Assembly (NCBI GenBank): GCA_041395945.1 | Contig: JAWKZN010000001.1 | Location: 2,684,403-2,748,402 of the forward strand | Direction of reading: 5' to 3' | DNA length: 64,000 nt | Source: Pseudomonadales bacterium | GTDB taxonomy: Bacteria > Pseudomonadota > Gammaproteobacteria > Pseudomonadales > Azotimanducaceae | In this document: in pieces, positions 1 to 64,000 of the stretch | How positions within the stretch are numbered: the first letter of the stretch is position 1 | How the letters are laid out: the number at the start of each line of letters is the position of its first letter | Translations under genes and position numbers: made by a program | Notes under the pieces: generated by a model | Databases searched by the model: none | Told to the model about the DNA's origin: nothing | Seen by the model: only the letters and a program-made list of their open reading frames with translations

Positions 1-2
1 TG

Positions 3-113
3 GCCTGTCTGTGGCTGCCGGCGCTGGCGGGCATCTATTACGGACTGCAGCCCCAGCTGCCCCTCGAACTCGCCTCGGAGGCGGCTGCGTCACTGCTGAG
101 ACACCTGCAATGA
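3..113 (+). CDS. 3-prime end of a membrane-protein gene truncated by the window edge (probably another Mrp/Nuo-type antiporter subunit)
   Basis: Frame 3 is open from the window edge: ACLWLPALAGIYYGLQPQLPLELASEAAASLLRHLQ-stop. TGA 111-113 overlaps ATG 110-112 of the next gene (ATGA coupling). It is absent from the ORF track because it has no start inside the window. Confidence 0.35.
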   Translation, partial: ACLWLPALAGIYYGLQPQLPLELASEAAASLLRHLQ

Positions 114-1576
114 GCGCGCAGTGGCTCATCACCGGAGCGCTGGCGATCCCGCTGATTGGTGCAGCGCTGATTGCCTGCCTGCATCGGCTGCCCAACGCAC
201 GGGAAGCCGCGACTCTCTCCACCGCTGGCGCGCTACTGCTGTGTGTTGTCGCGCTGACACCCGAGGTGCTCGCAGGAGGGCGTCCGCTTCTCAGCCTGCT
301 GGAGATCATGCCCGGTCTCGAACTGCGTTTTGAAGTCGAACCACTCGGGATGCTGTTTGCGCTGATCGCTGCCGCCCTGTGGATCGTGAACTCGATTTAC
401 TCGATCGGCTATATGCGCGCCAATGGCGAGCAGCACCAGACCAGATTCTATGTCTGTTTCGCGGGAGCGATCGCTAGCACCATCGGTATCGCATTCGCCG
501 GTAATCTGCTCACCCTGTTCGTGTTCTACGAGGTCCTGACGCTGATCACCTATCCGCTCGTTACCCATGCGGGAACCCCGGAGGCCCGCCGCAGCGGACG
601 GATCTATCTCGGTGTCCTGGTCGGCACATCGGTTACGCTGCTGCTGTTCGCAATCGCCTGGACCTATGTCCTTGCGGGCACTCTGGACTTCCAGCCCGGT
701 GGCATTCTGACAGGCAGGACGGGCGAAGGACTCATGGCGGTTCTGCTCGCGCTCTATGTCTTCGGTATCGGCAAGGCTGCGGTGATGCCGATGCACCGGT
801 GGCTGCCGGCGGCGATGGTGGCACCAACACCCGTTTCCGCACTGCTGCATGCGGTCGCCGTGGTGAAAGCCGGGGTTTTCTGCGTAGTCAAGGTCATGGT
901 CTACATTCTGGGCATCGACAACCTGGCGGCACTCGGCAGCGCGACGTGGTTGCCCTTTGTCGCCGGCTTCACGATTCTGGCCGCATCGGTCGTGGCCTTG
1001 CGCTCCGACAATCTCAAGCGTCGGCTTGCTTACTCGACCGTCAGCCAGCTCTCCTACGTGGTTCTCGCAACAGCCCTGCTCGCGCCGCTGTCCGTGCTCG
1101 GCGCCACTGTGCACATCGCTGCCCACGCAGTCAGCAAGATCACCCTGTTCTTTGCAGCAGGCGCAGTGTACACGGCCGCACACAAAACTGAGGTGAGCCA
1201 GCTCGATGGCATAGGTCGGAGAATGCCGGTCACCATGATCTCGTTTACCATCGGTGCGCTGTCTCTGATCGGCGTCCCACCGGCAATCGGCTTCCTCAGC
1301 AAGTGGTTCATGCTGCAGGGCGCCGTGCAGAGCGGCGCGTATCTGTCTTTAGGGGTCATTCTCATCAGCACACTGCTGAATGCCGCGTACTTTCTGCCCA
1401 TAGTATACGCAGCGTTTTTTCGCGCGACGTCCGATGATGGTACGCACGGCGACCATGGCGAAGCACCCTGGCCCATGGTACTCGCGCTTGGACTGACCGC
1501 ATCCGCGACGATCGCGCTGTTTTTTTTCGTGGATCCCATCCTCGAGCTGGCGCGTCAGGTCGCCATGTCCACATAG
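110..1576 (+). CDS. proton-conducting membrane subunit of the NuoL/M/N - MrpA/D family (Mrp-type cation/H+ antiporter subunit D-like)
   Basis: ORF 11..1576 with likely start ATG 110 (MSAQWLITGALAIPL...). Polytopic hydrophobic protein carrying the family hallmark GKAAVMPMHRWLPAAMVAPTPVSALLHAVAVVKAGVF. Confidence 0.85.
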   Translation: MSAQWLITGALAIPLIGAALIACLHRLPNAREAATLSTAGALLLCVVALTPEVLAGGRPLLSLLEIMPGLELRFEVEPLGMLFALIAAALWIVNSIYSIGYMRANGEQHQTRFYVCFAGAIASTIGIAFAGNLLTLFVFYEVLTLITYPLVTHAGTPEARRSGRIYLGVLVGTSVTLLLFAIAWTYVLAGTLDFQPGGILTGRTGEGLMAVLLALYVFGIGKAAVMPMHRWLPAAMVAPTPVSALLHAVAVVKAGVFCVVKVMVYILGIDNLAALGSATWLPFVAGFTILAASVVALRSDNLKRRLAYSTVSQLSYVVLATALLAPLSVLGATVHIAAHAVSKITLFFAAGAVYTAAHKTEVSQLDGIGRRMPVTMISFTIGALSLIGVPPAIGFLSKWFMLQGAVQSGAYLSLGVILISTLLNAAYFLPIVYAAFFRATSDDGTHGDHGEAPWPMVLALGLTASATIALFFFVDPILELARQVAMST

Positions 1577-1607
1577 TCATGTCCGCATATCAGAGGGAGA
1601 CTCAGTG

Positions 1608-1856
1608 ATGACCAGCGAGAAGCAATACTGGCTGGACCGGCCCCAGAACGTCCGCAAGCTCTACCTGGGCTTGTGGTTCTTCGGTATGGCATGGGTTATT
1701 CCGGACTTCTTTCTGCACAAGCACGAGGACGTCGAATTCGCGGCGACCTATGCCTTCTATGCGATCTTCGGTTTTTTCGCCTGTGTCGCTCTGGTAGTGA
1801 CTGCGAAAGGCTTGCGGCGAATTCTGATGCGGCCGGAAGATTACTATGACCGCTGA
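1608..1856 (+). CDS. small two-TM membrane protein of unknown function embedded in the antiporter cluster
   Basis: ORF 1605..1856 (GTG 1605 / ATG 1608) with a GAGGGAGA Shine-Dalgarno at 1593-1600. Two hydrophobic spans (LYLGLWFFGMAWVIPDFF, FYAIFGFFACVALVVTA). Its 3-prime end overlaps the next gene start by 11 nt. Confidence 0.5.
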   Translation: MTSEKQYWLDRPQNVRKLYLGLWFFGMAWVIPDFFLHKHEDVEFAATYAFYAIFGFFACVALVVTAKGLRRILMRPEDYYDR

Positions 1857-3537
1857 GTTTCCCACTGCTTTCATTCTCATCCTGGGTGCGGCAGGCGTAC
1901 CGTTTTTCAAGGGACATCTGCGCTCAGCCTATCTGCTGCTCCTGCCGGTACTCGCATTTGTTCACGTTCTGCTGATTCCGCAAGGCGACTACAACCACTA
2001 TGTGCTCGCCGGGCAGGAACTCATCGCCATGCGGGTGGATGAGTTGAGCCTGATGTTCGCCTATGTATTCCTGCTTGCAGCGTTTCTGTGTGCAATATAC
2101 GCGCTGCACCTGAAAGATACGGTCCAGCATATCGCCGCTGTGGTTTATGCAGGCAGTGCGCTCGGCGCGATATTCGCCGGCGATCTGATCACCATGTTCG
2201 TGTTCTGGGAAATCTCGGCGGTCGCCTCCGCGATGCTCATCTGGGCATCTCGAACGGAGCGCGCTTTCCGTGCGGGCATGCGGTATCTGATCGTCCAGCT
2301 CACTTCCGGCATGCTGCTGCTCATCGGCGCGCTGGTGCACGCAGAGGAGACAGGCACCGTTATTTTCGACTATATCGGGCTGGGTACCCTGGGCAGCTTC
2401 GTCATCTTCCTGGCCATCGGGATCAAGTGCGCTTTCCCTTTCCTGCACAACTGGCTCCAGGATGCCTATCCGGAATCAACGCCCACCGGCACTGTCCTGC
2501 TTTCCGCGTTTACCACAAAACTCGGCATCTACGCGCTGGCGCGCGGATATCCAGGAACTGAGGAACTGATCTGGATCGGTGTAACCATGGCCGCATTTCC
2601 GATCTTCTATGCGGTCATCGAAAACGACTTGCGACGCGTTCTCGCCTACAGTCTCAACAACCAGCTCGGTTTCATGGTCGTGGGCATCGGACTGGGTACC
2701 GAGCTCGCCCTGAATGGCGCCGTCGCTCACGCTTTCGCGGATATCCTGTTCAAGGGACTGCTGTTCATGTCCATGGGTGCGGTGCTGCTGCGGATCGGCA
2801 CGATCAACGGCAGCGAGCTCGGCGGCCTGTATAAGTCCATGCCCTGGACTACCGGATTCTGTATCGTCGGCGCCGCCTCCATTTCCGCATTTCCCCTTTT
2901 CAGCGGATTCGTCACCAAATCCATGGTGATGACAGCGGCCGCCACTGAAGGCTATACAGGCGTGTGGCTGGTGCTGCTGTTCGCCTCTGCAGGCGTCTTT
3001 CACCACGCCGGCATCAAGATCCCATACTTTGCGTTTTTCGCCCACGATTCAGGCAAACGCTGCGACGAAGCCCCCCGCAACATGCTGATTGCGATGGGAC
3101 TGGCTGCCGCATTGTGTATCGGCATCGGCTCGTTTCCGGGACTGTTCTATGAACTGCTGCCTTACAGCAACACCTATGAACCCTATACTACGTCCCATGT
3201 AGTGGATCAGATGCAGCTCCTCGTTTTTTCCGCACTGGCTTTCGCGGTCCTCATGCGAACGGGTGTCTATCCTCCGGAACTGCGTTCGACCAACCTGGAT
3301 TTCGACTGGGTGTACCGTCGGCTGGCACCCCGACTGGTAACTGGCGTGAGTCTGACACTATCGTTGCTGATGGCCGCAATCGGGAAGTTCAGTAGCCTCA
3401 CCCGCCGTCATACGCAGCTTCAGGCCACCCGATTCTTCGGACCCAGCAGTGAGCTGGCGCGCCCATGGCGAGTCGGCACCACCGGCATCTGGATCGCTGT
3501 TCTGCTGTCGAGTTACGTGCTGGCCTACTATCTCTGA
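1846..3537 (+). CDS. second, more divergent NuoL/M/N - MrpD-like proton-conducting membrane subunit
   Basis: 563-aa polytopic ORF with a divergent copy of the family motif (FPFLHNWLQDAYPESTPTGTVLLSAFTTKLGIYAL). ATG 1846 overlaps the preceding small ORF. Confidence 0.85.
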   Translation: MTAEFPTAFILILGAAGVPFFKGHLRSAYLLLLPVLAFVHVLLIPQGDYNHYVLAGQELIAMRVDELSLMFAYVFLLAAFLCAIYALHLKDTVQHIAAVVYAGSALGAIFAGDLITMFVFWEISAVASAMLIWASRTERAFRAGMRYLIVQLTSGMLLLIGALVHAEETGTVIFDYIGLGTLGSFVIFLAIGIKCAFPFLHNWLQDAYPESTPTGTVLLSAFTTKLGIYALARGYPGTEELIWIGVTMAAFPIFYAVIENDLRRVLAYSLNNQLGFMVVGIGLGTELALNGAVAHAFADILFKGLLFMSMGAVLLRIGTINGSELGGLYKSMPWTTGFCIVGAASISAFPLFSGFVTKSMVMTAAATEGYTGVWLVLLFASAGVFHHAGIKIPYFAFFAHDSGKRCDEAPRNMLIAMGLAAALCIGIGSFPGLFYELLPYSNTYEPYTTSHVVDQMQLLVFSALAFAVLMRTGVYPPELRSTNLDFDWVYRRLAPRLVTGVSLTLSLLMAAIGKFSSLTRRHTQLQATRFFGPSSELARPWRVGTTGIWIAVLLSSYVLAYYL

Positions 3538-3665
3538 TTCAGCCAGCGGCAACGCGCTCAGCACTGAACGATTTTCAGGCTTTCCAACGGGACCCCACGC
3601 ACGTTAGAACAGATCGCCCTGCGGAGTGGAAGCACCTTTCGGGAGTGTGTGCCGTCAGAAGCCCC

Positions 3666-6600
3666 CTAAGGTTGCGGGCGTCCGCCGACGAAATCGAGGA
3701 AGCGCGCCAGATCGCCCTGGTCGACCTTCACGCGCAGTTTCATGAAAGGACCTTTGGCCGTGTACTCGGCGGCCGCGAAATCCGAGTCGTCGAAACCAAC
3801 AAAGTTGTAGCCGATGCTCATCCAGGTGTTTTCGAGGAAGCTGCGGCCGACAGAGAGGCCCGCCGAGTAGCGCATCACCTTCGATTCCAGCGAGTGCAGC
3901 GCGGCCACCTGCGCGCCCCAGTCCCAGCGGGGATTGAAATCGCGGCGGTACTCAGCGCCGTAGAGGGCGGTGACCGAGTCGTAGTTGTCGTCGTCGATGG
4001 TTTCGACGAGGTACTTCACACCGAGTTGCAGGCTCAACTGGCCACCACCGGCCGGTTTGTAATTCAGGTTGGTGTTGTTCACCATTTTGCGCGAGCGGGT
4101 ATCGAAGGCGTTGCTGCGCAGTTCGTCGAATGCCAGATCGAGACGGTTGAGCAGGGTCCAGGGGGATTCGAAAGGCCGCAGCGCCAGTCCCCAGCGGATA
4201 TCGGTGCGGTTGTGCAGGGAGCCGTCTTCCCGTTCCTCGAACAGCGCGGCGAGGCTGCCCGAAGTCACCCTGCCGTCGGCCAGGCGGCGCGACACACCGG
4301 CCAGCAGATTCCACTTGTCTGCCTGATCGCCCTGATGAAACTCGATCCGGGAGGAAGCGTTCCAGCCTTCCTGGCGATAACCCACCCCGGTGAAGAAGGC
4401 GGTGAAATCATCGTTGATGCTGCCTGAAGCGGGTGGCAGGGTGGGATTCGCGAGCAGCTCGTCCGCATCGTCCGCCTGCGGAGCCCGCTGCAGTGTCTGC
4501 ACCCGGTCGGTACCCACATCCAGCGACCAGCGATCGCCCAGCTTCCACTGCTGCAGCAGGCCGGTGGTGGCAAACAGCCGCTCGCCGTTTTCGGTCATCT
4601 GCCGCTGCAGCGACGAGCTGATGTCGGCACCGTTCCAGGGCCGCGCCTTGACGCCGAAACGGGTGTCCTGGGTGTCCCGGAAGTTGCCGAAGGTGAATTC
4701 CTGCTCGCCGCTCAGGGTGACCTTGTCGCTGAGCAGATAGTCCGCTCCCAGCACCAGACGATCCGGATAGTCGGTGTTGTCCGTCTTATCGATCGCCACC
4801 TCGGCATCACTGCGCAGCCGCAGACGATCGTCGAGCAGACCCTGCATGACCCCGAAAGTCACCTGATTGGCATCCAGATCCTCACCTGTGGCAACCGTTT
4901 CCCGCACCGCCCGCAGGCCGCCGGTGAATCGGGTATCGCCCATCCGGTACTCGGCCGCACTGTCCAGCACCGTCCGGCTGCCGTCGTTGACCAGATCATC
5001 CTGCTGGAAGGCCTCGGCACGCATCAGCAGATCCTCGGTCAGCCGATACTCACCCTCGACCCCGTAGCGGCGGGTACCGCGCTCGACGGTGGACTGCTGA
5101 CCGAATCCGAAGGCCGCATCCTGCTCCCGGACATAGGCGCGACCGGCCAGATCACCGGCGCGCTGCGCCACCTCCAGCAGATAGGCGTCGCCGCTGCCGA
5201 GCAGATCCGTGTCCGAACGGGCAACCTCAGCGCGCAGGGTGGTTCCGGTCTGGAACTCCCACTGCAGATCCGCGCCGACCAGATTGCCACCCTGCCCCTG
5301 GGTCTGGTCATCGATATAGGTCATCGCAATCCGGGATTCCCGATCGTCCAGACGCCAGGCCACACGGCCGCCCGCAACGAGCTGACTGCCGCCACCGGAG
5401 CGCACCTCGTATTCGACCTGAATGAAGGTGTTGTCGAGGTTCTCATCCTGGCTCATCACCGGCTGCTTGAATATGACGGTGCCGGCATCGTAATCGATGG
5501 TGTAGTCGAGATAACGGCTCAGGCTGACCTCACTGGTGATCTGCTCGGGATGAAAACGATCCCGGGTTACGATCCGGATCCGTTCGCTGTTCACCACCAG
5601 ACTGCGCTGGCTCAGGCGATAGACACCCGAGGTGCCATCCCCCGGGATTTCATCGAACACGAAGGCAAACCCGGTATCGCTGGCAAAGCCGTTCGCTTCG
5701 ATCTTCCCGCCATAATAGCTGGCCTGAGCACCGGTGAGTGTGCGGGTGTATTTGGTCAGTTCAGCAGCATCGAAGCCGGTATCGAAATCACCGAATAACG
5801 CCGCGAAGGCATCCCGCTCAACTTTCAGATAGAGCTTTTCCCCACTCTCGGCATCGTAGCGCTGCTGCGCGCCATCTCCGTAGAGTGTGTAGAACCTGTT
5901 GGGATCGATCTGCTGACGCAGCTGCTGATCGGTCTCCTTGTCCGTGTCATAGGCGGCGGTGAGCAGCCACTGGCCCCTGACCACGCCCTTGGCATAGAAG
6001 GCCATGCGACCTTCGCTGAAAGTGTCGTCTTCGATACCGGCGGCATCGAGACCCTGCAGATTACCCGAGACATCGTTGTAGCCCACCGTGCCTTCCGCGA
6101 GACCGATAAGAATCCAGTCCCGGGCGCCCGGCTTCAGACGGGCGCGGATCAGGTCCCGCCGCACGGCATCGAACTCGAAGCCGAGCTGCACTTCGCCGGT
6201 CACCGTCGTCGGCTCGAGTTCCACATAGGCGATGCCATCTTCCCGCACCAGGTAGCGGTCGATACTCTGCTGCTGGGTGGCAGCGGCGGCATCGAACTGC
6301 CGTTCCGGATTGCGGATCTGATAGGGTGGTGCAACCGAAAATTCACCGGTCAGGCCGGGCCGTGCCGGCTGGCCGGTGCGGTCGAACAGGCGCACGGCGA
6401 TCACGGGGGCCGTGATTCCGTCCGCAACGAGCTGAGAACGTTCCGCAAGAAACTCGGCCCGTACCGGTGCGGTTCCGAAACGTACACTGGTGCGCATCTG
6501 CACATCATCCGGAGTCTGTGCCGTCTGCTGTTCCGCGGACGCTGCCTGGAGCGGCTCGAGTCGTACCTCAATCTGATTGTCGCCTTCGAGAATCGATACG

Positions 6601-9600
6601 TTGTCCCAGCGCGACAGCGCCACTCCACGGGCGCGGTCCACAGTGGTGCCACTGAAGTTCAGCGGATTCACCAGCTCCCCGTTCACCAGCACATGGGCCC
6701 GATACCCGGCTTCATGCTTGGCGGCGACGGTGATCACCGGCATCCGCGGGTTGTAACCGGGCAGTGGCCAGACCAGCTGGTTGCCGACGGTCTGCGCAGA
6801 CAGCCAGTTGCGGTCGAAGGCGGGTGCGCGGCCATCGCTCACCTCGGGAATCCGATACGCGGAACGTTCGGCGACCGGCGGGGCAGAGACCTTCACACCG
6901 ACAGGCTCACTGCGCGCCATCAACTCTCCCTTGCTGGGCTCGTAGACCTTCGCCCGCACCGCTTCCGCTCCACCTTCCAGCACTTCACCGTTGGGCTCGG
7001 CGAGGGAATCCGGCCAGTTCAGCGCGAGCTCGGTGATCAGCACCGGCGTTTTCTGCTTTCCATCTGCCGGTGTTTCGAACATCAGCATGGCCTTTGTCGA
7101 CAGGGATTCCACACCGGCATCTACCCTGGTCTCGAAGACCAGATTGTTTTCGAATGCCGCCGTGCGCTCACCCAGCCGTATGGTGAGGGCACCACTGTCT
7201 GCACCGGAAGGGTCAGCCAGGGATGCGCCGTCGAGTGCGAGCGAACCCGGAACGTAGCGCGCGCCCGTGGGCAGCATCACCACTGCGGTGAGTGCCTGCA
7301 CCGGCACACTGCCACCCGCCACCACCAGCCGATGCATCACGGTTTCAGCCTCCAGTCTCGCAAACAGCTGGGCGCGAAGCAGACTCTCAGCAGGGGCTTT
7401 GGGCCGGGTATGGAAATCAGCTCGCCACATGCTCCCCGCCGCGACATCCACGAACTGGGAACGCACGCTGCCGGCAAAGCGCGTGTTCTGCTCACAGGCG
7501 ATGAGTTCATGGGTCTCCGGCAGGCTGGCTTCATCGACCTGCACCACGTGAGTACCTGGTGTGACACCCTCGATGTGGTACTTGCCCTCGGCGTCGGTGA
7601 CCACATAGGTCCCGTCTTCAAGCCACACCCGGACACCGGCCAGCCCCTGTCGATCCGCACCGGCATCACAGGCGCCGTCGTAAATCTGACCGATCAGAAT
7701 GGCCTTGCTCTGCAGCAGATCCTCGCGCACGGTCACATCGGCAAAGGCGGTGTTGGAACTGCCGATCGCCATGCCGGTTGCACTCGCCGAGTTGCGGGCG
7801 CGACCGAGCTTCGCACCGATGGTGACCTCCACCACATACTTCACCGCCGCGCTGGCGTTGTCGAAAGCGACATCGGTGAAGCGGAGCGTGCGTCCGTCTC
7901 CGGAAATCTGTGGATCCGCGGCAGCCGCACCGTTGATCTGCGCCGATCCCGCCACGTAACGGAAACCATAAGGCAGTTCATCCACTACGCTGAACGTACT
8001 CTGCACCACCGCTTCAGGATCCTGCACCAGCACCTGGTACTGCAGCAGGTCGCCAATCCCAACCACATCACGGCTCGCCTGCTTGCTGACAAACACATCC
8101 ACCGTCAGCGGGTCCAGCGGCAGATCGAACTCGAAACTCTGCCCCGCCGCGACCGTGAACGCATCCCCGCGGGAACCCGCGGCGAGCTGATAAGGACCGC
8201 CTGGCAGTGCGTCAAGTTCGGCGTCTTCCCGGACAGAGGGGAAGCGATACTCGATGGGCGCACTCACCTCGAACCGATAGTTACCCGGCAACAGATACGG
8301 GAAGTAGAAACTTCCGGGTGCGAAGGTGATCGATACGCCCGCAGCATCCGTGGCAGTGCCGCCGCTGGTGACAGTGGTCGGGAAAGGGGTCACGCCGTCC
8401 GCAGCGAAAGTCCGACCCTGGGCCGGCAGACCGGTTACCGCATCCAGCAGCGTGACCTGCACCCCATCCACCGGGGCACCGTTACTGCTGGAGAAGGTGG
8501 TGAAGCCCGGATCCAGCAGTGCGGTAAACGCGATGGCATCGCTGCCATCGTCCGGATCGGTATAGCCGATCACCGCACTGCTGCCTGCGGCTGTATTGAG
8601 ACTGCAGTCCGAGCTTGCACCGGCAACCCTGGACGTCTGCAGATAACCGGAAAATATCCCGGAACTCGCCGCGGTCTCCTGCAGGCGCACACGCTCACGA
8701 TCGCCGTCGGCGGCAGTCACCACGACCTCGATCCAGTCGGGCGCAAAGGGATCCAGATCCTGATCAGGGTCGTTCACCCGCAGAAATATCGTGTCGCCCC
8801 GATTGAAGCGTCCCGCCTCGAGCAGCGGCTGCGTACCCGGGACAGTGATGGCCGTGCCGAGTCGATCCACCGGCATGGGTGCTGGTGTGAACGCGCTGCC
8901 GTCGAAACACTGGGTAGGGGAGACGTAAAGCGATGATGCCCCTGTGGTACCCGGTGCAAGGGTCAGCACTTCGAGCGCCGCCGGAGTCGGCACCAGCGGC
9001 GCCAGGTCGAGGGGAACGTCCACACCGAACGCGGGACCCGTGACCGTGAATACAGCCCCGCGGGAACCGGGACTCAGGCGATAGGGTGCGCCAGGCAACG
9101 CCTGCAGTGCGCTGTCCGGGAGTGTTGACGGGAACCGGAACCGGTTCGGTGGCGTGACCAGCAGCCGATAGGCCCCTGCAGCCACCGCGGGAAAGCGGTA
9201 GGTGCCGGCCGGAAAGCCGTACTGATTGCCCAGGGCGTCGATCGCCGTCTCGCCTGAGAAGACGGCTGCAGGAAAAGCAACACCGGCTGTTTCCCCGGTA
9301 ACGCTGGCTGGAGCGCCGCTGGTGCTGTCCAGCAGTTCGAGGCGGGTTGAATCAACCGCCTGCCCGGTGGTGGCGAGAAACACCCGGCTCAAGGGATTGA
9401 TGACACCCGCGGTGCTCGCGAGATCGCCGGGATTGAAGGCATCGACATAGGAAACGGTGAAAGAGACATTCACCGCAGCACCAAGGGCGCAGTCACCGGC
9501 GACAGAAGCCCCCGGACCCGTCTGCAGATACCCGACAAAACGTGCGCTGCCCGGGCCGGTTTCCGCAAGCCGCAGCAACTCACTGTCACCGTCACTGGTC

Positions 9601-10706
9601 AGAACCTGAACTTCAACGGTATCGATCAGCCCGCTGTCGAGATCCGCATCCTGATCCATGACATCGATGAATATGGGGTCACCGCTCTTGAAGAGACTGC
9701 CGGTGCGCAGGTCGATGCTGCCGGGTACTGTCAGCGTAGTACCTGTGAAAGTCACCGGTATCGGCAGGTCGCTGTAGCCTGCTCCGGCATCACATTGCGC
9801 TGTACCCACAGTCACAGAACCCGCACCAGCACCGGGAGCGGAGGCCTGCAGAAGAACGAGAGTCGCATCACCCGGCGCACCACCCCCGGGGGGTGTCGCG
9901 GTCAGCGTGAAGGTCTGCATAAATGTCAGGCCACCGCTGTCCGTGGCGGTGACAGTTACGGTGACACTGGTACCCAGCGGCAGGCTTTCTGTATCGAGAA
10001 GTTTGAGCATGCTGCCGACGATTTCGAATCGTGAATCGTCCACCCCGAAGCTGTGGCTGTCGCCGCTGTCCGGATCGCTTACCACCAGAGTACCCACTGG
10101 TGCACCCGGAGTGCTGGCGTCAAACCCCGTACTCGAAAGGGTTAGCGCCGTGGGCGCTTCGTTCAGGTCGTTGACCGTGATGGACAGATTGACCAGGCGC
10201 GACGCACCTGCGGAATCTGTGACAAGCACAGCAACAGTGGTCAGTGGCGTGGCTTCGAAATCCAGCGTAAATCCGGTCGCGAGCCGGAGTTCGTTGCCAA
10301 CGATCTCGAAATTCGGATCGCTGGTGGAGAATGTGTGGCTGTCAGCCGGGTCGAGATCGAAGGCACTGAGCAGGCCAATGGCACCTGCGGTGTTTTCATC
10401 GATGTCTGCCGGATCGACCGCCGCGCCGTAGGGGGCGCTGTTGCCGGCGGCGGGATCAGTGATGAGGGTGCTGCCGGCACTGACCGAGTAGTCTGTGCCG
10501 CCCACCTGATAGCTGGCCGTGGCAAGGTTGGTGAAAGGTGTGTTGGGCGGAATCGCCCAGCTTTCGCCAGAAATCACCGCCCACGCGAGCAGGCCGGCGC
10601 AGAGCAGCCTTTCGGCCACACTGCGCAGACCCAGTAACGCAGATGGCGGACGCTGCTTGCGCTGCGTCCGCCCTCCGCGTTCCGCTCTCGTGTTCGGAAC
10701 TGGCAT
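3666..10706 (-). CDS. giant (2,346 aa) secreted multidomain protein P4: signal peptide, two cadherin-like repeats, two ~280-aa duplicated modules, DUF11-type and CarboxypepD_reg/SdrD-B-like Ig folds, a Big_1-like domain and a C-terminal ~800-aa beta-barrel-like region
   Basis: 7,041-nt ORF. Features seen: signal-like N-terminus ([18 protein letters not shown]); cadherin signatures ([20 protein letters not shown]); DUF11 signature ([35 protein letters not shown]); CarboxypepD_reg-like segment ([32 protein letters not shown]); Big_1-like segment ([26 protein letters not shown]). The last ~800 aa have alternating-hydrophobic strand patterns rich in Y/G/D/R ([39 protein letters not shown]). Confidence 0.85.
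   Translation of the reverse strand: [2346 protein letters not shown]
8106..9821 (-). repeat. tandem internal duplication (2 x ~280 codons) inside the giant gene
   Basis: Protein segments aa ~296-572 and ~592-867 align along their whole length: QC.(A/D)G..., TVPG, GD.IF, D.D.DLD, ETG/ETA..S..F.GYLQT, DC.L, G.YR, RFPS, ALPG.PY.L..GSRG..FTV. Confidence 0.7.
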
Positions 10707-10728
10707 CAGTATTTCAGGATTCGATCAA

Positions 10729-12081
10729 TCAGTTGACCGTTTCCACCGTCACGAAGTAGGCAATGAAGCCATCTTCTCCTGCTGCGCAGTCACCAAAGGC
10801 GACGTCCACTTCCAGCTGGGGGAAGTTGGCGTCTGCGCCGTTCTGGGTACCCGCGGTATAGGGCAGGTCGGTACCGAAGCCCGCGCAGTTCTCGCGGTGT
10901 ACCAGATCGAGATCAGTTACGCCCGTAAGCGAGAATGTGGCGTTCACGACTGGAATTCCGGTGTCGAGGTCGAAAGTCACCGAGGCGGGCACGTTCACTG
11001 CTGCTGCACCCGTATTCCCTTCGTCGACAGGCTCGGTGAGCAGAAGGCCCACATCCGGGATGTCGTCGGTGATCTGCAGGGACTGGGCTGTGAAGGTGGT
11101 GTCGTTGTTACGCACACCGACCACATAGAGGATCACGGCACCGGGGATCGCCTTGGGTTCCACACCCGCATTCAAAGCACCTGCGCCGTCGTAGCGGTTG
11201 CCGCTGATCGGGTCATAGATGACCTCGGCAAATTTTGCGACCAGTATGTTCACACCCTGGACTACGAAGCCCGAGCTGTCCGAATTCTGACCGTTGCTGG
11301 CCACATCAGCGCCTGCCACAACGGCGAAGGCGAAGAAGTTGTAGCGCAGGTCTTCACTGTTGGCAGATGAGCCATCACGGAACACGGTTTCCACCGCAGC
11401 GGTGTTCGGGTTGTTGGTCCCGGCCTGGCCGGGCGAAGCATTACCGCTGTCGTCCGCGGCAATCGCAGCACCCCCCGTGGCAACCGCTGCAACCAGGGTA
11501 TAGGTCGCATAGTCGTCCGCGGCAGCAGTGCCCGGGACCTCGACGACAAGCACCAGTTCGATGGTGTCGTCTTCGATGACCGCGGGCAGGCTGTAGATAC
11601 CGTTGCCGTCCGGGACCAGCACCGTGTCGACACCGTCGTCGTAGAGCTGGTTGGCGTTGGCATCAATCGCCAGAGTCAGGGTCACCTCATCGAAGAAGGT
11701 TCCGCCCACCGGCGAAAAGGTGTTCACCTGGGTGGCATTCTGATCGACGATGGCCAGGACGATATCCGACGCCGCGTTGGAGGTGTTGGTCACTGTGTAG
11801 TTCGCAGCTGGCACTCCCGAGAGAGTGGCGTACTGCTGACCTGCGGTGACGGTTACCCAGTTCGCATCGGTCGCGGTGACGTCCACCGCAAGAGCACGGT
11901 CCACCTGGAAACTGACAGCGTCGATCAACTGCGGCTGGGCGCCACCGTTGACGCTGTAGTTCAGCGTGACCGAATTGGTTACCGTAGTGCCTGCATCGGT
12001 ACCGATAGCCAGCACCGGCATCGCGCCGGATATGGCCAGAGCGGCGAGGGCCGTTCTGCAGGTGCGTTTGAAGTACTGCAT
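10729..12081 (-). CDS. secreted DUF11-type repeat protein P3 (450 aa)
   Basis: ATG 12081 preceded by an AAGGAA RBS. Signal peptide MQYFKRTCRTALAALAISGAMPVLA. T/V/N/D/G-rich beta-type composition. DUF11-like segment GAVILYVVGVRNNDTTFTAQSLQITDDIPD. Its stop lies 22 nt before the giant gene start. Confidence 0.8.
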   Translation of the reverse strand: MQYFKRTCRTALAALAISGAMPVLAIGTDAGTTVTNSVTLNYSVNGGAQPQLIDAVSFQVDRALAVDVTATDANWVTVTAGQQYATLSGVPAANYTVTNTSNAASDIVLAIVDQNATQVNTFSPVGGTFFDEVTLTLAIDANANQLYDDGVDTVLVPDGNGIYSLPAVIEDDTIELVLVVEVPGTAAADDYATYTLVAAVATGGAAIAADDSGNASPGQAGTNNPNTAAVETVFRDGSSANSEDLRYNFFAFAVVAGADVASNGQNSDSSGFVVQGVNILVAKFAEVIYDPISGNRYDGAGALNAGVEPKAIPGAVILYVVGVRNNDTTFTAQSLQITDDIPDVGLLLTEPVDEGNTGAAAVNVPASVTFDLDTGIPVVNATFSLTGVTDLDLVHRENCAGFGTDLPYTAGTQNGADANFPQLEVDVAFGDCAAGEDGFIAYFVTVETVN

Positions 12082-12120
12082 TGCTAGTTCCTTTTCTTCA
12101 GTGCGTTAGTTACGAGAGAG

Positions 12121-12627
12121 TCACTTGAGTCGAACATTGAAGGTGACGAACCCTTCTTCCGACGGAGCAAGCTCCGGCAGAAACGTCCAGCGGATGGCCT
12201 GGTAGTCCTTCGCAGAGGCGACGACTTCCTCACCATTCAGCAGAACCGTCAGCGCTTCGGGCACATCGAAATGCACGCCGTCCACCGAGAAGAGAATCTC
12301 GGTGCCGGCGCCGAAAGCGCTCCCTTCCAGATACTCCGTGTCGGCAGGTACCGGATTGGTGATCACGACGCTCCCCGCATCGATCGCTTCCGTGCCCCGG
12401 TTGCGGAAGCGGATCGAATAGCGCAGCTCGTCTCCCGGCACGACGCGGTCCGCGTCGACCAGGCGCCGCTCTACCGCGCCCGCTTCGTTAACAAAGGCTT
12501 CCACCTTCTTCACAGAGTTTTCGAGCTTCACTTCCGCCGCTGCCGAAACAGCAAGGAGGAGGCTCAAGGTGGCAACCATGGAGCAGGCCAGTTTCCGCGC
12601 CGTGTTGCGTGTCTGTGCTTGCGTCAT
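12121..12627 (-). CDS. small secreted single-domain DUF11 (TIGR01451 conserved repeat) protein P2 (168 aa)
   Basis: Internal ATG 12627 of ORF 12121..12837 has a strong RBS (AGGAGAA) and starts a signal peptide ([31 protein letters not shown]). Canonical DUF11 motif [39 protein letters not shown]. Confidence 0.8.
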
Positions 12628-12667
12628 CTCTTTTCTCCTGTGTGTGTTGTCCGGCTGACGCCGGTTC

Positions 12668-13774
12668 TCATCTAATGGCGGCATCAAAGGTGATGCTGAT
12701 CGCAGGCGAACCCCCGGTGATAACACCGAGGGTCGCCTGGATCGTCTGGGTCCCGGCATTGAAGCCGGTGTTATCCGTTCCGGCAGGTGCGAAGTCGTCG
12801 TCCGCATCCTCGCCGGGCGGCAGCGCCGACACCGCAAGGGTGCCGGGCTGGTATTCGAGTTCGACCGGAATAGCGTCGGTAATGACCAGGCTCTCGGCGT
12901 CGCCTGTGCCGGTCACACTCACATCGATCTGATAGGTGATCACCGAGCCCGGCACGAGGGTGGTACCGCCAAATGGATCCACGATCAGAACGGCGGTTTT
13001 GGTGATGTTCACGACCGCCGCGCTGACCTGGTATCGCCCTTCCGCGCGGATCAGCAGATTGGCGGTATCGTGGCTCGTGCCGACCACAGCGGTGACGTTG
13101 CCACCACCAGACTCTCTGGGATCTCCGCCGCCAGCATAGCTGGTGCCTGCAGGCGGGAAGGCAGGGTTGGCGGGATCATCCGTGCCGGCGTTGCTGTAGA
13201 GGGTCAGACTCACTGCCCGCAGCTGTACGGCGCCCTGTTCGTTGGCCGGATGGGCGCCGATGCTGCTTTCCACGTAGACGATCAGCGAGGCATCCTCGGC
13301 GAGCAGCGGATCGTTCGCGCCCGCGACATAAGCGGTGTCATCGCCGATCTGCAGGCCGGCTATCGAGTTACTTTCGAGGTAGATCTGGACCAGTGCGGGA
13401 TCGAAGTCGTCACCGCCTACCCCATTGTCGGCGATCAGCCGGAATGTTTCGGATCCGTTACCGTTGTTGGTCAGCGTGAACTGCAGAATGGCACTCGCCT
13501 GACCGGCACTGACGCCGACCGGCCCCGCATCGTTGCTGACCACCACCGCGTTGAGCAGTTCGTCCACGAAAGTCTGACTGGGAAGGCTGATCACCGGGGT
13601 CTGGGGCACGCCGCCGATCTCGAAGCTCGCCTGGGCAGAATTGAGGATTTCGCGCCCGGCATCGGTACCCAATGCCTGCGAATTGGCACTCACTCCCAGT
13701 GTGAGTAACAGCGCGAACGCCAGATAAGTGACGCGTGCGACGCGATTGCGTCGCGAGCAATGGCTCGATTTCAT
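12668..13774 (-). CDS. secreted DUF11-type protein P1 (368 aa), first gene of the operon
   Basis: Internal ATG 13774 of ORF 12668..14044 starts a signal peptide ([34 protein letters not shown]). C-terminal DUF11 motif [36 protein letters not shown]. The upstream in-frame extension looks non-coding (Cys/Trp/Arg-rich). Confidence 0.75.
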
Positions 13775-14010
13775 GGCAGTACCTGGCCTCGTTGTCTGGT
13801 CAATCCTCAACCAAAACAGATGTTTACCTGTTGCGAAGGGCCAATCCGTGATCTGCGTCATATCTGCCGGAAATTTGGCACGAAGGCGCACCGGTGCTGA
13901 ACCGGCAGCGCAACTGGCGGGGGATTGGCTGTAAATCTTCACAAGGGCGGCAATTCGGTGACACATCACCCCGCAAAAGGGGCAAGGGTCGTGCCAAAGG
14001 AGGGCGGTGC

Positions 14011-14070
14011 CGGAAATCCGTCGCTGCCGGGGCGTCCAGGCCACAGGGCGCGTGGCCCGACGGATTTCCG
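14011..14070. other. nested perfect inverted repeat (compound hairpin) between yheU and the P1 operon
   Basis: Outer arms CGGAAATCCGTCG (14011-14023) / CGACGGATTTCCG (14058-14070). Inner arms GGCCAC / GTGGCC (14039-14057). A further 7-bp hairpin GCGTCAG-AATG-CTGACGC lies at 14089-14106. No U-tract follows any of them. Confidence 0.4.
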
Positions 14071-14160
14071 CGGCGGCCAGTCAGGGTGGCGTCAGAATGC
14101 TGACGCTAACGCTGCAGGTCCGAATGTGGCATGGAGGGGATTGACGGGTGACGAAATCTG

Positions 14161-14385
14161 TCAGGTTTCGCGACGGTTTTTTGACACCGGCCGGATGTCG
14201 ACGCTGTCGGTTTCCGGATCAAAGTCGATCTCCGCCTCGCCGCGGCGCAGCTGACGTCGCACCTGCTCGCATTTGCGCTCGAGGTCATGTTCCGAAGGCC
14301 CGTACTCGGTGCCTTCGCGCAGCACAAAAGACTCGATGATCCCGGCCAGCGCTGCCTCGGTGAGCGTCTCCAGAGGAATTTTCAT
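14161..14385 (-). CDS. yheU: YheU family protein (UPF0270)
   Basis: Internal ATG 14385 gives MKIPLETLTEAALAGIIESFVLREGTEYG..., which matches the YheU signature IESFVLREGT(D/E)YG as recalled from E. coli YheU. Confidence 0.85.
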   Translation of the reverse strand: MKIPLETLTEAALAGIIESFVLREGTEYGPSEHDLERKCEQVRRQLRRGEAEIDFDPETDSVDIRPVSKNRRET

Positions 14386-14576
14386 GCCACTCCCGACCGG
14401 CAGAGGATTTACACCACCCCGATCATCGCCCGGTGGCTCAGGATGGCTGAAGGACGACCAGACCACCGCCAAACAGTGACGCAGGCCGCATACCTGTACT
14501 GAAGCTTTCGATTCTATCTTGAATTTGCCTGGCCAAGGTGCGTTACTTATCGAGCTGAATCAGTAGTTTAGTGACG

Positions 14577-14599
14577 TTCCATCAGGGTATTCCATCAGG
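14577..14599. promoter_or_regulatory. direct repeat TTCCATCAGG x2 (13-bp phase) in the lower-GC region upstream of the response-regulator gene; candidate regulator binding site
   Basis: TTCCATCAGG occurs at 14577-14586 and 14590-14599, about 85-105 nt upstream of ATG 14683. The surrounding 14500-14640 region is visibly less GC-rich than its flanks. Confidence 0.3.
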
Positions 14600-14682
14600 A
14601 TAAGGAACCGCTTTGCGACTGGACAGGGCAGGACAGGACGGCGCGCTACGAAAGGACCGCGCTCCAAAAGGACAAGACAACC

Positions 14683-15390
14683 ATGGCCGAACAGGATCAC
14701 ATACTCGTCGTCGAAGACGAACCCATCACCCGTAAACAGCTCGTCTCCTATCTGGAGGACGAAGGCTTCAAAGTCACCTCCACCGCATCAGGGGATGATG
14801 TGCTGAAGCTGTTGACCGAGAAGGACATCATTCTGGTCCTGCTCGACATCAAGCTCCCCGGTAAGGATGGTCTCACGCTCACCCGCGAGATTCGCGCCCA
14901 GTCGGACATGGGCATCATTCTTGTGACAAGCAAGCAGGAACAGATCGATCGGATTCTCGGACTCGAAAGCGGCGCAGACGACTATGTGACCAAGCCCTTC
15001 GATCCCCGCGAACTGCTCAGCCGTGCCCGCAATCTCATCCGCCGGGTCCACATCCAGCAGAAGCAGCGCCGCAAGAACCACATCCGAAATTTCGAAGGCT
15101 GGCAGCTCGACCTCAACAAGCGTGAGCTGACCGCCCCGGACGGCACCAAGGCCACTCTGTCGGCCGGCGAATACCAGCTGCTGCTGGCCTTTATGGAAAA
15201 AGCCGGTGAAGTCATGAACCGCGATCAGCTCATGAACCGCATCCGCAACCGGGAATGGTTTCCGGACGATCGCTACATCGATGTGCTGGTCGGTCAGCTG
15301 CGCAAGAAGCTGGGTGAGCGCGCGGCCAACGCCAAGATCATCGCGACGATCCATGGCACGGGATACCTGTTCACACCGGAAGTGGTCTGA
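14683..15390 (+). CDS. OmpR/PhoB-family response regulator (ArcA/TorR-like)
   Basis: Receiver motifs (ILVVEDEP, LVLLDIKLPGKDG, GADDYVTKPFDPRELLSRARNLIRR) plus a winged-helix C-terminus (IATIHGTGYLF). Confidence 0.95.
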   Translation: MAEQDHILVVEDEPITRKQLVSYLEDEGFKVTSTASGDDVLKLLTEKDIILVLLDIKLPGKDGLTLTREIRAQSDMGIILVTSKQEQIDRILGLESGADDYVTKPFDPRELLSRARNLIRRVHIQQKQRRKNHIRNFEGWQLDLNKRELTAPDGTKATLSAGEYQLLLAFMEKAGEVMNRDQLMNRIRNREWFPDDRYIDVLVGQLRKKLGERAANAKIIATIHGTGYLFTPEVV

Positions 15391-15537
15391 ACGGTATCGC
15401 GACCCTTCGGATCGCGCTGACAGCTCCAGCCGATTGATCGCGGCCGCCGGTCTGGCGAAGACAGTGATCAGACCGGTCAAAGTTTCTGTCAGGCTGCAGC
15501 ACAGACTGCTTCCCGGGGGTCGGGATCGGGGAATCCG

Positions 15538-18500
15538 GTGGTAGACAGGAAAATCTACGAAAGCGCGTCGACCCTGGTGAAGCGGACGACGTGGCACGAT
15601 CAGGCCGTTGTCACCAAGACTCTCAAGGCCAGCGCGCAGACACCCAACGCGATCACGCGCTATCACCACGAGTTCAACATCAATCAGTCGCTCACCAGTC
15701 CCTATGTATGTCGGGCGCTGGCGATGGACGACCGCAACACACGAATCATCTATGAAGATGACGGTGCGGAGTCGCTGCGGACCCTGATCCAGACCGGCAC
15801 ACTCACCTTCGACGAGCGTCTCGACATCGCCGCAGACATCACCCGCGCCCTGCAGTCGATTCACGATGAAGGCGTGATTCACCGCGATCTGAATCCGGGC
15901 AACATCATCGTCAACGAAGAAACTTTCAGTGTGCGGCTGATCGATTTCGGACTGGCTACCCTCATACCCAGGGAGTACCCGCAGACCGATCACATCCACC
16001 AGCTCACCGGCACCCTCCCCTACGTGTCCCCGGAACAGACCGGCCGGGTTAATCGGGTAGTCGACTACCGGACCGACCTCTACTCCCTCGGTGCAACCCT
16101 TTACGAACTCTTCGCCGGTGCGCCGCCCTTTCCCAACACGGACCCGCTGGAGCTGATACACGCCCATATCGCCAGCACACCACGCCCGCTGAACGCGGTG
16201 GTCGATACGGTACCCCGCTGGCTGTCCGAAGTCGTGCAGAAGCTGCTCGCCAAGCAGCCCGAAGATCGCTATCAATCCGCCGCCGCGGTGCACGACGACC
16301 TGACAGAAGGCCAGAATCACAGCAACATCATTCCGTTCCGCCTCGGTCAGACCGATACCCCCGGACAGCTGACGTTACCCAAACGACTCTACGGGCGTGT
16401 TACAGAAACCACCAAGGTCACCGATCACCTGCGCCGGATCGCCCAGGGTGAAGTGCTCATTCTGGAAATTACCGGCAATGCGGGGGTCGGCAAGGGCGCC
16501 CTGTGCAGCACAATCGGCCGGTCCGCACACGAGAACCGGATGCTCCTGGCCCGGATATCTGCGCCAGGAGTCGAGCTTCGTGACACCGACTCTCTCTGGC
16601 TGGAGCTGCTGCGTCAGCTCGTGCGCCAGGCCCTCTCGCTGGGAGAATCTCCCGCTGAGGCGCTTATCGAACGCCTGTCTCATCTCGAATCCGCAGACGT
16701 CCGCGCGCTCACCCCTTTCATTCCGGAGCTGAAAAATCTGCTTCCCGCTCCGGATGAGTCCAGCGCCGGACTCCCGGCCCGGGGTATCCGCGCGCTGCTG
16801 AGCGCTATCGTCCCGCAGCCGGTCTGTGTGGTGGTGGAGGAAACGGATCAGGTACCCCTGGAATGTCTCAGTGATCTGATCGATGCAGCTCTGTATTCCC
16901 GAAATCTGCTGCTGGTGATTACCCGGGAGCGTCCCCATCCAAGGCTCTTCTCCGAGCCACGGATCGCCGCAAAAACTACTCACCTGCCTCTGGCCCCGTT
17001 TGACAAATCCGATGTGCGCGCGCTGCTCGCTGACATGCTGTCCCAGAGCGAGGCGCGGGTAAGGGAACTTGCCGGTGAGATTCACACGAAGACCGATGGG
17101 CTGCCCCGGGACGTGCTTGCGCTTGTCGAAGAACTGCACCAGACACAGTCCATCGTGCATGACGCCAACGCGGGCAGCTGGTCCTGGGATCTGGATAGAA
17201 TCCGCGGCCACTTCTTCAGCAACAACACGTCAGCCCGCATCACCCATCAGCTCAATCAGCTTCCCGGAGAAACGCTGCATGCACTGGGGCTCGGTGCCGC
17301 TATCGGGGAACAGTTCACCGCACGCCTGATCGCGGATCTGGCGGACCATGATCAGTCCGCCACCGCTGCCATTCTGCGACCCGCCATGAATCAGGGGCTG
17401 CTGGTCACCCAGTCAATGGGTGGGACTGCCACCCAGCTCCAGTATCAGTTCGCCCATCCGCGGATCCGTGCCTCCATCTACGGCGGGCTCACAGAGTCCG
17501 AAAAGGTTGCGAATCATCAAAGGGTCGCCACCAAGCTCAAACAGGGCGGCAGACCCAGCGGCGCCAAACTGCTGCAGATCGCCGATCATCTGAACGCCGC
17601 CACCCACCCCACCGAGCCGGACGAAGCGCGCCGCACGGAAGTCGCCCACTGCAATCTGCTCGCCGCACGGGAGACCCTGCGGCAGGGCGCCTTTCAGCAG
17701 GCCTACAAGTACTGTCGCATCGGCCTGCTGCTGCTGCACCGGCATCCGGGCACCGAGCCCATGAAGCTCGAGCTGGCACAGTGCGCGGCAGAATCGGCAT
17801 TCTTCTGCGGTGATTTCGAACAGCTCGATCGTGTCCTTGCCGCCGTCCCCGATCATCACAGCGCGCTCGAGGAAATCAGGGTCCGGGCAGCCATTGCCCA
17901 GAACGACCTGACCGGTGCGCGGGGCCTGGCACTCGCCGCACTGGGCAGCCTGAACTATCCCGTGCGTGGACCGGGTCTGGCGGGTTTTCTGCCTGACTGG
18001 CTGCGCGTGCCACAGCGCGCCTTGCGGACACCGGTACGGACTCTGGAGGATGTACGGCTGCACCAGAGCTTCCGTTTTGTCTGCTACCTGCTGCATGCCG
18101 GCTACCACCTCGGTCTGCCCGCCCTCGACCGGGTGATCTCGGACCTGCTGCGCCTGTGCGCCCGCAAGGGCTACTGCGCAGAGGCCGCCTTCGCCCTCGC
18201 CGCCACCGCCATCAACGATGTCGCCAACGGTCGCATCCGCGCCGCACGCCGGCATGCTCTGGAAGCCCGGGCGCTGATCGGACAGTTTCCAGGCGAAAGT
18301 GCTTCCATCCGCGCCAGTACCCTGCTCGCCGGTCTCCTCGACCCCTGGTTCGGCACCCTCGATCAGACACTGCCGGTGCTTTCTGACAATCTGAACAGCA
18401 GTCTGGCCCGCCACGACGTGGAGTTCGCGGCCAGTGCCAGCGCGCTTTACGCGGCCAATGGTCTGCTGCGGGGACTTGAACTCGGCTCATTGAAACGGGA

Positions 18501-21500
18501 ACTGATCCGGCAGATTGCGGACATCGGTCAGTTCCGTCATATCACCGGAATAAACATCACCAATTTCGTGCTGCAGATCGTAGTGTCTCTCCTCGGCCGC
18601 AGTGAGTCGGACAGCGGCGCAGATCACAATGAACTGCGGATTTCCAACCCCCGGGATCGGGTGGCTCACGGTTACGTGTACGTGCTGCGCCTGTATTTCG
18701 CCGTGCTGTTCAACGACTTCAAAGGGGCAGGCGCCATTCTGGAGCTGGCTCGCGAACATGTTGCCGCACTCACCGGTTCGCCGCTGCTGGCGACTTTCAG
18801 ACTCGCCGAAGGCCTGATCGAACTGCGCCGCGGGACGGTTGCCGGTCGTTACACGGCGACACGCAATCTGTGGGAAATGCGGGGCTGGGAAAAACTCGGT
18901 GCGCTGCACGCACGACCGAAGCGGCTCATCCTGCAGGCGGAGCTCGCGCGCCGCGGCGGTGCGACAACCCGCAGTCTCGAATATTTCGAGCAGGCGGCCG
19001 ATCGCGCCCGTATGAATGGTCAGGCCAATGATGAAGCGCTCGCCTATGAACTGGCCGCCCGTGCCTGCGACAGCAGTGGCCGCAGTGACTTCGCCAAGCT
19101 GTTTGCGCGCAACGCCTATCAGGCCTATCTGCGCTGGGGGGCTACCGCAAAAGCCAATCAGCTCGAACGGGAATTCCACGGGCTGCTTTCTGAAAATCAT
19201 CCGGTTTCCCGGGGAGCCAGTCTATCGGTCGGCGATCTCGCAGATCTTACTGTGCGGGATTTCCAGACTCACAGCACGACCTTCGAAAGTACCGAACTCA
19301 ACGAGCGCATCGTGGACACCACCACGGTACTGCGTGCCGCCCAGACCATCTCCGGCGAGATACTGCTGGATAAGGTACTGACAAAGCTGCTGCGGCTGAC
19401 ACTCGAGCATGCGGGTGCCCAGAAGGCGTGCATGCTGCTGGCGCACGACCGTCGTCTCTACCTGGAAGCCATAGCCTCGGTGGACGCCGGCCCGACCCGC
19501 AGAGTCAGCCCGGCGGTACCGCTGGAGGCGACGGGTGAAGTGCCGGAAAGCATTGTGCAGTTCGTCGCCCGCACCAAGGAAGCGCTGGTACTTACCGACG
19601 CAACACAGGAAGACGTGTTCACCCAGGATCCCTACGTACGACGCCTGCAGCCTCTGAGCGTGATGTGCCTGCCGATCATCCACCGCGGAGACATCACCGG
19701 CATCCTCTACGTGGAGCATCGCTGGCTCACCGGGGTGTTCACCTCCCAGCGGGTTGAAGTACTGGCTCTGCTGTCTTCCCAGGCCGCAATCTCGATCGAG
19801 AACGCGCGCCTTTATGCTGACCTGCAGGCCACCCAGGACGAGTATCGCGCGCTTTACGACAATGCCATCGAAGGCCTGTTCCGGATCAGCCCGGAGGGCT
19901 ATCTGGTGAATGCCAACCCGACACTGGCCCGCATTCTCGGTTTCGACTCGGTGGAGCAGCTGCTCGACGAGTACCGGGACCTCATCGATCGGGTGTTCCT
20001 CAACAACGAACAGGCCGGTCTCTTCATCTCCCAGCTGGAGGAGCACCGCCTGGTCAGCGGCTTTGAAGCACAGGGTGTGACCCGGGACGGTCGCGTCTTC
20101 TGGGTGGCACTCACCGCACGTCTCAGCAGCGATACGGAACGCGGGGATTTCATCGACGGCAGCCTCATCGACATTTCCGAGCGTATCGATCGGGAACGCT
20201 CAGACAAACAGCGACAGATCGCCGAGGCGGCCACACGGGCAAAGAGCGAGTTTCTCGCCAACATGAGTCATGAGATCCGCACGCCGATGAACGCCATCGT
20301 CGGTTTCTCCCGGCTGGCGCTGGAGACTTCCCTCGATCGCAAGCAGCACGAGTACGTGACATCGATCCGCAACGCGTCGGAAAACCTGCTGACGCTGGTC
20401 AGCGACGTGCTGGACTTTTCGAAGATCGAAGCGGGCAAGCTGACCCTGGAAGCCCGACCCTTCAAACTCTCCGAAACCCTCGCGGAGGTAGAAAGGCTGT
20501 TCCGCACCGAAGCCCGCAGACGCAATCTGGTCCTGGAAATCGATGATCGCACCCAGACAGACCCTGCAATCCCCGCAGACGGCATGCTGCTCGGCGATGC
20601 TCTGCGTCTGCAGCAGGTTCTGGTCAACCTGGTAGGCAACGCCATGAAGTTCACGGAAGTCGGCCGTATCGAACTGGCTGCGGAAGTCAGTAACGCGCGG
20701 GCGGGAGATGATCAGATCGAACTGCGCATATCGGTGACCGATACCGGAATCGGTATCGATCCGGAGCACCAGAAACGTCTTTTCGAGTCTTTCGAACAGG
20801 CAGAAACCTCCACAACGCGGCGCTATGGCGGTACCGGGCTCGGCCTCGCCATCTCCAAGCGCATCGTCGAACTCATGGGTGGCAGGGTCTCGGTGACTTC
20901 CGAAGTGGGTAACGGCAGCTGCTTCGAATTCACCCTGTTGACCCGTCTGCCCTCGGATGCCGTCGCCACAGCAGCGCGGGGATCGAAGCGTCGACCCAGC
21001 GATATGGTGCTGCACGACCGCCGCATCCTGGTTGCGGAAGACAACCCGATCAATCAGCAGCTGGCGCTTGAATTCCTCCAGCGTCGCGGGGCGTCGGTGC
21101 AGATCGCCGAAAATGGCAGGCAGGCTGTGAACCGGGCAACCGAGTCGGAGTTCGACGCCATTCTCATGGACATCCACATGCCGGAACTCGATGGCCTCGA
21201 AGCCGCCACTCAGCTGCGACTGCTCGGACTGACCCTGCCCATCATCGCGGTATCAGCCGACGCCCTTTCCAGCAGCAAGCTCGCGGCAACCGAGGCTGGC
21301 TGTGACGCTTATCTCACCAAGCCGATCGATTTCGATGAACTCGTCCACACCCTGGGTGAGCTGCTGCCGAGTCTGGACAGCAGCCAGCCCCGTCGACGCG
21401 CCAGCGATCAGCCGGTGGTGGCGGTGGATGCCGATGCGGAATCCATGATGGAAGAAGCGCTGCGCTCCTTCCCCCAGCAGCGCCTGCCCGGCATCGATAT

Positions 21501-21858
21501 CGGCGACGCCATTCGCGGCCACAACGGCAACGTGAAACTGATGGTCCGGCTCATGGGAGAGTTCGGCCAGTACTATGGCGACGCCGCAGCAAAGATGCGC
21601 GGCTACGCCACCGCCGAGCAGTATGAGGCAGCGGAACGGCTGGCGCACAACCTGGCGGGTGTCGCGGGCAGTTTCGGGGCAAGCCGGTTGCAGGAAGCTT
21701 CGAAGGCACTGGAGCTCGCCCTTGTCGCCAACGACTCCCGCAATCTGCTCGGGCTCGTACGCAGCTTCGAAGTCGCGCTGACCGAAGTGCTCGAATCGAC
21801 CGAAGCCCTGGCGAGCAACGAGATTCCGCTCAGAGCGAGCGACTTTTCGGAGGGGTGA
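15538..21858 (+). CDS. 2,106-aa hybrid sensor: Ser/Thr-kinase-like domain, AAA/STAND-like NTPase with helical repeats, GAF, PAS, HisKA, HATPase_c, REC and Hpt
   Basis: GTG start. Kinase-like motifs [15 protein letters not shown]-loop GNAGVGKG. H-box [12 protein letters not shown]2 box [18 protein letters not shown]. Receiver [11 protein letters not shown]...[12 protein letters not shown]. Hpt motif [11 protein letters not shown]. Confidence 0.9.
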
Positions 21859-22780
21859 GGTCCAGCAGTGGCAGCAGCTCGGCCGCTTTCTCCCGATCTC
21901 CGTCCTGCTGCAGCTTCACAAAGTCAAAGAGATCCCTGTCGCCAAGGTGTGAAGGCACCACGTGGCGCAGGCTGCGCGCGATGTTTTCCACCCGGCCCGG
22001 TGACTCGACATCCCACTGCTCCAGCATCTGCTTGATCACCTGACGCTGCAGGTTTTCCTGAGATCCGCAGAGATTGCACGGGATGATGGGATACGCACGG
22101 TAATCGGCCCATCGGGCGATATCCCGTTCCCGGCAGTAGTAGAGCGGGCGGATCACCACATTGCTGCCATCGTCACTTTTGAGCTTGGGTGGCATCGCCT
22201 TCAGGCGGCCGCCGAAAAACAGGTTGAGGAACAGAGTCTCCACCACATCATCGAGGTGGTGACCCAGGGCTATTCGGCTGGCGCCGATCCGGCGCGCAAA
22301 GCTGTAGAGAATGCCGCGTCGCATACGCGAGCAGACCGGGCAGGTGGTTTTCCCTTCCGGTGTCAGTGCCTGGACGATACTGTAGGTGTCTTCCTCGAGG
22401 ATGTGGTACTCGATACCCAGCTTCTCGAGATAGTCCGGCAGCACGTCTTCGGGAAACCCCGGCTGCTTCTGATCCAGATTCACCGCAACCAGTTCAAAGG
22501 GGACGGGCGCGTTCTGCTGCAGGCTCATCAGCACATCGAGCAGGGTGTAGGAGTCCTTCCCACCGGAGAGACACACCATAACCCTGTCTCCGGCTTCGAT
22601 CATGCCGTAGTCGACAACGGCGTGACCGACCTGCCGCCGCAGCTTCTTCTGCAGTTTGTTGCGCTCGTAGCGCGCTTTCTGGGCGGCTTTCGAAGGATCC
22701 GGTGTTCTGCGCGCAGCCGCCGTCACTGTCGGTTCGGAGCCGGCAGTCGGAGACAGATTGGGGAAATGTTCGACCGTCAC
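21830..22780 (-). CDS. ttcA: tRNA 2-thiocytidine(32) synthetase
   Basis: PP-loop [18 protein letters not shown], plus [19 protein letters not shown] and [17 protein letters not shown]. Collinear with E. coli TtcA as recalled. Confidence 0.95.
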
Positions 22781-22881
22781 TTATTTAAACCTCCACCGCA
22801 GGCTTTTTCTCAGCCGCAGGCGTGCATCAGTCCACTGGACTCCCCTCGGGGTCGGGGATTCTACAGGGACAGGGCGCTGCA

Positions 22882-23102
22882 GAGAACTCAGCCAGGAAGT
22901 TCGGAAAAATTCAGCGGGCGTGGTCGAGGACCTGCTACCCCGGGCCGTGTAGCGCGGCCGAGTAAGGCTATTTGACTCGCGGGCCTCCCGTGAGGCAAAT
23001 AGCTGCACGAGGGCACAGCGGAGCTGCCGAGCGAGGCCCGGGGTAGCAGGTCCTCGACCACGCAATGATCAAACTATTTTCGAGATGCCTGGCTGAGTTC
23101 TC
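22882..23102. repeat. ~220-bp palindromic (REP/MITE-like) intergenic element, copy 1
   Basis: Perfect 29-bp inverted repeat GCGTGGTCGAGGACCTGCTACCCCGGGCC (22918-22946) / reverse complement at 23035-23063. Outer 15-bp inverted repeat GAGAACTCAGCCAGG (22882-22896) / 23088-23102. The 97-nt core 22976-23072 recurs at 42324-42420. Confidence 0.75.
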
Positions 23103-23184
23103 CAGCGGCAGTCGGGGAGATGGCGCTGCCGTGTTTCGTATCCATCGAGAAGCTGGGGTGGATACGAGGCTCTGCAGAACGCCC

Positions 23185-25452
23185 TTACTTCGCCTGCGCG
23201 GCAACCCCGAGCTGACCCTGGCCCACAAAGGCTTCGAACTCCAGTGGCGGCAGAGGCTTCGAATAGTAATAGCCCTGAATGAAATCGCAGCCGATCTGTT
23301 TGAGACGCTCGACCTGCTCCAGCTCTTCGACTCCCTCGGCCACCACCTTCATGCCAAGGATGCGTCCCATGCTGACAATGGAGGCGACCAGACCGAGGTC
23401 CCGGGTGTTGGCCAGCTCATCGATGAAGGCCTTGTCGATCTTCAGAACATCGAACTCGAAATTGCGCAGATAACCGAGGGAGGAGAAACCGGTGCCGAAA
23501 TCATCCAGCGCAACCATGCAGCCCAGCGCGCGTGCGCCGCTGAGGAACTCCAGGGCGCCTTCGCTGTTGTCGATCAGCGCGCTTTCCGTGAGCTCCAGAG
23601 TCAGCCCCTGCGGATCACCGGAGGCGAGCATCGACAGCAGACCCATGACATCGTGACTGTGGCGGATCTGTACTGCACTGATGTTCAGCGATATCCGCAG
23701 ATCGGTGAGTCCGCGACTGCGCCACTGGCTCAGCTGCCTCTGGCACTCGCGCACCACCCATTGACCGATTTCTATGATCAGCCCGGTGTCTTCAGCGATC
23801 GGAATGAACTCACCGGGTGACACCATGCCCAGCTCAGGGTGATGCCAGCGCAGCAGTGCCTCGGTAGAAGTGACGACACCACGGCGCACATCCACCACCG
23901 GCTGATAGTGCAGCCTGAGTTCATCGTTCGTGACCGCCTTGCGCAGTGCAGACTCCAGCTCCATGCGTCGTTCTGCACGGGCGTTCATTTCCTGTTCGAA
24001 GAAGGCGAGGTTGTTGCCGCCTTCCTGTTTGACCTGAATCCGGGCGGCATCCGCTTTCTGCAGCAGTTCGCCGGTTTCCGAGCCGTCCTGGGGGATCGTG
24101 GAAATTCCCACGCTGGCAGTGACAAAGAGCTCGCGCTGTCCCTCCATCATGAACGGCCGTTCGATTGCGACGACGATCTTGTGGGCGATGCGCTCCACCT
24201 CCCGCAGGTCCTCGATCTCGGAAAGCAGCACGACAAAGTGATCACCGCCGAGCCTGGCAACCGTATCCGACTCGCGCACACTCATGGCGATCCGATATGC
24301 AGCTTCCATCAGTACCTGATCGCCTTTCGCGGGCCCGATGGAATCATTGACCATCTTGAAGCGGTCGATGTCTATGCTGATCAGTGCACCCAGGAAATCT
24401 TCATCCAGCGCGCGCAGCAGCACCCGACTCAGTCGCTCCTGAAACAGATTTCTGTTCGGCAGTTTGGTGAGCGTATCGTGATGTGCCTGCCAGAGCATGA
24501 GGCTGCGGGCGTCTTCGTCACCCATCAGTTCCATGGACAGGGTGAGATAACCGCGCAGGCGCTTGCCATCCCGTATCGCAATCCTGGAAACCTTGTCGGA
24601 AAAAGCCTCGCCATTCTTCTTGCGCAACCAGAACTCACCGATCCACGACCCGTTGTCGAGCAGTGCACTGTGCATGGCGCGGAAAAAGGCTTCGTCCTGC
24701 TGACCGGAATGATTGAAGGTGATCGGCTGGCCGGTTACTTCCGCTCCGCTGTAGCCGGTGAGTCGGCTGTAGGCTTTATTCACCGCCACGATCCGATCAT
24801 CCACGTCGGTCACCACGGCGGCGCCGGGGACGTTGTCGAACAGCAGTGTCTCGAAATCGTAACCATCCCAGGGATTGTCACGCTTCGAGTTTCTGGCACT
24901 CAGTCCGGACCAGAGGGCGGCAAAGACCAGAGCGGCGAGACTGAGCAGGGTGCCGATCCTGATGGTCCGGCTGCGGGAATGCAGTTGCCTGAGTTCAACC
25001 ACCATCTGCTCGAGGGCCCTGTTCAGCTCCGGCCCCGGGGTCACGCTGGCAGCATCCTTGGAAGTCAGCGCGTTTTCCAGCAGTTCGACATTGCGCGACA
25101 GCGCAGCGGCGGCGAGCGGTGAGCGCAGTTCAATTTCAGGCAGCAGCACTTTCAGATCCAGCAGCAGGCGCCGGGCGGTTACCGCCGATACCGGGACCGC
25201 CGCACCGGCACTATCGACGTTCTCCGAAAGATCCACACGCATCGACGAGGTGTGCAGACGACTGAGCAGGCTTTCGAGTTCGCTGCGGTGCTGCTGGCTG
25301 TCGATCAGCGAAAGTGACAGGTACCAGGTCGACAGTGCAGCGACCAGCAGGAGTCCCTGAGGCCATGCAGGAAGCCAGGAGGGCAGCCAGGAAGTCCAGC
25401 CATTGAAGGTACCCGGTAACGTGCGCATCGACAGCAGCGGAATCCATGACAA
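23185..25452 (-). CDS. membrane-anchored PAS-GGDEF-EAL c-di-GMP protein (degenerate GGDHF site, intact-looking EAL)
   Basis: N-terminal hydrophobic segments. PAS-like region (VVTDVDDRIVAVNKAYSRLTGYS). GGDHF at aa 402-406. EAL motifs (EALLRW, ELTES, DDFGTG, KIDKAF). Confidence 0.9.
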   Translation of the reverse strand: MSWIPLLSMRTLPGTFNGWTSWLPSWLPAWPQGLLLVAALSTWYLSLSLIDSQQHRSELESLLSRLHTSSMRVDLSENVDSAGAAVPVSAVTARRLLLDLKVLLPEIELRSPLAAAALSRNVELLENALTSKDAASVTPGPELNRALEQMVVELRQLHSRSRTIRIGTLLSLAALVFAALWSGLSARNSKRDNPWDGYDFETLLFDNVPGAAVVTDVDDRIVAVNKAYSRLTGYSGAEVTGQPITFNHSGQQDEAFFRAMHSALLDNGSWIGEFWLRKKNGEAFSDKVSRIAIRDGKRLRGYLTLSMELMGDEDARSLMLWQAHHDTLTKLPNRNLFQERLSRVLLRALDEDFLGALISIDIDRFKMVNDSIGPAKGDQVLMEAAYRIAMSVRESDTVARLGGDHFVVLLSEIEDLREVERIAHKIVVAIERPFMMEGQRELFVTASVGISTIPQDGSETGELLQKADAARIQVKQEGGNNLAFFEQEMNARAERRMELESALRKAVTNDELRLHYQPVVDVRRGVVTSTEALLRWHHPELGMVSPGEFIPIAEDTGLIIEIGQWVVRECQRQLSQWRSRGLTDLRISLNISAVQIRHSHDVMGLLSMLASGDPQGLTLELTESALIDNSEGALEFLSGARALGCMVALDDFGTGFSSLGYLRNFEFDVLKIDKAFIDELANTRDLGLVASIVSMGRILGMKVVAEGVEELEQVERLKQIGCDFIQGYYYSKPLPPLEFEAFVGQGQLGVAAQAK

Positions 25453-25568
25453 CGTCTATTAAACGTAGTTGAGCCATGGCGAATCGCAAACCGATTATGC
25501 GCCGTAATCTGTGGCGTCAGTATCCCGTCACCGGCAGGTGCGGCCGCCGGCGGATATTCGTGACGCCG

Positions 25569-28067
25569 TCAGGCCAGACCACGCAGCACGGCAACCGGCG
25601 GACTGGCGACGAGCCGACGGGTACCGGCAAGTCCGACCAGCAGGATGATCAGTGCACCGCAGAGCGGGCCGAAGAGCCACAGCCAGGGATGCACCTTCAC
25701 GGTCAGATTAAAGACCTGGCTCTGCAGGATGGCGACGGTGATCTCCGCACCGACCACGGCGACGACGCCTGCGAACAATCCCAGTGCTGCGAATTCCGCT
25801 GCCAGAGAACCGGCAATGAGCCTGCGCGTACCACCGAGTGTGCGGATCAGCGCATGCTCCATCATCCGGCCATCCCGGCTCGCCTGAATGCTGGCGATCA
25901 GCACCAGACATCCGGATGCCAGCACCAGACCCAGCACCAGTTCGACCGCCTGGGTGACCCGATCGATGATGCTGCGGATCTGGGCAACGATCGCGTCCAC
26001 TTCGATCACGGTGATGGTGGGGAATCGGGACAGCAGATCGTTGAGAAAGCGTTTCCTGTCCGGGGTCAGGAAAAAACTGGTCATGTAGGTGGCGGGATAG
26101 TCGCGCAGCGCGGCGGGCGAGAAAATGACGAAGAAATTCGGCCGCATGCTCTCCCAGTCGAGCCGGCGCAGATTACTCACTTCTGCCGTCACCACAGCGC
26201 CACTCACATCGAAGGTCAGCACGTCGCCGATCTTCAGCCCCCGGTCTTCAGCATAGTCGTCTTCGAGGGATACCAGGGACCGGGTTTCCCCGGGTCCCCA
26301 CCACTCACCCGCGACGATGCGGTTGTCTTCGGGCATCTCCGCCGTCCAGGTGAGATTGCGACCGGAGGAAAGCCGGTCACCCTCTTCACCCGACTGGCGT
26401 CTGGCGCTTTCCCACTCCTTCGCGTCCACGCCGTTCACGCCGGTGATTCGACCCCGGATCATCGGATACAGGCCGCCGCGCTGATCGCTGACCGCATCGA
26501 TCATCGCACCGATCTCGGCGACGGCTTCGGGTGTGATGTTCATGACAAAGTGATTGGGCGCATCCTCGGGCACCTGGCCGCGCCATTCATCAATCAGCGC
26601 CGTGCGCAACAGGAACAGGATCAGCAGCAGCATGATCGCCAGGCCGAAAATCAGGATCTGGGCAATGTTCTCCCTGCGCCGGCGCTGGAGGCCGGCGAGC
26701 GCCAGACGCAGGCCACTGCCCGCCTGCATGCCGGCGACCCGGCCACCTTTGAGCAGCAGCGATGCCAGTGCATAGAACACCACCAGCACACCGAGGGTGC
26801 CCGTGAGCGTCCACAGGGTGAGGAGCAGATTACCGCTGTACCAGATGAGCAGGATCAGACTGCCGGCAATTGCCCCGGCGTAGCTGAGAATCTGGCTTGC
26901 CGGTGCCGCGCCAACATCCCGGCGGATGACTCGCATCGGCGAGACGTTCTTCAGATGCAGCAGGGGGGGCAGCGCAAAGGCCACTGCGCAGATCAGACCG
27001 GTGGCGGCACCAAGCAGCCAGGGGCGGGCGCTGGGCATCGGCAGCGCGACCGGAATCAGGCTGTCCAGCATGGCGACGATGATCAGATGCAGACCACTGC
27101 CAATCAGCAGGCCGAAGGCAACGGCGATGGCGCCGATGACGGTGAGCAGAGCGAGATAGCCCGTGAGAATGGCGGATGGTGTGGCGCCCAGGGTTTTGAG
27201 GATGCCTACGTGATCATAATGCCGGCTGGCATAGCGATGTGCGCTGAGTGCCACCGCCACACCTGCGAGCAGCACGCCGAGCAGACTGCCCAGCAGCAGA
27301 AAACTCTCCGCACGGTCGAGCGCCGAGCCGATGTTCGGACTGCTTTCCCGGATTCCCCGCCACCAGTAGTTCGGCTCGTTATCGAGATCCAGCGCATCCT
27401 TGAGTGCTTCGAGATCCCCAGCGTCTCCGCGCAGCAGCAGACGATACGAGAGTCGGCTGCCAGGCTGCACGACTTCGGTCGCCGGCACATCCGACAGCCG
27501 CATCAGCAGCCGGGGGCCGAGGTCATACATGCTGCCACCCCGGTCCGGCTCCAGCGTCAGCACCTTGGTGACTCGCAGTCGTGCGAGACCGACTTCGACC
27601 TCGTCGCCGAGTTTCACCTCCAGCGCGGGAAACAGACGGGAGTCCATCCACACTTCACCCGGCGCGGGGAGGCTGTCGACAAACTGGCCACGCTCAAAAG
27701 GCACGTCGGAAACCGCCAGCGTACCGCGCAGCGGGTAGCCGTCGCCGACGGCTTTCACACTCACCAGCTGATTGCGCTCGTCACTGGCAAAGACCATGGA
27801 TGGGAAGGACAGTGTGTCTGCGATATCGAGATTGCGCTCCCGCGCCGCATCACGAAACCGCTCAGGAATTTCGTCCGAACTGCCGATGTAACGGTCGGCT
27901 GCAAGAAAGGTCGCACTCTCACTGATCAGCGCCTGTTGGAGTCTATCCACAAACAGGCTTACAGACGTGACCGTGCCGACCGCCACCATCAGGGCGATAA
28001 CGAGCAGGGTGAGCTCCCCACTGCGCCAGTCCCGCCAGGCCATCCGCAGCACAAGTCTGATATTCAT
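25569..28067 (-). CDS. ybbP: FtsX-family ABC transporter permease, YbbP-type (832 aa, duplicated FtsX modules)
   Basis: Large polytopic protein. ATGA-coupled to ybbA and divergent from tesA, the same arrangement as tesA-ybbA-ybbP in E. coli. Confidence 0.85.
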   Translation of the reverse strand: MNIRLVLRMAWRDWRSGELTLLVIALMVAVGTVTSVSLFVDRLQQALISESATFLAADRYIGSSDEIPERFRDAARERNLDIADTLSFPSMVFASDERNQLVSVKAVGDGYPLRGTLAVSDVPFERGQFVDSLPAPGEVWMDSRLFPALEVKLGDEVEVGLARLRVTKVLTLEPDRGGSMYDLGPRLLMRLSDVPATEVVQPGSRLSYRLLLRGDAGDLEALKDALDLDNEPNYWWRGIRESSPNIGSALDRAESFLLLGSLLGVLLAGVAVALSAHRYASRHYDHVGILKTLGATPSAILTGYLALLTVIGAIAVAFGLLIGSGLHLIIVAMLDSLIPVALPMPSARPWLLGAATGLICAVAFALPPLLHLKNVSPMRVIRRDVGAAPASQILSYAGAIAGSLILLIWYSGNLLLTLWTLTGTLGVLVVFYALASLLLKGGRVAGMQAGSGLRLALAGLQRRRRENIAQILIFGLAIMLLLILFLLRTALIDEWRGQVPEDAPNHFVMNITPEAVAEIGAMIDAVSDQRGGLYPMIRGRITGVNGVDAKEWESARRQSGEEGDRLSSGRNLTWTAEMPEDNRIVAGEWWGPGETRSLVSLEDDYAEDRGLKIGDVLTFDVSGAVVTAEVSNLRRLDWESMRPNFFVIFSPAALRDYPATYMTSFFLTPDRKRFLNDLLSRFPTITVIEVDAIVAQIRSIIDRVTQAVELVLGLVLASGCLVLIASIQASRDGRMMEHALIRTLGGTRRLIAGSLAAEFAALGLFAGVVAVVGAEITVAILQSQVFNLTVKVHPWLWLFGPLCGALIILLVGLAGTRRLVASPPVAVLRGLA

Positions 28068-28735
28068 TGCACCAGGCGTCCCGCTTCAATCTCGATCACC
28101 CGCTCGCAACGGGTAGCCAGCCGGTCATCGTGGGTGACCAGGACAAGCGTGGTCCCGAACTCCGCATTGAGCCCGAACAGCAGGTCGATGATCTTCTGAC
28201 CTGTCGCCGTGTCCAGATTGCCGGTGGGTTCATCCGCGAAAAGTACGTTCGGCTGGGAGGCAAAGGCCCGGGCAATCGCGACCCGCTGCTGCTCTCCGCC
28301 GGATAACTGCCTGGGGTAGTGGCCGGTGCGCTCAGCGAGACCGACTTTCTCGAGCAGTGCCCGGGCCTGGGGCTCAGCGCGCCCGTCCCCTTTCAGCTCC
28401 GCTGGCAGCATCACGTTTTCCAGTGCAGTCAGGCTGCCGAGCAGCTGAAAGGTCTGAAACACGAAGCCGACCTGCTCGCCTCTAATTCTCGCCCGCTCCT
28501 CTTCATCCAGCGATGTCAGTTCGACGCCGCAGAGTTGTACTTTACCGGCACTCGGGACATCGAGACCGGCGAGAATGCCGAGCAGCGTGGTTTTTCCGGA
28601 ACCGGAAGCACCGACGATGGCGACGGACTCCCCTGCGTTGATTTCCAGATCGATGGCATCCAAGATGCACAGCTCGGATTCTGCAGTAGGCACGGTCTTC
28701 GTGACGCCTTCGGTTTTGATAACCAGACGATTCAT
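28064..28735 (-). CDS. ybbA: ABC transporter ATP-binding protein YbbA
   Basis: Walker [10 protein letters not shown], signature [14 protein letters not shown], Walker [13 protein letters not shown]. Collinear with E. coli YbbA as recalled. Confidence 0.95.
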
Positions 28736-28817
28736 AGATTTCCTGACTGATTCTGAGTGTGCCGCTCACCGCACCCGGCGTTCGGCCCGGGCAGCGGGGT
28801 GTAAACCTCTGTCCGGA

Positions 28818-29426
28818 ATGTTGGCGGTGCTGTGTCTGCTGATGCTCTCAGCACCCGCACAGGCACGGAATACCATCCTGGTGCTCGGCGACAGTATCAG
28901 CGCCGCTTACGGGATTCAACGCGAAGAGGGCTGGGTGCACCTGCTCGAAGCGCGCCTGGCCAGGCTGGAGTGCGAGTGGCGGGTGGTGAACGCCAGCCTG
29001 ACCGGAGAAACCACCGGTGGTGGACTGGCCCGACTGCCCGCCGCCCTGGAGAGTCACGATCCCGCTGTGGTGGTGATCGAACTCGGCGGCAACGACGGCC
29101 TGCGTGGCTATCCCGTGGCCCGGATAAAAGAGAATCTCGAGCGCATGGTGACACTGGCGCTGGCGGGCGGGCGTCGTGTGCTGCTGGTAGGCATGCAGAT
29201 TCCGCCCAACTATGGCCCACGGTATACCCGGGCCTTCTCCGGCATGTACAGCGACATCGCGCAATCCCGGGGGGTGGAACTGGTTCCCTTCCTGCTGGAA
29301 AAGGTCGCGCTGCAGCCCGAGCTGATGCAGAGCGATGGTATTCATCCCTCCGCTGAGGCACAGCCTGCGTTGCTGGACGAGATCTGGAGCAGCCTCGCGC
29401 CGCTGCTCACGAAAACCGAACTCTGA
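28818..29426 (+). CDS. tesA: SGNH/GDSL arylesterase - acyl-CoA thioesterase I / lysophospholipase L1
   Basis: Internal ATG 28818 starts the signal peptide MLAVLCLLMLSAPAQA. GDSISAAYG block I, GGNDGLRG block, DGIHPS block V. The longer track ORF (from 28575) is antisense overlap with ybbA. Confidence 0.9.
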   Translation: MLAVLCLLMLSAPAQARNTILVLGDSISAAYGIQREEGWVHLLEARLARLECEWRVVNASLTGETTGGGLARLPAALESHDPAVVVIELGGNDGLRGYPVARIKENLERMVTLALAGGRRVLLVGMQIPPNYGPRYTRAFSGMYSDIAQSRGVELVPFLLEKVALQPELMQSDGIHPSAEAQPALLDEIWSSLAPLLTKTEL

Positions 29427-29429
29427 TCA

Positions 29430-29486
29430 GCCGCCTGGTGGCGGCGAACCCGGGCAGCCTCTCAGCAGCCCTTTACCGCGAGGCTG
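29430..29486. terminator. two GC hairpins in the convergent tesA / trhO gap (possible bidirectional terminator)
   Basis: GCCGCC-TGGT-GGCGGC (29430-29445) and CAGCCTC-N18-GAGGCTG (29455-29486). Neither is followed by a clear T-run. Confidence 0.25.
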
Positions 29487-29488
29487 AA

Positions 29489-30433
29489 TTACTCTGAAGC
29501 TTCCTCATTCTCCCGCAGCCGGCCGCTATCGGCACTCTGCGCCAGGCCGACGTGCTGTGTGCCCCGTTGCTGCGCAAGCAGTACCTGACGCCGCCGCTCC
29601 CGGAAGCGGGCCGTCTGCTGTTCGGAAAGCCTGTGCGCACAATGGGGGCAACTTACGCCTTCGACATAGTCGGCTGATCGCATATCCGCAGGGCTCAGGG
29701 CACGCCGGCAGGCATAGCACTGCCCGAAAGATCCTTCCGCAAGACTTTCACTCACCGAAACCCGCTGATCGAACACGAAGCACTCACCCTGCCAGCGGTT
29801 TTCTTCCGGGTCGACCGTCTCCAGATATTTCAGCACCCCGCCATCGAGCTGATAAACCTCACTGAACCCCTGTTCCAGCAGATAGGCGGAAGCCTTCTCG
29901 CAGCGGATACCCCCCGTGCAGAACATGGCGACCCGGGAATGGCGGACGGGATCCAGCTCCCGGTCCACGAATCCCGGAAATTCCCGGAAGGTGCGGGTGC
30001 CTGGATCCACGGCTGCGGGAAAACTGCCGACTTCGATTTCGTAGGAATTGCGGGTGTCGATCACCAGCACGTCCGGGTCTTCCAGCAGCCTGTTCCAGGC
30101 AGGCGCGTCCACATGCACACCGGTGCGCAGGGCAGGCCGCACGGGTACACCCAGGCTGACGATTTCCGGCCGAATCCGTACCTTCAGCCGATAGAAGACC
30201 CGGTTTTCCTTTGACGCCGCCGAATACCGGCACTGCATGCCGGCGAAAGGCTGCGCAGCGGTCAGCCACTCGCCAAAGCGCACCAGGTTTTCGTGGGTAC
30301 CGGTCAGGGTTCCGTTGATACCTTCGGCTGCCAGCAGGACGGTGCCCCGAAGCCCCCGCGCCGCCGCCTCGTCTTCGATCTGCTCCCGCCAGTCTTCCAG
30401 CGCGTCGAGCGGCACGAAACGATAGAAGGTCAT
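29489..30433 (-). CDS. trhO: rhodanese-domain tRNA uridine(34) hydroxylase (YceA/TrhO, UPF0176)
   Basis: Start ATG 30433 (MTFYRFVPL...). AEGINGT motif, rhodanese active-site loop MFCTGGIRCEKA, C-terminal Cys cluster CYACRR...CPHC. Confidence 0.85.
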   Translation of the reverse strand: MTFYRFVPLDALEDWREQIEDEAAARGLRGTVLLAAEGINGTLTGTHENLVRFGEWLTAAQPFAGMQCRYSAASKENRVFYRLKVRIRPEIVSLGVPVRPALRTGVHVDAPAWNRLLEDPDVLVIDTRNSYEIEVGSFPAAVDPGTRTFREFPGFVDRELDPVRHSRVAMFCTGGIRCEKASAYLLEQGFSEVYQLDGGVLKYLETVDPEENRWQGECFVFDQRVSVSESLAEGSFGQCYACRRALSPADMRSADYVEGVSCPHCAHRLSEQQTARFRERRRQVLLAQQRGTQHVGLAQSADSGRLRENEEASE

Positions 30434-30453
30434 CACATTGTCGCCACCGGAGT

Positions 30454-30783
30454 TCACGGCTGTTGCGCCTTGCCACCCAGACAGGGAGGTGAAAGGGGTG
30501 CCGCGCCGAAACGCTGGCGCCACTCCGCTTCGGTGTAGGTGTGGATCGCCAGCGCATGCAGGCCGGCGGTAAATTCATCTGCCAGACACTCGTTTACCAG
30601 GCGATGACGGGCAAGCATGGGCCTGGCTTCGAATTCCGGAGACACGAGGACGACTTTGAAATGACTTTCCGAACCGGCCGGCACGTTATGGCCGCCGCTT
30701 TCATTGACGACTTCCAGATGCAGCAGCTCAAAGCGCTGACTGAGGCGCTCCTCAATGCGTGCCGCTCTGGTAGCGCCGCCCAC
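30454..30783 (-). CDS. bolA: BolA family protein
   Basis: GTG start. HNVPAGSESHFKVVLVSPEF...HALAIHTYTEAEW...SPPCLGG closely parallels E. coli BolA as recalled. Confidence 0.9.
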   Translation of the reverse strand: MGGATRAARIEERLSQRFELLHLEVVNESGGHNVPAGSESHFKVVLVSPEFEARPMLARHRLVNECLADEFTAGLHALAIHTYTEAEWRQRFGAAPLSPPCLGGKAQQP

Positions 30784-30785
30784 GG

Positions 30786-31520
30786 TTATTGCACCGCCCG
30801 GATCAGCAGTACCGACACATTGTCGTGCCCGCCCGCGGAGTTGGCCGCGCTCACCAGAGCATCCGCGACTGCCTCCAGATCTCCTGCGCCGGACTCATCG
30901 ATGTGGGGGAGCAACAGCTTGTAGATCTCATCGTCGCTGAGCATGTCGGTGAGGCCGTCGCTGCACAGAAGAAACAGGTCTCCCTCGCCGTGTACCCAGG
31001 AGCGGACGTCCACTTCCACCGAGCTTTCCAGTCCGACCGCCCGGGTAATGATGTTCCGATTCGGCGCAACCCTGGCTTCGCCTTCCGAGAGCACCCCTTC
31101 ATCGAGCATCTGCTGGACCACACTGTGGTCAGAGGTCAGTGCTTTGAGGGTGTGGTTGCGCAGGCGGTAGGCGCGGGAGTCGCCGACATGGCCGATGAAA
31201 CACTGTCCCTGGGGGGTCAGTGTCCAGACGACGACCGTGGTGCCCATGCCCCCGGTTTCTCCGCGACTGGCGGACTGTTCGAGCACTTCGGCGTTGGCCT
31301 GGTCGATGGCGAGTTCTACAGCGTCTTCGTCGATGCGCTCGCAGGTCTTCAGGGACTTCACAATGGTTTCGACCGCCACCTTACTGGCAACTTCACCGGC
31401 ATTGAGGCCACCCATGCCATCGGCGAGCACGGCGATCGCGAGATCCGTATCGAAACCGATCCGATCCTCATTGTTCTCCCGGACCTGACCGGTGTGCGAG
31501 CGTCCCACAATTTCGATCAC
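30786..31520 (-). CDS. PP2C-family Ser/Thr protein phosphatase
   Basis: RSHTGQVRENNEDR, VLADGMGG, LLCSDGLTD, GGHDNVSVLLI. The stop lies 2 nt before the bolA start. Confidence 0.9.
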   Translation of the reverse strand: MIEIVGRSHTGQVRENNEDRIGFDTDLAIAVLADGMGGLNAGEVASKVAVETIVKSLKTCERIDEDAVELAIDQANAEVLEQSASRGETGGMGTTVVVWTLTPQGQCFIGHVGDSRAYRLRNHTLKALTSDHSVVQQMLDEGVLSEGEARVAPNRNIITRAVGLESSVEVDVRSWVHGEGDLFLLCSDGLTDMLSDDEIYKLLLPHIDESGAGDLEAVADALVSAANSAGGHDNVSVLLIRAVQ

Positions 31521-31721
31521 GTTGCTGATTTTCTCTTCCTTTCCTGTTCCTGCTACCGCGATCGGTTGGCTGAAAACCCATTTCGGTTAGACTAACGCGC
31601 TTTCGTCCCGGCCACGCAGTTTGTCGCAACACACTGTGCGGTTATGTACCCGCATACTGTGGCGGGTTCGGGTGTCGCAGTTGCACGTGCCGCAGACCCG
31701 CGCTTTCAATCGGAAATCCAG

Positions 31722-32498
31722 ATGCTTGCTGTCATATCTCCGGCCAAACGGCTGGACTTCAATCGGGCCGCTCCTGCTGCGAAACATAGCCTGCCAGCTT
31801 TTCTGCCGGAGTCAAAACAACTCGTGGATGTGCTGCGCCAGAAATCTGCTGCTGAGCTGGGCAGGCTCATGCGGATCAGCAGCAGGCTGGCGGACCTGAA
31901 TCATGAGCGATTCGCCCAGTGGCAGACGCCGTTCACCCCGGACAACGCCCGCATCGCAGCCTCCGCATTTCGCGGAGACGTTTACCTGGGTCTGGATACC
32001 GATACCCTCACCACACCCGACCTGAACTGGGCACAGAAACATCTGCGCATCCTCTCCGGCCTCTACGGCCTGCTGAAACCGCTGGATCTCATCCAGCCCT
32101 ATCGGCTGGAGATGGGCACGAGACTGCGCAATCCCCGGGGCGCCGATCTCTATGAGTACTGGCGGGATCCGGTCACCGCAGCACTCGATGAACTGTTACG
32201 CACCCAGCGCCGCCCGGTGCTGGTCAATCTGGCTTCAGCCGAGTATTTCGAGGCCGTGGACACCCGGAAACTGAATACCCGGATCATTACCCCGGTCTTC
32301 AAGGATCTGAAAAACGGTCGTTACAGGTTTCTGTCTTTCTATGCCAAGAAAGCCCGTGGACTGATGGCCCGCTACATCATCCGTAATCGTATCTCCTCCC
32401 CGGGTGCTCTGAAGAAATTCGACGCCGACGGCTACTACTACAGCGCCCGGGACTCCAGGGACGATCACTGGGTGTTCCTCCGCGACCGACCGCGGTGA
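31722..32498 (+). CDS. yaaA: peroxide stress protein YaaA (UPF0246)
   Basis: Start ATG 31722 (MLAVISPAKRLDF). FRGDVYLGLD, LSGLYGLLKPLDLIQPYRLEMG, SFYAKKARGLMARYII. Collinear with E. coli YaaA as recalled. Confidence 0.95.
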   Translation: MLAVISPAKRLDFNRAAPAAKHSLPAFLPESKQLVDVLRQKSAAELGRLMRISSRLADLNHERFAQWQTPFTPDNARIAASAFRGDVYLGLDTDTLTTPDLNWAQKHLRILSGLYGLLKPLDLIQPYRLEMGTRLRNPRGADLYEYWRDPVTAALDELLRTQRRPVLVNLASAEYFEAVDTRKLNTRIITPVFKDLKNGRYRFLSFYAKKARGLMARYIIRNRISSPGALKKFDADGYYYSARDSRDDHWVFLRDRPR

Positions 32499-32500
32499 GC

Positions 32501-32560
32501 GCCCGCGGCGGAAAGTTAACAGCCCGCGGCGGAAGGTAAACAGCCCGCGGCGGCCCGTCA
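32501..32560. repeat. 21-bp tandem repeat (~2.7 units) immediately after the yaaA stop
   Basis: GCCCGCGGCGGAAAGTTAACA (32501-32521), GCCCGCGGCGGAAGGTAAACA (32522-32542), then GCCCGCGGCGGCCCGTCAGAG. Each unit contains the CCGCGG palindrome. Confidence 0.7.
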
Positions 32561-32632
32561 GAGTCCGCTCAACCTGCCTGAACGTTGCTACTTGATTCGA
32601 GCCTCCTTAAGATTCCGGGTCCCAAACTACCG

Positions 32633-32938
32633 ATGGCAACCCGGATGAACCCAGAGACTCAGCAGGCCATCGAAGCTGCCGTTTTCCGCCGTCTTCTGGC
32701 CCACCTCGATGAGCACAGGGAAGTACAGAACATCGATCTGATGAATCTCGCCGGTTTCTGCCGGAACTGCCTGTCGAAATGGTACGTGGCCGCCAGCACC
32801 GAGGCAGGCGAGACTGTCGACTACGACAGCGCCCGCGAGCGCGTGTACGGCATGCCCTATGCCGAGTGGAAGGCCAGGTTCCAGCAGGAAGCCAGCCCGG
32901 ACCAGCTCGAGACCTTTGCCGCGCGGAAACCCGATTGA
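32633..32938 (+). CDS. DUF1244 family protein
   Basis: Start ATG 32633. FRRLLAHLDEHREVQNIDLMNLAGFCRNCLSKWY is typical of DUF1244 as recalled. Its stop overlaps the lepB start (TGATG). Confidence 0.75.
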   Translation: MATRMNPETQQAIEAAVFRRLLAHLDEHREVQNIDLMNLAGFCRNCLSKWYVAASTEAGETVDYDSARERVYGMPYAEWKARFQQEASPDQLETFAARKPD

Positions 32939-33627
32939 TGCGCGTCGACTTCGAAAAAATCTGGCGCGAGTGGCGAAGTTTCATCGTTTTTATCGCCGTG
33001 ATGCTGATCTTCCGCTCTGCTATCGCCGACTGGAACCAGGTGCCGTCCGGATCGATGGTGCCTTCGATTTACATAGGCGACCGGATCGTGGTGGACAAAC
33101 TCGCCTACGATCTGCGGCTGCCATTCACTCATGTCTCCGTCATCCGCTGGGCCGAGCCCGAGCGCGGCGATGTGGTGACCTTCCCCTCTCCGGCAGACGA
33201 GAAACTGCTGGTGAAACGGGTGGTGGGCATTCCCGGCGACATCGTCGAACTGCTCGACAATGAACTTCACATCAACGGCGCCGTCGCCCACTACGAGCCA
33301 CTGGCCGCCGACCTCGTTTCTGCCATTCCAGTCGATGATCGCATCGCCTACCAGTTCCTGACCGAATCCATTCTCGGCAACGAGCGCCGGGTGATGCTGC
33401 ATTCACCCACCTATCGCAGTGCTGCCAGCAATTTCGGACCGGTGGAGGTCCCCCCGGGTCATTACCTGATGATGGGCGACAATCGGGACGACAGCCGGGA
33501 TTCGCGCTATATCGGCTTCGTCAGCCGGGACCGGATTCTCGGCAGAGCAGAAACCGTGGCTTTCTCACTCGACTACGAAAACTACTACCAGCCACGACTC
33601 GACAGATTCTTCACCCCGCTCCCATAG
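32938..33627 (+). CDS. lepB: signal peptidase I (short, single-TM form, 229 aa)
   Basis: Start ATG 32938. SGSMVPS (catalytic Ser box), VKRVVGIPGD (Lys box), GDNRDDSRDSRY (box E). Confidence 0.9.
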   Translation: MRVDFEKIWREWRSFIVFIAVMLIFRSAIADWNQVPSGSMVPSIYIGDRIVVDKLAYDLRLPFTHVSVIRWAEPERGDVVTFPSPADEKLLVKRVVGIPGDIVELLDNELHINGAVAHYEPLAADLVSAIPVDDRIAYQFLTESILGNERRVMLHSPTYRSAASNFGPVEVPPGHYLMMGDNRDDSRDSRYIGFVSRDRILGRAETVAFSLDYENYYQPRLDRFFTPLP

Positions 33628-33677
33628 GAGCGGACCGATCCCATAGGAGCGGACCGATCCCATCGGCGCGGACGCCT
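33621..33677. repeat. 19-bp tandem repeat (2 perfect units plus 1 degenerate) spanning the lepB stop codon
   Basis: CCCATAGGAGCGGACCGAT at 33621-33639 and 33640-33658, then CCCATCGGCGCGGACGCCT at 33659-33677. Confidence 0.7.
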
Positions 33678-33723
33678 GAACCGCACCTCTGGTACCACCC
33701 CGCCGGCACCGGTCCGCGACCAG

Positions 33724-33978
33724 TCAGCGACGCCGGTTCCAGGCCCGACGCAGCAGCCAGAACAGTCCGCCAGCCAGCACTCCGGCCAGCATGAACGCGC
33801 CGACAAACAGCGCACTCACCTGCAGATAACCGAGCAGCTCTGCCTGATCGACGCCGAAGCTGTCCGCCAGCCAGTATATGCCGACGACCACCGCCAGGGC
33901 GGCAAGCAGAATGGTCCGGGTGAGCTGGCGCCCCCGGGCTCGACCCCGGGTCGGCGGTTTCAGCAGCGAATTGACCAT
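33724..33978 (-). CDS. small two-TM membrane protein, unknown function
   Basis: 84-aa ORF 34 nt downstream of the FKBP gene with a GGAAGG RBS. Two hydrophobic spans (ILLAALAVVVGIYWL, VSALFVGAFMLAGVLAGGLFWLL). Arg-rich termini. Confidence 0.45.
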   Translation of the reverse strand: MVNSLLKPPTRGRARGRQLTRTILLAALAVVVGIYWLADSFGVDQAELLGYLQVSALFVGAFMLAGVLAGGLFWLLRRAWNRRR

Positions 33979-34011
33979 GGGCGCAACCTTCCGGCCAGGG
34001 ACGGCTTGCGG

Positions 34012-34779
34012 CTACGAGCCGCCGTCAGCGGACTCGATGGCCAGCAGCTCAACATCGAAAACGAGGGTCGAGTTAGCCGGAATAGGGCCTCTGTCCTGCC
34101 CGCCATAAGCAAGATCCGGTGGCACGAAGAATCGGTATTTGGCGCCCACAGACATCAGTTGCAGACCTTCGGTCCAGCCGCTGATCACACCATTGAGCGG
34201 GAAGCTGGCCGGCTCTCCGCGTTCATAGGAACTGTCGAAAACCGTGCCATCAATCAGGGTGCCGTGATAATGGGTGGTGACCGTGTCCGCGGCGACGGGC
34301 TTCGGACCTTCAGCAGGAGTGAGAATCTGGTACTGCAACCCGGACTCCAGTGTTACCACCCCCTCCCTGGCAGCGTTTTCTTTCAGGAAGCTGTCACCGG
34401 CCACCTGATTCTGCCCCGCCCGGGCAGTCAGAGCCTGCTGCTGGGCAATGGCGAAGGCCTGCAGCGAATCATTGGCCTCCTCCGGGCTCACGGCCTGATC
34501 CCGGTCATTGAGTCGATCGGAAATACCCCGGGCAAAGGCCTCAGCATCGATACTTTCGGCGAAGCGCTGCCGGACATTGCCCGCCATCGTGTAACCGATG
34601 CTGTAACTGGCCTTCTGAGCATCCGTGGCCAGGTTCTGATTCGCGTTGGCTGCAGCTCCGGCGGCCGGCGTGGTGGCGGCGTCCGTATCACTGGTGCCGG
34701 GGCTCTGATCACAGGCACCCAATAGCAGAGTGGTGGCCACGAAAACCATGGATTGAGTCCATTTATTGCCCATTGGCAT
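34012..34779 (-). CDS. FKBP-type peptidyl-prolyl cis-trans isomerase, Mip/FkpA-like lipoprotein
   Basis: Lipobox LLLGAC. FKBP core VTTHYHGTLIDGTVFDSSYERGEPASFPLNGVISGWTEGLQLM...LVFDVELL. Confidence 0.9.
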   Translation of the reverse strand: MPMGNKWTQSMVFVATTLLLGACDQSPGTSDTDAATTPAAGAAANANQNLATDAQKASYSIGYTMAGNVRQRFAESIDAEAFARGISDRLNDRDQAVSPEEANDSLQAFAIAQQQALTARAGQNQVAGDSFLKENAAREGVVTLESGLQYQILTPAEGPKPVAADTVTTHYHGTLIDGTVFDSSYERGEPASFPLNGVISGWTEGLQLMSVGAKYRFFVPPDLAYGGQDRGPIPANSTLVFDVELLAIESADGGS

Positions 34780-35168
34780 GCTGTTTACTCCTTGAGCCGG
34801 TTGCCCGTAGTGGGAACACCGGGTTACATTCCGTTGATATGCCCGTTATCGGGATTTGGCTAGTCTCGCTGTGGGAGTATTCGGGGGAACCTCCTGAGCG
34901 ATCGAACGTCTGATCGGGTGCCAGGTACCCGGATCGACCTCCACGTCTGAAGACGGGAAAGCGGGTGACGGATACAGCCCGAGACGGATCTGAAAGTACG
35001 TCGATGACGAGCGAATGACCGCCACATCATACAAGGCTTCAGCCCCGTCGGCAGAAATTGCCTGAGAAAGTGAATTGAGCGCCGGTCCGGGGAAGCCGGA
35101 CCGGGAAACCAGGTGACCGGAACCTCATGCCGGTTGCCGCTGAGGACAAACCGCGGATAAGCAGTACG

Positions 35169-37421
35169 ATGATGACCAGAAACAGACAGCTCCCAGGCGG
35201 GTTCAGGATTGGCTTCGCTCTACTGACCGCCGGACTTTGGCTGTGGTGGTCGTCTACTGCGACCGCAGAGGATCCAGGCGCCGCAAGTCCACCCCAGCTC
35301 GCCATCTCCACACCGGCCAGGCTCGCTCCGGCCGACATCGATGAGCTGACCATCCTGGCCCCGCTGGACGTGCATCCGCGTACCAGCCTCACCATCGTCG
35401 AGCAGCTGCGCCACAACCACCTGCTCAAGAAAGACCTCAACGACCAGATATCCAGCGAGATATTCGATAAGTACCTGGATCTTCTCGACGGTGGCCGCGC
35501 CTATTTTCTCGCCGCCGATGTCCACGCTTTCGAAAAGTATCGCTACGAACTCGACGATGCCCTGATCCGCGGCAATCTCGATCCGGCCTTCGAAGTCTTC
35601 AACCGCTATCAGCAGCGTCTCGACGAGCGTCTCGAGTTCCTGCTCGACGAACTCGCCGCCGGTCTCGACAGGATGGATTTCGAAGCGGATGAAAGTATCG
35701 AAATCGACCGGGTGGATGCACCCTGGCCGGTCAACACAGCCGAGCTCGACGATCTCTGGCGCAAACGCCTGAAAGCCGCCGCGCTGGCCATGAAGCTCAA
35801 CGGCAAGCCCATCGATGAAATCGAGACGCTGCTCACCAAGCGTTATACCAACCGTCTGCGGCAGAGCCGTCAGACCAAGAGTGAAGACGCCTTTCAACTC
35901 TATGTGAACGCCTTCGCCAGCACCTACGACCCTCACACACAGTACTTCTCACCGAGAACGTCCCAGAATTTCAACATCAATATGTCGTTGTCGCTCGAAG
36001 GCATCGGTGCCGTTCTGCGCAGCGATGACGAGTACACGTCAGTGGTTGAACTGGTCACCGCCGGCCCGGCAGACAAGTCCGGCCTGATCCGCCCGTCGGA
36101 TCGCATCGTCAGCGTCGGCCAGGGGGAAAACGGAGCGCTGATCGATGTGGTCGGCTGGCGTCTGGATGATGTGGTGGAACTGATCCGCGGTCCGAAGGAT
36201 TCCACTGTGCGTCTGGAGATCATTCCCGGCACGTCGGAAGACGATACGACCCGGGTGATCTCCATCGTCCGCAACACGGTGAAGCTGGAAGAACAGGCTG
36301 CTCAGAAGCGTGTGCTCGAGCTCACCCGCAACGGTCAGCCGTATCGCATCGGCATCATCGAAGTCCCGACCTTTTACGTCGATTTCAAGGCCGTGCAGCA
36401 GGGCGATCCGAACTTCAAGAGCACCACCCGGGACGTCCGCCGCCTGATCGAAGAGCTGAAGGCGGAAGACATCGATGGTCTGATGATCGACCTGCGCAAC
36501 AATGGCGGTGGATCCCTTCAGGAAGCAGATTCTCTCACCGGTCTGTTCATACGTTCCGGTCCCACCGTGCAGGTGAAGTCCGGCGCCCGGCGGGCCAACA
36601 TCTACTCGGATACCGATGATGCCGTGGCCTGGGACGGTCCCCTGGCCGTGCTGATGAACAGACTGTCCGCCTCCGCCTCGGAGATTTTCGCAGGGGCCAT
36701 ACAGGACTATGGCCGTGGCATCCTGATCGGCAGCCAGACTTTTGGCAAAGGCACCGTGCAGACCCTGGTACCGCTCAATCGCGGCCAGCTGAAGATCACC
36801 GCCGCCAAGTTCTATCGGGTGTCGGGGCAGAGTACCCAGCACCAGGGTGTGTTACCCGACATTGCTTACCCGGAAATCTTCGATATCGAGCAGATTGGCG
36901 AGAGCTCGCTCGACGATGCAATGCCCTGGGATGTGATCCAGCCGGCCGTTTACCCCCGGACCCACCAGATTCAGACGCTGCTCCCCGAGCTGCAGTCCCG
37001 ACACGACCTGCGCACGCTGGATGATCCGGATTTCAACTACCTGCGGGCGCTGTCCGAACGCAACCGTCAGAACGGCCGCAAGACGCAGCTTTCCCTGAAA
37101 GAGAGCGAGCGGGTCAAGGAGAAGGCGGACGAGGACGCCTGGCGCCTGAATCTGGAAAACACCCTGCGTATCGCGAAGGGTGAGGCCCCGCTCAAATCGC
37201 TCGAGGAACTCAACAACCCGGATGGAGATGCCGAAACTGAAGGTGCTGCAGAAGAGGTGGACGCAGCGATCGAATCTCCCGCCGACCATGCCGCAGCGGA
37301 TCCGAGCAAAGACGCGCTGCTGGTGGAATCGGGTGAGATCCTCATCGACTACATCGGGCTCAGCCGTCAGGTCGCTCTGGTTGAGAGCACACCCGCTGGA
37401 TCGGAACGGGTGGTGCAGTGA
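35169..37421 (+). CDS. prc: tail-specific (C-terminal processing) protease, S41 family
   Basis: GIGAVL (PDZ region), DLRNNGGG, SASASEIFAGA (Ser nucleophile), GKGTVQ (Lys). Start ATG 35169 (or 35172) precedes the signal-like segment FALLTAGLWLWW. Confidence 0.9.
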   Translation: MMTRNRQLPGGFRIGFALLTAGLWLWWSSTATAEDPGAASPPQLAISTPARLAPADIDELTILAPLDVHPRTSLTIVEQLRHNHLLKKDLNDQISSEIFDKYLDLLDGGRAYFLAADVHAFEKYRYELDDALIRGNLDPAFEVFNRYQQRLDERLEFLLDELAAGLDRMDFEADESIEIDRVDAPWPVNTAELDDLWRKRLKAAALAMKLNGKPIDEIETLLTKRYTNRLRQSRQTKSEDAFQLYVNAFASTYDPHTQYFSPRTSQNFNINMSLSLEGIGAVLRSDDEYTSVVELVTAGPADKSGLIRPSDRIVSVGQGENGALIDVVGWRLDDVVELIRGPKDSTVRLEIIPGTSEDDTTRVISIVRNTVKLEEQAAQKRVLELTRNGQPYRIGIIEVPTFYVDFKAVQQGDPNFKSTTRDVRRLIEELKAEDIDGLMIDLRNNGGGSLQEADSLTGLFIRSGPTVQVKSGARRANIYSDTDDAVAWDGPLAVLMNRLSASASEIFAGAIQDYGRGILIGSQTFGKGTVQTLVPLNRGQLKITAAKFYRVSGQSTQHQGVLPDIAYPEIFDIEQIGESSLDDAMPWDVIQPAVYPRTHQIQTLLPELQSRHDLRTLDDPDFNYLRALSERNRQNGRKTQLSLKESERVKEKADEDAWRLNLENTLRIAKGEAPLKSLEELNNPDGDAETEGAAEEVDAAIESPADHAAADPSKDALLVESGEILIDYIGLSRQVALVESTPAGSERVVQ

Positions 37422-37595
37422 GGGTCCGGATCGACTGAGCCTGTCCTTCCAGGATAAAGCCCGACAGCGACATCCTCAGCGTCAGCGGCTGACCAGCCTT
37501 CATCTGCAGCGGACAGACCCGGAACCGGCTGAGGTAACGGGCAACCCCTTTGATTTTTCTGATCTGCCCGCACATAACCCTCTTATGAGAGTCGA

Positions 37596-40025
37596 GTGCC
37601 GCGCATGGATATCGATCAACAGGGCAAGCCAATAGATCGGCCCCTTTCTGAGCAGACCGACTCGGAGGCGGAGCAGGATGCTGATTCCGGCAGACAGATC
37701 ATCCTGCCGAGTGAGGCATACCCCAACCTCATCCACGTCCTCCCACACGACCGTCCTTTCTTCCCCGGCCAGGCGATTCCCCTGATCGTGGGTGCAGAGC
37801 ACTGGCTCAGCACCGTCGAAGCCATCCGCGAGCGGGGCCAGGACGTCGTTGGCCTGATTGCGACCCGGGAATCCTCCGATGGCATACCGGCTCCCGCGGA
37901 CCTTTTTGAAATGGGCACTCTGTGTCGTATCCACCGCGTGCACCGGGAGGGCGCCCAGCTGCAGATCCTGCTCGAAGGTCTGCAGCGCTTCCGCGTGCGG
38001 CGCTGGCTGAAGGATCAACCCCCCTTCGCCGTGAATGCCCAGTATTTTCCGGAACGGATCGGTTCAGATGCGGACACCGAAAAAGCCTATGCGATCGCGA
38101 TCATCAACATCATCAAGGAACTGATCCCCCTGAATCCGCTCTACGGCGAAGAGCTGAAAGTTTTCCTTGCGCGGTCCAATCCGAACGAACCCTCTGTGCT
38201 GGCAGATTTCGCAGCCAGTCTGACCTCGTCGAGTAAACCCGAACTGCAGGAGGTGCTGGAAACAGTCAACCTGCAGCGGCGACTCGAAAAGGTGGTGGAA
38301 CTGCTGCACAAGGAGCTGCAGATCGCCAAGGCACAGATGGAAATCCGCCGTCACGTCGAAGCCGAAATCCAATCCCACCAGCGCGAAGCCGTTCTTCGCC
38401 AGCAGCTCAAATACATCCAGAAGGAACTGGGGATCGCCAAGGACGACAAGACGGCTGAGATCGATGATTTTCGGGAACGTCTCGAATCCCTCACGGTGCC
38501 ACCGGCCGTCATGCAGCGGATCGAGGACGAGCTGCAGAAGCTGTCGATGCTCGAGGTCGGCTCGCCGGAATACGGTGTCACCCGCAACTACCTCGACTGG
38601 CTGACGTCGGTACCCTGGGGGCTGACCAGTGACGACGCCCGGGATCTGGAAGCGGCCACCCGCACCCTGAATCGCCATCATGAAGGTCTCGAAGACGTCA
38701 AGGAGCGCATCCTCGAGTTTCTCGCCCTCGGCATCATGAAAGGCCAGGTCGCCGGTTCCATCATCTGCTTCGTCGGTCCTCCGGGTGTCGGCAAGACGTC
38801 GCTCGGCCGGGCCATCGCTGCGGCACTGGAGCGCAAGTTCTATCGTTTCAGTGTTGGCGGTATGCGCGACGAAGCCGAGATCAAGGGTCACCGCCGCACC
38901 TACATCGGCGCCATGCCGGGCAAGCTGGTGCAGGCACTCAAGGACACCCGGGTGGTGAATCCCGTGGTGATGCTGGATGAAGTGGACAAGATCGGCGCTT
39001 CATTTCAGGGGGATCCCGCCAGCGCGCTGCTGGAGGTGCTCGACCCGGAACAGAACAGCAGCTTTCATGATCACTATCTGGACGTCGACCTCGACCTCTC
39101 CAGAGTCCTGTTTGTCTGCACTGCCAATCAGCTGGATACGATCCCCGGTCCGCTTCTGGATCGCATGGAAGTCATCCACCTTTCCGGCTACCTGGACAAG
39201 GAGAAACTCGCCATTGCACGGCGCCATCTGTTGCCTCGTCAGCTCGAACGCGCCGGATTGAAACGCCGGGGCGACCTTACAATCGAGGCCGCCGCGCTGC
39301 GCCAGATCGTCGAAGGCTATTCCAGGGAAGCGGGCGTCCGCCGCCTGGACAAAGCCCTGGCAGCCATCGTCCGCAAGGCGGTGATGAAGCTCCTGAAAGG
39401 TGCGCAACGCCCGCTGGTCGTGAAAGCGACAGACGTATCGGACTATCTCGGCCGTCCACTCTATGAGAAGGAGCTTCGCCAGAAAGGTGTGGGTGTGGTG
39501 ACCGGTCTGGCCTGGACAGCACTCGGCGGTGCCACACTGCCTGTTGAAGCGACTCGCGTCCACAGCCGGTCCGCGGGTTTCCAGTTGACGGGGCAGCTCG
39601 GCGAGGTCATGCAGGAATCCGCCAATATCGCTTACAGTCACCTGATCGCCAATGCAGATGCCCTGGGAGTGCCTGCCGGATATTTCGACAAGGCGTTCAT
39701 CCACCTGCATGTCCCGGCCGGTGCGACTCCGAAAGATGGTCCGAGTGCGGGAATCACCATCGCCAGCGCACTGCTGTCGCTCGCGCGTGCGCGTCAGCCC
39801 CGTATCAACTGCGCGATGACAGGTGAACTCACGCTGACCGGTCACGTCTACCCGATCGGCGGAGTGCGTGAGAAACTGCTCGCGGCCAGACGACAGAAAA
39901 TCCGCACCGTCATCCTTCCGGCCGCCAATGAACGTGATTACGAGGAGGTGCCCGAGCACATTCGCAAAGGCATCAAGGTGCATTTCGTCAAGGACTTCGA
40001 GGAAGTCGCAGAACTGATATTCTAG
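37596..40025 (+). CDS. Lon-family ATP-dependent protease (paralogue type, AsrA-like)
   Basis: LON N-domain, Walker A GPPGVGKTS, proteolytic DGPSAGITIASAL. GTG at 37596 or ATG at 37605 could be the start. Confidence 0.9.
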   Translation: MPRMDIDQQGKPIDRPLSEQTDSEAEQDADSGRQIILPSEAYPNLIHVLPHDRPFFPGQAIPLIVGAEHWLSTVEAIRERGQDVVGLIATRESSDGIPAPADLFEMGTLCRIHRVHREGAQLQILLEGLQRFRVRRWLKDQPPFAVNAQYFPERIGSDADTEKAYAIAIINIIKELIPLNPLYGEELKVFLARSNPNEPSVLADFAASLTSSSKPELQEVLETVNLQRRLEKVVELLHKELQIAKAQMEIRRHVEAEIQSHQREAVLRQQLKYIQKELGIAKDDKTAEIDDFRERLESLTVPPAVMQRIEDELQKLSMLEVGSPEYGVTRNYLDWLTSVPWGLTSDDARDLEAATRTLNRHHEGLEDVKERILEFLALGIMKGQVAGSIICFVGPPGVGKTSLGRAIAAALERKFYRFSVGGMRDEAEIKGHRRTYIGAMPGKLVQALKDTRVVNPVVMLDEVDKIGASFQGDPASALLEVLDPEQNSSFHDHYLDVDLDLSRVLFVCTANQLDTIPGPLLDRMEVIHLSGYLDKEKLAIARRHLLPRQLERAGLKRRGDLTIEAAALRQIVEGYSREAGVRRLDKALAAIVRKAVMKLLKGAQRPLVVKATDVSDYLGRPLYEKELRQKGVGVVTGLAWTALGGATLPVEATRVHSRSAGFQLTGQLGEVMQESANIAYSHLIANADALGVPAGYFDKAFIHLHVPAGATPKDGPSAGITIASALLSLARARQPRINCAMTGELTLTGHVYPIGGVREKLLAARRQKIRTVILPAANERDYEEVPEHIRKGIKVHFVKDFEEVAELIF

Positions 40026-40124
40026 TCCGGCGCAGCGCCGGGTCCGAACTTCCCGGCGCGGTGGTCAGTGATCGGGCTGTCAGAATTCGGTGCGGTCTGA
40101 AACGCGTCTCCCCAGGAGTACTTT

Positions 40125-41939
40125 TTGTCCCCAAGCATAGTCGCCCCGGATCTGCACGCCATCGCTGCGATGGTGCTTACGGTCTTCGCCCTCTATCTGT
40201 TCACCCGGGATCGCATTCCGCTGGAGATGACCAGTCTCGGTCTGATCGCCGTACTCGCCATCGGATTCACCCTCTTTCCCTATCCCGGCATAAAGGCCAC
40301 GGAATTTTTTCACGGCTTTGCGCACGAAGCGCTGATCGCAGTCTGTGCGCTGCTCGTGCTCGGCCAGGGTCTGGTGCGCACCGGCGCCCTGGAACCAATC
40401 GGCACCCTGTTGTCCCGGATCTGGGGCAAGGCCCCCTACCTGTCTTTCCTGCTGACCCTGGTGCTCAGTGCAGTGCTTTCGGCCTTCATCAACAACACGC
40501 CCATCGTGGTGCTTCTGCTCCCCATTCTGATCAGCGTCTGCCTGCGCACCGGGGCTTCACCGACCGGAATTCTCATGCCCATGGGTTTCGCGACCCTGGT
40601 CGGCGGTATGGCTACGACGATCGGAACCTCCACAAATCTGCTGGTTGTGAGCGTGGCTGCTGACATGGGGCTCGATTCCATCGGCATGTTCGATTTCGTT
40701 TTCCCCGCCAGCATCGGCGCCGGGGTGGCCATCCTGTATCTGTGGCTGATTGCTCCACGTATTCTGCCGGCACGGCAGATTGAGCTCTCCAACCCTTCTC
40801 CCCGGGTTTTCGACGCCCGCCTGCATATCGGGGAGGACTCCCCCTTTGTCGACAGAACCCTGGCCGAGGCAAAGGCCGCCGCCGGTGGTGACATGCACGT
40901 CGTCCGCATACGCCGCGGTGACGCATTCGTATTGCCCCTGCCGGATGTGCGTCTGCGGGCCGGTGACCGGCTGCGTGTGCGTGATACACCGAATCGCCTC
41001 AAAGGATTCGAGAAAGCACTCAAAGCTCGCATGTACTCCGGCGATCACATTGTCGATGAAGCCCATCCTCTGCTGGCCGAGAATCAGGTGCTCGCCGAGA
41101 TCGCCGTGGTACCGGGATCGACGCTGGATCGGGCCAATCTCAAATACACCCGCTTCCTGGATCGGTTTCAGCTTGCCGTGCTGGCCCTGCACCGTGCCGG
41201 CAAGGACATCTGGCATGCCAAGGAAGAAATTCAGGACGTGATACTCCAGCCGGGAGACATCCTGCTCGTGCAGGGTCCTGCAGAACAGATTTCTGCCCTC
41301 AAGCGCTCGACGGATTTTCTCGTGGTCGACGCCAGCATGGACCTGCCCAAAACCAGCAAAGCCTTCCTCGCCCTCGCTGTGCTTGCCGGCGTGGTTCTGC
41401 TTTCCGCTGCGGGCATTCTGCCGATCGCGGTCAGCGCCATCAGTGGTGCGGTCATTCTGCTGCTCACCCGCTGTCTGGATCTGGAAGCTGCCGTGCGGGC
41501 GATCAGCACTTCGGTCTATTTCGTGGTGGTCGCCAGTCTGGCACTCGGTCACGCCCTCATCGAAACCGGCGCGATCGACTACATCACCAGTGTCTTTCTC
41601 AGTGCGACCGACGGCGCGAGCCCCACCGTGATACTCGGCGGGCTGATGCTGATGCTCGCGATTCTCACCAATGTGGTCACGAACAATGCCGCCGCAGTGA
41701 TCGGTACGCCGATCGCAGTCAGTATTGCCGTGCAGCTGAATCTTCCCCCGGAACCCTTCGTGCTCGCGGTGTTATTCGGGGCCAATCTCAGCTATGCCAC
41801 TCCCATGGCCTACAACACCAATCTGCTGGTGATGAGCGCAGGCAACTACACCTTCGCAGATTTCGTGAAGGTCGGGGTGCCGCTATCGATTCTGATGTGG
41901 GTGACGCTGACCTGGGTGTTGAGCGCCATGTACTTCTGA
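40125..41939 (+). CDS. SLC13/DASS-type permease with two central TrkA-C (RCK_C) domains
   Basis: Polytopic termini flank two soluble repeats (VVRIRRGDAFVLPLPDVRLRAGDRLRV; LAVLALHRAGKDI...ILQPGDILLVQG). TTG start at 40125, so the start is uncertain. Confidence 0.8.
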   Translation: MSPSIVAPDLHAIAAMVLTVFALYLFTRDRIPLEMTSLGLIAVLAIGFTLFPYPGIKATEFFHGFAHEALIAVCALLVLGQGLVRTGALEPIGTLLSRIWGKAPYLSFLLTLVLSAVLSAFINNTPIVVLLLPILISVCLRTGASPTGILMPMGFATLVGGMATTIGTSTNLLVVSVAADMGLDSIGMFDFVFPASIGAGVAILYLWLIAPRILPARQIELSNPSPRVFDARLHIGEDSPFVDRTLAEAKAAAGGDMHVVRIRRGDAFVLPLPDVRLRAGDRLRVRDTPNRLKGFEKALKARMYSGDHIVDEAHPLLAENQVLAEIAVVPGSTLDRANLKYTRFLDRFQLAVLALHRAGKDIWHAKEEIQDVILQPGDILLVQGPAEQISALKRSTDFLVVDASMDLPKTSKAFLALAVLAGVVLLSAAGILPIAVSAISGAVILLLTRCLDLEAAVRAISTSVYFVVVASLALGHALIETGAIDYITSVFLSATDGASPTVILGGLMLMLAILTNVVTNNAAAVIGTPIAVSIAVQLNLPPEPFVLAVLFGANLSYATPMAYNTNLLVMSAGNYTFADFVKVGVPLSILMWVTLTWVLSAMYF

Positions 41940-42156
41940 GTCGAACCGGCTTCGACCCGGACGACCGGTCCATGGCTCCCGGGGGATGCGTGGGATTTTC
42001 TGCGCGGACTGATTGTTTCTTTCCCGCGCGATCAGTTCGGACTCGCTTCGATTTATCACGTCTATTCCGTTTCTTGTCGTAAGTTTTTCCCAGACGCCGC
42101 AACTTGTGCACGCCAGCGAGTCCGGGATTACACAACAGTAGAAAAGTTTCAGATGT

Positions 42157-42183
42157 GCGCCAGTTCACTCAACCTGGCGCTTT
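42157..42183 (+). terminator. terminator-like hairpin in a 530-bp convergent intergenic region
   Basis: GCGCCAG (42157-42163), 10-nt loop, CTGGCGC (42174-42180), followed by TTT. No annotated gene ends here. Confidence 0.25.
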
Positions 42184-42239
42184 AGAAATACTCCTTACAA
42201 GTCCTGGCGGCCTGATTTCGCAGCCTATTGCGAGGCTGG

Positions 42240-42420
42240 GGTGGATGCGAGGTCGCGGTGGAGAAAGGAATGGGGCGGGCCTACGCTCGGGCCCTCCGGG
42301 CTCCCCTCGATTGGCGGAGTTGCCTCGCGGGCTTCCCGTGAGGCAAATCGCTGCGCGAGGGCACGGCGGAGCCGCCGAGCGAGGCCCGGGGCAGTCCGTC
42401 CTCGATCACGCCCTGATCAA
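42240..42420. repeat. palindromic intergenic element, copy 2 (left arm degenerate)
   Basis: The core 42324-42420 aligns ungapped with 22976-23072: 85 of 97 positions identical by my hand count, same orientation. The left arm GGTGGATGCGAGGTCGCGG only partly complements the right arm. Confidence 0.7.
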
Positions 42421-42470
42421 CCCCTTCCGGGATTCCTGGCCGAACAGCTGCAGCCGTTGACGGATCGGGG

Positions 42471-43106
42471 CTAATCGAGCAGCAGTTCAAGCACCTCGAA
42501 CAGCGAGCCCACCACCTGGTGCCCGAGTGCGGCGACCTGCGGATCCGGCTGGACCAGATCGGGAACCTGGAATACCCGCAGACCGGCGGCATGGGCGGCG
42601 CGGACACCGTTGTTGGAATCCTCCAGCGCCCAGCACTGGCCCGGGGGATGGGACAGACGGCGGGTTGCTTCGAGATAGGGATCCGGATGGGGCTTGCCCC
42701 GCGGGGTCTCGCCACCACAGACGAGGTGGGAGAAATAGTCCTCCAGGCCCGCCAGCCGCAGCTTCTGCAGGGCGGTGGCGCGCCGGGTGGAAGTGGCCAG
42801 CGCCCGGGGAATGCCGAGATCCGCAAGATGATCCAGCAGTTCCCGCGCACCGGCTTTGACGGCCACCGGCCGGGTCTGAATGTAAGCTTCGTAGTGCGCT
42901 CCCCAGCACTCGCTCAATCGCGCATAGGGAAAGTCCGGGCCGTAGGCGGCGATGAGGATGCGCTCGGTGGATTCGTAGGTACCGCCCACGCAGAGGTCAT
43001 AGGCGGCAAGATCCGCCGGCCAGCCGACATCCGCACAGGCCTGCAGGAAGCAGTCCCGGGCCAGCCGCTCCGAATCGAGCAGCAGGCCGTCCATGTCGAA
43101 TACCAC
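42471..43106 (-). CDS. HAD-IA family hydrolase (phosphatase / beta-phosphoglucomutase-like)
   Basis: GTG start. Motif I VFDMDGLLLDSE. Motif III/IV region EDSNNGVRAAHAAG. Confidence 0.8.
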   Translation of the reverse strand: MVFDMDGLLLDSERLARDCFLQACADVGWPADLAAYDLCVGGTYESTERILIAAYGPDFPYARLSECWGAHYEAYIQTRPVAVKAGARELLDHLADLGIPRALATSTRRATALQKLRLAGLEDYFSHLVCGGETPRGKPHPDPYLEATRRLSHPPGQCWALEDSNNGVRAAHAAGLRVFQVPDLVQPDPQVAALGHQVVGSLFEVLELLLD

Positions 43107-43129
43107 CGCACCCGGGCGCGGGGGAGAAG

Positions 43130-45814
43130 TTACTTCGATGCTGCGGCCACCAGGTTGTTCAACACGTACTGGAGAATGCCGCCGGACTTGAAGTAGGCAA
43201 TCTCGTTTTCCGTGTCGAGGCGGCTCATCACCGTGGTTTCTGCTGTCGAACCATCCGCGCGGCGGATTCGCAGCACCATGTCCTGCCGCGGGGTCACCGT
43301 GCGCACGCCCTTGGGCAGCGCGATGTCGATGATTTCATCGCCTTTCAGACCCAGGGTTTTACGATCTTCCCCTTCTCTGAACTGCAGTGGCAGAACGCCC
43401 ATGCCGATCAGGTTGGAGCGGTGGATACGTTCGAAACTTTCCACCACCACAGCCTTCACACCCAGCAGCCGGGTGCCCTTCGCCGCCCAGTCACGGGAGG
43501 ATCCGGTGCCGTACTCCTTGCCGCCGATCACCACCAGCGGGATGCCTTCACCCTGATAACGCATGGCGGCGTCATAGATCGACAGTTCGTCACCACTGGG
43601 GATGTGGCGCGTGTAGCCGCCTTCCGTGCCCGGCACCATTTCATTCTTGATGCGGGTGTTGGCGAAGGTGCCGCGCATCATCACTTCGTGATTGCCGCGC
43701 CGGGAACCGTAGGAGTTGAAGTCGTCCTCGGTCACCGCATGCTGCAGCAGGTACTGTCCGGCCGGACTGTCCGGCTGGATGGCACCCGCCGGGGAAATGT
43801 GGTCCGTTGTCACGCTGTCACCGAGCACGGCCAGTACCCGCGCGCCGGAAACTGCAACATCCTGGTCCAGATCCCCGCCCACTGAAAAGAAGGGCGGCTG
43901 CTTGATGTAGGTGGAAGATTCCCAGCCGTAGGTTGCCGCGCTGGAGACGTCGATGGCCTGCCAGGCGGCCGGGCCGGTAAAGACATCGCCGTACTGGCGC
44001 TCGAACATGTCCGCAGAAACCTGAGCCACAGCCGTGCTGATTTCCGCATTGCTGGGCCAGATGTCCTTGAGAAAGACGTCTTTGCCATCCTTGCCTTTGC
44101 CGATCGGATCTTTCGAAAGATCGATGCGCGTGGTGCCGGCGATCGCATAGGCCACCACCAGCGGCGGCGACGCCAGCCAGTTGGTACGGATTTCCTGGTG
44201 CACGCGGCCTTCGAAGTTACGGTTACCCGAGAGCACCGACGCCACCACCAGATCCCCCGCGCTGATGGCGGCAGAGATGGGCTCCGGCAGGGGGCCGGAG
44301 TTACCGATGCAGGTGGTGCAGCCGTAACCCACCAGGTTGAACCCGAGGCTGTCGAGATCGTCCTGCAGGCCGGTTTTTTCCAGATACTCTGTGACCACCT
44401 TGGAGCCCGGCGCCAGGGAGGTCTTTACCCAGGGCTGAACCTTGAGCCCCAGGGCCAGAGCCTTCTTCGCCACCAGGCCGGCACCCAGCATCACCGCCGG
44501 ATTGGAGGTGTTGGTGCAGGAGGTGATCGCCGCCAGCACCACGTCGCCATGGCCGAGGTCATAGCTGGTGCCTGGCACGGGTACCCGGGCGTCCAGCGCA
44601 CTGCCGCGACCCTGAAGTTCCAGAGCTTCGTCGAACGCCTTGCGGGTGTTGCGCATGGCCACCCGATCCTGGGGCCGCTTCGGGCCGGCGAGGCTGGGTT
44701 CGACCGTCGAGAGATCGAGGCCGAGAGTGGCGGTAAAAGCAGGTTCCGCCGCACCATTCTCGCGCCACATGCCCTGGGCCCTGGCGTAGGCCTCCACCAG
44801 CGCCACGGTTTCCTTCGGGCGGTCGGACAGGCGCAGATAGTTGATGGTCTCCCCGTCGATGGGGAAAAAGCCGCAGGTCGCCCCATATTCGGGCGCCATG
44901 TTGGCGATGGTGGCCCGATCCGCCAGGGGCAGATCGTTGAGGCCGTCGCCGTAGAATTCGACGAACTTCCCGACCACACCGTGCTTGCGCAGCATCTCCA
45001 CCACGGTGAGCACCAGGTCGGTGGCGGTGATGCCTTCCTGGAGTCTGCCGGAAAGTTTGAAGCCCACCACATCGGGAATGAGCATGGACACGGGCTGGCC
45101 GAGCATGGCGGCTTCCGCTTCGATGCCACCCACACCCCAGCCCAGCACACCGAGGCCGTTGATCATGGTCGTGTGACTGTCTGTCCCGACCAGAGTATCC
45201 GGGAAAGCGAAGGTCTTGCCCCCCTCTTCCCTGGTCCACACCGCTCTGGCCAGATACTCCAGATTCACCTGATGGCAGATGCCGGTGCCCGGGGGCACCA
45301 CGCGGAAGTTGTCGAAGGCCTGCTGACCCCAGCGCAGGAAACGATAGCGCTCACCATTGCGGGTCATTTCCAGGGCGACGTTCGCATCGAAGGCGTCCGC
45401 ATTGCCGAACTTGTCCACCATCACCGAGTGATCGATCACCAGATCCACCGGTGAGAGCGGGTTGACGATACTGGCGTCATAGCCTGCCTCCTTCACCACG
45501 CTGCGCATCGCAGCGAGATCGGCCACCGCGGGCACGCCGGTAAAGTCCTGCATGAGGACCCGGGCCGGACGGTAGGCAATTTCTTCCGCCGGTGGCGGAT
45601 TCGCCGCCCAGCCTGCCAGGGCGGTGATATCGGCCTTCTTGACCGTGTTGTTGTCTTCGAAACGCAGCAGATTCTCGAGCAGGATTTTCAGCGACACCGG
45701 GAGTCGATCCACCGCACCCGCACCCGCTGCCTGGGCAGCCGGGAGGCTGTAGTACTCGTAAGAGCTGGCGCCCACCTTGAGCGTTTTACGGGATTTGAAG
45801 CTGTCTAGACTCAT
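43130..45814 (-). CDS. acnA: aconitate hydratase A
   Basis: 894 aa. [45 protein letters not shown]. Classic AcnA/IRP-type layout. Confidence 0.95.
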
Positions 45815-45958
45815 GATTCGTCGCGTCCGGAGGGAAAAAGAGGACCATTTTGCCTCAACGGGACCACAACTCCCAAATTCCGGTAGGAATTTCCGGTGGA
45901 AACGCAGCCAACTGCGCCGTCAGAAGACTGGAATCGATGATCCCGGCGCCCGTCCGGG

Positions 45959-46861
45959 CTAATCGCTGACCGCCTTGTCCCCGGAGCCAGCGTCTTCGGC
46001 GTCCCGGCTCTCTTCGTCGGCCGCACGCTGATCGGCCTCTGCTGCTCGAAGATCCTTACGGAACAGATGCTCACCACAGCGCCAGCAGTAGCTGGCTTCG
46101 GCAACATGCCCTTCCGCCGAACAGGCGGGGCAGGTACGGGTGTTGGCTGAACGGCGCTGAGCCTCACTCAACTCCATGGTGACGATGCCCGTGGGTACCG
46201 CAATGATTCCGTAGCCCATGATCATCACCAGGGTAGCCATGGCCTGGCCAAAAGGCGTCTGCGGTGTCAGATCACCATAGCCGACGGTGGTGAGGGTGAT
46301 CACCGCCCAGTAGATGCTCTTCGGGATACTGGTGAAGCCATGCTCTTCGCCTTCGATCAGATACATGAGACAGCCGAAAATCACCACCAGTGCGAGTACA
46401 GAAGTGATGAACACGGCAATCTTGCGGCGGCTTGCCAGCAGCGCCTGGCTCAGCAGTTGCGCCTCCCCCACGTAGCGGACCATGCGCAGCACACGGAATA
46501 CCCGCAGCACGCGGAGAATGCGGATCACCAGCAGGTACTGGGAATCGGCGATGAACATGCTCAGGTAGGTCGGCAGGATACCCAGCAGATCGACGATGCC
46601 GAAAAAGCTGCGGGCGTAGCGCGCGGTATTTTCGATACACCAGAGCCGCAGGGCGTACTCCACTGTGAAAGCGATGGTGAAGGTCCATTCGAGAATCAGG
46701 AAGATGCGACCGTAGCGCTCGTGAAGTGCTGCAACAGAGTCGAGCAGCACGGCCACCACGCTGATCAGAATACTCACCAGCAGGACGACATCGAATGCCT
46801 TACCGGCCGGGGTATCGGCCTCGAAGATAATGATGCGGATGGCATTTCTGTTCAGGGCCAT
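45959..46861 (-). CDS. voltage-gated K+ channel (6-TM Kv-like) with a C-terminal CxxC...CxxC tail
   Basis: S4 segment RILRVLRVFRVLRMVR, selectivity filter TTVGYGD, C-terminal CPACSAEGHVAEASYCWRCGEHL. Confidence 0.85.
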   Translation of the reverse strand: MALNRNAIRIIIFEADTPAGKAFDVVLLVSILISVVAVLLDSVAALHERYGRIFLILEWTFTIAFTVEYALRLWCIENTARYARSFFGIVDLLGILPTYLSMFIADSQYLLVIRILRVLRVFRVLRMVRYVGEAQLLSQALLASRRKIAVFITSVLALVVIFGCLMYLIEGEEHGFTSIPKSIYWAVITLTTVGYGDLTPQTPFGQAMATLVMIMGYGIIAVPTGIVTMELSEAQRRSANTRTCPACSAEGHVAEASYCWRCGEHLFRKDLRAAEADQRAADEESRDAEDAGSGDKAVSD

Positions 46862-46921
46862 CGCGCTCTCGCTGCCTCAGGTTGCCGGATGGTTCAAGAG
46901 GCTACCATGCCTTACGATAAT

Positions 46922-47581
46922 TCAAACCGTCTTCTCCAGACGATAGACCACCTCCCGCGCCTCGGAGACACCCGCCTTGCCGAAACGCGGCGGAAGATCC
47001 ACAGCCCTGTGCCGGGCGAGACGGGTGACCGAGCCGCGATCACCGAACAGAGCCTGTACCTCGGACTCGGACACCGCGAAGGGCGGGCCATCGATCAGTG
47101 CCTGATCATATTCGAGGGTGATGAGCAGGGTCACGGTTCGATCCGGCAGGATGCGCTGCAGGTGATCGGCGTAGCGCCTGCGCATCGTTGCAGGCAGCGC
47201 GACCAGAGCGCCCCGGTCATAGACACCCCGCACGCCCTGCAGGTCCGAGCCCTGCAGATCGAACAGATCACCACAGTGAATCACCGTACGTTCGCCACGG
47301 TACTGCTGAAGATAGAAGCCGGATTCCTTCACAGCGGTCTCACCCGCTTCCGCAAAGTAGGCTTGAATTGCGCGCTCGGAGAGTTCAACCCCCACCACGC
47401 GATGACCCCGGTCCCGCAGGTAGCGCATATCGAGGCTCTTGCCGCACAGCGGCACGAACACGCCGGCCTGGGTGCTGACCTCCAGATCGGGCCAGTAACG
47501 GGCGAGCAGCGGATTCACCAGTGCCTGGTGGAAGCCGATCTGCCCCTGGTCCCAGCGTTCCAGCCAGAAGTCCCGGTCCAT
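46922..47581 (-). CDS. tpm: thiopurine S-methyltransferase family protein
   Basis: FWLERWDQGQIGFHQ, VFVPLCGKSLDMRYL, RVVGVELSERA. ATG 47581 (AAGG RBS) is preferred over GTG 47590. Confidence 0.8.
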   Translation of the reverse strand: MDRDFWLERWDQGQIGFHQALVNPLLARYWPDLEVSTQAGVFVPLCGKSLDMRYLRDRGHRVVGVELSERAIQAYFAEAGETAVKESGFYLQQYRGERTVIHCGDLFDLQGSDLQGVRGVYDRGALVALPATMRRRYADHLQRILPDRTVTLLITLEYDQALIDGPPFAVSESEVQALFGDRGSVTRLARHRAVDLPPRFGKAGVSEAREVVYRLEKTV

Positions 47582-47689
47582 TGCGGACACCTTTTCAGTG
47601 ACACCGGCAGCTGCCCGTGGCCCGTGAAGGCACCTGAACCCATGCCGGTGGTGTTATAAAGCTCTCCCCTGACAGTTGTTTAACCCAAC

Positions 47690-48892
47690 GTGCCCGAGCG
47701 AGCAACCCGAACACCTCCCACCGTCCCCGCGGCCAAGTTGCGGCGGATGGTCCTCGAGCGCCAGGGTCTGCTGAAACGGGAACCCTTCGGACGGGGCAAA
47801 GCGGCCACCCTGCGGGCGATCGAACAGCTCGGCTACGTGCAGATCGACACCATTTCCGTGGTAGCGCGCGCTCACCACCATGTACTGCGCACCCGGGTCA
47901 GCAACTATCAGCCCGAGCATCTGGAGAGGCTGCAGCGTGAGGGTCGTATATTCGAATACTGGTACCACGCCGCCGCCTACCTGCCGATCACCGATTACCG
48001 GTTCGCCTTACCGAAGATGCAGCGCATGGCGGCGAAGGCCGATCGCTGGGTCAGAAGCCGCAACACCGGGCTGCTGCAGGATGTGCTGGCGCGTATCCGG
48101 GAAGAGGGTGCGCTGAAAGCCAGGGACTTCGACGCGCCCGACCACTCCGGTGGCGGCTGGTGGAACTGGAAGCCGGCCAAAGGTGCACTGGAGCAGCTCT
48201 TCATGCAGGGCGACCTGATGGCGGTCGGTCGGGATGGCTTCGAGAAGATCTACGATCTCACCGAACGGGTGCTGCCGGCCGATGTTGACACAGGCGCGCC
48301 GTCCGAGCGGGAATTCGTGGCTCACCTGCTTGACGCAACACTGAGAACACAGGGCTTCGCCACCTCACCCGCCGTGCTCTATCTGCGACCGGGTGCGAGT
48401 CTGCGCACAACACTGCAGCAGATCCTCGAGGAGCGTGTTGCCGACTCGATACTGGTTCCGGTGCGCCTGCCGGATGGCAGTCCGGCCTTCGCGGAACCGG
48501 AACTGCTGGAGAGGCGCGCACCGGTTTCCAGCAACCGGGTCAGCATCCTCTCGCCTTTCGACAATCTGGTGATTCAGCGCAAGCGCACCCGGACGGTTTT
48601 CGGCTTCGACTACCAGGTCGAGTGCTATGTGCCCGAGCATAAGCGCCGCTACGGATACTTCTGCCTGCCGATTCTCTATCGGGACCGGCTCGTCGGACGG
48701 CTGGACTGCAAGGCTCATCGCCCCGAGGCAAGACTCGAGATCCGCGATCTGTTTATCGAAGACGATGCCCTGCGTGTGCGGGCACCTGCGGAGTTCCTGG
48801 CAGCGCTGCAGGATGGGCTGGATCGATTCGCCCACGACAACGGATGCGCACCACCCGCCCTGCCGGCGAAGGCCCGCTGGCGCGCCGCGTAA
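47690..48892 (+). CDS. YcaQ/AlkZ-like winged-helix DNA glycosylase family protein (DUF1006)
   Basis: GTG start. LERQGLLK...LGYVQIDTISVVARAHHHVL parallels the E. coli YcaQ N-terminus as recalled. C-terminal RRYGYFCLPILY motif. Confidence 0.75.
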   Translation: MPERATRTPPTVPAAKLRRMVLERQGLLKREPFGRGKAATLRAIEQLGYVQIDTISVVARAHHHVLRTRVSNYQPEHLERLQREGRIFEYWYHAAAYLPITDYRFALPKMQRMAAKADRWVRSRNTGLLQDVLARIREEGALKARDFDAPDHSGGGWWNWKPAKGALEQLFMQGDLMAVGRDGFEKIYDLTERVLPADVDTGAPSEREFVAHLLDATLRTQGFATSPAVLYLRPGASLRTTLQQILEERVADSILVPVRLPDGSPAFAEPELLERRAPVSSNRVSILSPFDNLVIQRKRTRTVFGFDYQVECYVPEHKRRYGYFCLPILYRDRLVGRLDCKAHRPEARLEIRDLFIEDDALRVRAPAEFLAALQDGLDRFAHDNGCAPPALPAKARWRAA

Positions 48893-49032
48893 GCCCGGGT
48901 GAACGGTTGACTCGACAGATCGGGCAACTGTTCTAGAGTTCCCTTTGCGCAGGGATGCAGCACAGGGACGTGCTTCCGGGGTCATGGACGACCCGCCGCA
49001 GCTGCGCTCCCCTTGGTCCTCTTTCGCGCCCT

Positions 49033-50595
49033 TCAGATCTGCCGGCTGCGGCCGCTCCAGTATGGCGTGCGCACGACGCGGCGCTGAATCTTGCCGCTGG
49101 GCAACCGCGGCAGATCTGCCACGAAGTCCACCGATCTCGGGCATTTGAAGGCCGCAAGCCGGCTCCGGGCATGGGCGATGATGGCATCGGCCAGCACCGG
49201 CGTCGGCTCGTGTCCGGGGCGCAACTGCACGACGGCCTTAACCTCCTCACCCCATTCTTCATTCGGCACTCCGACCGTGCAGGCATCGAGCACTGCCGTG
49301 TGTTGCAGCAGCACTTCGTCGACTTCCTGAGGGTAGATGTTCACACCGCCGGAGATGATGGTCTCCGCACTGCGTCCGTTGAGGAAGAGAAAACCGTCTT
49401 CGTCCACATAACCCATATCACCGAGGGTGAACCAGTCGCCGCGGTAGGTTTCCGCCGTCTTGTCCGCAGATTTGAAATATTCAAAACGACCCACTTCGGG
49501 TGCGCGGAAATAAATGCTGCCGGTTTCGCCCTGGGCGACTTCGTTGCCCTCATCGTCGAGGATGCGGGTGTTTTCCGGTGTCGGCGTCCTCCCCACACTG
49601 CCCGGTTTACGCAGCCAGGTGGCGGAATCGATGGTGTAGTTGTTACCGCCTTCGGTGGCAGCGTAGTACTCGTTGATCACCGGACCCAGCCACTCGATCA
49701 TCGCCTGTTTCACATGTACCGGACAGGGTGCTGCGCCATGCACCACATACTGCAGGCTGGAGATATCGTACTTCTGTTTCACTTCATCAGGCAGCTGCAG
49801 CAGCCGGTGAAACATGGTGGCCACCATATGGGTATGGGTTACTCCATGGGTTTCGATCAGACGCAGGGTTTCCTCAGCATCCCAGCGGTCCATCAGCACC
49901 AGCGCGGCCCCCGCATTCAGCGGCGCGCTGACATTGAAGGCCAGAGGGGCTGCGTGATACATGGGTCCGGTACACAGATTGACGGCGCCGGGACCGCCAC
50001 CAGCCTGGCTCGCCACGGTGGCGCGCGCCACCGGCTGTTGTCGACGGTACACGCCTTTGGGGCGCCCGGTGGTGCCTGAGGTGTAAAGCATGGTGCCACC
50101 CCGGATCGGATCGGGAATGTCGCCGTCATCGAAGTCTGCAATCGCTTCGCTGAAATCCTCGAATCCGGGAATCGCACCGCCGACCGACAATCGGACTGAA
50201 CAACCGGCCGCATGCTCCACCGCCGCGGTCGCGGTACCCAGGCCCGCATCGTAGATCACGGCCTTCGCTTCGCAGTTGTCGATGACATAGCCGGCTTCTT
50301 CGGCGGTCAGGTGAAAATTCACAGGGGTAAATCGCAGACCGCCCCGCAGCGCGGCTGCCAGCGCCTCGACAAATTCCGGCCGGTTGCGGCTCACTACCGC
50401 GATGGCATCACCCGCACCAACACCGCGCTGGCGCAGCATGCGCACGAGCTGATTGGCGTGGGCATTGAGTTCTCTGAAGGTCCGCTCGCCAAATCTGGAA
50501 GACAGGGCCGTACGCTCGGGCTGCCGGCTGGCGTGATAAGCCAGGGCCATTCCCTGCTCCAGAGCCTGGTCAAGTGCATTCGGTGTTTCTGTCAT
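49033..50595 (-). CDS. AMP-dependent acyl-CoA synthetase/ligase
   Basis: AMP-binding motif MLYTSGTTGRPKGV, YYAATEG, GDMGYVDEDGFLFLNGR, C-terminal PRLPSGKIQRR. Confidence 0.85.
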   Translation of the reverse strand: MTETPNALDQALEQGMALAYHASRQPERTALSSRFGERTFRELNAHANQLVRMLRQRGVGAGDAIAVVSRNRPEFVEALAAALRGGLRFTPVNFHLTAEEAGYVIDNCEAKAVIYDAGLGTATAAVEHAAGCSVRLSVGGAIPGFEDFSEAIADFDDGDIPDPIRGGTMLYTSGTTGRPKGVYRRQQPVARATVASQAGGGPGAVNLCTGPMYHAAPLAFNVSAPLNAGAALVLMDRWDAEETLRLIETHGVTHTHMVATMFHRLLQLPDEVKQKYDISSLQYVVHGAAPCPVHVKQAMIEWLGPVINEYYAATEGGNNYTIDSATWLRKPGSVGRTPTPENTRILDDEGNEVAQGETGSIYFRAPEVGRFEYFKSADKTAETYRGDWFTLGDMGYVDEDGFLFLNGRSAETIISGGVNIYPQEVDEVLLQHTAVLDACTVGVPNEEWGEEVKAVVQLRPGHEPTPVLADAIIAHARSRLAAFKCPRSVDFVADLPRLPSGKIQRRVVRTPYWSGRSRQI

Positions 50596-50667
50596 AGGAC
50601 TCCCCTTCCCATCAGGTCCTGGCCTGATTCTAGTGGATCGCCTGACTGTTTTTCAGGATTCCGTGTT

Positions 50668-51360
50668 CTACAGTTCAAGCGCTGTCTCGGTACCCCGATG
50701 ACTGGCCATCTTCAGCACACCGTCCTCTTCGAAAAGCAGCAGGCCGTCGAGGTATGCCACCGGCGCTTCATCCAGCCGCTCGCCGAGCAGCTGGTGTCGC
50801 AGCAGATGGAGGCTCATGTCATGGGACACACAGACATCGAGCTGATGGTCGGCAACCGGCGAGCGCAGTTTTGCCGCGAGTACAGTGGCGAGCAATCGCG
50901 CAGCAGACGCAGGCTGCATCATCGCATCGGCAGGTACTCCGCCTGCAAACCACTGAGCCATATAAGGCACCAGTCCGCCCGCCTCGCGCATGCCTTTCCA
51001 CATCTTCATCTGATCCAGCGCATAGAACACTCCAAGCGCTTCCAGCGGGCGGTGCCGGGTGATCGCACCGCCGCGGGCTTCATGACCCGCCAGTACCAGC
51101 TCCGCGGTTTCCATGCAGCGATGGGGTGGGCCTGCATAACCACGCAGTGTCAGCGACTTCGGCAGCCGTTCTCCCAGGCGACGCGACAGCGCACGACCTT
51201 CTGCGGTGAGCGGATTCTCCAGATCATGTCTGCCCGGCTCATACTCCCGGGCCGAGTGCCGTATCAGCAGCAAACAGCGGCGGACACGGCGTCCAAGAAC
51301 CGCTGCAACCAGATCAACGCTGGCATCGCCGAATTCACCCAAGCCTGCCTCCCTGGTCAT
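50668..51360 (-). CDS. histidine phosphatase (phosphoglycerate mutase-like) family protein
   Basis: LLLIRHSAREYE (RHS/RHG-type motif) and a downstream VSHD motif. The start lies 6 nt after the preceding OMP stop. Confidence 0.6.
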   Translation of the reverse strand: MTREAGLGEFGDASVDLVAAVLGRRVRRCLLLIRHSAREYEPGRHDLENPLTAEGRALSRRLGERLPKSLTLRGYAGPPHRCMETAELVLAGHEARGGAITRHRPLEALGVFYALDQMKMWKGMREAGGLVPYMAQWFAGGVPADAMMQPASAARLLATVLAAKLRSPVADHQLDVCVSHDMSLHLLRHQLLGERLDEAPVAYLDGLLLFEEDGVLKMASHRGTETALEL

Positions 51361-51366
51361 CCATAC

Positions 51367-52620
51367 CTAGAAATAGTAAACCCAGCGCAGATACCCCTGA
51401 ATGGCACCGCCGGAGGTCAACGCATCGCCCGCAAGCGGTACACCGCCGAATTCCTCACCGGCACGACCCAGGGACAGGACAACACCTGCATCCGCCCGGG
51501 AGTGATCATTCAGATCGTAGGTGAGCTGACTCTGCACAAGAGCGCTGCCATCATGGAGATTGGTGATCAGGGTAAGAGACTGGTTCCACAGCGCGTGCCA
51601 TTCCAGGTTGCCTGTGAGCGCCAGGTAATCACGCATCAGGTTGAATACCTCACCCCGGGCAAGCCGTTCGGTCAGCGGATCAGGTAATGCCAGCGGGGTC
51701 AGGGGTAGAGACTTCACCCCGAAGTCGTTGTGGTAGTACTCGGCCGCCACATAGGCGACCCGTTCATTGACCGTGAAGCTGTAGTCCAGGTTCAGAATCC
51801 CCGATACCTTCCAGTCTCCCTCATCGAGCCTCGTCGCGATGATGTCACTGCGCAGCAGCGCGCCGCCCAGGGGCATCCGCCAGGAGACACCGAACACCTG
51901 ATCCTCGTAGTGCTGACCGCCAACGAGTTCCAGCTCACCGGAGCCGACGAACCTGTGCCACTTGGCGGCTGCGCTGCTGGCACGATGGCTCACGTCGCCC
52001 TCGAAGTCACGACGCGCGACCGCGAGCAACTGCAGATCGCTGCCATCGCTGAACAGTTTGTCGAGCAGAATCAGATCATCACCGGATTTGTAGTCGCGAT
52101 CGACGGTGGTCGGGGCAAAGGGGCTGAACAGATCCATCGGCTGGAATACCTGGCCATTACCCCAGCTCACCGCCTGGCGGCCGACGGTCAATCCCCAGCT
52201 GGTACCGTTGTACTGCATGGCCATGCGGTCAATGCGGTGCAGCAGTTGATGGCTTGCGCCCGAGTCGAGCACCCAGGTCAGATCCATCAGCCTTCGATCA
52301 TCATTTGTCACCGCCTGATCCAGCACCGCGCCGGAATTCACCTGAAACCCGTAGGAATCGCCCCCGGCGACAATCGTCGAATGGTGGGCCAGCCAGGTGA
52401 AGTTACCGCTCTCATGGGAGAGCATCAGCCGGGTATCCGCCGTGTAGTCGTACGCCGGTGTACCGTCCTGAAGTCGTTGTGCATCTGTGTCGATCAGTGC
52501 AGCACCCGCACCGAAGACTTTCACACGGGCATCAATTTCGACACCGGCAGCGGGACTGAACCAGCCCCACAACAGCAGCAGTAGCGACTGCCAGCGCCAG
52601 CTTCCGGCAGAAAGGATCAT
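51367..52620 (-). CDS. outer-membrane beta-barrel protein (porin-like, unknown family)
   Basis: Signal peptide (WRWQSLLLLLWGWFSPAAG), alternating beta-strand pattern, GRQAVSWGNGQVFQPMDLF motif, C-terminal aromatic signal YLRWVYYF. ATGA-coupled to the ABC ATPase gene. Confidence 0.65.
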   Translation of the reverse strand: MILSAGSWRWQSLLLLLWGWFSPAAGVEIDARVKVFGAGAALIDTDAQRLQDGTPAYDYTADTRLMLSHESGNFTWLAHHSTIVAGGDSYGFQVNSGAVLDQAVTNDDRRLMDLTWVLDSGASHQLLHRIDRMAMQYNGTSWGLTVGRQAVSWGNGQVFQPMDLFSPFAPTTVDRDYKSGDDLILLDKLFSDGSDLQLLAVARRDFEGDVSHRASSAAAKWHRFVGSGELELVGGQHYEDQVFGVSWRMPLGGALLRSDIIATRLDEGDWKVSGILNLDYSFTVNERVAYVAAEYYHNDFGVKSLPLTPLALPDPLTERLARGEVFNLMRDYLALTGNLEWHALWNQSLTLITNLHDGSALVQSQLTYDLNDHSRADAGVVLSLGRAGEEFGGVPLAGDALTSGGAIQGYLRWVYYF

Positions 52621-53312
52621 GATGGGGTTGCGCTGTCCTCGATGATCTGCCCATCCCGCAGCCGTACCTGCCGTTTCGCATAACTCATCACCTGGGGATC
52701 ATGGGTGGCAGTGACAATGGTCACCCCGTGATCTTCATTGAGCGTGCGCAGCAGCTCGAGCAGCTCTCTGGTGGTGCTCGAATCGAGGTTCGCACTCGGC
52801 TCGTCCGCCAGCAGGAGTACGGGTTTCGTAACAATGGCCCGTGCCACGGCCACCCTCTGCTGCTGGCCACCGGACATCTCACCCGGGCGACGGTCCGTCA
52901 TCCCTTCCAGGCCCAGTTCTTTCAGAATTGCAATAGCACGCTCTGCGCGTTCTGCAGCCCCTACACCCTGCAGCTGCATTATGAACTCCACATTTTCCCT
53001 TGCAGACAACACCGGGATCAGGTTGTAAGCCTGAAACACGAAACCCATCTTCAGTAATCGCAGATCGGAAAGCTCGCTCTCACTCAGCTCGTTGAGTATC
53101 TGACCGTCCACCTGCACGGTGCCCGCATCCGGCCGATCGAGACCGCCGATGATGTTGAGCAGGGTGGACTTGCCCGATCCGGAAGGGCCAGCCAGACTCA
53201 CGAAATCTCCTGACTTGACCTCAAAATCAACATTCTGCAGGGCTCGTACCGGCACCGAATCATCCTGGTAGATTCTTGAAACACCGGTGCAGCGGACGAC
53301 TGTATCTGTCAT
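52617..53312 (-). CDS. ABC transporter ATP-binding protein (MacB/LolD-like)
   Basis: Internal ATG 53312 (MTDTVVRCTGVSRIY). Walker A GPSGSGKST, signature MSGGQQQRVAVARA, Walker B LLLADEPSANLD. ATGA overlaps on both sides. Confidence 0.95.
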   Translation of the reverse strand: MTDTVVRCTGVSRIYQDDSVPVRALQNVDFEVKSGDFVSLAGPSGSGKSTLLNIIGGLDRPDAGTVQVDGQILNELSESELSDLRLLKMGFVFQAYNLIPVLSARENVEFIMQLQGVGAAERAERAIAILKELGLEGMTDRRPGEMSGGQQQRVAVARAIVTKPVLLLADEPSANLDSSTTRELLELLRTLNEDHGVTIVTATHDPQVMSYAKRQVRLRDGQIIEDSATPS

Positions 53313-54535
53313 TTTCTGAGAGCCTCCAGAGGTTTGATTTTGACCGCGCGCCAGGCGGGGTAGAGGGCAGCCAGCACGCCGAACACCAGGCTCAGTGACG
53401 CCACGAGTATCATGTCGGCGGTCAGCACGCGGGGTTTGAGCACACTGCTCATGCCGGCCATCTCGATGCCTTCCGCCCAGTCGGCCAGGTTGATGCCTTC
53501 GCCCAGCCACTGGGTGGCCAGCAACCAGCCAAGACCGAGGCCGAGGGCAACGCCCGCGCTCATGATCAGCGCAGATTCGAGCATCACCTGCACGATGATC
53601 AGACGTGACTGCATACCCACCGCCCGTAACACTCCGAACTCTCTGATCCGTTCCATGACAGCAGTGATCAGCGTATTGACCAGACCGAAGATGAGTGCAC
53701 CCATCATGACCAGAAACCATATGAATATGGCGCTGTCGGCAAAGATGAACATCGCCGCCGCCTGAGGTTCGAGCTGCTGCCAGTCGAGCACATCCAGTCC
53801 GGTGAAGAAGCTGGTCAGCGTCGATCTCAGATTGAGCCCCAGCTTCTGATCATCAGCCTCGGTGGTCAGCTTGATGGAAACCTCCGTCACCACTTCCGCA
53901 TCGACCATCTTCTGCAGCGTCGCTACCCCCGTGAACACGAACTGCTTCTCGAGCCCGGTGCCTTCTGCATCGAACAGACCGGCAATCCGGAATCCCGATT
54001 CCCGGTTCTTGCCATCGATGCCCTGGGTGATGATGACCAGCCGGCGGCCGATTTCGGTCTCCAGCTGGCGCGCGAGCTCCTTGCCGATCAGCACCCGATT
54101 ATCCTCAGGTCCATTGAGCATTTCTCCCGTGTGTGCCACATCACCCAGGAAGGAGATGTTCTCCTGTTTCGGATCCACACCGACAAACTGGATGCCCCGG
54201 GTTTCCCGCTCACTCATGATGACCGCCGGAATGCGGATGCGGGCAGCCCAGCCGGCGAGCTGATCGGCAGGAAAATCAGGCTGCCAGTTCTTCGCCAGCT
54301 CAAAACTCTTCTCGATATTCGGATCATCACGATATCCGGGCGCCAGAATTTTCAAGTGGCCGGTGAGATTGGCCACGGCTGATTCCCGCATGTCGAACTG
54401 CATGCCGCGGATGAGACTGTTGGTCACGGTCACTCCCGCAACAGCGACGACGATGGCTGCCAGCAGCATGGCGTTGCGTCGCCGGTGCCGGAACAGGTTG
54501 CGACTACTCAGCTGAAACAGAAGCTTTAACGGCAT
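53309..54535 (-). CDS. FtsX/MacB-type ABC permease, paralogue 3 (408 aa)
   Basis: TM1, a ~230-aa periplasmic domain, then three C-terminal TMs. Ends ...YPAWRAVKIKPLEALRK, a typical FtsX-family C-terminus. Confidence 0.85.
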   Translation of the reverse strand: MPLKLLFQLSSRNLFRHRRRNAMLLAAIVVAVAGVTVTNSLIRGMQFDMRESAVANLTGHLKILAPGYRDDPNIEKSFELAKNWQPDFPADQLAGWAARIRIPAVIMSERETRGIQFVGVDPKQENISFLGDVAHTGEMLNGPEDNRVLIGKELARQLETEIGRRLVIITQGIDGKNRESGFRIAGLFDAEGTGLEKQFVFTGVATLQKMVDAEVVTEVSIKLTTEADDQKLGLNLRSTLTSFFTGLDVLDWQQLEPQAAAMFIFADSAIFIWFLVMMGALIFGLVNTLITAVMERIREFGVLRAVGMQSRLIIVQVMLESALIMSAGVALGLGLGWLLATQWLGEGINLADWAEGIEMAGMSSVLKPRVLTADMILVASLSLVFGVLAALYPAWRAVKIKPLEALRK

Positions 54536-54578
54536 GCATTTTCCTCAGACTTTTCCATCCGACTTCCGCAGCTGCCAG

Positions 54579-54616
54579 GGAACCTCTGCATAAGCAGCAA
54601 CACCTCAGAGGTTTCC
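54579..54616 (-). other. intercistronic stem-loop between permease genes 2 and 3
   Basis: GGAACCTCTG (54579-54588) pairs with CAGAGGTTTCC (54606-54616), with one bulge and a 17-nt loop. It abuts the TAG stop of permease 2 inside the only long (80-nt) gap of the operon. Confidence 0.4.
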
Positions 54617-55911
54617 TAGGCCCGAGCACGCAGTGCCTCGACCGGACGCAGCCGGCGGATCTTCAGCATTGGAATCAGCGCAGCGAACTGCGTGCCGATC
54701 AGCATGATCAGGGCGGCAGTCACTGCCGCATTCATGCTGAAGGTCGGGTACAGGCGGTCGGGCATGTTGAATTCACGCAGAATCTCATCCGCAGCACCCG
54801 GCAGCGGCATGCCATAAATCATCAGCGGCACAATGCACAGCAGACTGAATCCGAAACCCAGCGCAAGACCCAGCGCCGCCATCCAGAAGGACTCAGCCGC
54901 AAGTTGCAGCATGATTTTACCCGGCCGCATGCCGATGGCAGTCAGCATGCCGAACTCCGGCGTGCGCTCGAACACCGTCATCATGAAGGTGTTGACCACA
55001 CTGAAGGTGACGATGATGGTGATCACCGCGAACATGAGCCGGGTGCCTACCCGCTTCAGCTCGATGTACTGTTCCGCCTCCGGCATCAGCGTGCGCCAGC
55101 CCAGCACCGCCCAATCACTCTCCGATCCGCGAACCTGCCGCAGTCGCAACAGATCAGCGGCAACTTCTTCGCTCACCGCGACAGAGTTCGCGAGCACCAC
55201 CACGCTGTGGGCTTCGGTGGGACCGAGGCTCCAGCCCGTCCGGAAATCACTGATGTCGATCTGCAGCAGTGAACGATCGAGTTCCGCCTGGCCGCTGGTG
55301 AACAATCCCACAACCTCGGCAACGGTGGCAGCCACGCCCCCCTCCCGCGCGGTACCGAGCATTACGACTTCATCGCCGACTGCAAGTCCCAGGTTGCGGG
55401 CGAGCACGGAGCCGAGCAGAGCCTCTCCGGGCCCGGCCAGGTAACGTCCGGCACTGACCATGCCAGGCAGCGTGGACCATCGAGCTTCTACCACCGCGTC
55501 CACTCCCTGAACCTGGGCACCGAAACTGCGCTCGCCATGGGACACCAGCGCAAACCCCTGCGCCCGCGCCGACGCGTTCACAACACCGCTGCTGGATCTG
55601 ATCGCTTCCAGCAGCTGCGGATCGGCATCGATGCTGTACTCCATGCGGGGATCATCGAGGTAACCGGGATGCTGAAGTTGAACATGGCCGAGTGCGAGGC
55701 GCGCGCCATTGTCGATCATGGTGGCGAAGGTACCTTCCTGCAGGCTCTGGGCAAAAACCAGCATCCATACTGCGAAGGCGATGCCGGCACTGGTGAGCCA
55801 GGTTCGGCGACGATTGCGCCACAGGTTGCGCCAGGCCATCGCACCTACAACGCTCCGACCACCGCCGGTGACAGGCGCAGCCGCAGGGGTATCCATGCTG
55901 GTTTCCGCCAT
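54616..55911 (-). CDS. FtsX/MacB-type ABC permease, paralogue 2 (431 aa)
   Basis: Same topology as paralogues 1 and 3. WRNLWRNRRRTWLT N-terminal motif is shared with paralogue 1. Ends ...IRRLRPVEALRARA. Confidence 0.85.
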   Translation of the reverse strand: MAETSMDTPAAAPVTGGGRSVVGAMAWRNLWRNRRRTWLTSAGIAFAVWMLVFAQSLQEGTFATMIDNGARLALGHVQLQHPGYLDDPRMEYSIDADPQLLEAIRSSSGVVNASARAQGFALVSHGERSFGAQVQGVDAVVEARWSTLPGMVSAGRYLAGPGEALLGSVLARNLGLAVGDEVVMLGTAREGGVAATVAEVVGLFTSGQAELDRSLLQIDISDFRTGWSLGPTEAHSVVVLANSVAVSEEVAADLLRLRQVRGSESDWAVLGWRTLMPEAEQYIELKRVGTRLMFAVITIIVTFSVVNTFMMTVFERTPEFGMLTAIGMRPGKIMLQLAAESFWMAALGLALGFGFSLLCIVPLMIYGMPLPGAADEILREFNMPDRLYPTFSMNAAVTAALIMLIGTQFAALIPMLKIRRLRPVEALRARA

Positions 55912-55923
55912 CGCGAATTCCCC

Positions 55924-57192
55924 TCAGGTGCTGCGGAGCGCTTCCACAGGCCGCAGCCGATGGATGCGAAGTGCTGGAATCAGAGAGGCGAACTGAGTCG
56001 CCAGAAGCATGATCACCGGCGCTGTGAGCAGTGCTTCAGTTGAGAATGCCGGGTAAAGGCGCGAGGGCATGTAGAACTGCTGCGCGTAGTCTTCCAGCGC
56101 CTCACCCAGATAGATACCTTCTTTCGCGAACCAGCCGACAAGGATCGATGCCAGCAGCAGCCCGATCCCGACACCGACCAGCCACTGAAACAGAGACTCC
56201 CACTGCAGCATGGCGATGATGCGCCGCGGCTTCATGCCGATCGCCAGCAGCATGCCGAACTCACGGGTGCGCTCGAACACGGTCATGATGAAGCTGTTCA
56301 CCACACTGAAGGCCACCAGTCCCATGATGATGCCGTACATGATCTGTCCGGAGAGCCGGTCGATTTCGATACTCTGATAGAGATCGGGCATCACCTCAGG
56401 CCAGTCCCGCGCGATCAGTGCGGCGGGTAGCTGCGCCTGAATTGATCCTGTAATGCGCTCACTGTTCGCAACATCGTCCACTCGAACAGCGAGGGTGTGG
56501 ACTTCGTCGTGCAGACCAAAGGCATCCTGCACCACATCAAGGTGCGCCAGCAGCAGAACCCGATCGAGATCTGTTATCCCCGATTCCAGCAGACCGGCGA
56601 CCCGCACAACCATCGCAGCCACACCACCTTCCTTACCGCTGCCGAGAATGATGACTTCGTCACCCAGAGCAACGCCCAGGTTTCGTGCCAGGACCGTGCC
56701 CAGCAGCGCCTCTTCGGTGGCTGTGATGCCGTGACCCGACTTGAGCATCTTCGTGATCCGCACTGTCCTGGCTTCGGCATCCACGTCGATGCCTATCACC
56801 TGGGCGCCAAAACTGCGTTCGTCCGCCGAAGCCAGGGCGAAGGTTTCCACGCGCGGCGCCACTGCGATCACACCGGGAATCGAGGCGATCCCGGTAACAA
56901 GCCCCGAGGCTTCCGCCATCGTGTCTTCGAATCTGCTGTCTGCGACAAATTCGCGGCTCTGCACCTGAATGTGCCCGCTGATCAGCGTGGTCGCGTTGTC
57001 GATCATCACACCGTACTGGCCGAGCTGAAAGGCCATGGTGAAGACCACAAGGAGCACAGCGAAGGCGATACTGCCTGCAGTGAGCCAGGTGCGGCGCCGG
57101 TTACGCCAGAGGTTCCGCCAGCCGATCCGGACACTCAGAAAGCCCTGGAAGGCAGGCTTTACAGGCGCGAGTTCCGCAACGGTCTCGCTCAT
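55924..57192 (-). CDS. FtsX/MacB-type ABC permease, paralogue 1 (422 aa)
   Basis: WRNLWRNRRRTWLTAGSIAFAV...; ends ...IHRLRPVEALRST. 12-nt gap to paralogue 2. Confidence 0.85.
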   Translation of the reverse strand: MSETVAELAPVKPAFQGFLSVRIGWRNLWRNRRRTWLTAGSIAFAVLLVVFTMAFQLGQYGVMIDNATTLISGHIQVQSREFVADSRFEDTMAEASGLVTGIASIPGVIAVAPRVETFALASADERSFGAQVIGIDVDAEARTVRITKMLKSGHGITATEEALLGTVLARNLGVALGDEVIILGSGKEGGVAAMVVRVAGLLESGITDLDRVLLLAHLDVVQDAFGLHDEVHTLAVRVDDVANSERITGSIQAQLPAALIARDWPEVMPDLYQSIEIDRLSGQIMYGIIMGLVAFSVVNSFIMTVFERTREFGMLLAIGMKPRRIIAMLQWESLFQWLVGVGIGLLLASILVGWFAKEGIYLGEALEDYAQQFYMPSRLYPAFSTEALLTAPVIMLLATQFASLIPALRIHRLRPVEALRST

Positions 57193-57251
57193 GTCAAAAC
57201 TCCCTCATGCAGCGCGGCCCTTTACAGAACCCATGACATGAGCCCCGCTAC

Positions 57252-58109
57252 TCATGGAGCGGCCCCACTCTGCAACGCATAAACCGTGAATGTGCGGTCT
57301 TCTAGTGCGATGTCGAATTGCGCTGCGTCGTAGCTCACCTCGGTGTAGTGATCGACTTCATCGAGTTGAATCATGCGCATCCGCACACTCATCGTCCGAC
57401 CCCCGAGCTCGGCGATTTCCAGCGTTTCCAGTCGTTTGAGTGGCACCATTGCCTGATCGTAAAACGTCTGCGAGATCAACACGTAGTCATCGCGCAGTAC
57501 CAGCTGCTCCTTGCCCCAGACCACGGGCGAGTCATCATGCGGGATCGCCTCGATCGTATAGATCCGATGGCCGTCCTGCTCAACCGAATCCGCAATGCTC
57601 AGATCGTAGTAGCGCAGCATGTCGTCGGTTTTCGACAGATCGTTATAGGAAAAATCCGAACCCGCCCAACTCTGCGACATCAGGCTGTACGGCAGTCGAA
57701 TGGTGCGGTTGAGCTTGGGGGTGTAGGTCCACATCTTGTCGCCCTGTTTCAGGGTCGCATTGCCGGCGTCCCGGGCAGGCGCGGTAAAGCGGATCAGCGC
57801 GTCCTCGCGGCCCCGTGTCCAGGAAACGAGTGATGAACTCCGCTCCCACTCGGGGCGATGCACCAGCATCGACATCTCCATGTAGGACGTCCGTCCGCGG
57901 ATCAGGTCCAGGGCACCTGCAACCAGTTCCCGGGCACCCGGCTCCCGGACACCCGGCTCCTGGACATCCGGCTTCCGGACTTCCGGTTCATCGGCACTCT
58001 GCGCCGCCGCGACGCGCATGGGACTGGACAGGGCGGCGCCAACTACGAGTAACGCCCACAGCAGGACATCACGGACGTCAATCGGGTGGCTGGAGCGACT
58101 TCGGCGCAT
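57252..58109 (-). CDS. LolA-like outer-membrane lipoprotein-sorting family protein (periplasmic)
   Basis: Start ATG 58109 with an AGAGGGA RBS. Signal peptide (VLLWALLVVGAALSSPMRVAAA). GDKMWTYTPKLNRTIRLPYSLMSQSWAGSDFSYNDL matches the LolA_like (PF17131-type) signature as recalled. Confidence 0.7.
   Translation of the reverse strand: MRRSRSSHPIDVRDVLLWALLVVGAALSSPMRVAAAQSADEPEVRKPDVQEPGVREPGARELVAGALDLIRGRTSYMEMSMLVHRPEWERSSSLVSWTRGREDALIRFTAPARDAGNATLKQGDKMWTYTPKLNRTIRLPYSLMSQSWAGSDFSYNDLSKTDDMLRYYDLSIADSVEQDGHRIYTIEAIPHDDSPVVWGKEQLVLRDDYVLISQTFYDQAMVPLKRLETLEIAELGGRTMSVRMRMIQLDEVDHYTEVSYDAAQFDIALEDRTFTVYALQSGAAP
57936..57995 (-). repeat. in-frame 15-bp tandem repeat (~3.5 units) encoding a pentapeptide-repeat linker in the LolA-like protein
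   Basis: ACCCGGCTCCCGGAC / ACCCGGCTCCTGGAC / ATCCGGCTTCCGGAC / TTCCGGTTCATCGGC. It encodes ...PEVRKPDVQEPGVREPGAREL just after the signal peptide. Confidence 0.7.
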
Positions 58110-58179
58110 TGATCCCTCTGGTAACACCCTTCGAAAAAGCATACTCTCCCCAATTATTGATCTTGTCAAAATTAAATTG
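58110..58179. promoter_or_regulatory. divergent promoter/operator region between the TetR gene and the LolA-like/ABC operon
   Basis: 70-bp gap containing one of the most AT-rich stretches I noticed in the window (CAATTATTGATCTTGTCAAAATTAAATTG), with imperfect dyad symmetry AATTATTGA-N5-TCAAAATTAA. Confidence 0.4.
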
Positions 58180-58824
58180 ATGGCTACGACCCGACTCGAC
58201 GAACTGCCCTTGCGAGAGCGCAAGAAGCAGCGCGCCCAGCGCGACATCCTGCGAGCCGCGCGGGTGCTCATCGACCGTCACGGCTATCAGAAGACCAAGA
58301 TGCGCGACATCGCCAGCGTCGCCGAACTCAGCTACCAGACCCTCTACAACTACTTCCCGACCAAGGCCAGCATCCTCGAAGCCATCCTCTCCACCGACAT
58401 CGCAGATATCTCTGTGAAGATCGCCAGACGCATCGACGCCTACGAAGGCGGTCTGCTCGCTACCCTGAGCGCCATCAACCGGATTCGCCTGCAGACCCTG
58501 GGCGCGCCCGAGCAGCGCGAGCTGTGGTGGTTCGTTGCCACCGAGATCTGGAACAAGCGCAAATCCGGCTCCCGCATGATGTCGCTGGTCGATCAGGCGG
58601 CTGCAGAGGAAATGATCGCCCGCCTGCTGCACCGCTCCCAGCGCTCCCGGGATCTGATCGCCGGTGTCGACGTGCGCCTGCTCGCGGAAACACTCAACAG
58701 TCTGGCGGAACAGTGTCTTTCCAGGTTTCTCTACGAGCCGACGCGCGACCTCGACTCTACCCTCGCCAGCCTCGACGCCCAGATGGAAATTCTTCTGCGA
58801 CCTTATCTGACCCGGCAGTCCTGA
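58180..58824 (+). CDS. TetR/AcrR-family transcriptional regulator
   Basis: Internal ATG 58180. HTH region RERKKQRAQRDILRAARVLIDRHGYQKTKMRDIASVAELSYQTLYNYFPTK. Confidence 0.9.
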   Translation: MATTRLDELPLRERKKQRAQRDILRAARVLIDRHGYQKTKMRDIASVAELSYQTLYNYFPTKASILEAILSTDIADISVKIARRIDAYEGGLLATLSAINRIRLQTLGAPEQRELWWFVATEIWNKRKSGSRMMSLVDQAAAEEMIARLLHRSQRSRDLIAGVDVRLLAETLNSLAEQCLSRFLYEPTRDLDSTLASLDAQMEILLRPYLTRQS

Positions 58825-58929
58825 CCGCAGACGCTTGACCCGATGGCGGCCTCAGGCAGGCGACGGCCTGACTCAGGACGGGCTTTTTCGGACATACTGA
58901 CGCCCCGCTCTTGAAACCTGGAGTCCGGT

Positions 58930-60948
58930 GTGACCATCAGATGGGGCATCCTAGCCACCGGCCGTATTGCAACTGCGTTTGCAGATGCCGCAACCGCCTC
59001 TGTCCACAACGAGCTGCACGCTGTAGCAAGCCGCTCCGAGGAGCGTGCTCGACGCTTTGCGGACGGCTACCCGGGTATCCGCAGCTACGGCAGCTACTCC
59101 GCACTGCTGGAAGATCCCCTGATCGATGCCGTGTACATCGCCACCCCGCATCCTGCGCATGCACAGTGGACGCTGCGTGCACTCCGGGCAGGCAAGCACG
59201 TCCTCTGTGAAAAACCCCTCGGCATGAACCATCCGGAAGTGATGGCAATGGTGGAAACCGCCCGCCGCAACGGACGCTTCCTGATGGAAGCCTTCATGTA
59301 CCGCTGTCATCCCCAGACCCTCAGAATTCAGGCGCTGCTCGCGCAAGGCGCCATCGGCGAACTGCGCCACATCCAGGCCAGCTTCGGCTACCAGGCGTCC
59401 TTCGATGCGGACTCCCGCCTGTTTTCCAACGAACTCGGCGGTGGCGGCATTCTCGATGTGGGTTGTTATCCCGTCTCGGCGGCCCGTCTGTTTGCCGGTG
59501 GAGAGCCCCGCAATGTGACCGCGGGAGGCCATCTGGGCAGCACGGGAATCGACGAATGGAGCGCAGCACAGCTCGAATTCACCGGCGGCCTTACCGCCCA
59601 GGTGGCCACTTCGGTAAGTCTCACCCTCGACAACTCGCTGAATCTCTACGGCAGCAGCGGACGCATCCATGCGGCCAATCCCTGGCTGTGCGCGGATGCC
59701 AGGGGCAACTGGCATTTCGAGCTGCACAGGCAGGGGCAGCCGATCGAGCGCATCGAAGGTCAGTCAGCCGGTCTTTACGAACTGGAGATCGACCACGTCG
59801 CGGAATGCCTGTCCGCCGGGCTGCAGCAGTCCCCCCTGATGGACTGGCAGGACAGCCGTGACAACGCGGCAACCCTCGATGCCTGGCGCAGGGCCATCGG
59901 TCTCGAGTACCACCTCGAACGACCGGACAGCCACCGGGGCCCCCTGCTGGCGCCGGTGGCCGTCACGCAACCGGCCAGCGCCGGCCGCATTGCGCACCTC
60001 GATAAACCCGTCTCACGGCTGGTGATGGGCTGCGACAACCAGCCCTCCATGAGCCATGCGGCAGTGATGTGGGACGACTACATCGAGCAGGGGGGTAACT
60101 GTTTCGATACCGCCTACATCTATGGGGGCGGATCCATGGAGCGCCTGCTGGGCCACTGGCACCGGCAGCGCAACCTGCGTGAGCAGATCGTCATCATCGG
60201 CAAAGGCGCCCACACCCCGGACAACGCGCCGGAATTCATCGCACCCCAGCTGGACGAGAGTCTGCAGCGTCTGCAGACTGACTACGTGGACCTGTACTTC
60301 CTGCACCGGGACAACCTCGACATTCCGGTCAAGGAATTCGTGGATGCGCTGAACGCCGAGCGGAATCGTGGTCGTATCCGCGCCTTCGGCGGATCCAACT
60401 GGACTCTGCCCCGCATCCGCGCCGCCAACGAGTACGCAGCTGCCGAAGGCCTGCAGGGTTTCACGGCAGTTTCCAACAACTTTTCCCTGGCCCGGATGGT
60501 CACGCCGATCTGGCCGGGTGTGGAAGCCGCCACCAGTGGCGAATTTCGCGCCTATCTGCGCAGCAATGGCATCGCCCTGCTGCCCTGGTCCTCCCAGGCG
60601 AGGGGATTTTTCACCCCCTGGGCGGAGAGCGTGATCAACGCCGCAGGTGCCCGGGAGGGACGGGCACTGACCAGTGTCGAACCGACCGAGGATGAACTGC
60701 GCCGGGTATGGTTTTCGGAGGCGAATTTTGAACGCCGCCGCAGAGCGGCGAGCCTGGCCAGAGAGAATGGCGTGGACCTGATCCAGATTGCACTTGCCTA
60801 CGTAGCGCAGCAGCCGTTCGCCTGTTTCCCTCTGATCGGTCCCCGCCAGCTCAGCGAGACACAGAGTTGCTTCGCGGCGCTGCAGATCGAACTCAGCCCG
60901 GCGCAGCTGAACTGGCTGGACCTGTCGGACCGGGGAACCTCTGATTGA
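58930..60948 (+). CDS. fusion protein: N-terminal Gfo/Idh/MocA oxidoreductase plus C-terminal aldo/keto reductase (672 aa)
   Basis: GTG start. N-terminal half: IRWGILATGRIA (Rossmann fold), LCEKPLGMN (EKP motif). C-terminal half: GGNCFDTAYIYGGGSMERLLG, DYVDLYFLHRDN, SNNFSLA. The reading frame is continuous across the junction near 59950. Confidence 0.8.
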   Translation: MTIRWGILATGRIATAFADAATASVHNELHAVASRSEERARRFADGYPGIRSYGSYSALLEDPLIDAVYIATPHPAHAQWTLRALRAGKHVLCEKPLGMNHPEVMAMVETARRNGRFLMEAFMYRCHPQTLRIQALLAQGAIGELRHIQASFGYQASFDADSRLFSNELGGGGILDVGCYPVSAARLFAGGEPRNVTAGGHLGSTGIDEWSAAQLEFTGGLTAQVATSVSLTLDNSLNLYGSSGRIHAANPWLCADARGNWHFELHRQGQPIERIEGQSAGLYELEIDHVAECLSAGLQQSPLMDWQDSRDNAATLDAWRRAIGLEYHLERPDSHRGPLLAPVAVTQPASAGRIAHLDKPVSRLVMGCDNQPSMSHAAVMWDDYIEQGGNCFDTAYIYGGGSMERLLGHWHRQRNLREQIVIIGKGAHTPDNAPEFIAPQLDESLQRLQTDYVDLYFLHRDNLDIPVKEFVDALNAERNRGRIRAFGGSNWTLPRIRAANEYAAAEGLQGFTAVSNNFSLARMVTPIWPGVEAATSGEFRAYLRSNGIALLPWSSQARGFFTPWAESVINAAGAREGRALTSVEPTEDELRRVWFSEANFERRRRAASLARENGVDLIQIALAYVAQQPFACFPLIGPRQLSETQSCFAALQIELSPAQLNWLDLSDRGTSD

Positions 60949-60978
60949 GTATCAACGCCTCAGAGCTTCTCGCAGCCG

Positions 60979-61458
60979 CTAACGGCCGCGCGGACCGTGC
61001 CTTCCTGTGCCTTTTCCGCGCAGCGAGACCACGTTGTCTGCCTTGACCATATCGCGCTTTTCGGAAAAAGCGATTTCCCAGGTAAAGGTATTCCTGCCAT
61101 CGCGGAGAAAACCGCGCAGCCCGATGCCATCACTGATCGCGAACAGACTGAAGGTGGCATACACGGATTCCGCATCGTTCCACAGCAGTCCGAGGTTGGG
61201 CGCGCTGTCCAGCTTGGCACTGCCGGTCAGCACTTCTGCCCCCACCTGGATACGCAGGGAATAGGTGCCGACTTCGTTACCCGCCACCCGGATAACAAAG
61301 TCACGCGCACCGCCGCGCTGGGACTTCAGGGACGCATTTATCAGGAAGGCGCCGGTGTCCCGCTCGACCCGGGCATCGCACTCAAGGGTTTCACCCAGAC
61401 TGAATCCTTCAACCAGCAGACTGCCGCGTCCCAGCCAGTGTCCCGCGCGCAGCAGCAT
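60979..61458 (-). CDS. hypothetical 159-aa protein translationally coupled to the SRAP gene
   Basis: Its ATG shares one nt with the SRAP stop (TGATG at 61456-61460). Beta-rich composition. No motif I recognise. The opposite-strand ORF 60997..61554 looks less protein-like. Confidence 0.5.
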   Translation of the reverse strand: MLLRAGHWLGRGSLLVEGFSLGETLECDARVERDTGAFLINASLKSQRGGARDFVIRVAGNEVGTYSLRIQVGAEVLTGSAKLDSAPNLGLLWNDAESVYATFSLFAISDGIGLRGFLRDGRNTFTWEIAFSEKRDMVKADNVVSLRGKGTGRHGPRGR

Positions 61459-62180
61459 CAGTGCGCTCCTGGTGCGGCTGAAGGCGAGGTGTCAGCCACT
61501 GGCGCAATGGCAACCGGAGCTCCAACCGCTTCAATACAGCGGGGGTCTTTGTGACGCGCATTATTGACATGAGAAGACACGGGCACCGCCTCCAGAGTTT
61601 CCGGAATCCCGGAACCCAGCAGATCGGCAAAGTCCGCGTTGTCCGGGTCGAGCCAGGCTCTGGCACCCGCCATCGAGAGCATGACCGGTTGTCGGGTATG
61701 CACAAACTTCATGCCTTCCGCCGCCGGTGCAGTCAGCACAGCAAAGCTCTCCAGAAGTTCCCCGGATTCTTCATTGACCCAGCGATCCCAGAGTCCGGCG
61801 AGCAGCAGTCCCTCATGCTCGGTGGAATGAATGTAGTAGGGCAGCTTCTGACCCGATGTCCGCACCCACTCGTAGAAGCCGCTGACCGGGACCACACAGC
61901 GTCGTTTCCGGAAAGGTTCTCTGAACGCCGGCGACTTATGTGCGGTCTCGGACTTGGCATTGAACATGCTGTATCTGGTCGACGGGCCATCGGACCAGAA
62001 CGGCGTGAGCCACCAGCGCATGGGCACCAGTTCGACAGCACCTGACTCCCCCTGCCGCAGGACCTGAATGGTTTCCGTGGGGGCTGCGTTGTAGTTGTCC
62101 GGTCCCGGGTGGGGCAACTGCACCAGTTCCATCAGCAGGATGGTGAGCGGATCGGCGTTTACATTGAATCGACCGCACAT
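61458..62180 (-). CDS. SOS response-associated peptidase (SRAP, YedK-like abasic-site crosslinking protein)
   Basis: Start ATG 62180 gives MCGRF (catalytic Cys2). NYNAAPT, VPMRWWL, FNAKSET, VVPVSGFYEW. Confidence 0.9.
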   Translation of the reverse strand: MCGRFNVNADPLTILLMELVQLPHPGPDNYNAAPTETIQVLRQGESGAVELVPMRWWLTPFWSDGPSTRYSMFNAKSETAHKSPAFREPFRKRRCVVPVSGFYEWVRTSGQKLPYYIHSTEHEGLLLAGLWDRWVNEESGELLESFAVLTAPAAEGMKFVHTRQPVMLSMAGARAWLDPDNADFADLLGSGIPETLEAVPVSSHVNNARHKDPRCIEAVGAPVAIAPVADTSPSAAPGAH

Positions 62181-62581
62181 GACAGAGCGCCTCAAGTAAT
62201 CCGGTACCGCACCGGTGCCCTGCTGGCGTCCACCAGGCGTGCTTCCCCGCCGGCCAGTCCAGCGCAGCCAGAGCCGCGAACCCGGCAGGACCGGCTATGC
62301 GCCTGGCAACAGCAACAGCCCGCTGCAAAAACGCCGGCGAGTTCCGGGATCTCGTCTCTCTTGCTGGGCTCAGTGCGTGGCATGGGCAATCTCCGGGATC
62401 AGTCGGTCAGGAGATGGTAGACGCTATCGACACCGGATGCCTAGGAAGCCCGGGGTGCCCGGGAAGCCTCGAGAGGAGGCTCGCTGGAGATTTGCGTTTC
62501 AATCGACATTGGTTGAGCATCGCGCGGTTTTCTCACCCGCGGTTACCCCGGTACCGCACCCCGGCAGTCAATCACCGCACC

Positions 62582-64000
62582 ATGAAACCACCGATCGCCC
62601 ATCGCCAGGAATATACCCGCACCGTCCACGGTGTCATCCTCAGTGACCCTTACCACTGGCTGCGGGATCCGGCTTATCCGGAAGTGACGGACCCTCGGGT
62701 GATCGAATATCTGGAAGCTGAGAACGCCTATTTCCGGCATGCCATGGCGCCCCGGCAGGCGCTGGTGGAACAGTTGTTCGAAGAGATCAAAGCCCGTCAG
62801 CCGGAGGAGGATGAGTCCGTACCGTTCCGTGACGGCATGTTCTGGTACCGGTGGCGTTTCGAGAAGGAGGCTCAGTACCGGCAGTGGCTGCGGGCGCCCG
62901 TCCACGCACCCGATGACTGGACCATCATTCTCGATGAGCCCGCACTCGCAGCCGCCCACGATTACTTCGTGCTGGGCGGGCTCTCGGTGAGCCCCAGCGG
63001 CCGTTACCTGGCCTGGAGTGCGGACACCAACGGCAGCGAACGTTTTACCCTGCGCATCATCGATCTCGAATCCGGCGATCCGGTCGATTCGATGATCGAA
63101 CTCACCCTCGGTGCGCCCGTCTGGGCAGCAGATGATGAGCATCTGTTTTACCTGAAGGTCAACGACGCCTGGCGTCCGTACCAGGTGCGCAGGCACCGGC
63201 TGGGAACAGCGGCAGCAACGGACGCCATAGTCTACGAAGAACAGGATGAGTCCTTCTTTGTCGGGATTGATGAGACCCAGTCCCGGGCGTTCATCATCAT
63301 CTCGACCGGTGATCACACGACTTCCGAGTTACGGCTGCTGCCGGCGGCGCGACCACTCTCGGAACCCGAACTCATGAGCGCCAGGCATACGGGCCACGAG
63401 TACCACGTCGATCATCGGGAAGGGCTGTTCTACATTCTCAGCAACGACACCCACCGGAACTTCCGTCTGGCGACCGCACCCGACACCAATCCGCACCCGG
63501 CGCACTGGCAGACACTCATTCCAGGCAGCGACACCCACTATCTCACCGACCTGCTCTGTTTCCGGAATTACTTTTTCCTTTCCGAGCGGGTGGACGGGCT
63601 CGATCAGATCCGGGTGTTCGACCACCAGGGCATGAGTCACTACGTGGAGTTTCCGGAAGAAGCCTACGATGCCGAGTTCGGCGCCAATGCGGAATACGAC
63701 GCGGATCAGCTGCGTCTCACCTATCAGTCGATGGTCACCCCGGGAACCATCTACGATTACGATCTGACAACCCGCGTCCTCAGCCGCCGCAAGACCCAGC
63801 GCATTCCCAGCGGCTATGAGGCAAACCACTATGTCACCCACCGGCTGCACATCACTGCACGCGACGGCGTCGACGTGCCGGTGAGTCTGGTGCATCGAAA
63901 GGATCTGCAGGTCGGACCACAGACGCCACTGTTCCTCTACGGCTACGGCGCGTACGGCACAAGTATCACTCCCGGATTCTCAGCCAGCCGCCTGTCACTG
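62582..64000 (+). CDS. ptrB: oligopeptidase B / S9A prolyl-oligopeptidase-family protease, 5-prime part (runs off the window)
   Basis: ATG 62582. MKPPIAHRQEYTRTVHGVILSDPYHWLRDPAYPEVTDPRVIEYLEAENAYF. The frame is open for 473 codons to the window end (...LFLYGYGAYGTSITPGF). Not in the ORF track because it has no stop. Confidence 0.85.
   Translation, partial: MKPPIAHRQEYTRTVHGVILSDPYHWLRDPAYPEVTDPRVIEYLEAENAYFRHAMAPRQALVEQLFEEIKARQPEEDESVPFRDGMFWYRWRFEKEAQYRQWLRAPVHAPDDWTIILDEPALAAAHDYFVLGGLSVSPSGRYLAWSADTNGSERFTLRIIDLESGDPVDSMIELTLGAPVWAADDEHLFYLKVNDAWRPYQVRRHRLGTAAATDAIVYEEQDESFFVGIDETQSRAFIIISTGDHTTSELRLLPAARPLSEPELMSARHTGHEYHVDHREGLFYILSNDTHRNFRLATAPDTNPHPAHWQTLIPGSDTHYLTDLLCFRNYFFLSERVDGLDQIRVFDHQGMSHYVEFPEEAYDAEFGANAEYDADQLRLTYQSMVTPGTIYDYDLTTRVLSRRKTQRIPSGYEANHYVTHRLHITARDGVDVPVSLVHRKDLQVGPQTPLFLYGYGAYGTSITPGFSASRLSL

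Follow-up and report, generated by a model that had tools for sequence, protein, structure and literature searches.

An operon of four conserved genes

The window analysed here is a 64,000-nt stretch of Pseudomonadales DNA, and our analysis of the operon that it carries was computational throughout. Four genes follow one another on the minus strand, separated by only 40, 39 and 22 nt. P1 (13774..12668, minus), called from its ORF and translation, encodes a pilin-like subunit of 368 aa beginning MKSSHCS. P2 (12627..12121, minus) encodes a 168-aa protein beginning MTQAQ, an acceptor-only CLIPPER protein in the sense explained below; P3 (12081..10729, minus), a P1 paralogue of 450 aa that is again pilin-like; and P4 (10706..3666, minus), a protein of 2346 aa that comprises a stalk and a predicted giant C-terminal barrel. 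These ORFs lie where the initial annotation of this DNA had placed them, and the ribosome-binding strings that it listed ahead of P2 (AGGAGAA) and P3 (AAGGAA) are present; upstream of P4, no obvious Shine–Dalgarno sequence was seen. All four products open, as had been claimed, with a signal-peptide-like segment, in which basic residues are followed by a hydrophobic stretch and an AxA-type site (4/4, assigned by eye).

Orthologues match at E = 0 and dozens of genomes keep the gene order, and hence these are real genes rather than chance ORFs. Antisense ORFs are long in this DNA of 62% GC (e.g. 6693–8936, plus strand) and lack orthologue or synteny support. A 'hypothetical protein' from a Pseudomonadales MAG matches P1 at 100% identity, and we found no description or name of the operon in the databases and literature searched.

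Divergent from the operon lie an OmpR-type response regulator (14683..15390, plus) and a hybrid kinase of 2106 aa (15538..21858, plus) with Ser/Thr-kinase, AAA, GAF, PAS, HisKA, REC and Hpt domains, both identified by Pfam matches. Of the closest relatives, 10 (all within loci L005–L018) have this pair beside the cassette, and it is a candidate regulator of the operon. Three neighbouring ORFs at 23065–28199 match no Pfam family. Genes for recognisable fibre or adhesin partners had been reported missing beside the operon, and our scan bears this out: no usher, PapD-type chaperone, TpsB, T1SS component or sortase is encoded among ORFs of at least 200 aa in the first ∼49 kb of the window. Nor is an energy source or chaperone for the P1–P4 system evident.

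The cassette is conserved well beyond this genome. With hmmsearch, the barrel family of P4 runs to 4,828 representatives when clustered at 50% identity, and 2,516 of these reach E ≤ 1e-30; the barrel is C-terminal in nearly all members, and protein length is ∼1,800–2,400 aa. A genome scan turned up at least 586 genomic relatives. The order P1-P2-P3-P4 is found upstream of the barrel in most of the 84 loci whose flanks were long enough, and it recurs in Pseudomonadota, Desulfobacterota, Nitrospirota, Verrucomicrobiota and others. The number of pilin-like genes per cassette ranges from one to four, and these vary fast. Median bits per residue were 0.77 for the barrel, 0.62 for the proximal stalk, 0.49 for P2, 0.36 for P1, 0.29 for the distal stalk (aa 270–870) and 0.16 for P3, the most variable component. 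This gradient fits a distal end that would be exposed and variable.

A CLIPPER domain apparently split between the two ends of the chain

The operon bears the TIGR01451 signature of the DUF11 family, now named CLIPPER. The initial annotation assigned DUF11 to all four proteins. Judged by the curated TIGR01451 cut-off of 24 bits, the assignment stands for P1 (28.8), P2 (38.0) and P4 (24.3), whereas P3 shows remote similarity only and matches no library HMM. P3 is nevertheless recognisable as a P1 paralogue that retains the K...PGA..Y...ITD motifs; its family keeps the pattern aK...PKaIPGA..Y...i.D, and in many loci the same ORFs match both P1 and P3.

In P1 the signal peptide is followed by an N-terminal hairpin, a β-sandwich (D1) and, at the C-terminus, a CLIPPER domain ending after strand 7, and P3 has the same layout of hairpin, D1 and truncated CLIPPER. 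The P1 hairpin (13565..13672, minus) spans mature residues 1–36, ends in VDE and contains the candidate isopeptide asparagine N11. The acceptor domain (12671..13048, minus) carries K225 and D266, and in the AlphaFold2 (AF2) model of P1 it likewise holds strands 1–7 only. K225 and D266 are present in 53/53 sequences; the position of N11 is Asn in 44/53 and Ser in 8/53 sequences of a set that was chosen without regard to the hairpin motif. Among pilin-like proteins more broadly, the Lys and the Asp are each present in 190/192.

In P1, P3 and P4 alike, the signal peptide is followed at once by a hairpin that resembles strands 8–9, the final pair of CLIPPER, the isopeptide Asn included; the chains of P1, P2 and P3 stop where those two strands should start. 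The hairpin motif, G-T-x-A-G-T-x-I-x-N-x-A-x-x-x-Y/F, directly follows the signal peptide of pilin-like and stalk proteins in distant taxa from many phyla. At the other end, pilin-like proteins and P2 terminate right after the strand ..I.F.V.I[N/D/K]. Chains of the P1 type, in HMM alignments that extend far enough, end around position 100 of the 140-position complete-domain HMM. Using hhalign, we found that the hairpin profile aligns to the final two strands of the complete CLIPPER profile with P = 0.069, and hairpin HMM matches to CLIPPER have i-E-values of 0.016–8; taken on its own, the apparent likeness of the hairpin to strands 8–9 is not statistically significant. This split of the CLIPPER domain, absent from the initial annotation, is the most informative feature of the operon.

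P2 comprises CLIPPER strands 1–7 only, with no N-terminal hairpin, and none of the P2-like proteins in 19 cassettes examined has the motif. It is the most widely detected small component (55/84 loci). Its Lys/Asp pair is not conserved, the catalytic position being Asn in 37/55 and Asp in 17/55, so any bond to P2 would be non-covalent. The cassettes examined each hold n pilins together with one P2, an acceptor only, and one stalk, a donor only. Donors and acceptors both number n + 1 per cassette, which requires one pair or more to form in trans. In a distant subfamily (L003 and L004), the hairpin occurs on the stalk protein with no P1–P3 genes nearby; in that setting it must serve some other purpose or a different partner.

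The P4 stalk

P4 runs from its signal peptide through the hairpin, a variable stalk, a CLIPPER/SdrD_B module and β-sandwiches to the barrel. The hairpin (10452..10556, minus; aa 51–85, IPPNTPFTNLATASYQVGG...ITD) has counterparts behind the signal peptide of at least 48/60 stalk proteins, as counted by a crude detector whose misses are mostly failures of detection. No truncated acceptor domain that could take this hairpin was detected within P4; its two CLIPPER-like domains both look complete, by a custom HMM and by direct reading.

The variable distal stalk (8097..10439, minus) contains two cadherin-like domains (aa ∼90–270) and two repeat modules of ∼300 aa (aa 270–870). Residues 1–270 were detected in just 16/84 loci. 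The cadherin-like match proposed for P4 falls short of threshold (E = 0.065). Immediately ahead of the barrel lie two β-sandwich domains (6132..6719, minus), of which the second is Big_1/Invasin_D3-like. Its Invasin_D3 match has E = 0.024, with 7e-6 in the distant relative L003, and both Big_1 and Invasin_D3 are annotated on relatives too.

Between these regions lies the conserved proximal stalk (7017..8120, minus), with a CLIPPER domain at aa 863–1000, SdrD_B and CarboxypepD_reg matches that exceed the cut-offs at aa 1010–1059, and a CLIPPER-like domain at aa 1136–1230. The first of these is complete (159.9 bits with the custom HMM) and has the triad K875/D909/N972, counted on the translation and spaced like Lys715/Asp748/Asn806 of the solved CLIPPER domain in PDB 9IFR (PMC12617251). 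Many relatives have an OmpA peptidoglycan-binding domain between stalk and barrel, which implies either that the chain re-crosses the membrane via the barrel lumen or that the stalk stays periplasmic, a constraint on topology that the initial annotation had not taken into account. Stalk and barrel are separate genes in some genomes, and stand-alone stalk proteins are encoded at loci L001, L002, L020 and L069.

A predicted barrel of ∼40 strands

A very large outer-membrane barrel had been proposed for the P4 C-terminus. We modelled aa 1503–2346 with AF2 (pLDDT 78.1, pTM 0.70) and obtained, over the last ∼815 aa, ∼40 consecutive β-strands of membrane length, as read from the DSSP string of the model; the predicted barrel itself covers aa 1532–2326 (3729..6113, minus). 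Between predicted strands 8 and 9 lies a conserved β-domain of ∼70 aa (aa 1689–1758; 5433..5642, minus). In the alignment, many of the invariant columns lie in this insert and the preceding loop (GDGTSG.Y.LS...NSE...RDRF...LDY.IDY..GT..FK.PV). The insert is a candidate plug, and we read the modelled strands as one single giant plugged barrel.

The P4 C-terminus has no relative by sequence among Pfam, NCBIfam or PDB families. Profile models for usher, autotransporter, intimin/invasin barrel, LptD and Omp85 were all negative, in line with the suggestion that it falls outside the characterised secretion and pilus families. Foldseek returned generic large barrels only (SlpA, LptD, SprA, MtrB and FimD), at TM ∼0.2 (0.13–0.23); SlpA gave the top matches, with TM still only ∼0.2.

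A model for the P1–P4 system

Our main reading, to which we give a probability of roughly 55%, is that the operon encodes a conserved fibre or adhesin system whose outer-membrane anchor belongs to a new barrel family. The initial annotation had proposed an undescribed system of this kind, in which P1–P3 could be secreted subunits, tip or accessory proteins and P4 both the pore or anchor and the stalk. The proposal gains support from the lack of a known-family match, from the conservation of the cassette and from the modelled barrel strands. The operon suggests a possibly new route by which Gram-negative bacteria build surface fibres.

P4 would be exported by Sec, and its C-terminal ∼815 residues would fold into the outer-membrane barrel, which would serve as membrane anchor and, most likely, as conduit. 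Its variable N-terminal part would extend outward from the cell as a stalk, with the conserved proximal modules located in or beneath the barrel. P1 and P3 would each supply strands 1–7, with the isopeptide Lys and the catalytic Asp, at the C-terminus and strands 8–9, with the Asn, as the N-terminal hairpin; P2 would contribute strands 1–7 only, and the P4 N-terminus the hairpin only. The hairpin of one protein may then fill the truncated domain of another, a form of donor-strand complementation with a two-strand donor, to give an outer-membrane-anchored chain, P2 ← (P1/P3)n ← P4. Joints made by P1 and P3 might be locked by spontaneous Lys–Asn isopeptide bonds, the most speculative element of the model. 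Archaeal threads are an established case of donor-strand complementation combined with an isopeptide bond (PMC9715654), and the same combination has been proposed, with mutational support, for BsaA of Clostridium perfringens (10.1101/2024.11.04.621531).

Polymerisation of P1 and P3 in trans by strand complementation is a tentative part of the model, possible rather than probable. Cis complementation of P1 is also feasible, given that the AF2 monomer, very confident overall (pLDDT 92.6), places the hairpin confidently as well (residues 1–30, pLDDT 78–92), and a well-ordered coil of ∼50 residues connecting D1 to CLIPPER could provide the return path. P4 could be a self-sufficient giant autotransporter-like adhesin, passenger and C-terminal barrel in a single chain, with no polymer at all: P1 and P3 would be monomers, completed in cis and locked by intramolecular isopeptides, acting as accessory surface or matrix proteins, and P2 alone would dock in trans, on the P4 hairpin, so that P2 and the P4 tip make one complete terminal CLIPPER domain. 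The sole acceptor P2 and the sole donor P4 do form a 1:1 orphan pair. Some Gram-positive tip pilins likewise contain nested domains, in which an isopeptide ties an N-terminal segment to a C-terminal one. However, AF2 is reported to self-complement subunits that really exchange strands, as with Saci_0406 (PMC9715654), and the one to four pilin-like genes per cassette vary fast, in the manner of structural fibre subunits. This reading would also leave the tight, wide linkage of P1 and P3 to the barrel gene without a reason, and we consider it rather unlikely.

Still less probable is that the hairpin serves chiefly as a signal for export or targeting, which the barrel protein would capture through β-augmentation with one of its periplasmic domains, much as TpsB captures a TPS domain with its POTRA domains. 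P2, which lacks the signal, would then be a periplasmic chaperone-like cap whose open groove holds hairpins until delivery. Such a role would suit the presence of the hairpin on every protein expected to traverse the membrane, the stand-alone stalks included, and its occurrence in the L003 subfamily, which has only a stalk, a barrel and an OmpA lipoprotein. P2, the best conserved small component and one without isopeptide residues, looks more like machinery than fibre, and a precedent is TapA, reported to act as a strand-complementing chaperone for TasA (PMC10151520). Yet the invariant Lys and Asp of P1 and P3, in a domain lacking the Asn strand, would be unexplained, as would the exact ending of all small proteins at strand 7, and we identified no hairpin-binding domain. 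An export role is compatible with a fibre rather than exclusive of it.

We regard as very improbable an arrangement inside the envelope, in which the P4 stalk and P1–P3 would be periplasmic and the barrel a porin-like anchor, together riveting outer membrane to peptidoglycan like Deinococcus SlpA or the OmpA/Lpp tethers: the OmpA domain between stalk and barrel, or on an adjoining OmpA lipoprotein, in many relatives and the rank of SlpA in Foldseek speak for it, but the TM-scores against SlpA are just ∼0.2, the stalk of ∼1,500 residues in tandem β-sandwiches is by our estimate much longer than the periplasm is wide, its distal parts are lineage-specific and fast-varying like exposed proteins, and cadherin-like, SdrD_B and CLIPPER modules are typical of extracellular adhesin stalks (PMC12617251).

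Comparison with known systems

The fibre or adhesin system that we favour shares elements with several described ones. Among them are fibrillar CLIPPER (DUF11) adhesins such as B9T28_05395 of Acinetobacter silvestris (PDB 9IFR), which has the same domain family, the Lys-Asp-Asn isopeptide triad, a stalk of tandem domains with cadherin-like modules and, in relatives, OmpA-like anchoring domains (PMC12617251). That adhesin is, however, a single chain of complete CLIPPER repeats with intramolecular bonds, and a barrel, split domains and partner subunits are not described there (PMC12617251).

Saci_0406 threads and BsaA resemble what we propose for P1 and P3, in that an N-terminal strand is donated to the next subunit and an isopeptide joins the subunits; for the threads, the half-interface cap protein Saci_0405 is encoded alongside, comparable to P2 and P4 (PMC9715654; 10.1101/2024.11.04.621531). 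Their folds are type-1-pilin-like and TasA-like rather than CLIPPER/CnaA-like, those organisms have no outer membrane or dedicated barrel, and the trans bond in our system is inferred.

As in type V secretion (classical Va and inverse Ve autotransporters), P4 carries its adhesin passenger on the same polypeptide as its barrel, which lies at the C-terminus as in Va and is adjoined by Big_1/Invasin_D3-like domains as in intimin/invasin. In contrast to that pathway, P4 matches neither PF03797 nor PF11924, has ∼40 predicted strands as opposed to 12, is split into stalk and barrel genes in some genomes, and has conserved pilin-like partner genes.

The very large single-chain barrels SprA, SlpA, LptD and MtrB, the best Foldseek matches, are, like the predicted P4 barrel, wide enough for a folded protein to sit in or pass, some with a plug or inserted partner. 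TM-scores to P4 are only 0.13–0.23, sequence similarity is absent, and their partners (T9SS components, LptE, MtrA/C and an SLH domain) are not present here. SprA of the T9SS has 36 strands, Deinococcus SlpA 30, and LptD and MtrB 26 each. To our knowledge, the ∼40 strands predicted for P4 exceed the count in every one of these.

A further parallel is with chaperone-usher pili (Fim/Pap; ushers FimD/PapC, chaperones FimC/PapD), which also combine several small Ig-like subunits with one large outer-membrane barrel. A β-domain is inserted between early barrel strands, as is the usher plug; the fold of P1 and P3 is apparently incomplete and accompanied by an N-terminal complementing segment; one subunit type has no donor, as with a tip adhesin, and one component would be the base or terminator. 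The P4 barrel, on the other hand, lacks sequence homology or convincing structural homology to ushers (Foldseek TMq to FimD 0.13–0.16), is predicted to have ∼40 strands where an usher has 24, and comes without a PapD-like chaperone in the operon. Here the donated element is a hairpin of two strands, apparently homologous to those that the same domain lacks; the subunits adopt a CnaA-like CLIPPER fold that includes isopeptide residues, and the barrel is fused to a stalk of ∼1,500 aa.

The P1–P4 operon and its surroundings

Four consecutive minus-strand ORFs make up the operon: P1 (13774-12668, 368 aa), P2 (12627-12121, 168 aa), P3 (12081-10729, 450 aa) and P4 (10706-3666, 2346 aa). The intergenic gaps of 40, 39 and 22 nt are as read in the initial annotation, and the ribosome-binding strings that it had placed ahead of P2 (AGGAGAA) and P3 (AAGGAA) are present. 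Each product was also said to begin like a secreted protein and, judged by eye, all four start with a signal-peptide-like basic, hydrophobic, AxA-type segment. P1 is 100% identical to a 'hypothetical protein' from a Pseudomonadales MAG; this identity, together with orthologues of every part at E-values down to zero, indicates that P1–P4 are real genes, and homology and synteny rule out chance ORFs in DNA of 62% GC. ORFs of up to 747 aa run antisense across P4 (window 3666-10706; e.g. 6693-8936, plus strand) and have no homology support; such long ORFs are expected at 62% GC. Scans of the operon returned no sigma-70-like promoter, and terminator-like sites did not exceed background.

A DUF11 signature had been attributed to all four proteins. 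This holds for P1, P2 and P4, whose TIGR01451 bit scores (28.8, 38.0 and 24.3, respectively) exceed the curated cut-off of 24 bits and place them in the CLIPPER family (PF01345, TIGR01451; CLIPPER is the current Pfam name of DUF11), but not for P3, which matches no library model. P3 is linked to the family through P1 paralogy only: since the same ORFs of other genomes match both P1 and P3, we regard it as a diverged P1 paralogue, and it retains the motifs K...PGA..Y...ITD. In P4, Pfam matches to SdrD_B and CarboxypepD_reg lie at aa 1010-1059. Of the adhesin-type modules ascribed to this protein, the cadherin-like one does have a Pfam match, albeit a sub-threshold one.

Upstream of the operon and divergent from it lie an OmpR-type response regulator (14683-15390, plus strand) and, adjoining it, a hybrid kinase of 2,106 aa (15538-21858, plus strand) with eukaryote-type Ser/Thr kinase, AAA_16 ATPase, GAF, PAS, HisKA/HATPase, receiver (REC) and Hpt domains. 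Only among the closest relatives does this pair adjoin the cassette (in 10 of them, within L005-L018 of our numbered loci in other genomes). A 73-aa ORF of the UPF0270 (YheU) family (14163-14384, minus strand; E 1.8e-23), absent from the earlier gene list, separates the response regulator from P1 and is encoded on the operon strand. Downstream, Mrp/Nuo-type antiporter subunits are encoded on the opposite strand. About 10 kb from the operon, an unannotated block of three consecutive plus-strand ORFs (23065-23820, 23839-25122 and 25476-28199; 251, 427 and 907 aa) matched nothing in Pfam at E <= 1e-3. The initial annotation had found no usher, chaperone, TpsB, T1SS component or sortase nearby, and this absence is borne out among the ORFs scanned (>=200 aa, first ~49 kb of the window).

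A split CLIPPER domain

CLIPPER domains are CnaA-like sandwiches of nine strands in which an isopeptide bond forms within the chain. In the solved domain (PDB 9IFR), this bond joins Lys715 to Asn806, Asp748 being the presumed catalyst (PMC12617251). The strand numbers that we give to these residues (strand 1 for Lys, strand 8 for Asn) are inferred from the description in that paper. An internal CLIPPER domain of P4 (aa 863-1000) has K875, D909 and N972 at a spacing that matches 9IFR, and its final two strands read ...GRARNSASATG...SSNTAFADVTV. The C-termini of P1, P2 and P3 stop directly past the strand that precedes those two, P3 ending in ...GFIAYFVTVETVN. In all the cassette types that we examined, pilin-like (P1/P3-type) and P2-like proteins break off just as abruptly, at ..I.F.V.I[N/D/K], and an AlphaFold2 model of mature P1 (pLDDT 92.6) has a C-terminal domain with strands 1-7 only.

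The mature N-termini of P1, P3, P4 and their orthologues across phyla carry the motif G-T-x-A-G-T-x-I-x-N-x-A-x-x-x-Y/F, followed by a second strand. From its sequence, this hairpin looks like the missing CLIPPER strands 8-9, Asn included. Profile-profile alignment places it on columns 112-136 of a 140-column complete CLIPPER domain, the predicted last two strands (P = 0.069), and hairpin HMM matches to the last two CLIPPER strands have i-E-values of 0.016-8, values that we consider suggestive at most. Lys225 and Asp266 (P1 numbering) are invariant among P1 relatives (53/53), and each is kept in 190 of the 192 pilin-like proteins, which cover all cassette types. In a set chosen without regard to this residue, 44/53 sequences have the hairpin Asn (N11 of mature P1). 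Residues of the CLIPPER isopeptide type are thus present and conserved in P1 and P4, with the bond itself putative. P2 has neither the hairpin nor the conserved Lys/Asp pair, and no truncated domain able to accept P4's own hairpin was detected within P4.

A phmmer search of the P1 C-terminal domain against PDB, aimed at an alignment to 9IFR, gave no meaningful match, and Foldseek aligned P1 to generic tandem Ig domains of the PDB (TM 0.2-0.3), with no family assignment. Mean-field DCA on the 192 pilin-like sequences yielded no usable hairpin contacts, its output consisting largely of artefacts from conserved columns and gaps. The split-domain arrangement is a new observation of this analysis.

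A predicted giant barrel at the C-terminus of P4

We modelled P4 aa 1503-2346 in AlphaFold2 from an alignment of 55 relatives (mean pLDDT 78.1, pTM 0.70). By DSSP, the model opens with eight long strands, followed by a beta domain of ~70 residues (aa 1689-1758); 31 more long strands and then a last one come after it. From this string we infer ~40 membrane-length strands, with closure into a barrel presumed. Many of the family's invariant columns fall in the inserted domain and the loop preceding it; the plug of ushers is likewise inserted among early barrel strands. A conserved ~40-residue tail, D.DF..A.YTA.GP...R.KFDQ (window 3666-3800, minus strand; P4 aa ~2303-2346), lies beyond the last predicted strand (...WMSIGYNFVGF), so that the aromatic C-terminal residue typical of outer-membrane proteins is internal rather than terminal.

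Neither the single sequence nor the 23-sequence profile and its members gave a specific match in Pfam or NCBIfam. Hits across the 23 members were confined to weak, generic outer-membrane-barrel signals; DUF2490, OMP_b-brl and one glycoside-hydrolase beta-sandwich (E 0.047) were matched. No relative was found among PDB sequences, profile search included, and Foldseek against the PDB returned generic large barrels only (SlpA, LptD, SprA, MtrB, FimD/PapC; TM about 0.13-0.23). A TonB-dependent, SusC-like transporter, considered because of the CarboxypepD_reg match, was rejected as no plug or TonB-box family was matched.

Distribution and variants of the cassette

Searched with the profile, 1.84 billion representatives yielded 4,828 barrel proteins at E <= 1e-3, of which 2,516 reach E <= 1e-30; most have 1,800-2,400 aa and a C-terminal barrel. 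The family spans about 4,800 protein clusters from no fewer than six phyla. When species-representative genomes were scanned with the 23-sequence alignment, at least 586 relatives came up. Among the hosts are Pseudomonadales, Porticoccaceae, Woeseiaceae, Arenimonas, Methylophilus medardicus, Parasphingorhabdus halotolerans, Geomonas, Geomobilimonas, Desulfobacterales and Zetaproteobacteria, as well as Nitrospirota, Verrucomicrobiota, Lentisphaeria and Krumholzibacteriota. They are environmental organisms, among them Geomonas and Geobacter relatives, methylotrophs, and marine and soil Gammaproteobacteria. Database names of the relatives are 'hypothetical', 'OmpA family' or 'DUF11 domain-containing' throughout.

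The initial annotation had treated P1–P4 as a cassette, and in loci with enough flanking sequence the order recurs: one or more pilin-like genes, a P2-like gene, then the stalk-barrel gene. In L001, L002, L020, L056 and L069, one gene encodes the stalk and another the barrel. Loci of the Geobacter/Geomonas type (L026, L033, L040, L042, L044, L049, L052 and L076) have two to four pilin-like genes with no BLAST link to P1/P3, while P2 is still detectable by BLAST; their products have the N-terminal hairpin motif and the abrupt C-terminal ending in common with P1/P3. A distant barrel subfamily (26-34% identity), represented by L003 (6600-14529) and L004, consists of a three-gene module with no small pilin-like genes: a stalk protein (CLIPPER/SdrD_B/DUF7933, N-terminus QTQITNTASISA), an OmpA lipoprotein, and a barrel protein of 1,127 aa that has a signal peptide of its own and whose N-domain is Invasin_D3-like. 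Median conservation, in bits/residue, declines from barrel (0.77) through proximal stalk (0.62), P2 (0.49), P1 (0.36) and distal stalk (0.29) to P3 (0.16), a gradient that fits an exposed, variable distal end.

Proposed assembly and its alternatives

These data make it somewhat probable (roughly 0.55) that P1–P4 are an outer-membrane-anchored fibre/adhesin system built on a new barrel family. For n pilins, a cassette counts n+1 donors (the hairpins of the pilins and the stalk) and n+1 acceptors (the truncated domains of the pilins and P2). With no acceptor detected in P4, one or more of the donors must find its acceptor on another polypeptide. In the simplest complete scheme, each subunit's two-strand hairpin would be donated into its neighbour's truncated CLIPPER domain, giving a polymer with the head-to-tail order P2 <- (P1/P3)n <- P4. 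The distal cap would then be P2 and the membrane-anchored base P4, with the giant barrel as conduit and a Lys-Asn isopeptide bond locking the P1/P3 joints.

That the subunits form such a covalent trans-polymer is a tentative proposal, which we think rather improbable as it stands. The AlphaFold2 monomer model positions the P1 hairpin confidently, making it possible that the hairpin instead completes P1's own CLIPPER domain in cis, as a nested-domain fold; AlphaFold2, however, also self-complements subunits that truly exchange strands (PMC9715654). In addition to polymerisation, or instead of it, the hairpin motif may act as an export signal, a role suggested by its presence in the L003 subfamily despite the absence of small subunits there. 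The route through the membrane also has two readings. In many family members an OmpA peptidoglycan-binding domain is N-terminal to the barrel region, and its position between stalk and barrel implies either a topology that crosses the lumen or a periplasmic stalk.

Should trans-polymerisation hold, the split CLIPPER domain would be a concrete mechanism for covalent fibres without sortase or ATP, a natural counterpart of SpyTag/SpyCatcher underlying covalent Gram-negative pili in thousands of species, and a possible supply of natural orthogonal protein-ligation pairs. The fibres may serve attachment to minerals, particles or partner cells. A single closed barrel of ~40 strands would exceed the largest single-chain outer-membrane barrels known to us. 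If P4 is one closed barrel, it raises the questions of its assembly by BAM and of the passage of folded, cross-linked domains.

Comparison with known systems

Catalogued Gram-negative fibre routes are few: chaperone-usher, curli, type IV and type V pili, autotransporters, two-partner secretion and T1SS adhesins. A conserved cassette that lies outside all of them, as this one seems to, would if confirmed add a new one. P1–P4 lack the defining features of every known fibre or secretion class testable here. T9SS is not known to be associated with the phylum of the host, a member of the Pseudomonadales, and we rejected the reading of a T9SS substrate on this ground and on the absence of SprA homology; P4 has no sequence family match to SprA/Sov, and its Foldseek TMq to SprA is 0.17-0.20. 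Sortase pili differ in that P1–P3 C-termini have neither LPXTG nor a hydrophobic tail, the chain stopping at a beta strand, and no sortase match occurs among the window ORFs scanned. For two-partner secretion (type Vb), Pfam gave no Omp85, POTRA or TPS-domain match for P1–P4 or the neighbours scanned.

The initial annotation could not assign the architecture of the operon to a described secretion or pilus class, and this judgement stands. The Pfam output for the P4 C-terminus includes no LptD or BamA/TamA (Omp85) family, with Foldseek TMq to LptD of 0.13-0.21. Nor does it match the type Va (PF03797) or Ve (PF11924) families, whose translocator barrels have 12 strands against ~40 in the P4 model. 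Usher (PF00577) is not matched by P4 at E <= 0.1 or by the 23 family members at E <= 1; ushers combine a 24-strand barrel with a plug and N- and C-terminal domains, and Foldseek of P4 against FimD/PapC gave TMq of 0.13-0.16. A PapD-like chaperone was likewise not found: P1–P3 match DUF11-type models only, and no chaperone family appeared among the neighbours scanned. Chaperone-usher subunits have an incomplete Ig fold that the N-terminal extension of the next subunit completes; the cassette has truncated C-terminal CLIPPER domains and N-terminal hairpins, which may pair in cis or in trans.

Donor-strand complementation combined with an isopeptide bond is established for archaeal threads (PMC9715654) and has been proposed, with mutational support, for Clostridium perfringens BsaA (10.1101/2024.11.04.621531). 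Our literature search found no report of such assembly in a diderm bacterium or with the CLIPPER fold, and no paper describing the cassette or the barrel was found in the searchable full-text literature. The stalk domains are of ordinary types. Pfam, NCBIfam, PDB and that literature contain no description of the barrel family, of the cassette or of the split-domain logic. The evidence is computational throughout. We think it less likely than not that the fullest version is right, a new diderm fibre-assembly/secretion class in which a plugged ~40-strand barrel both exports and anchors a self-locking CLIPPER-fold pilus, free of sortase and chaperone. In the way it works, the system comes closest to a cross between chaperone-usher pili, autotransporters and donor-strand/isopeptide filaments.
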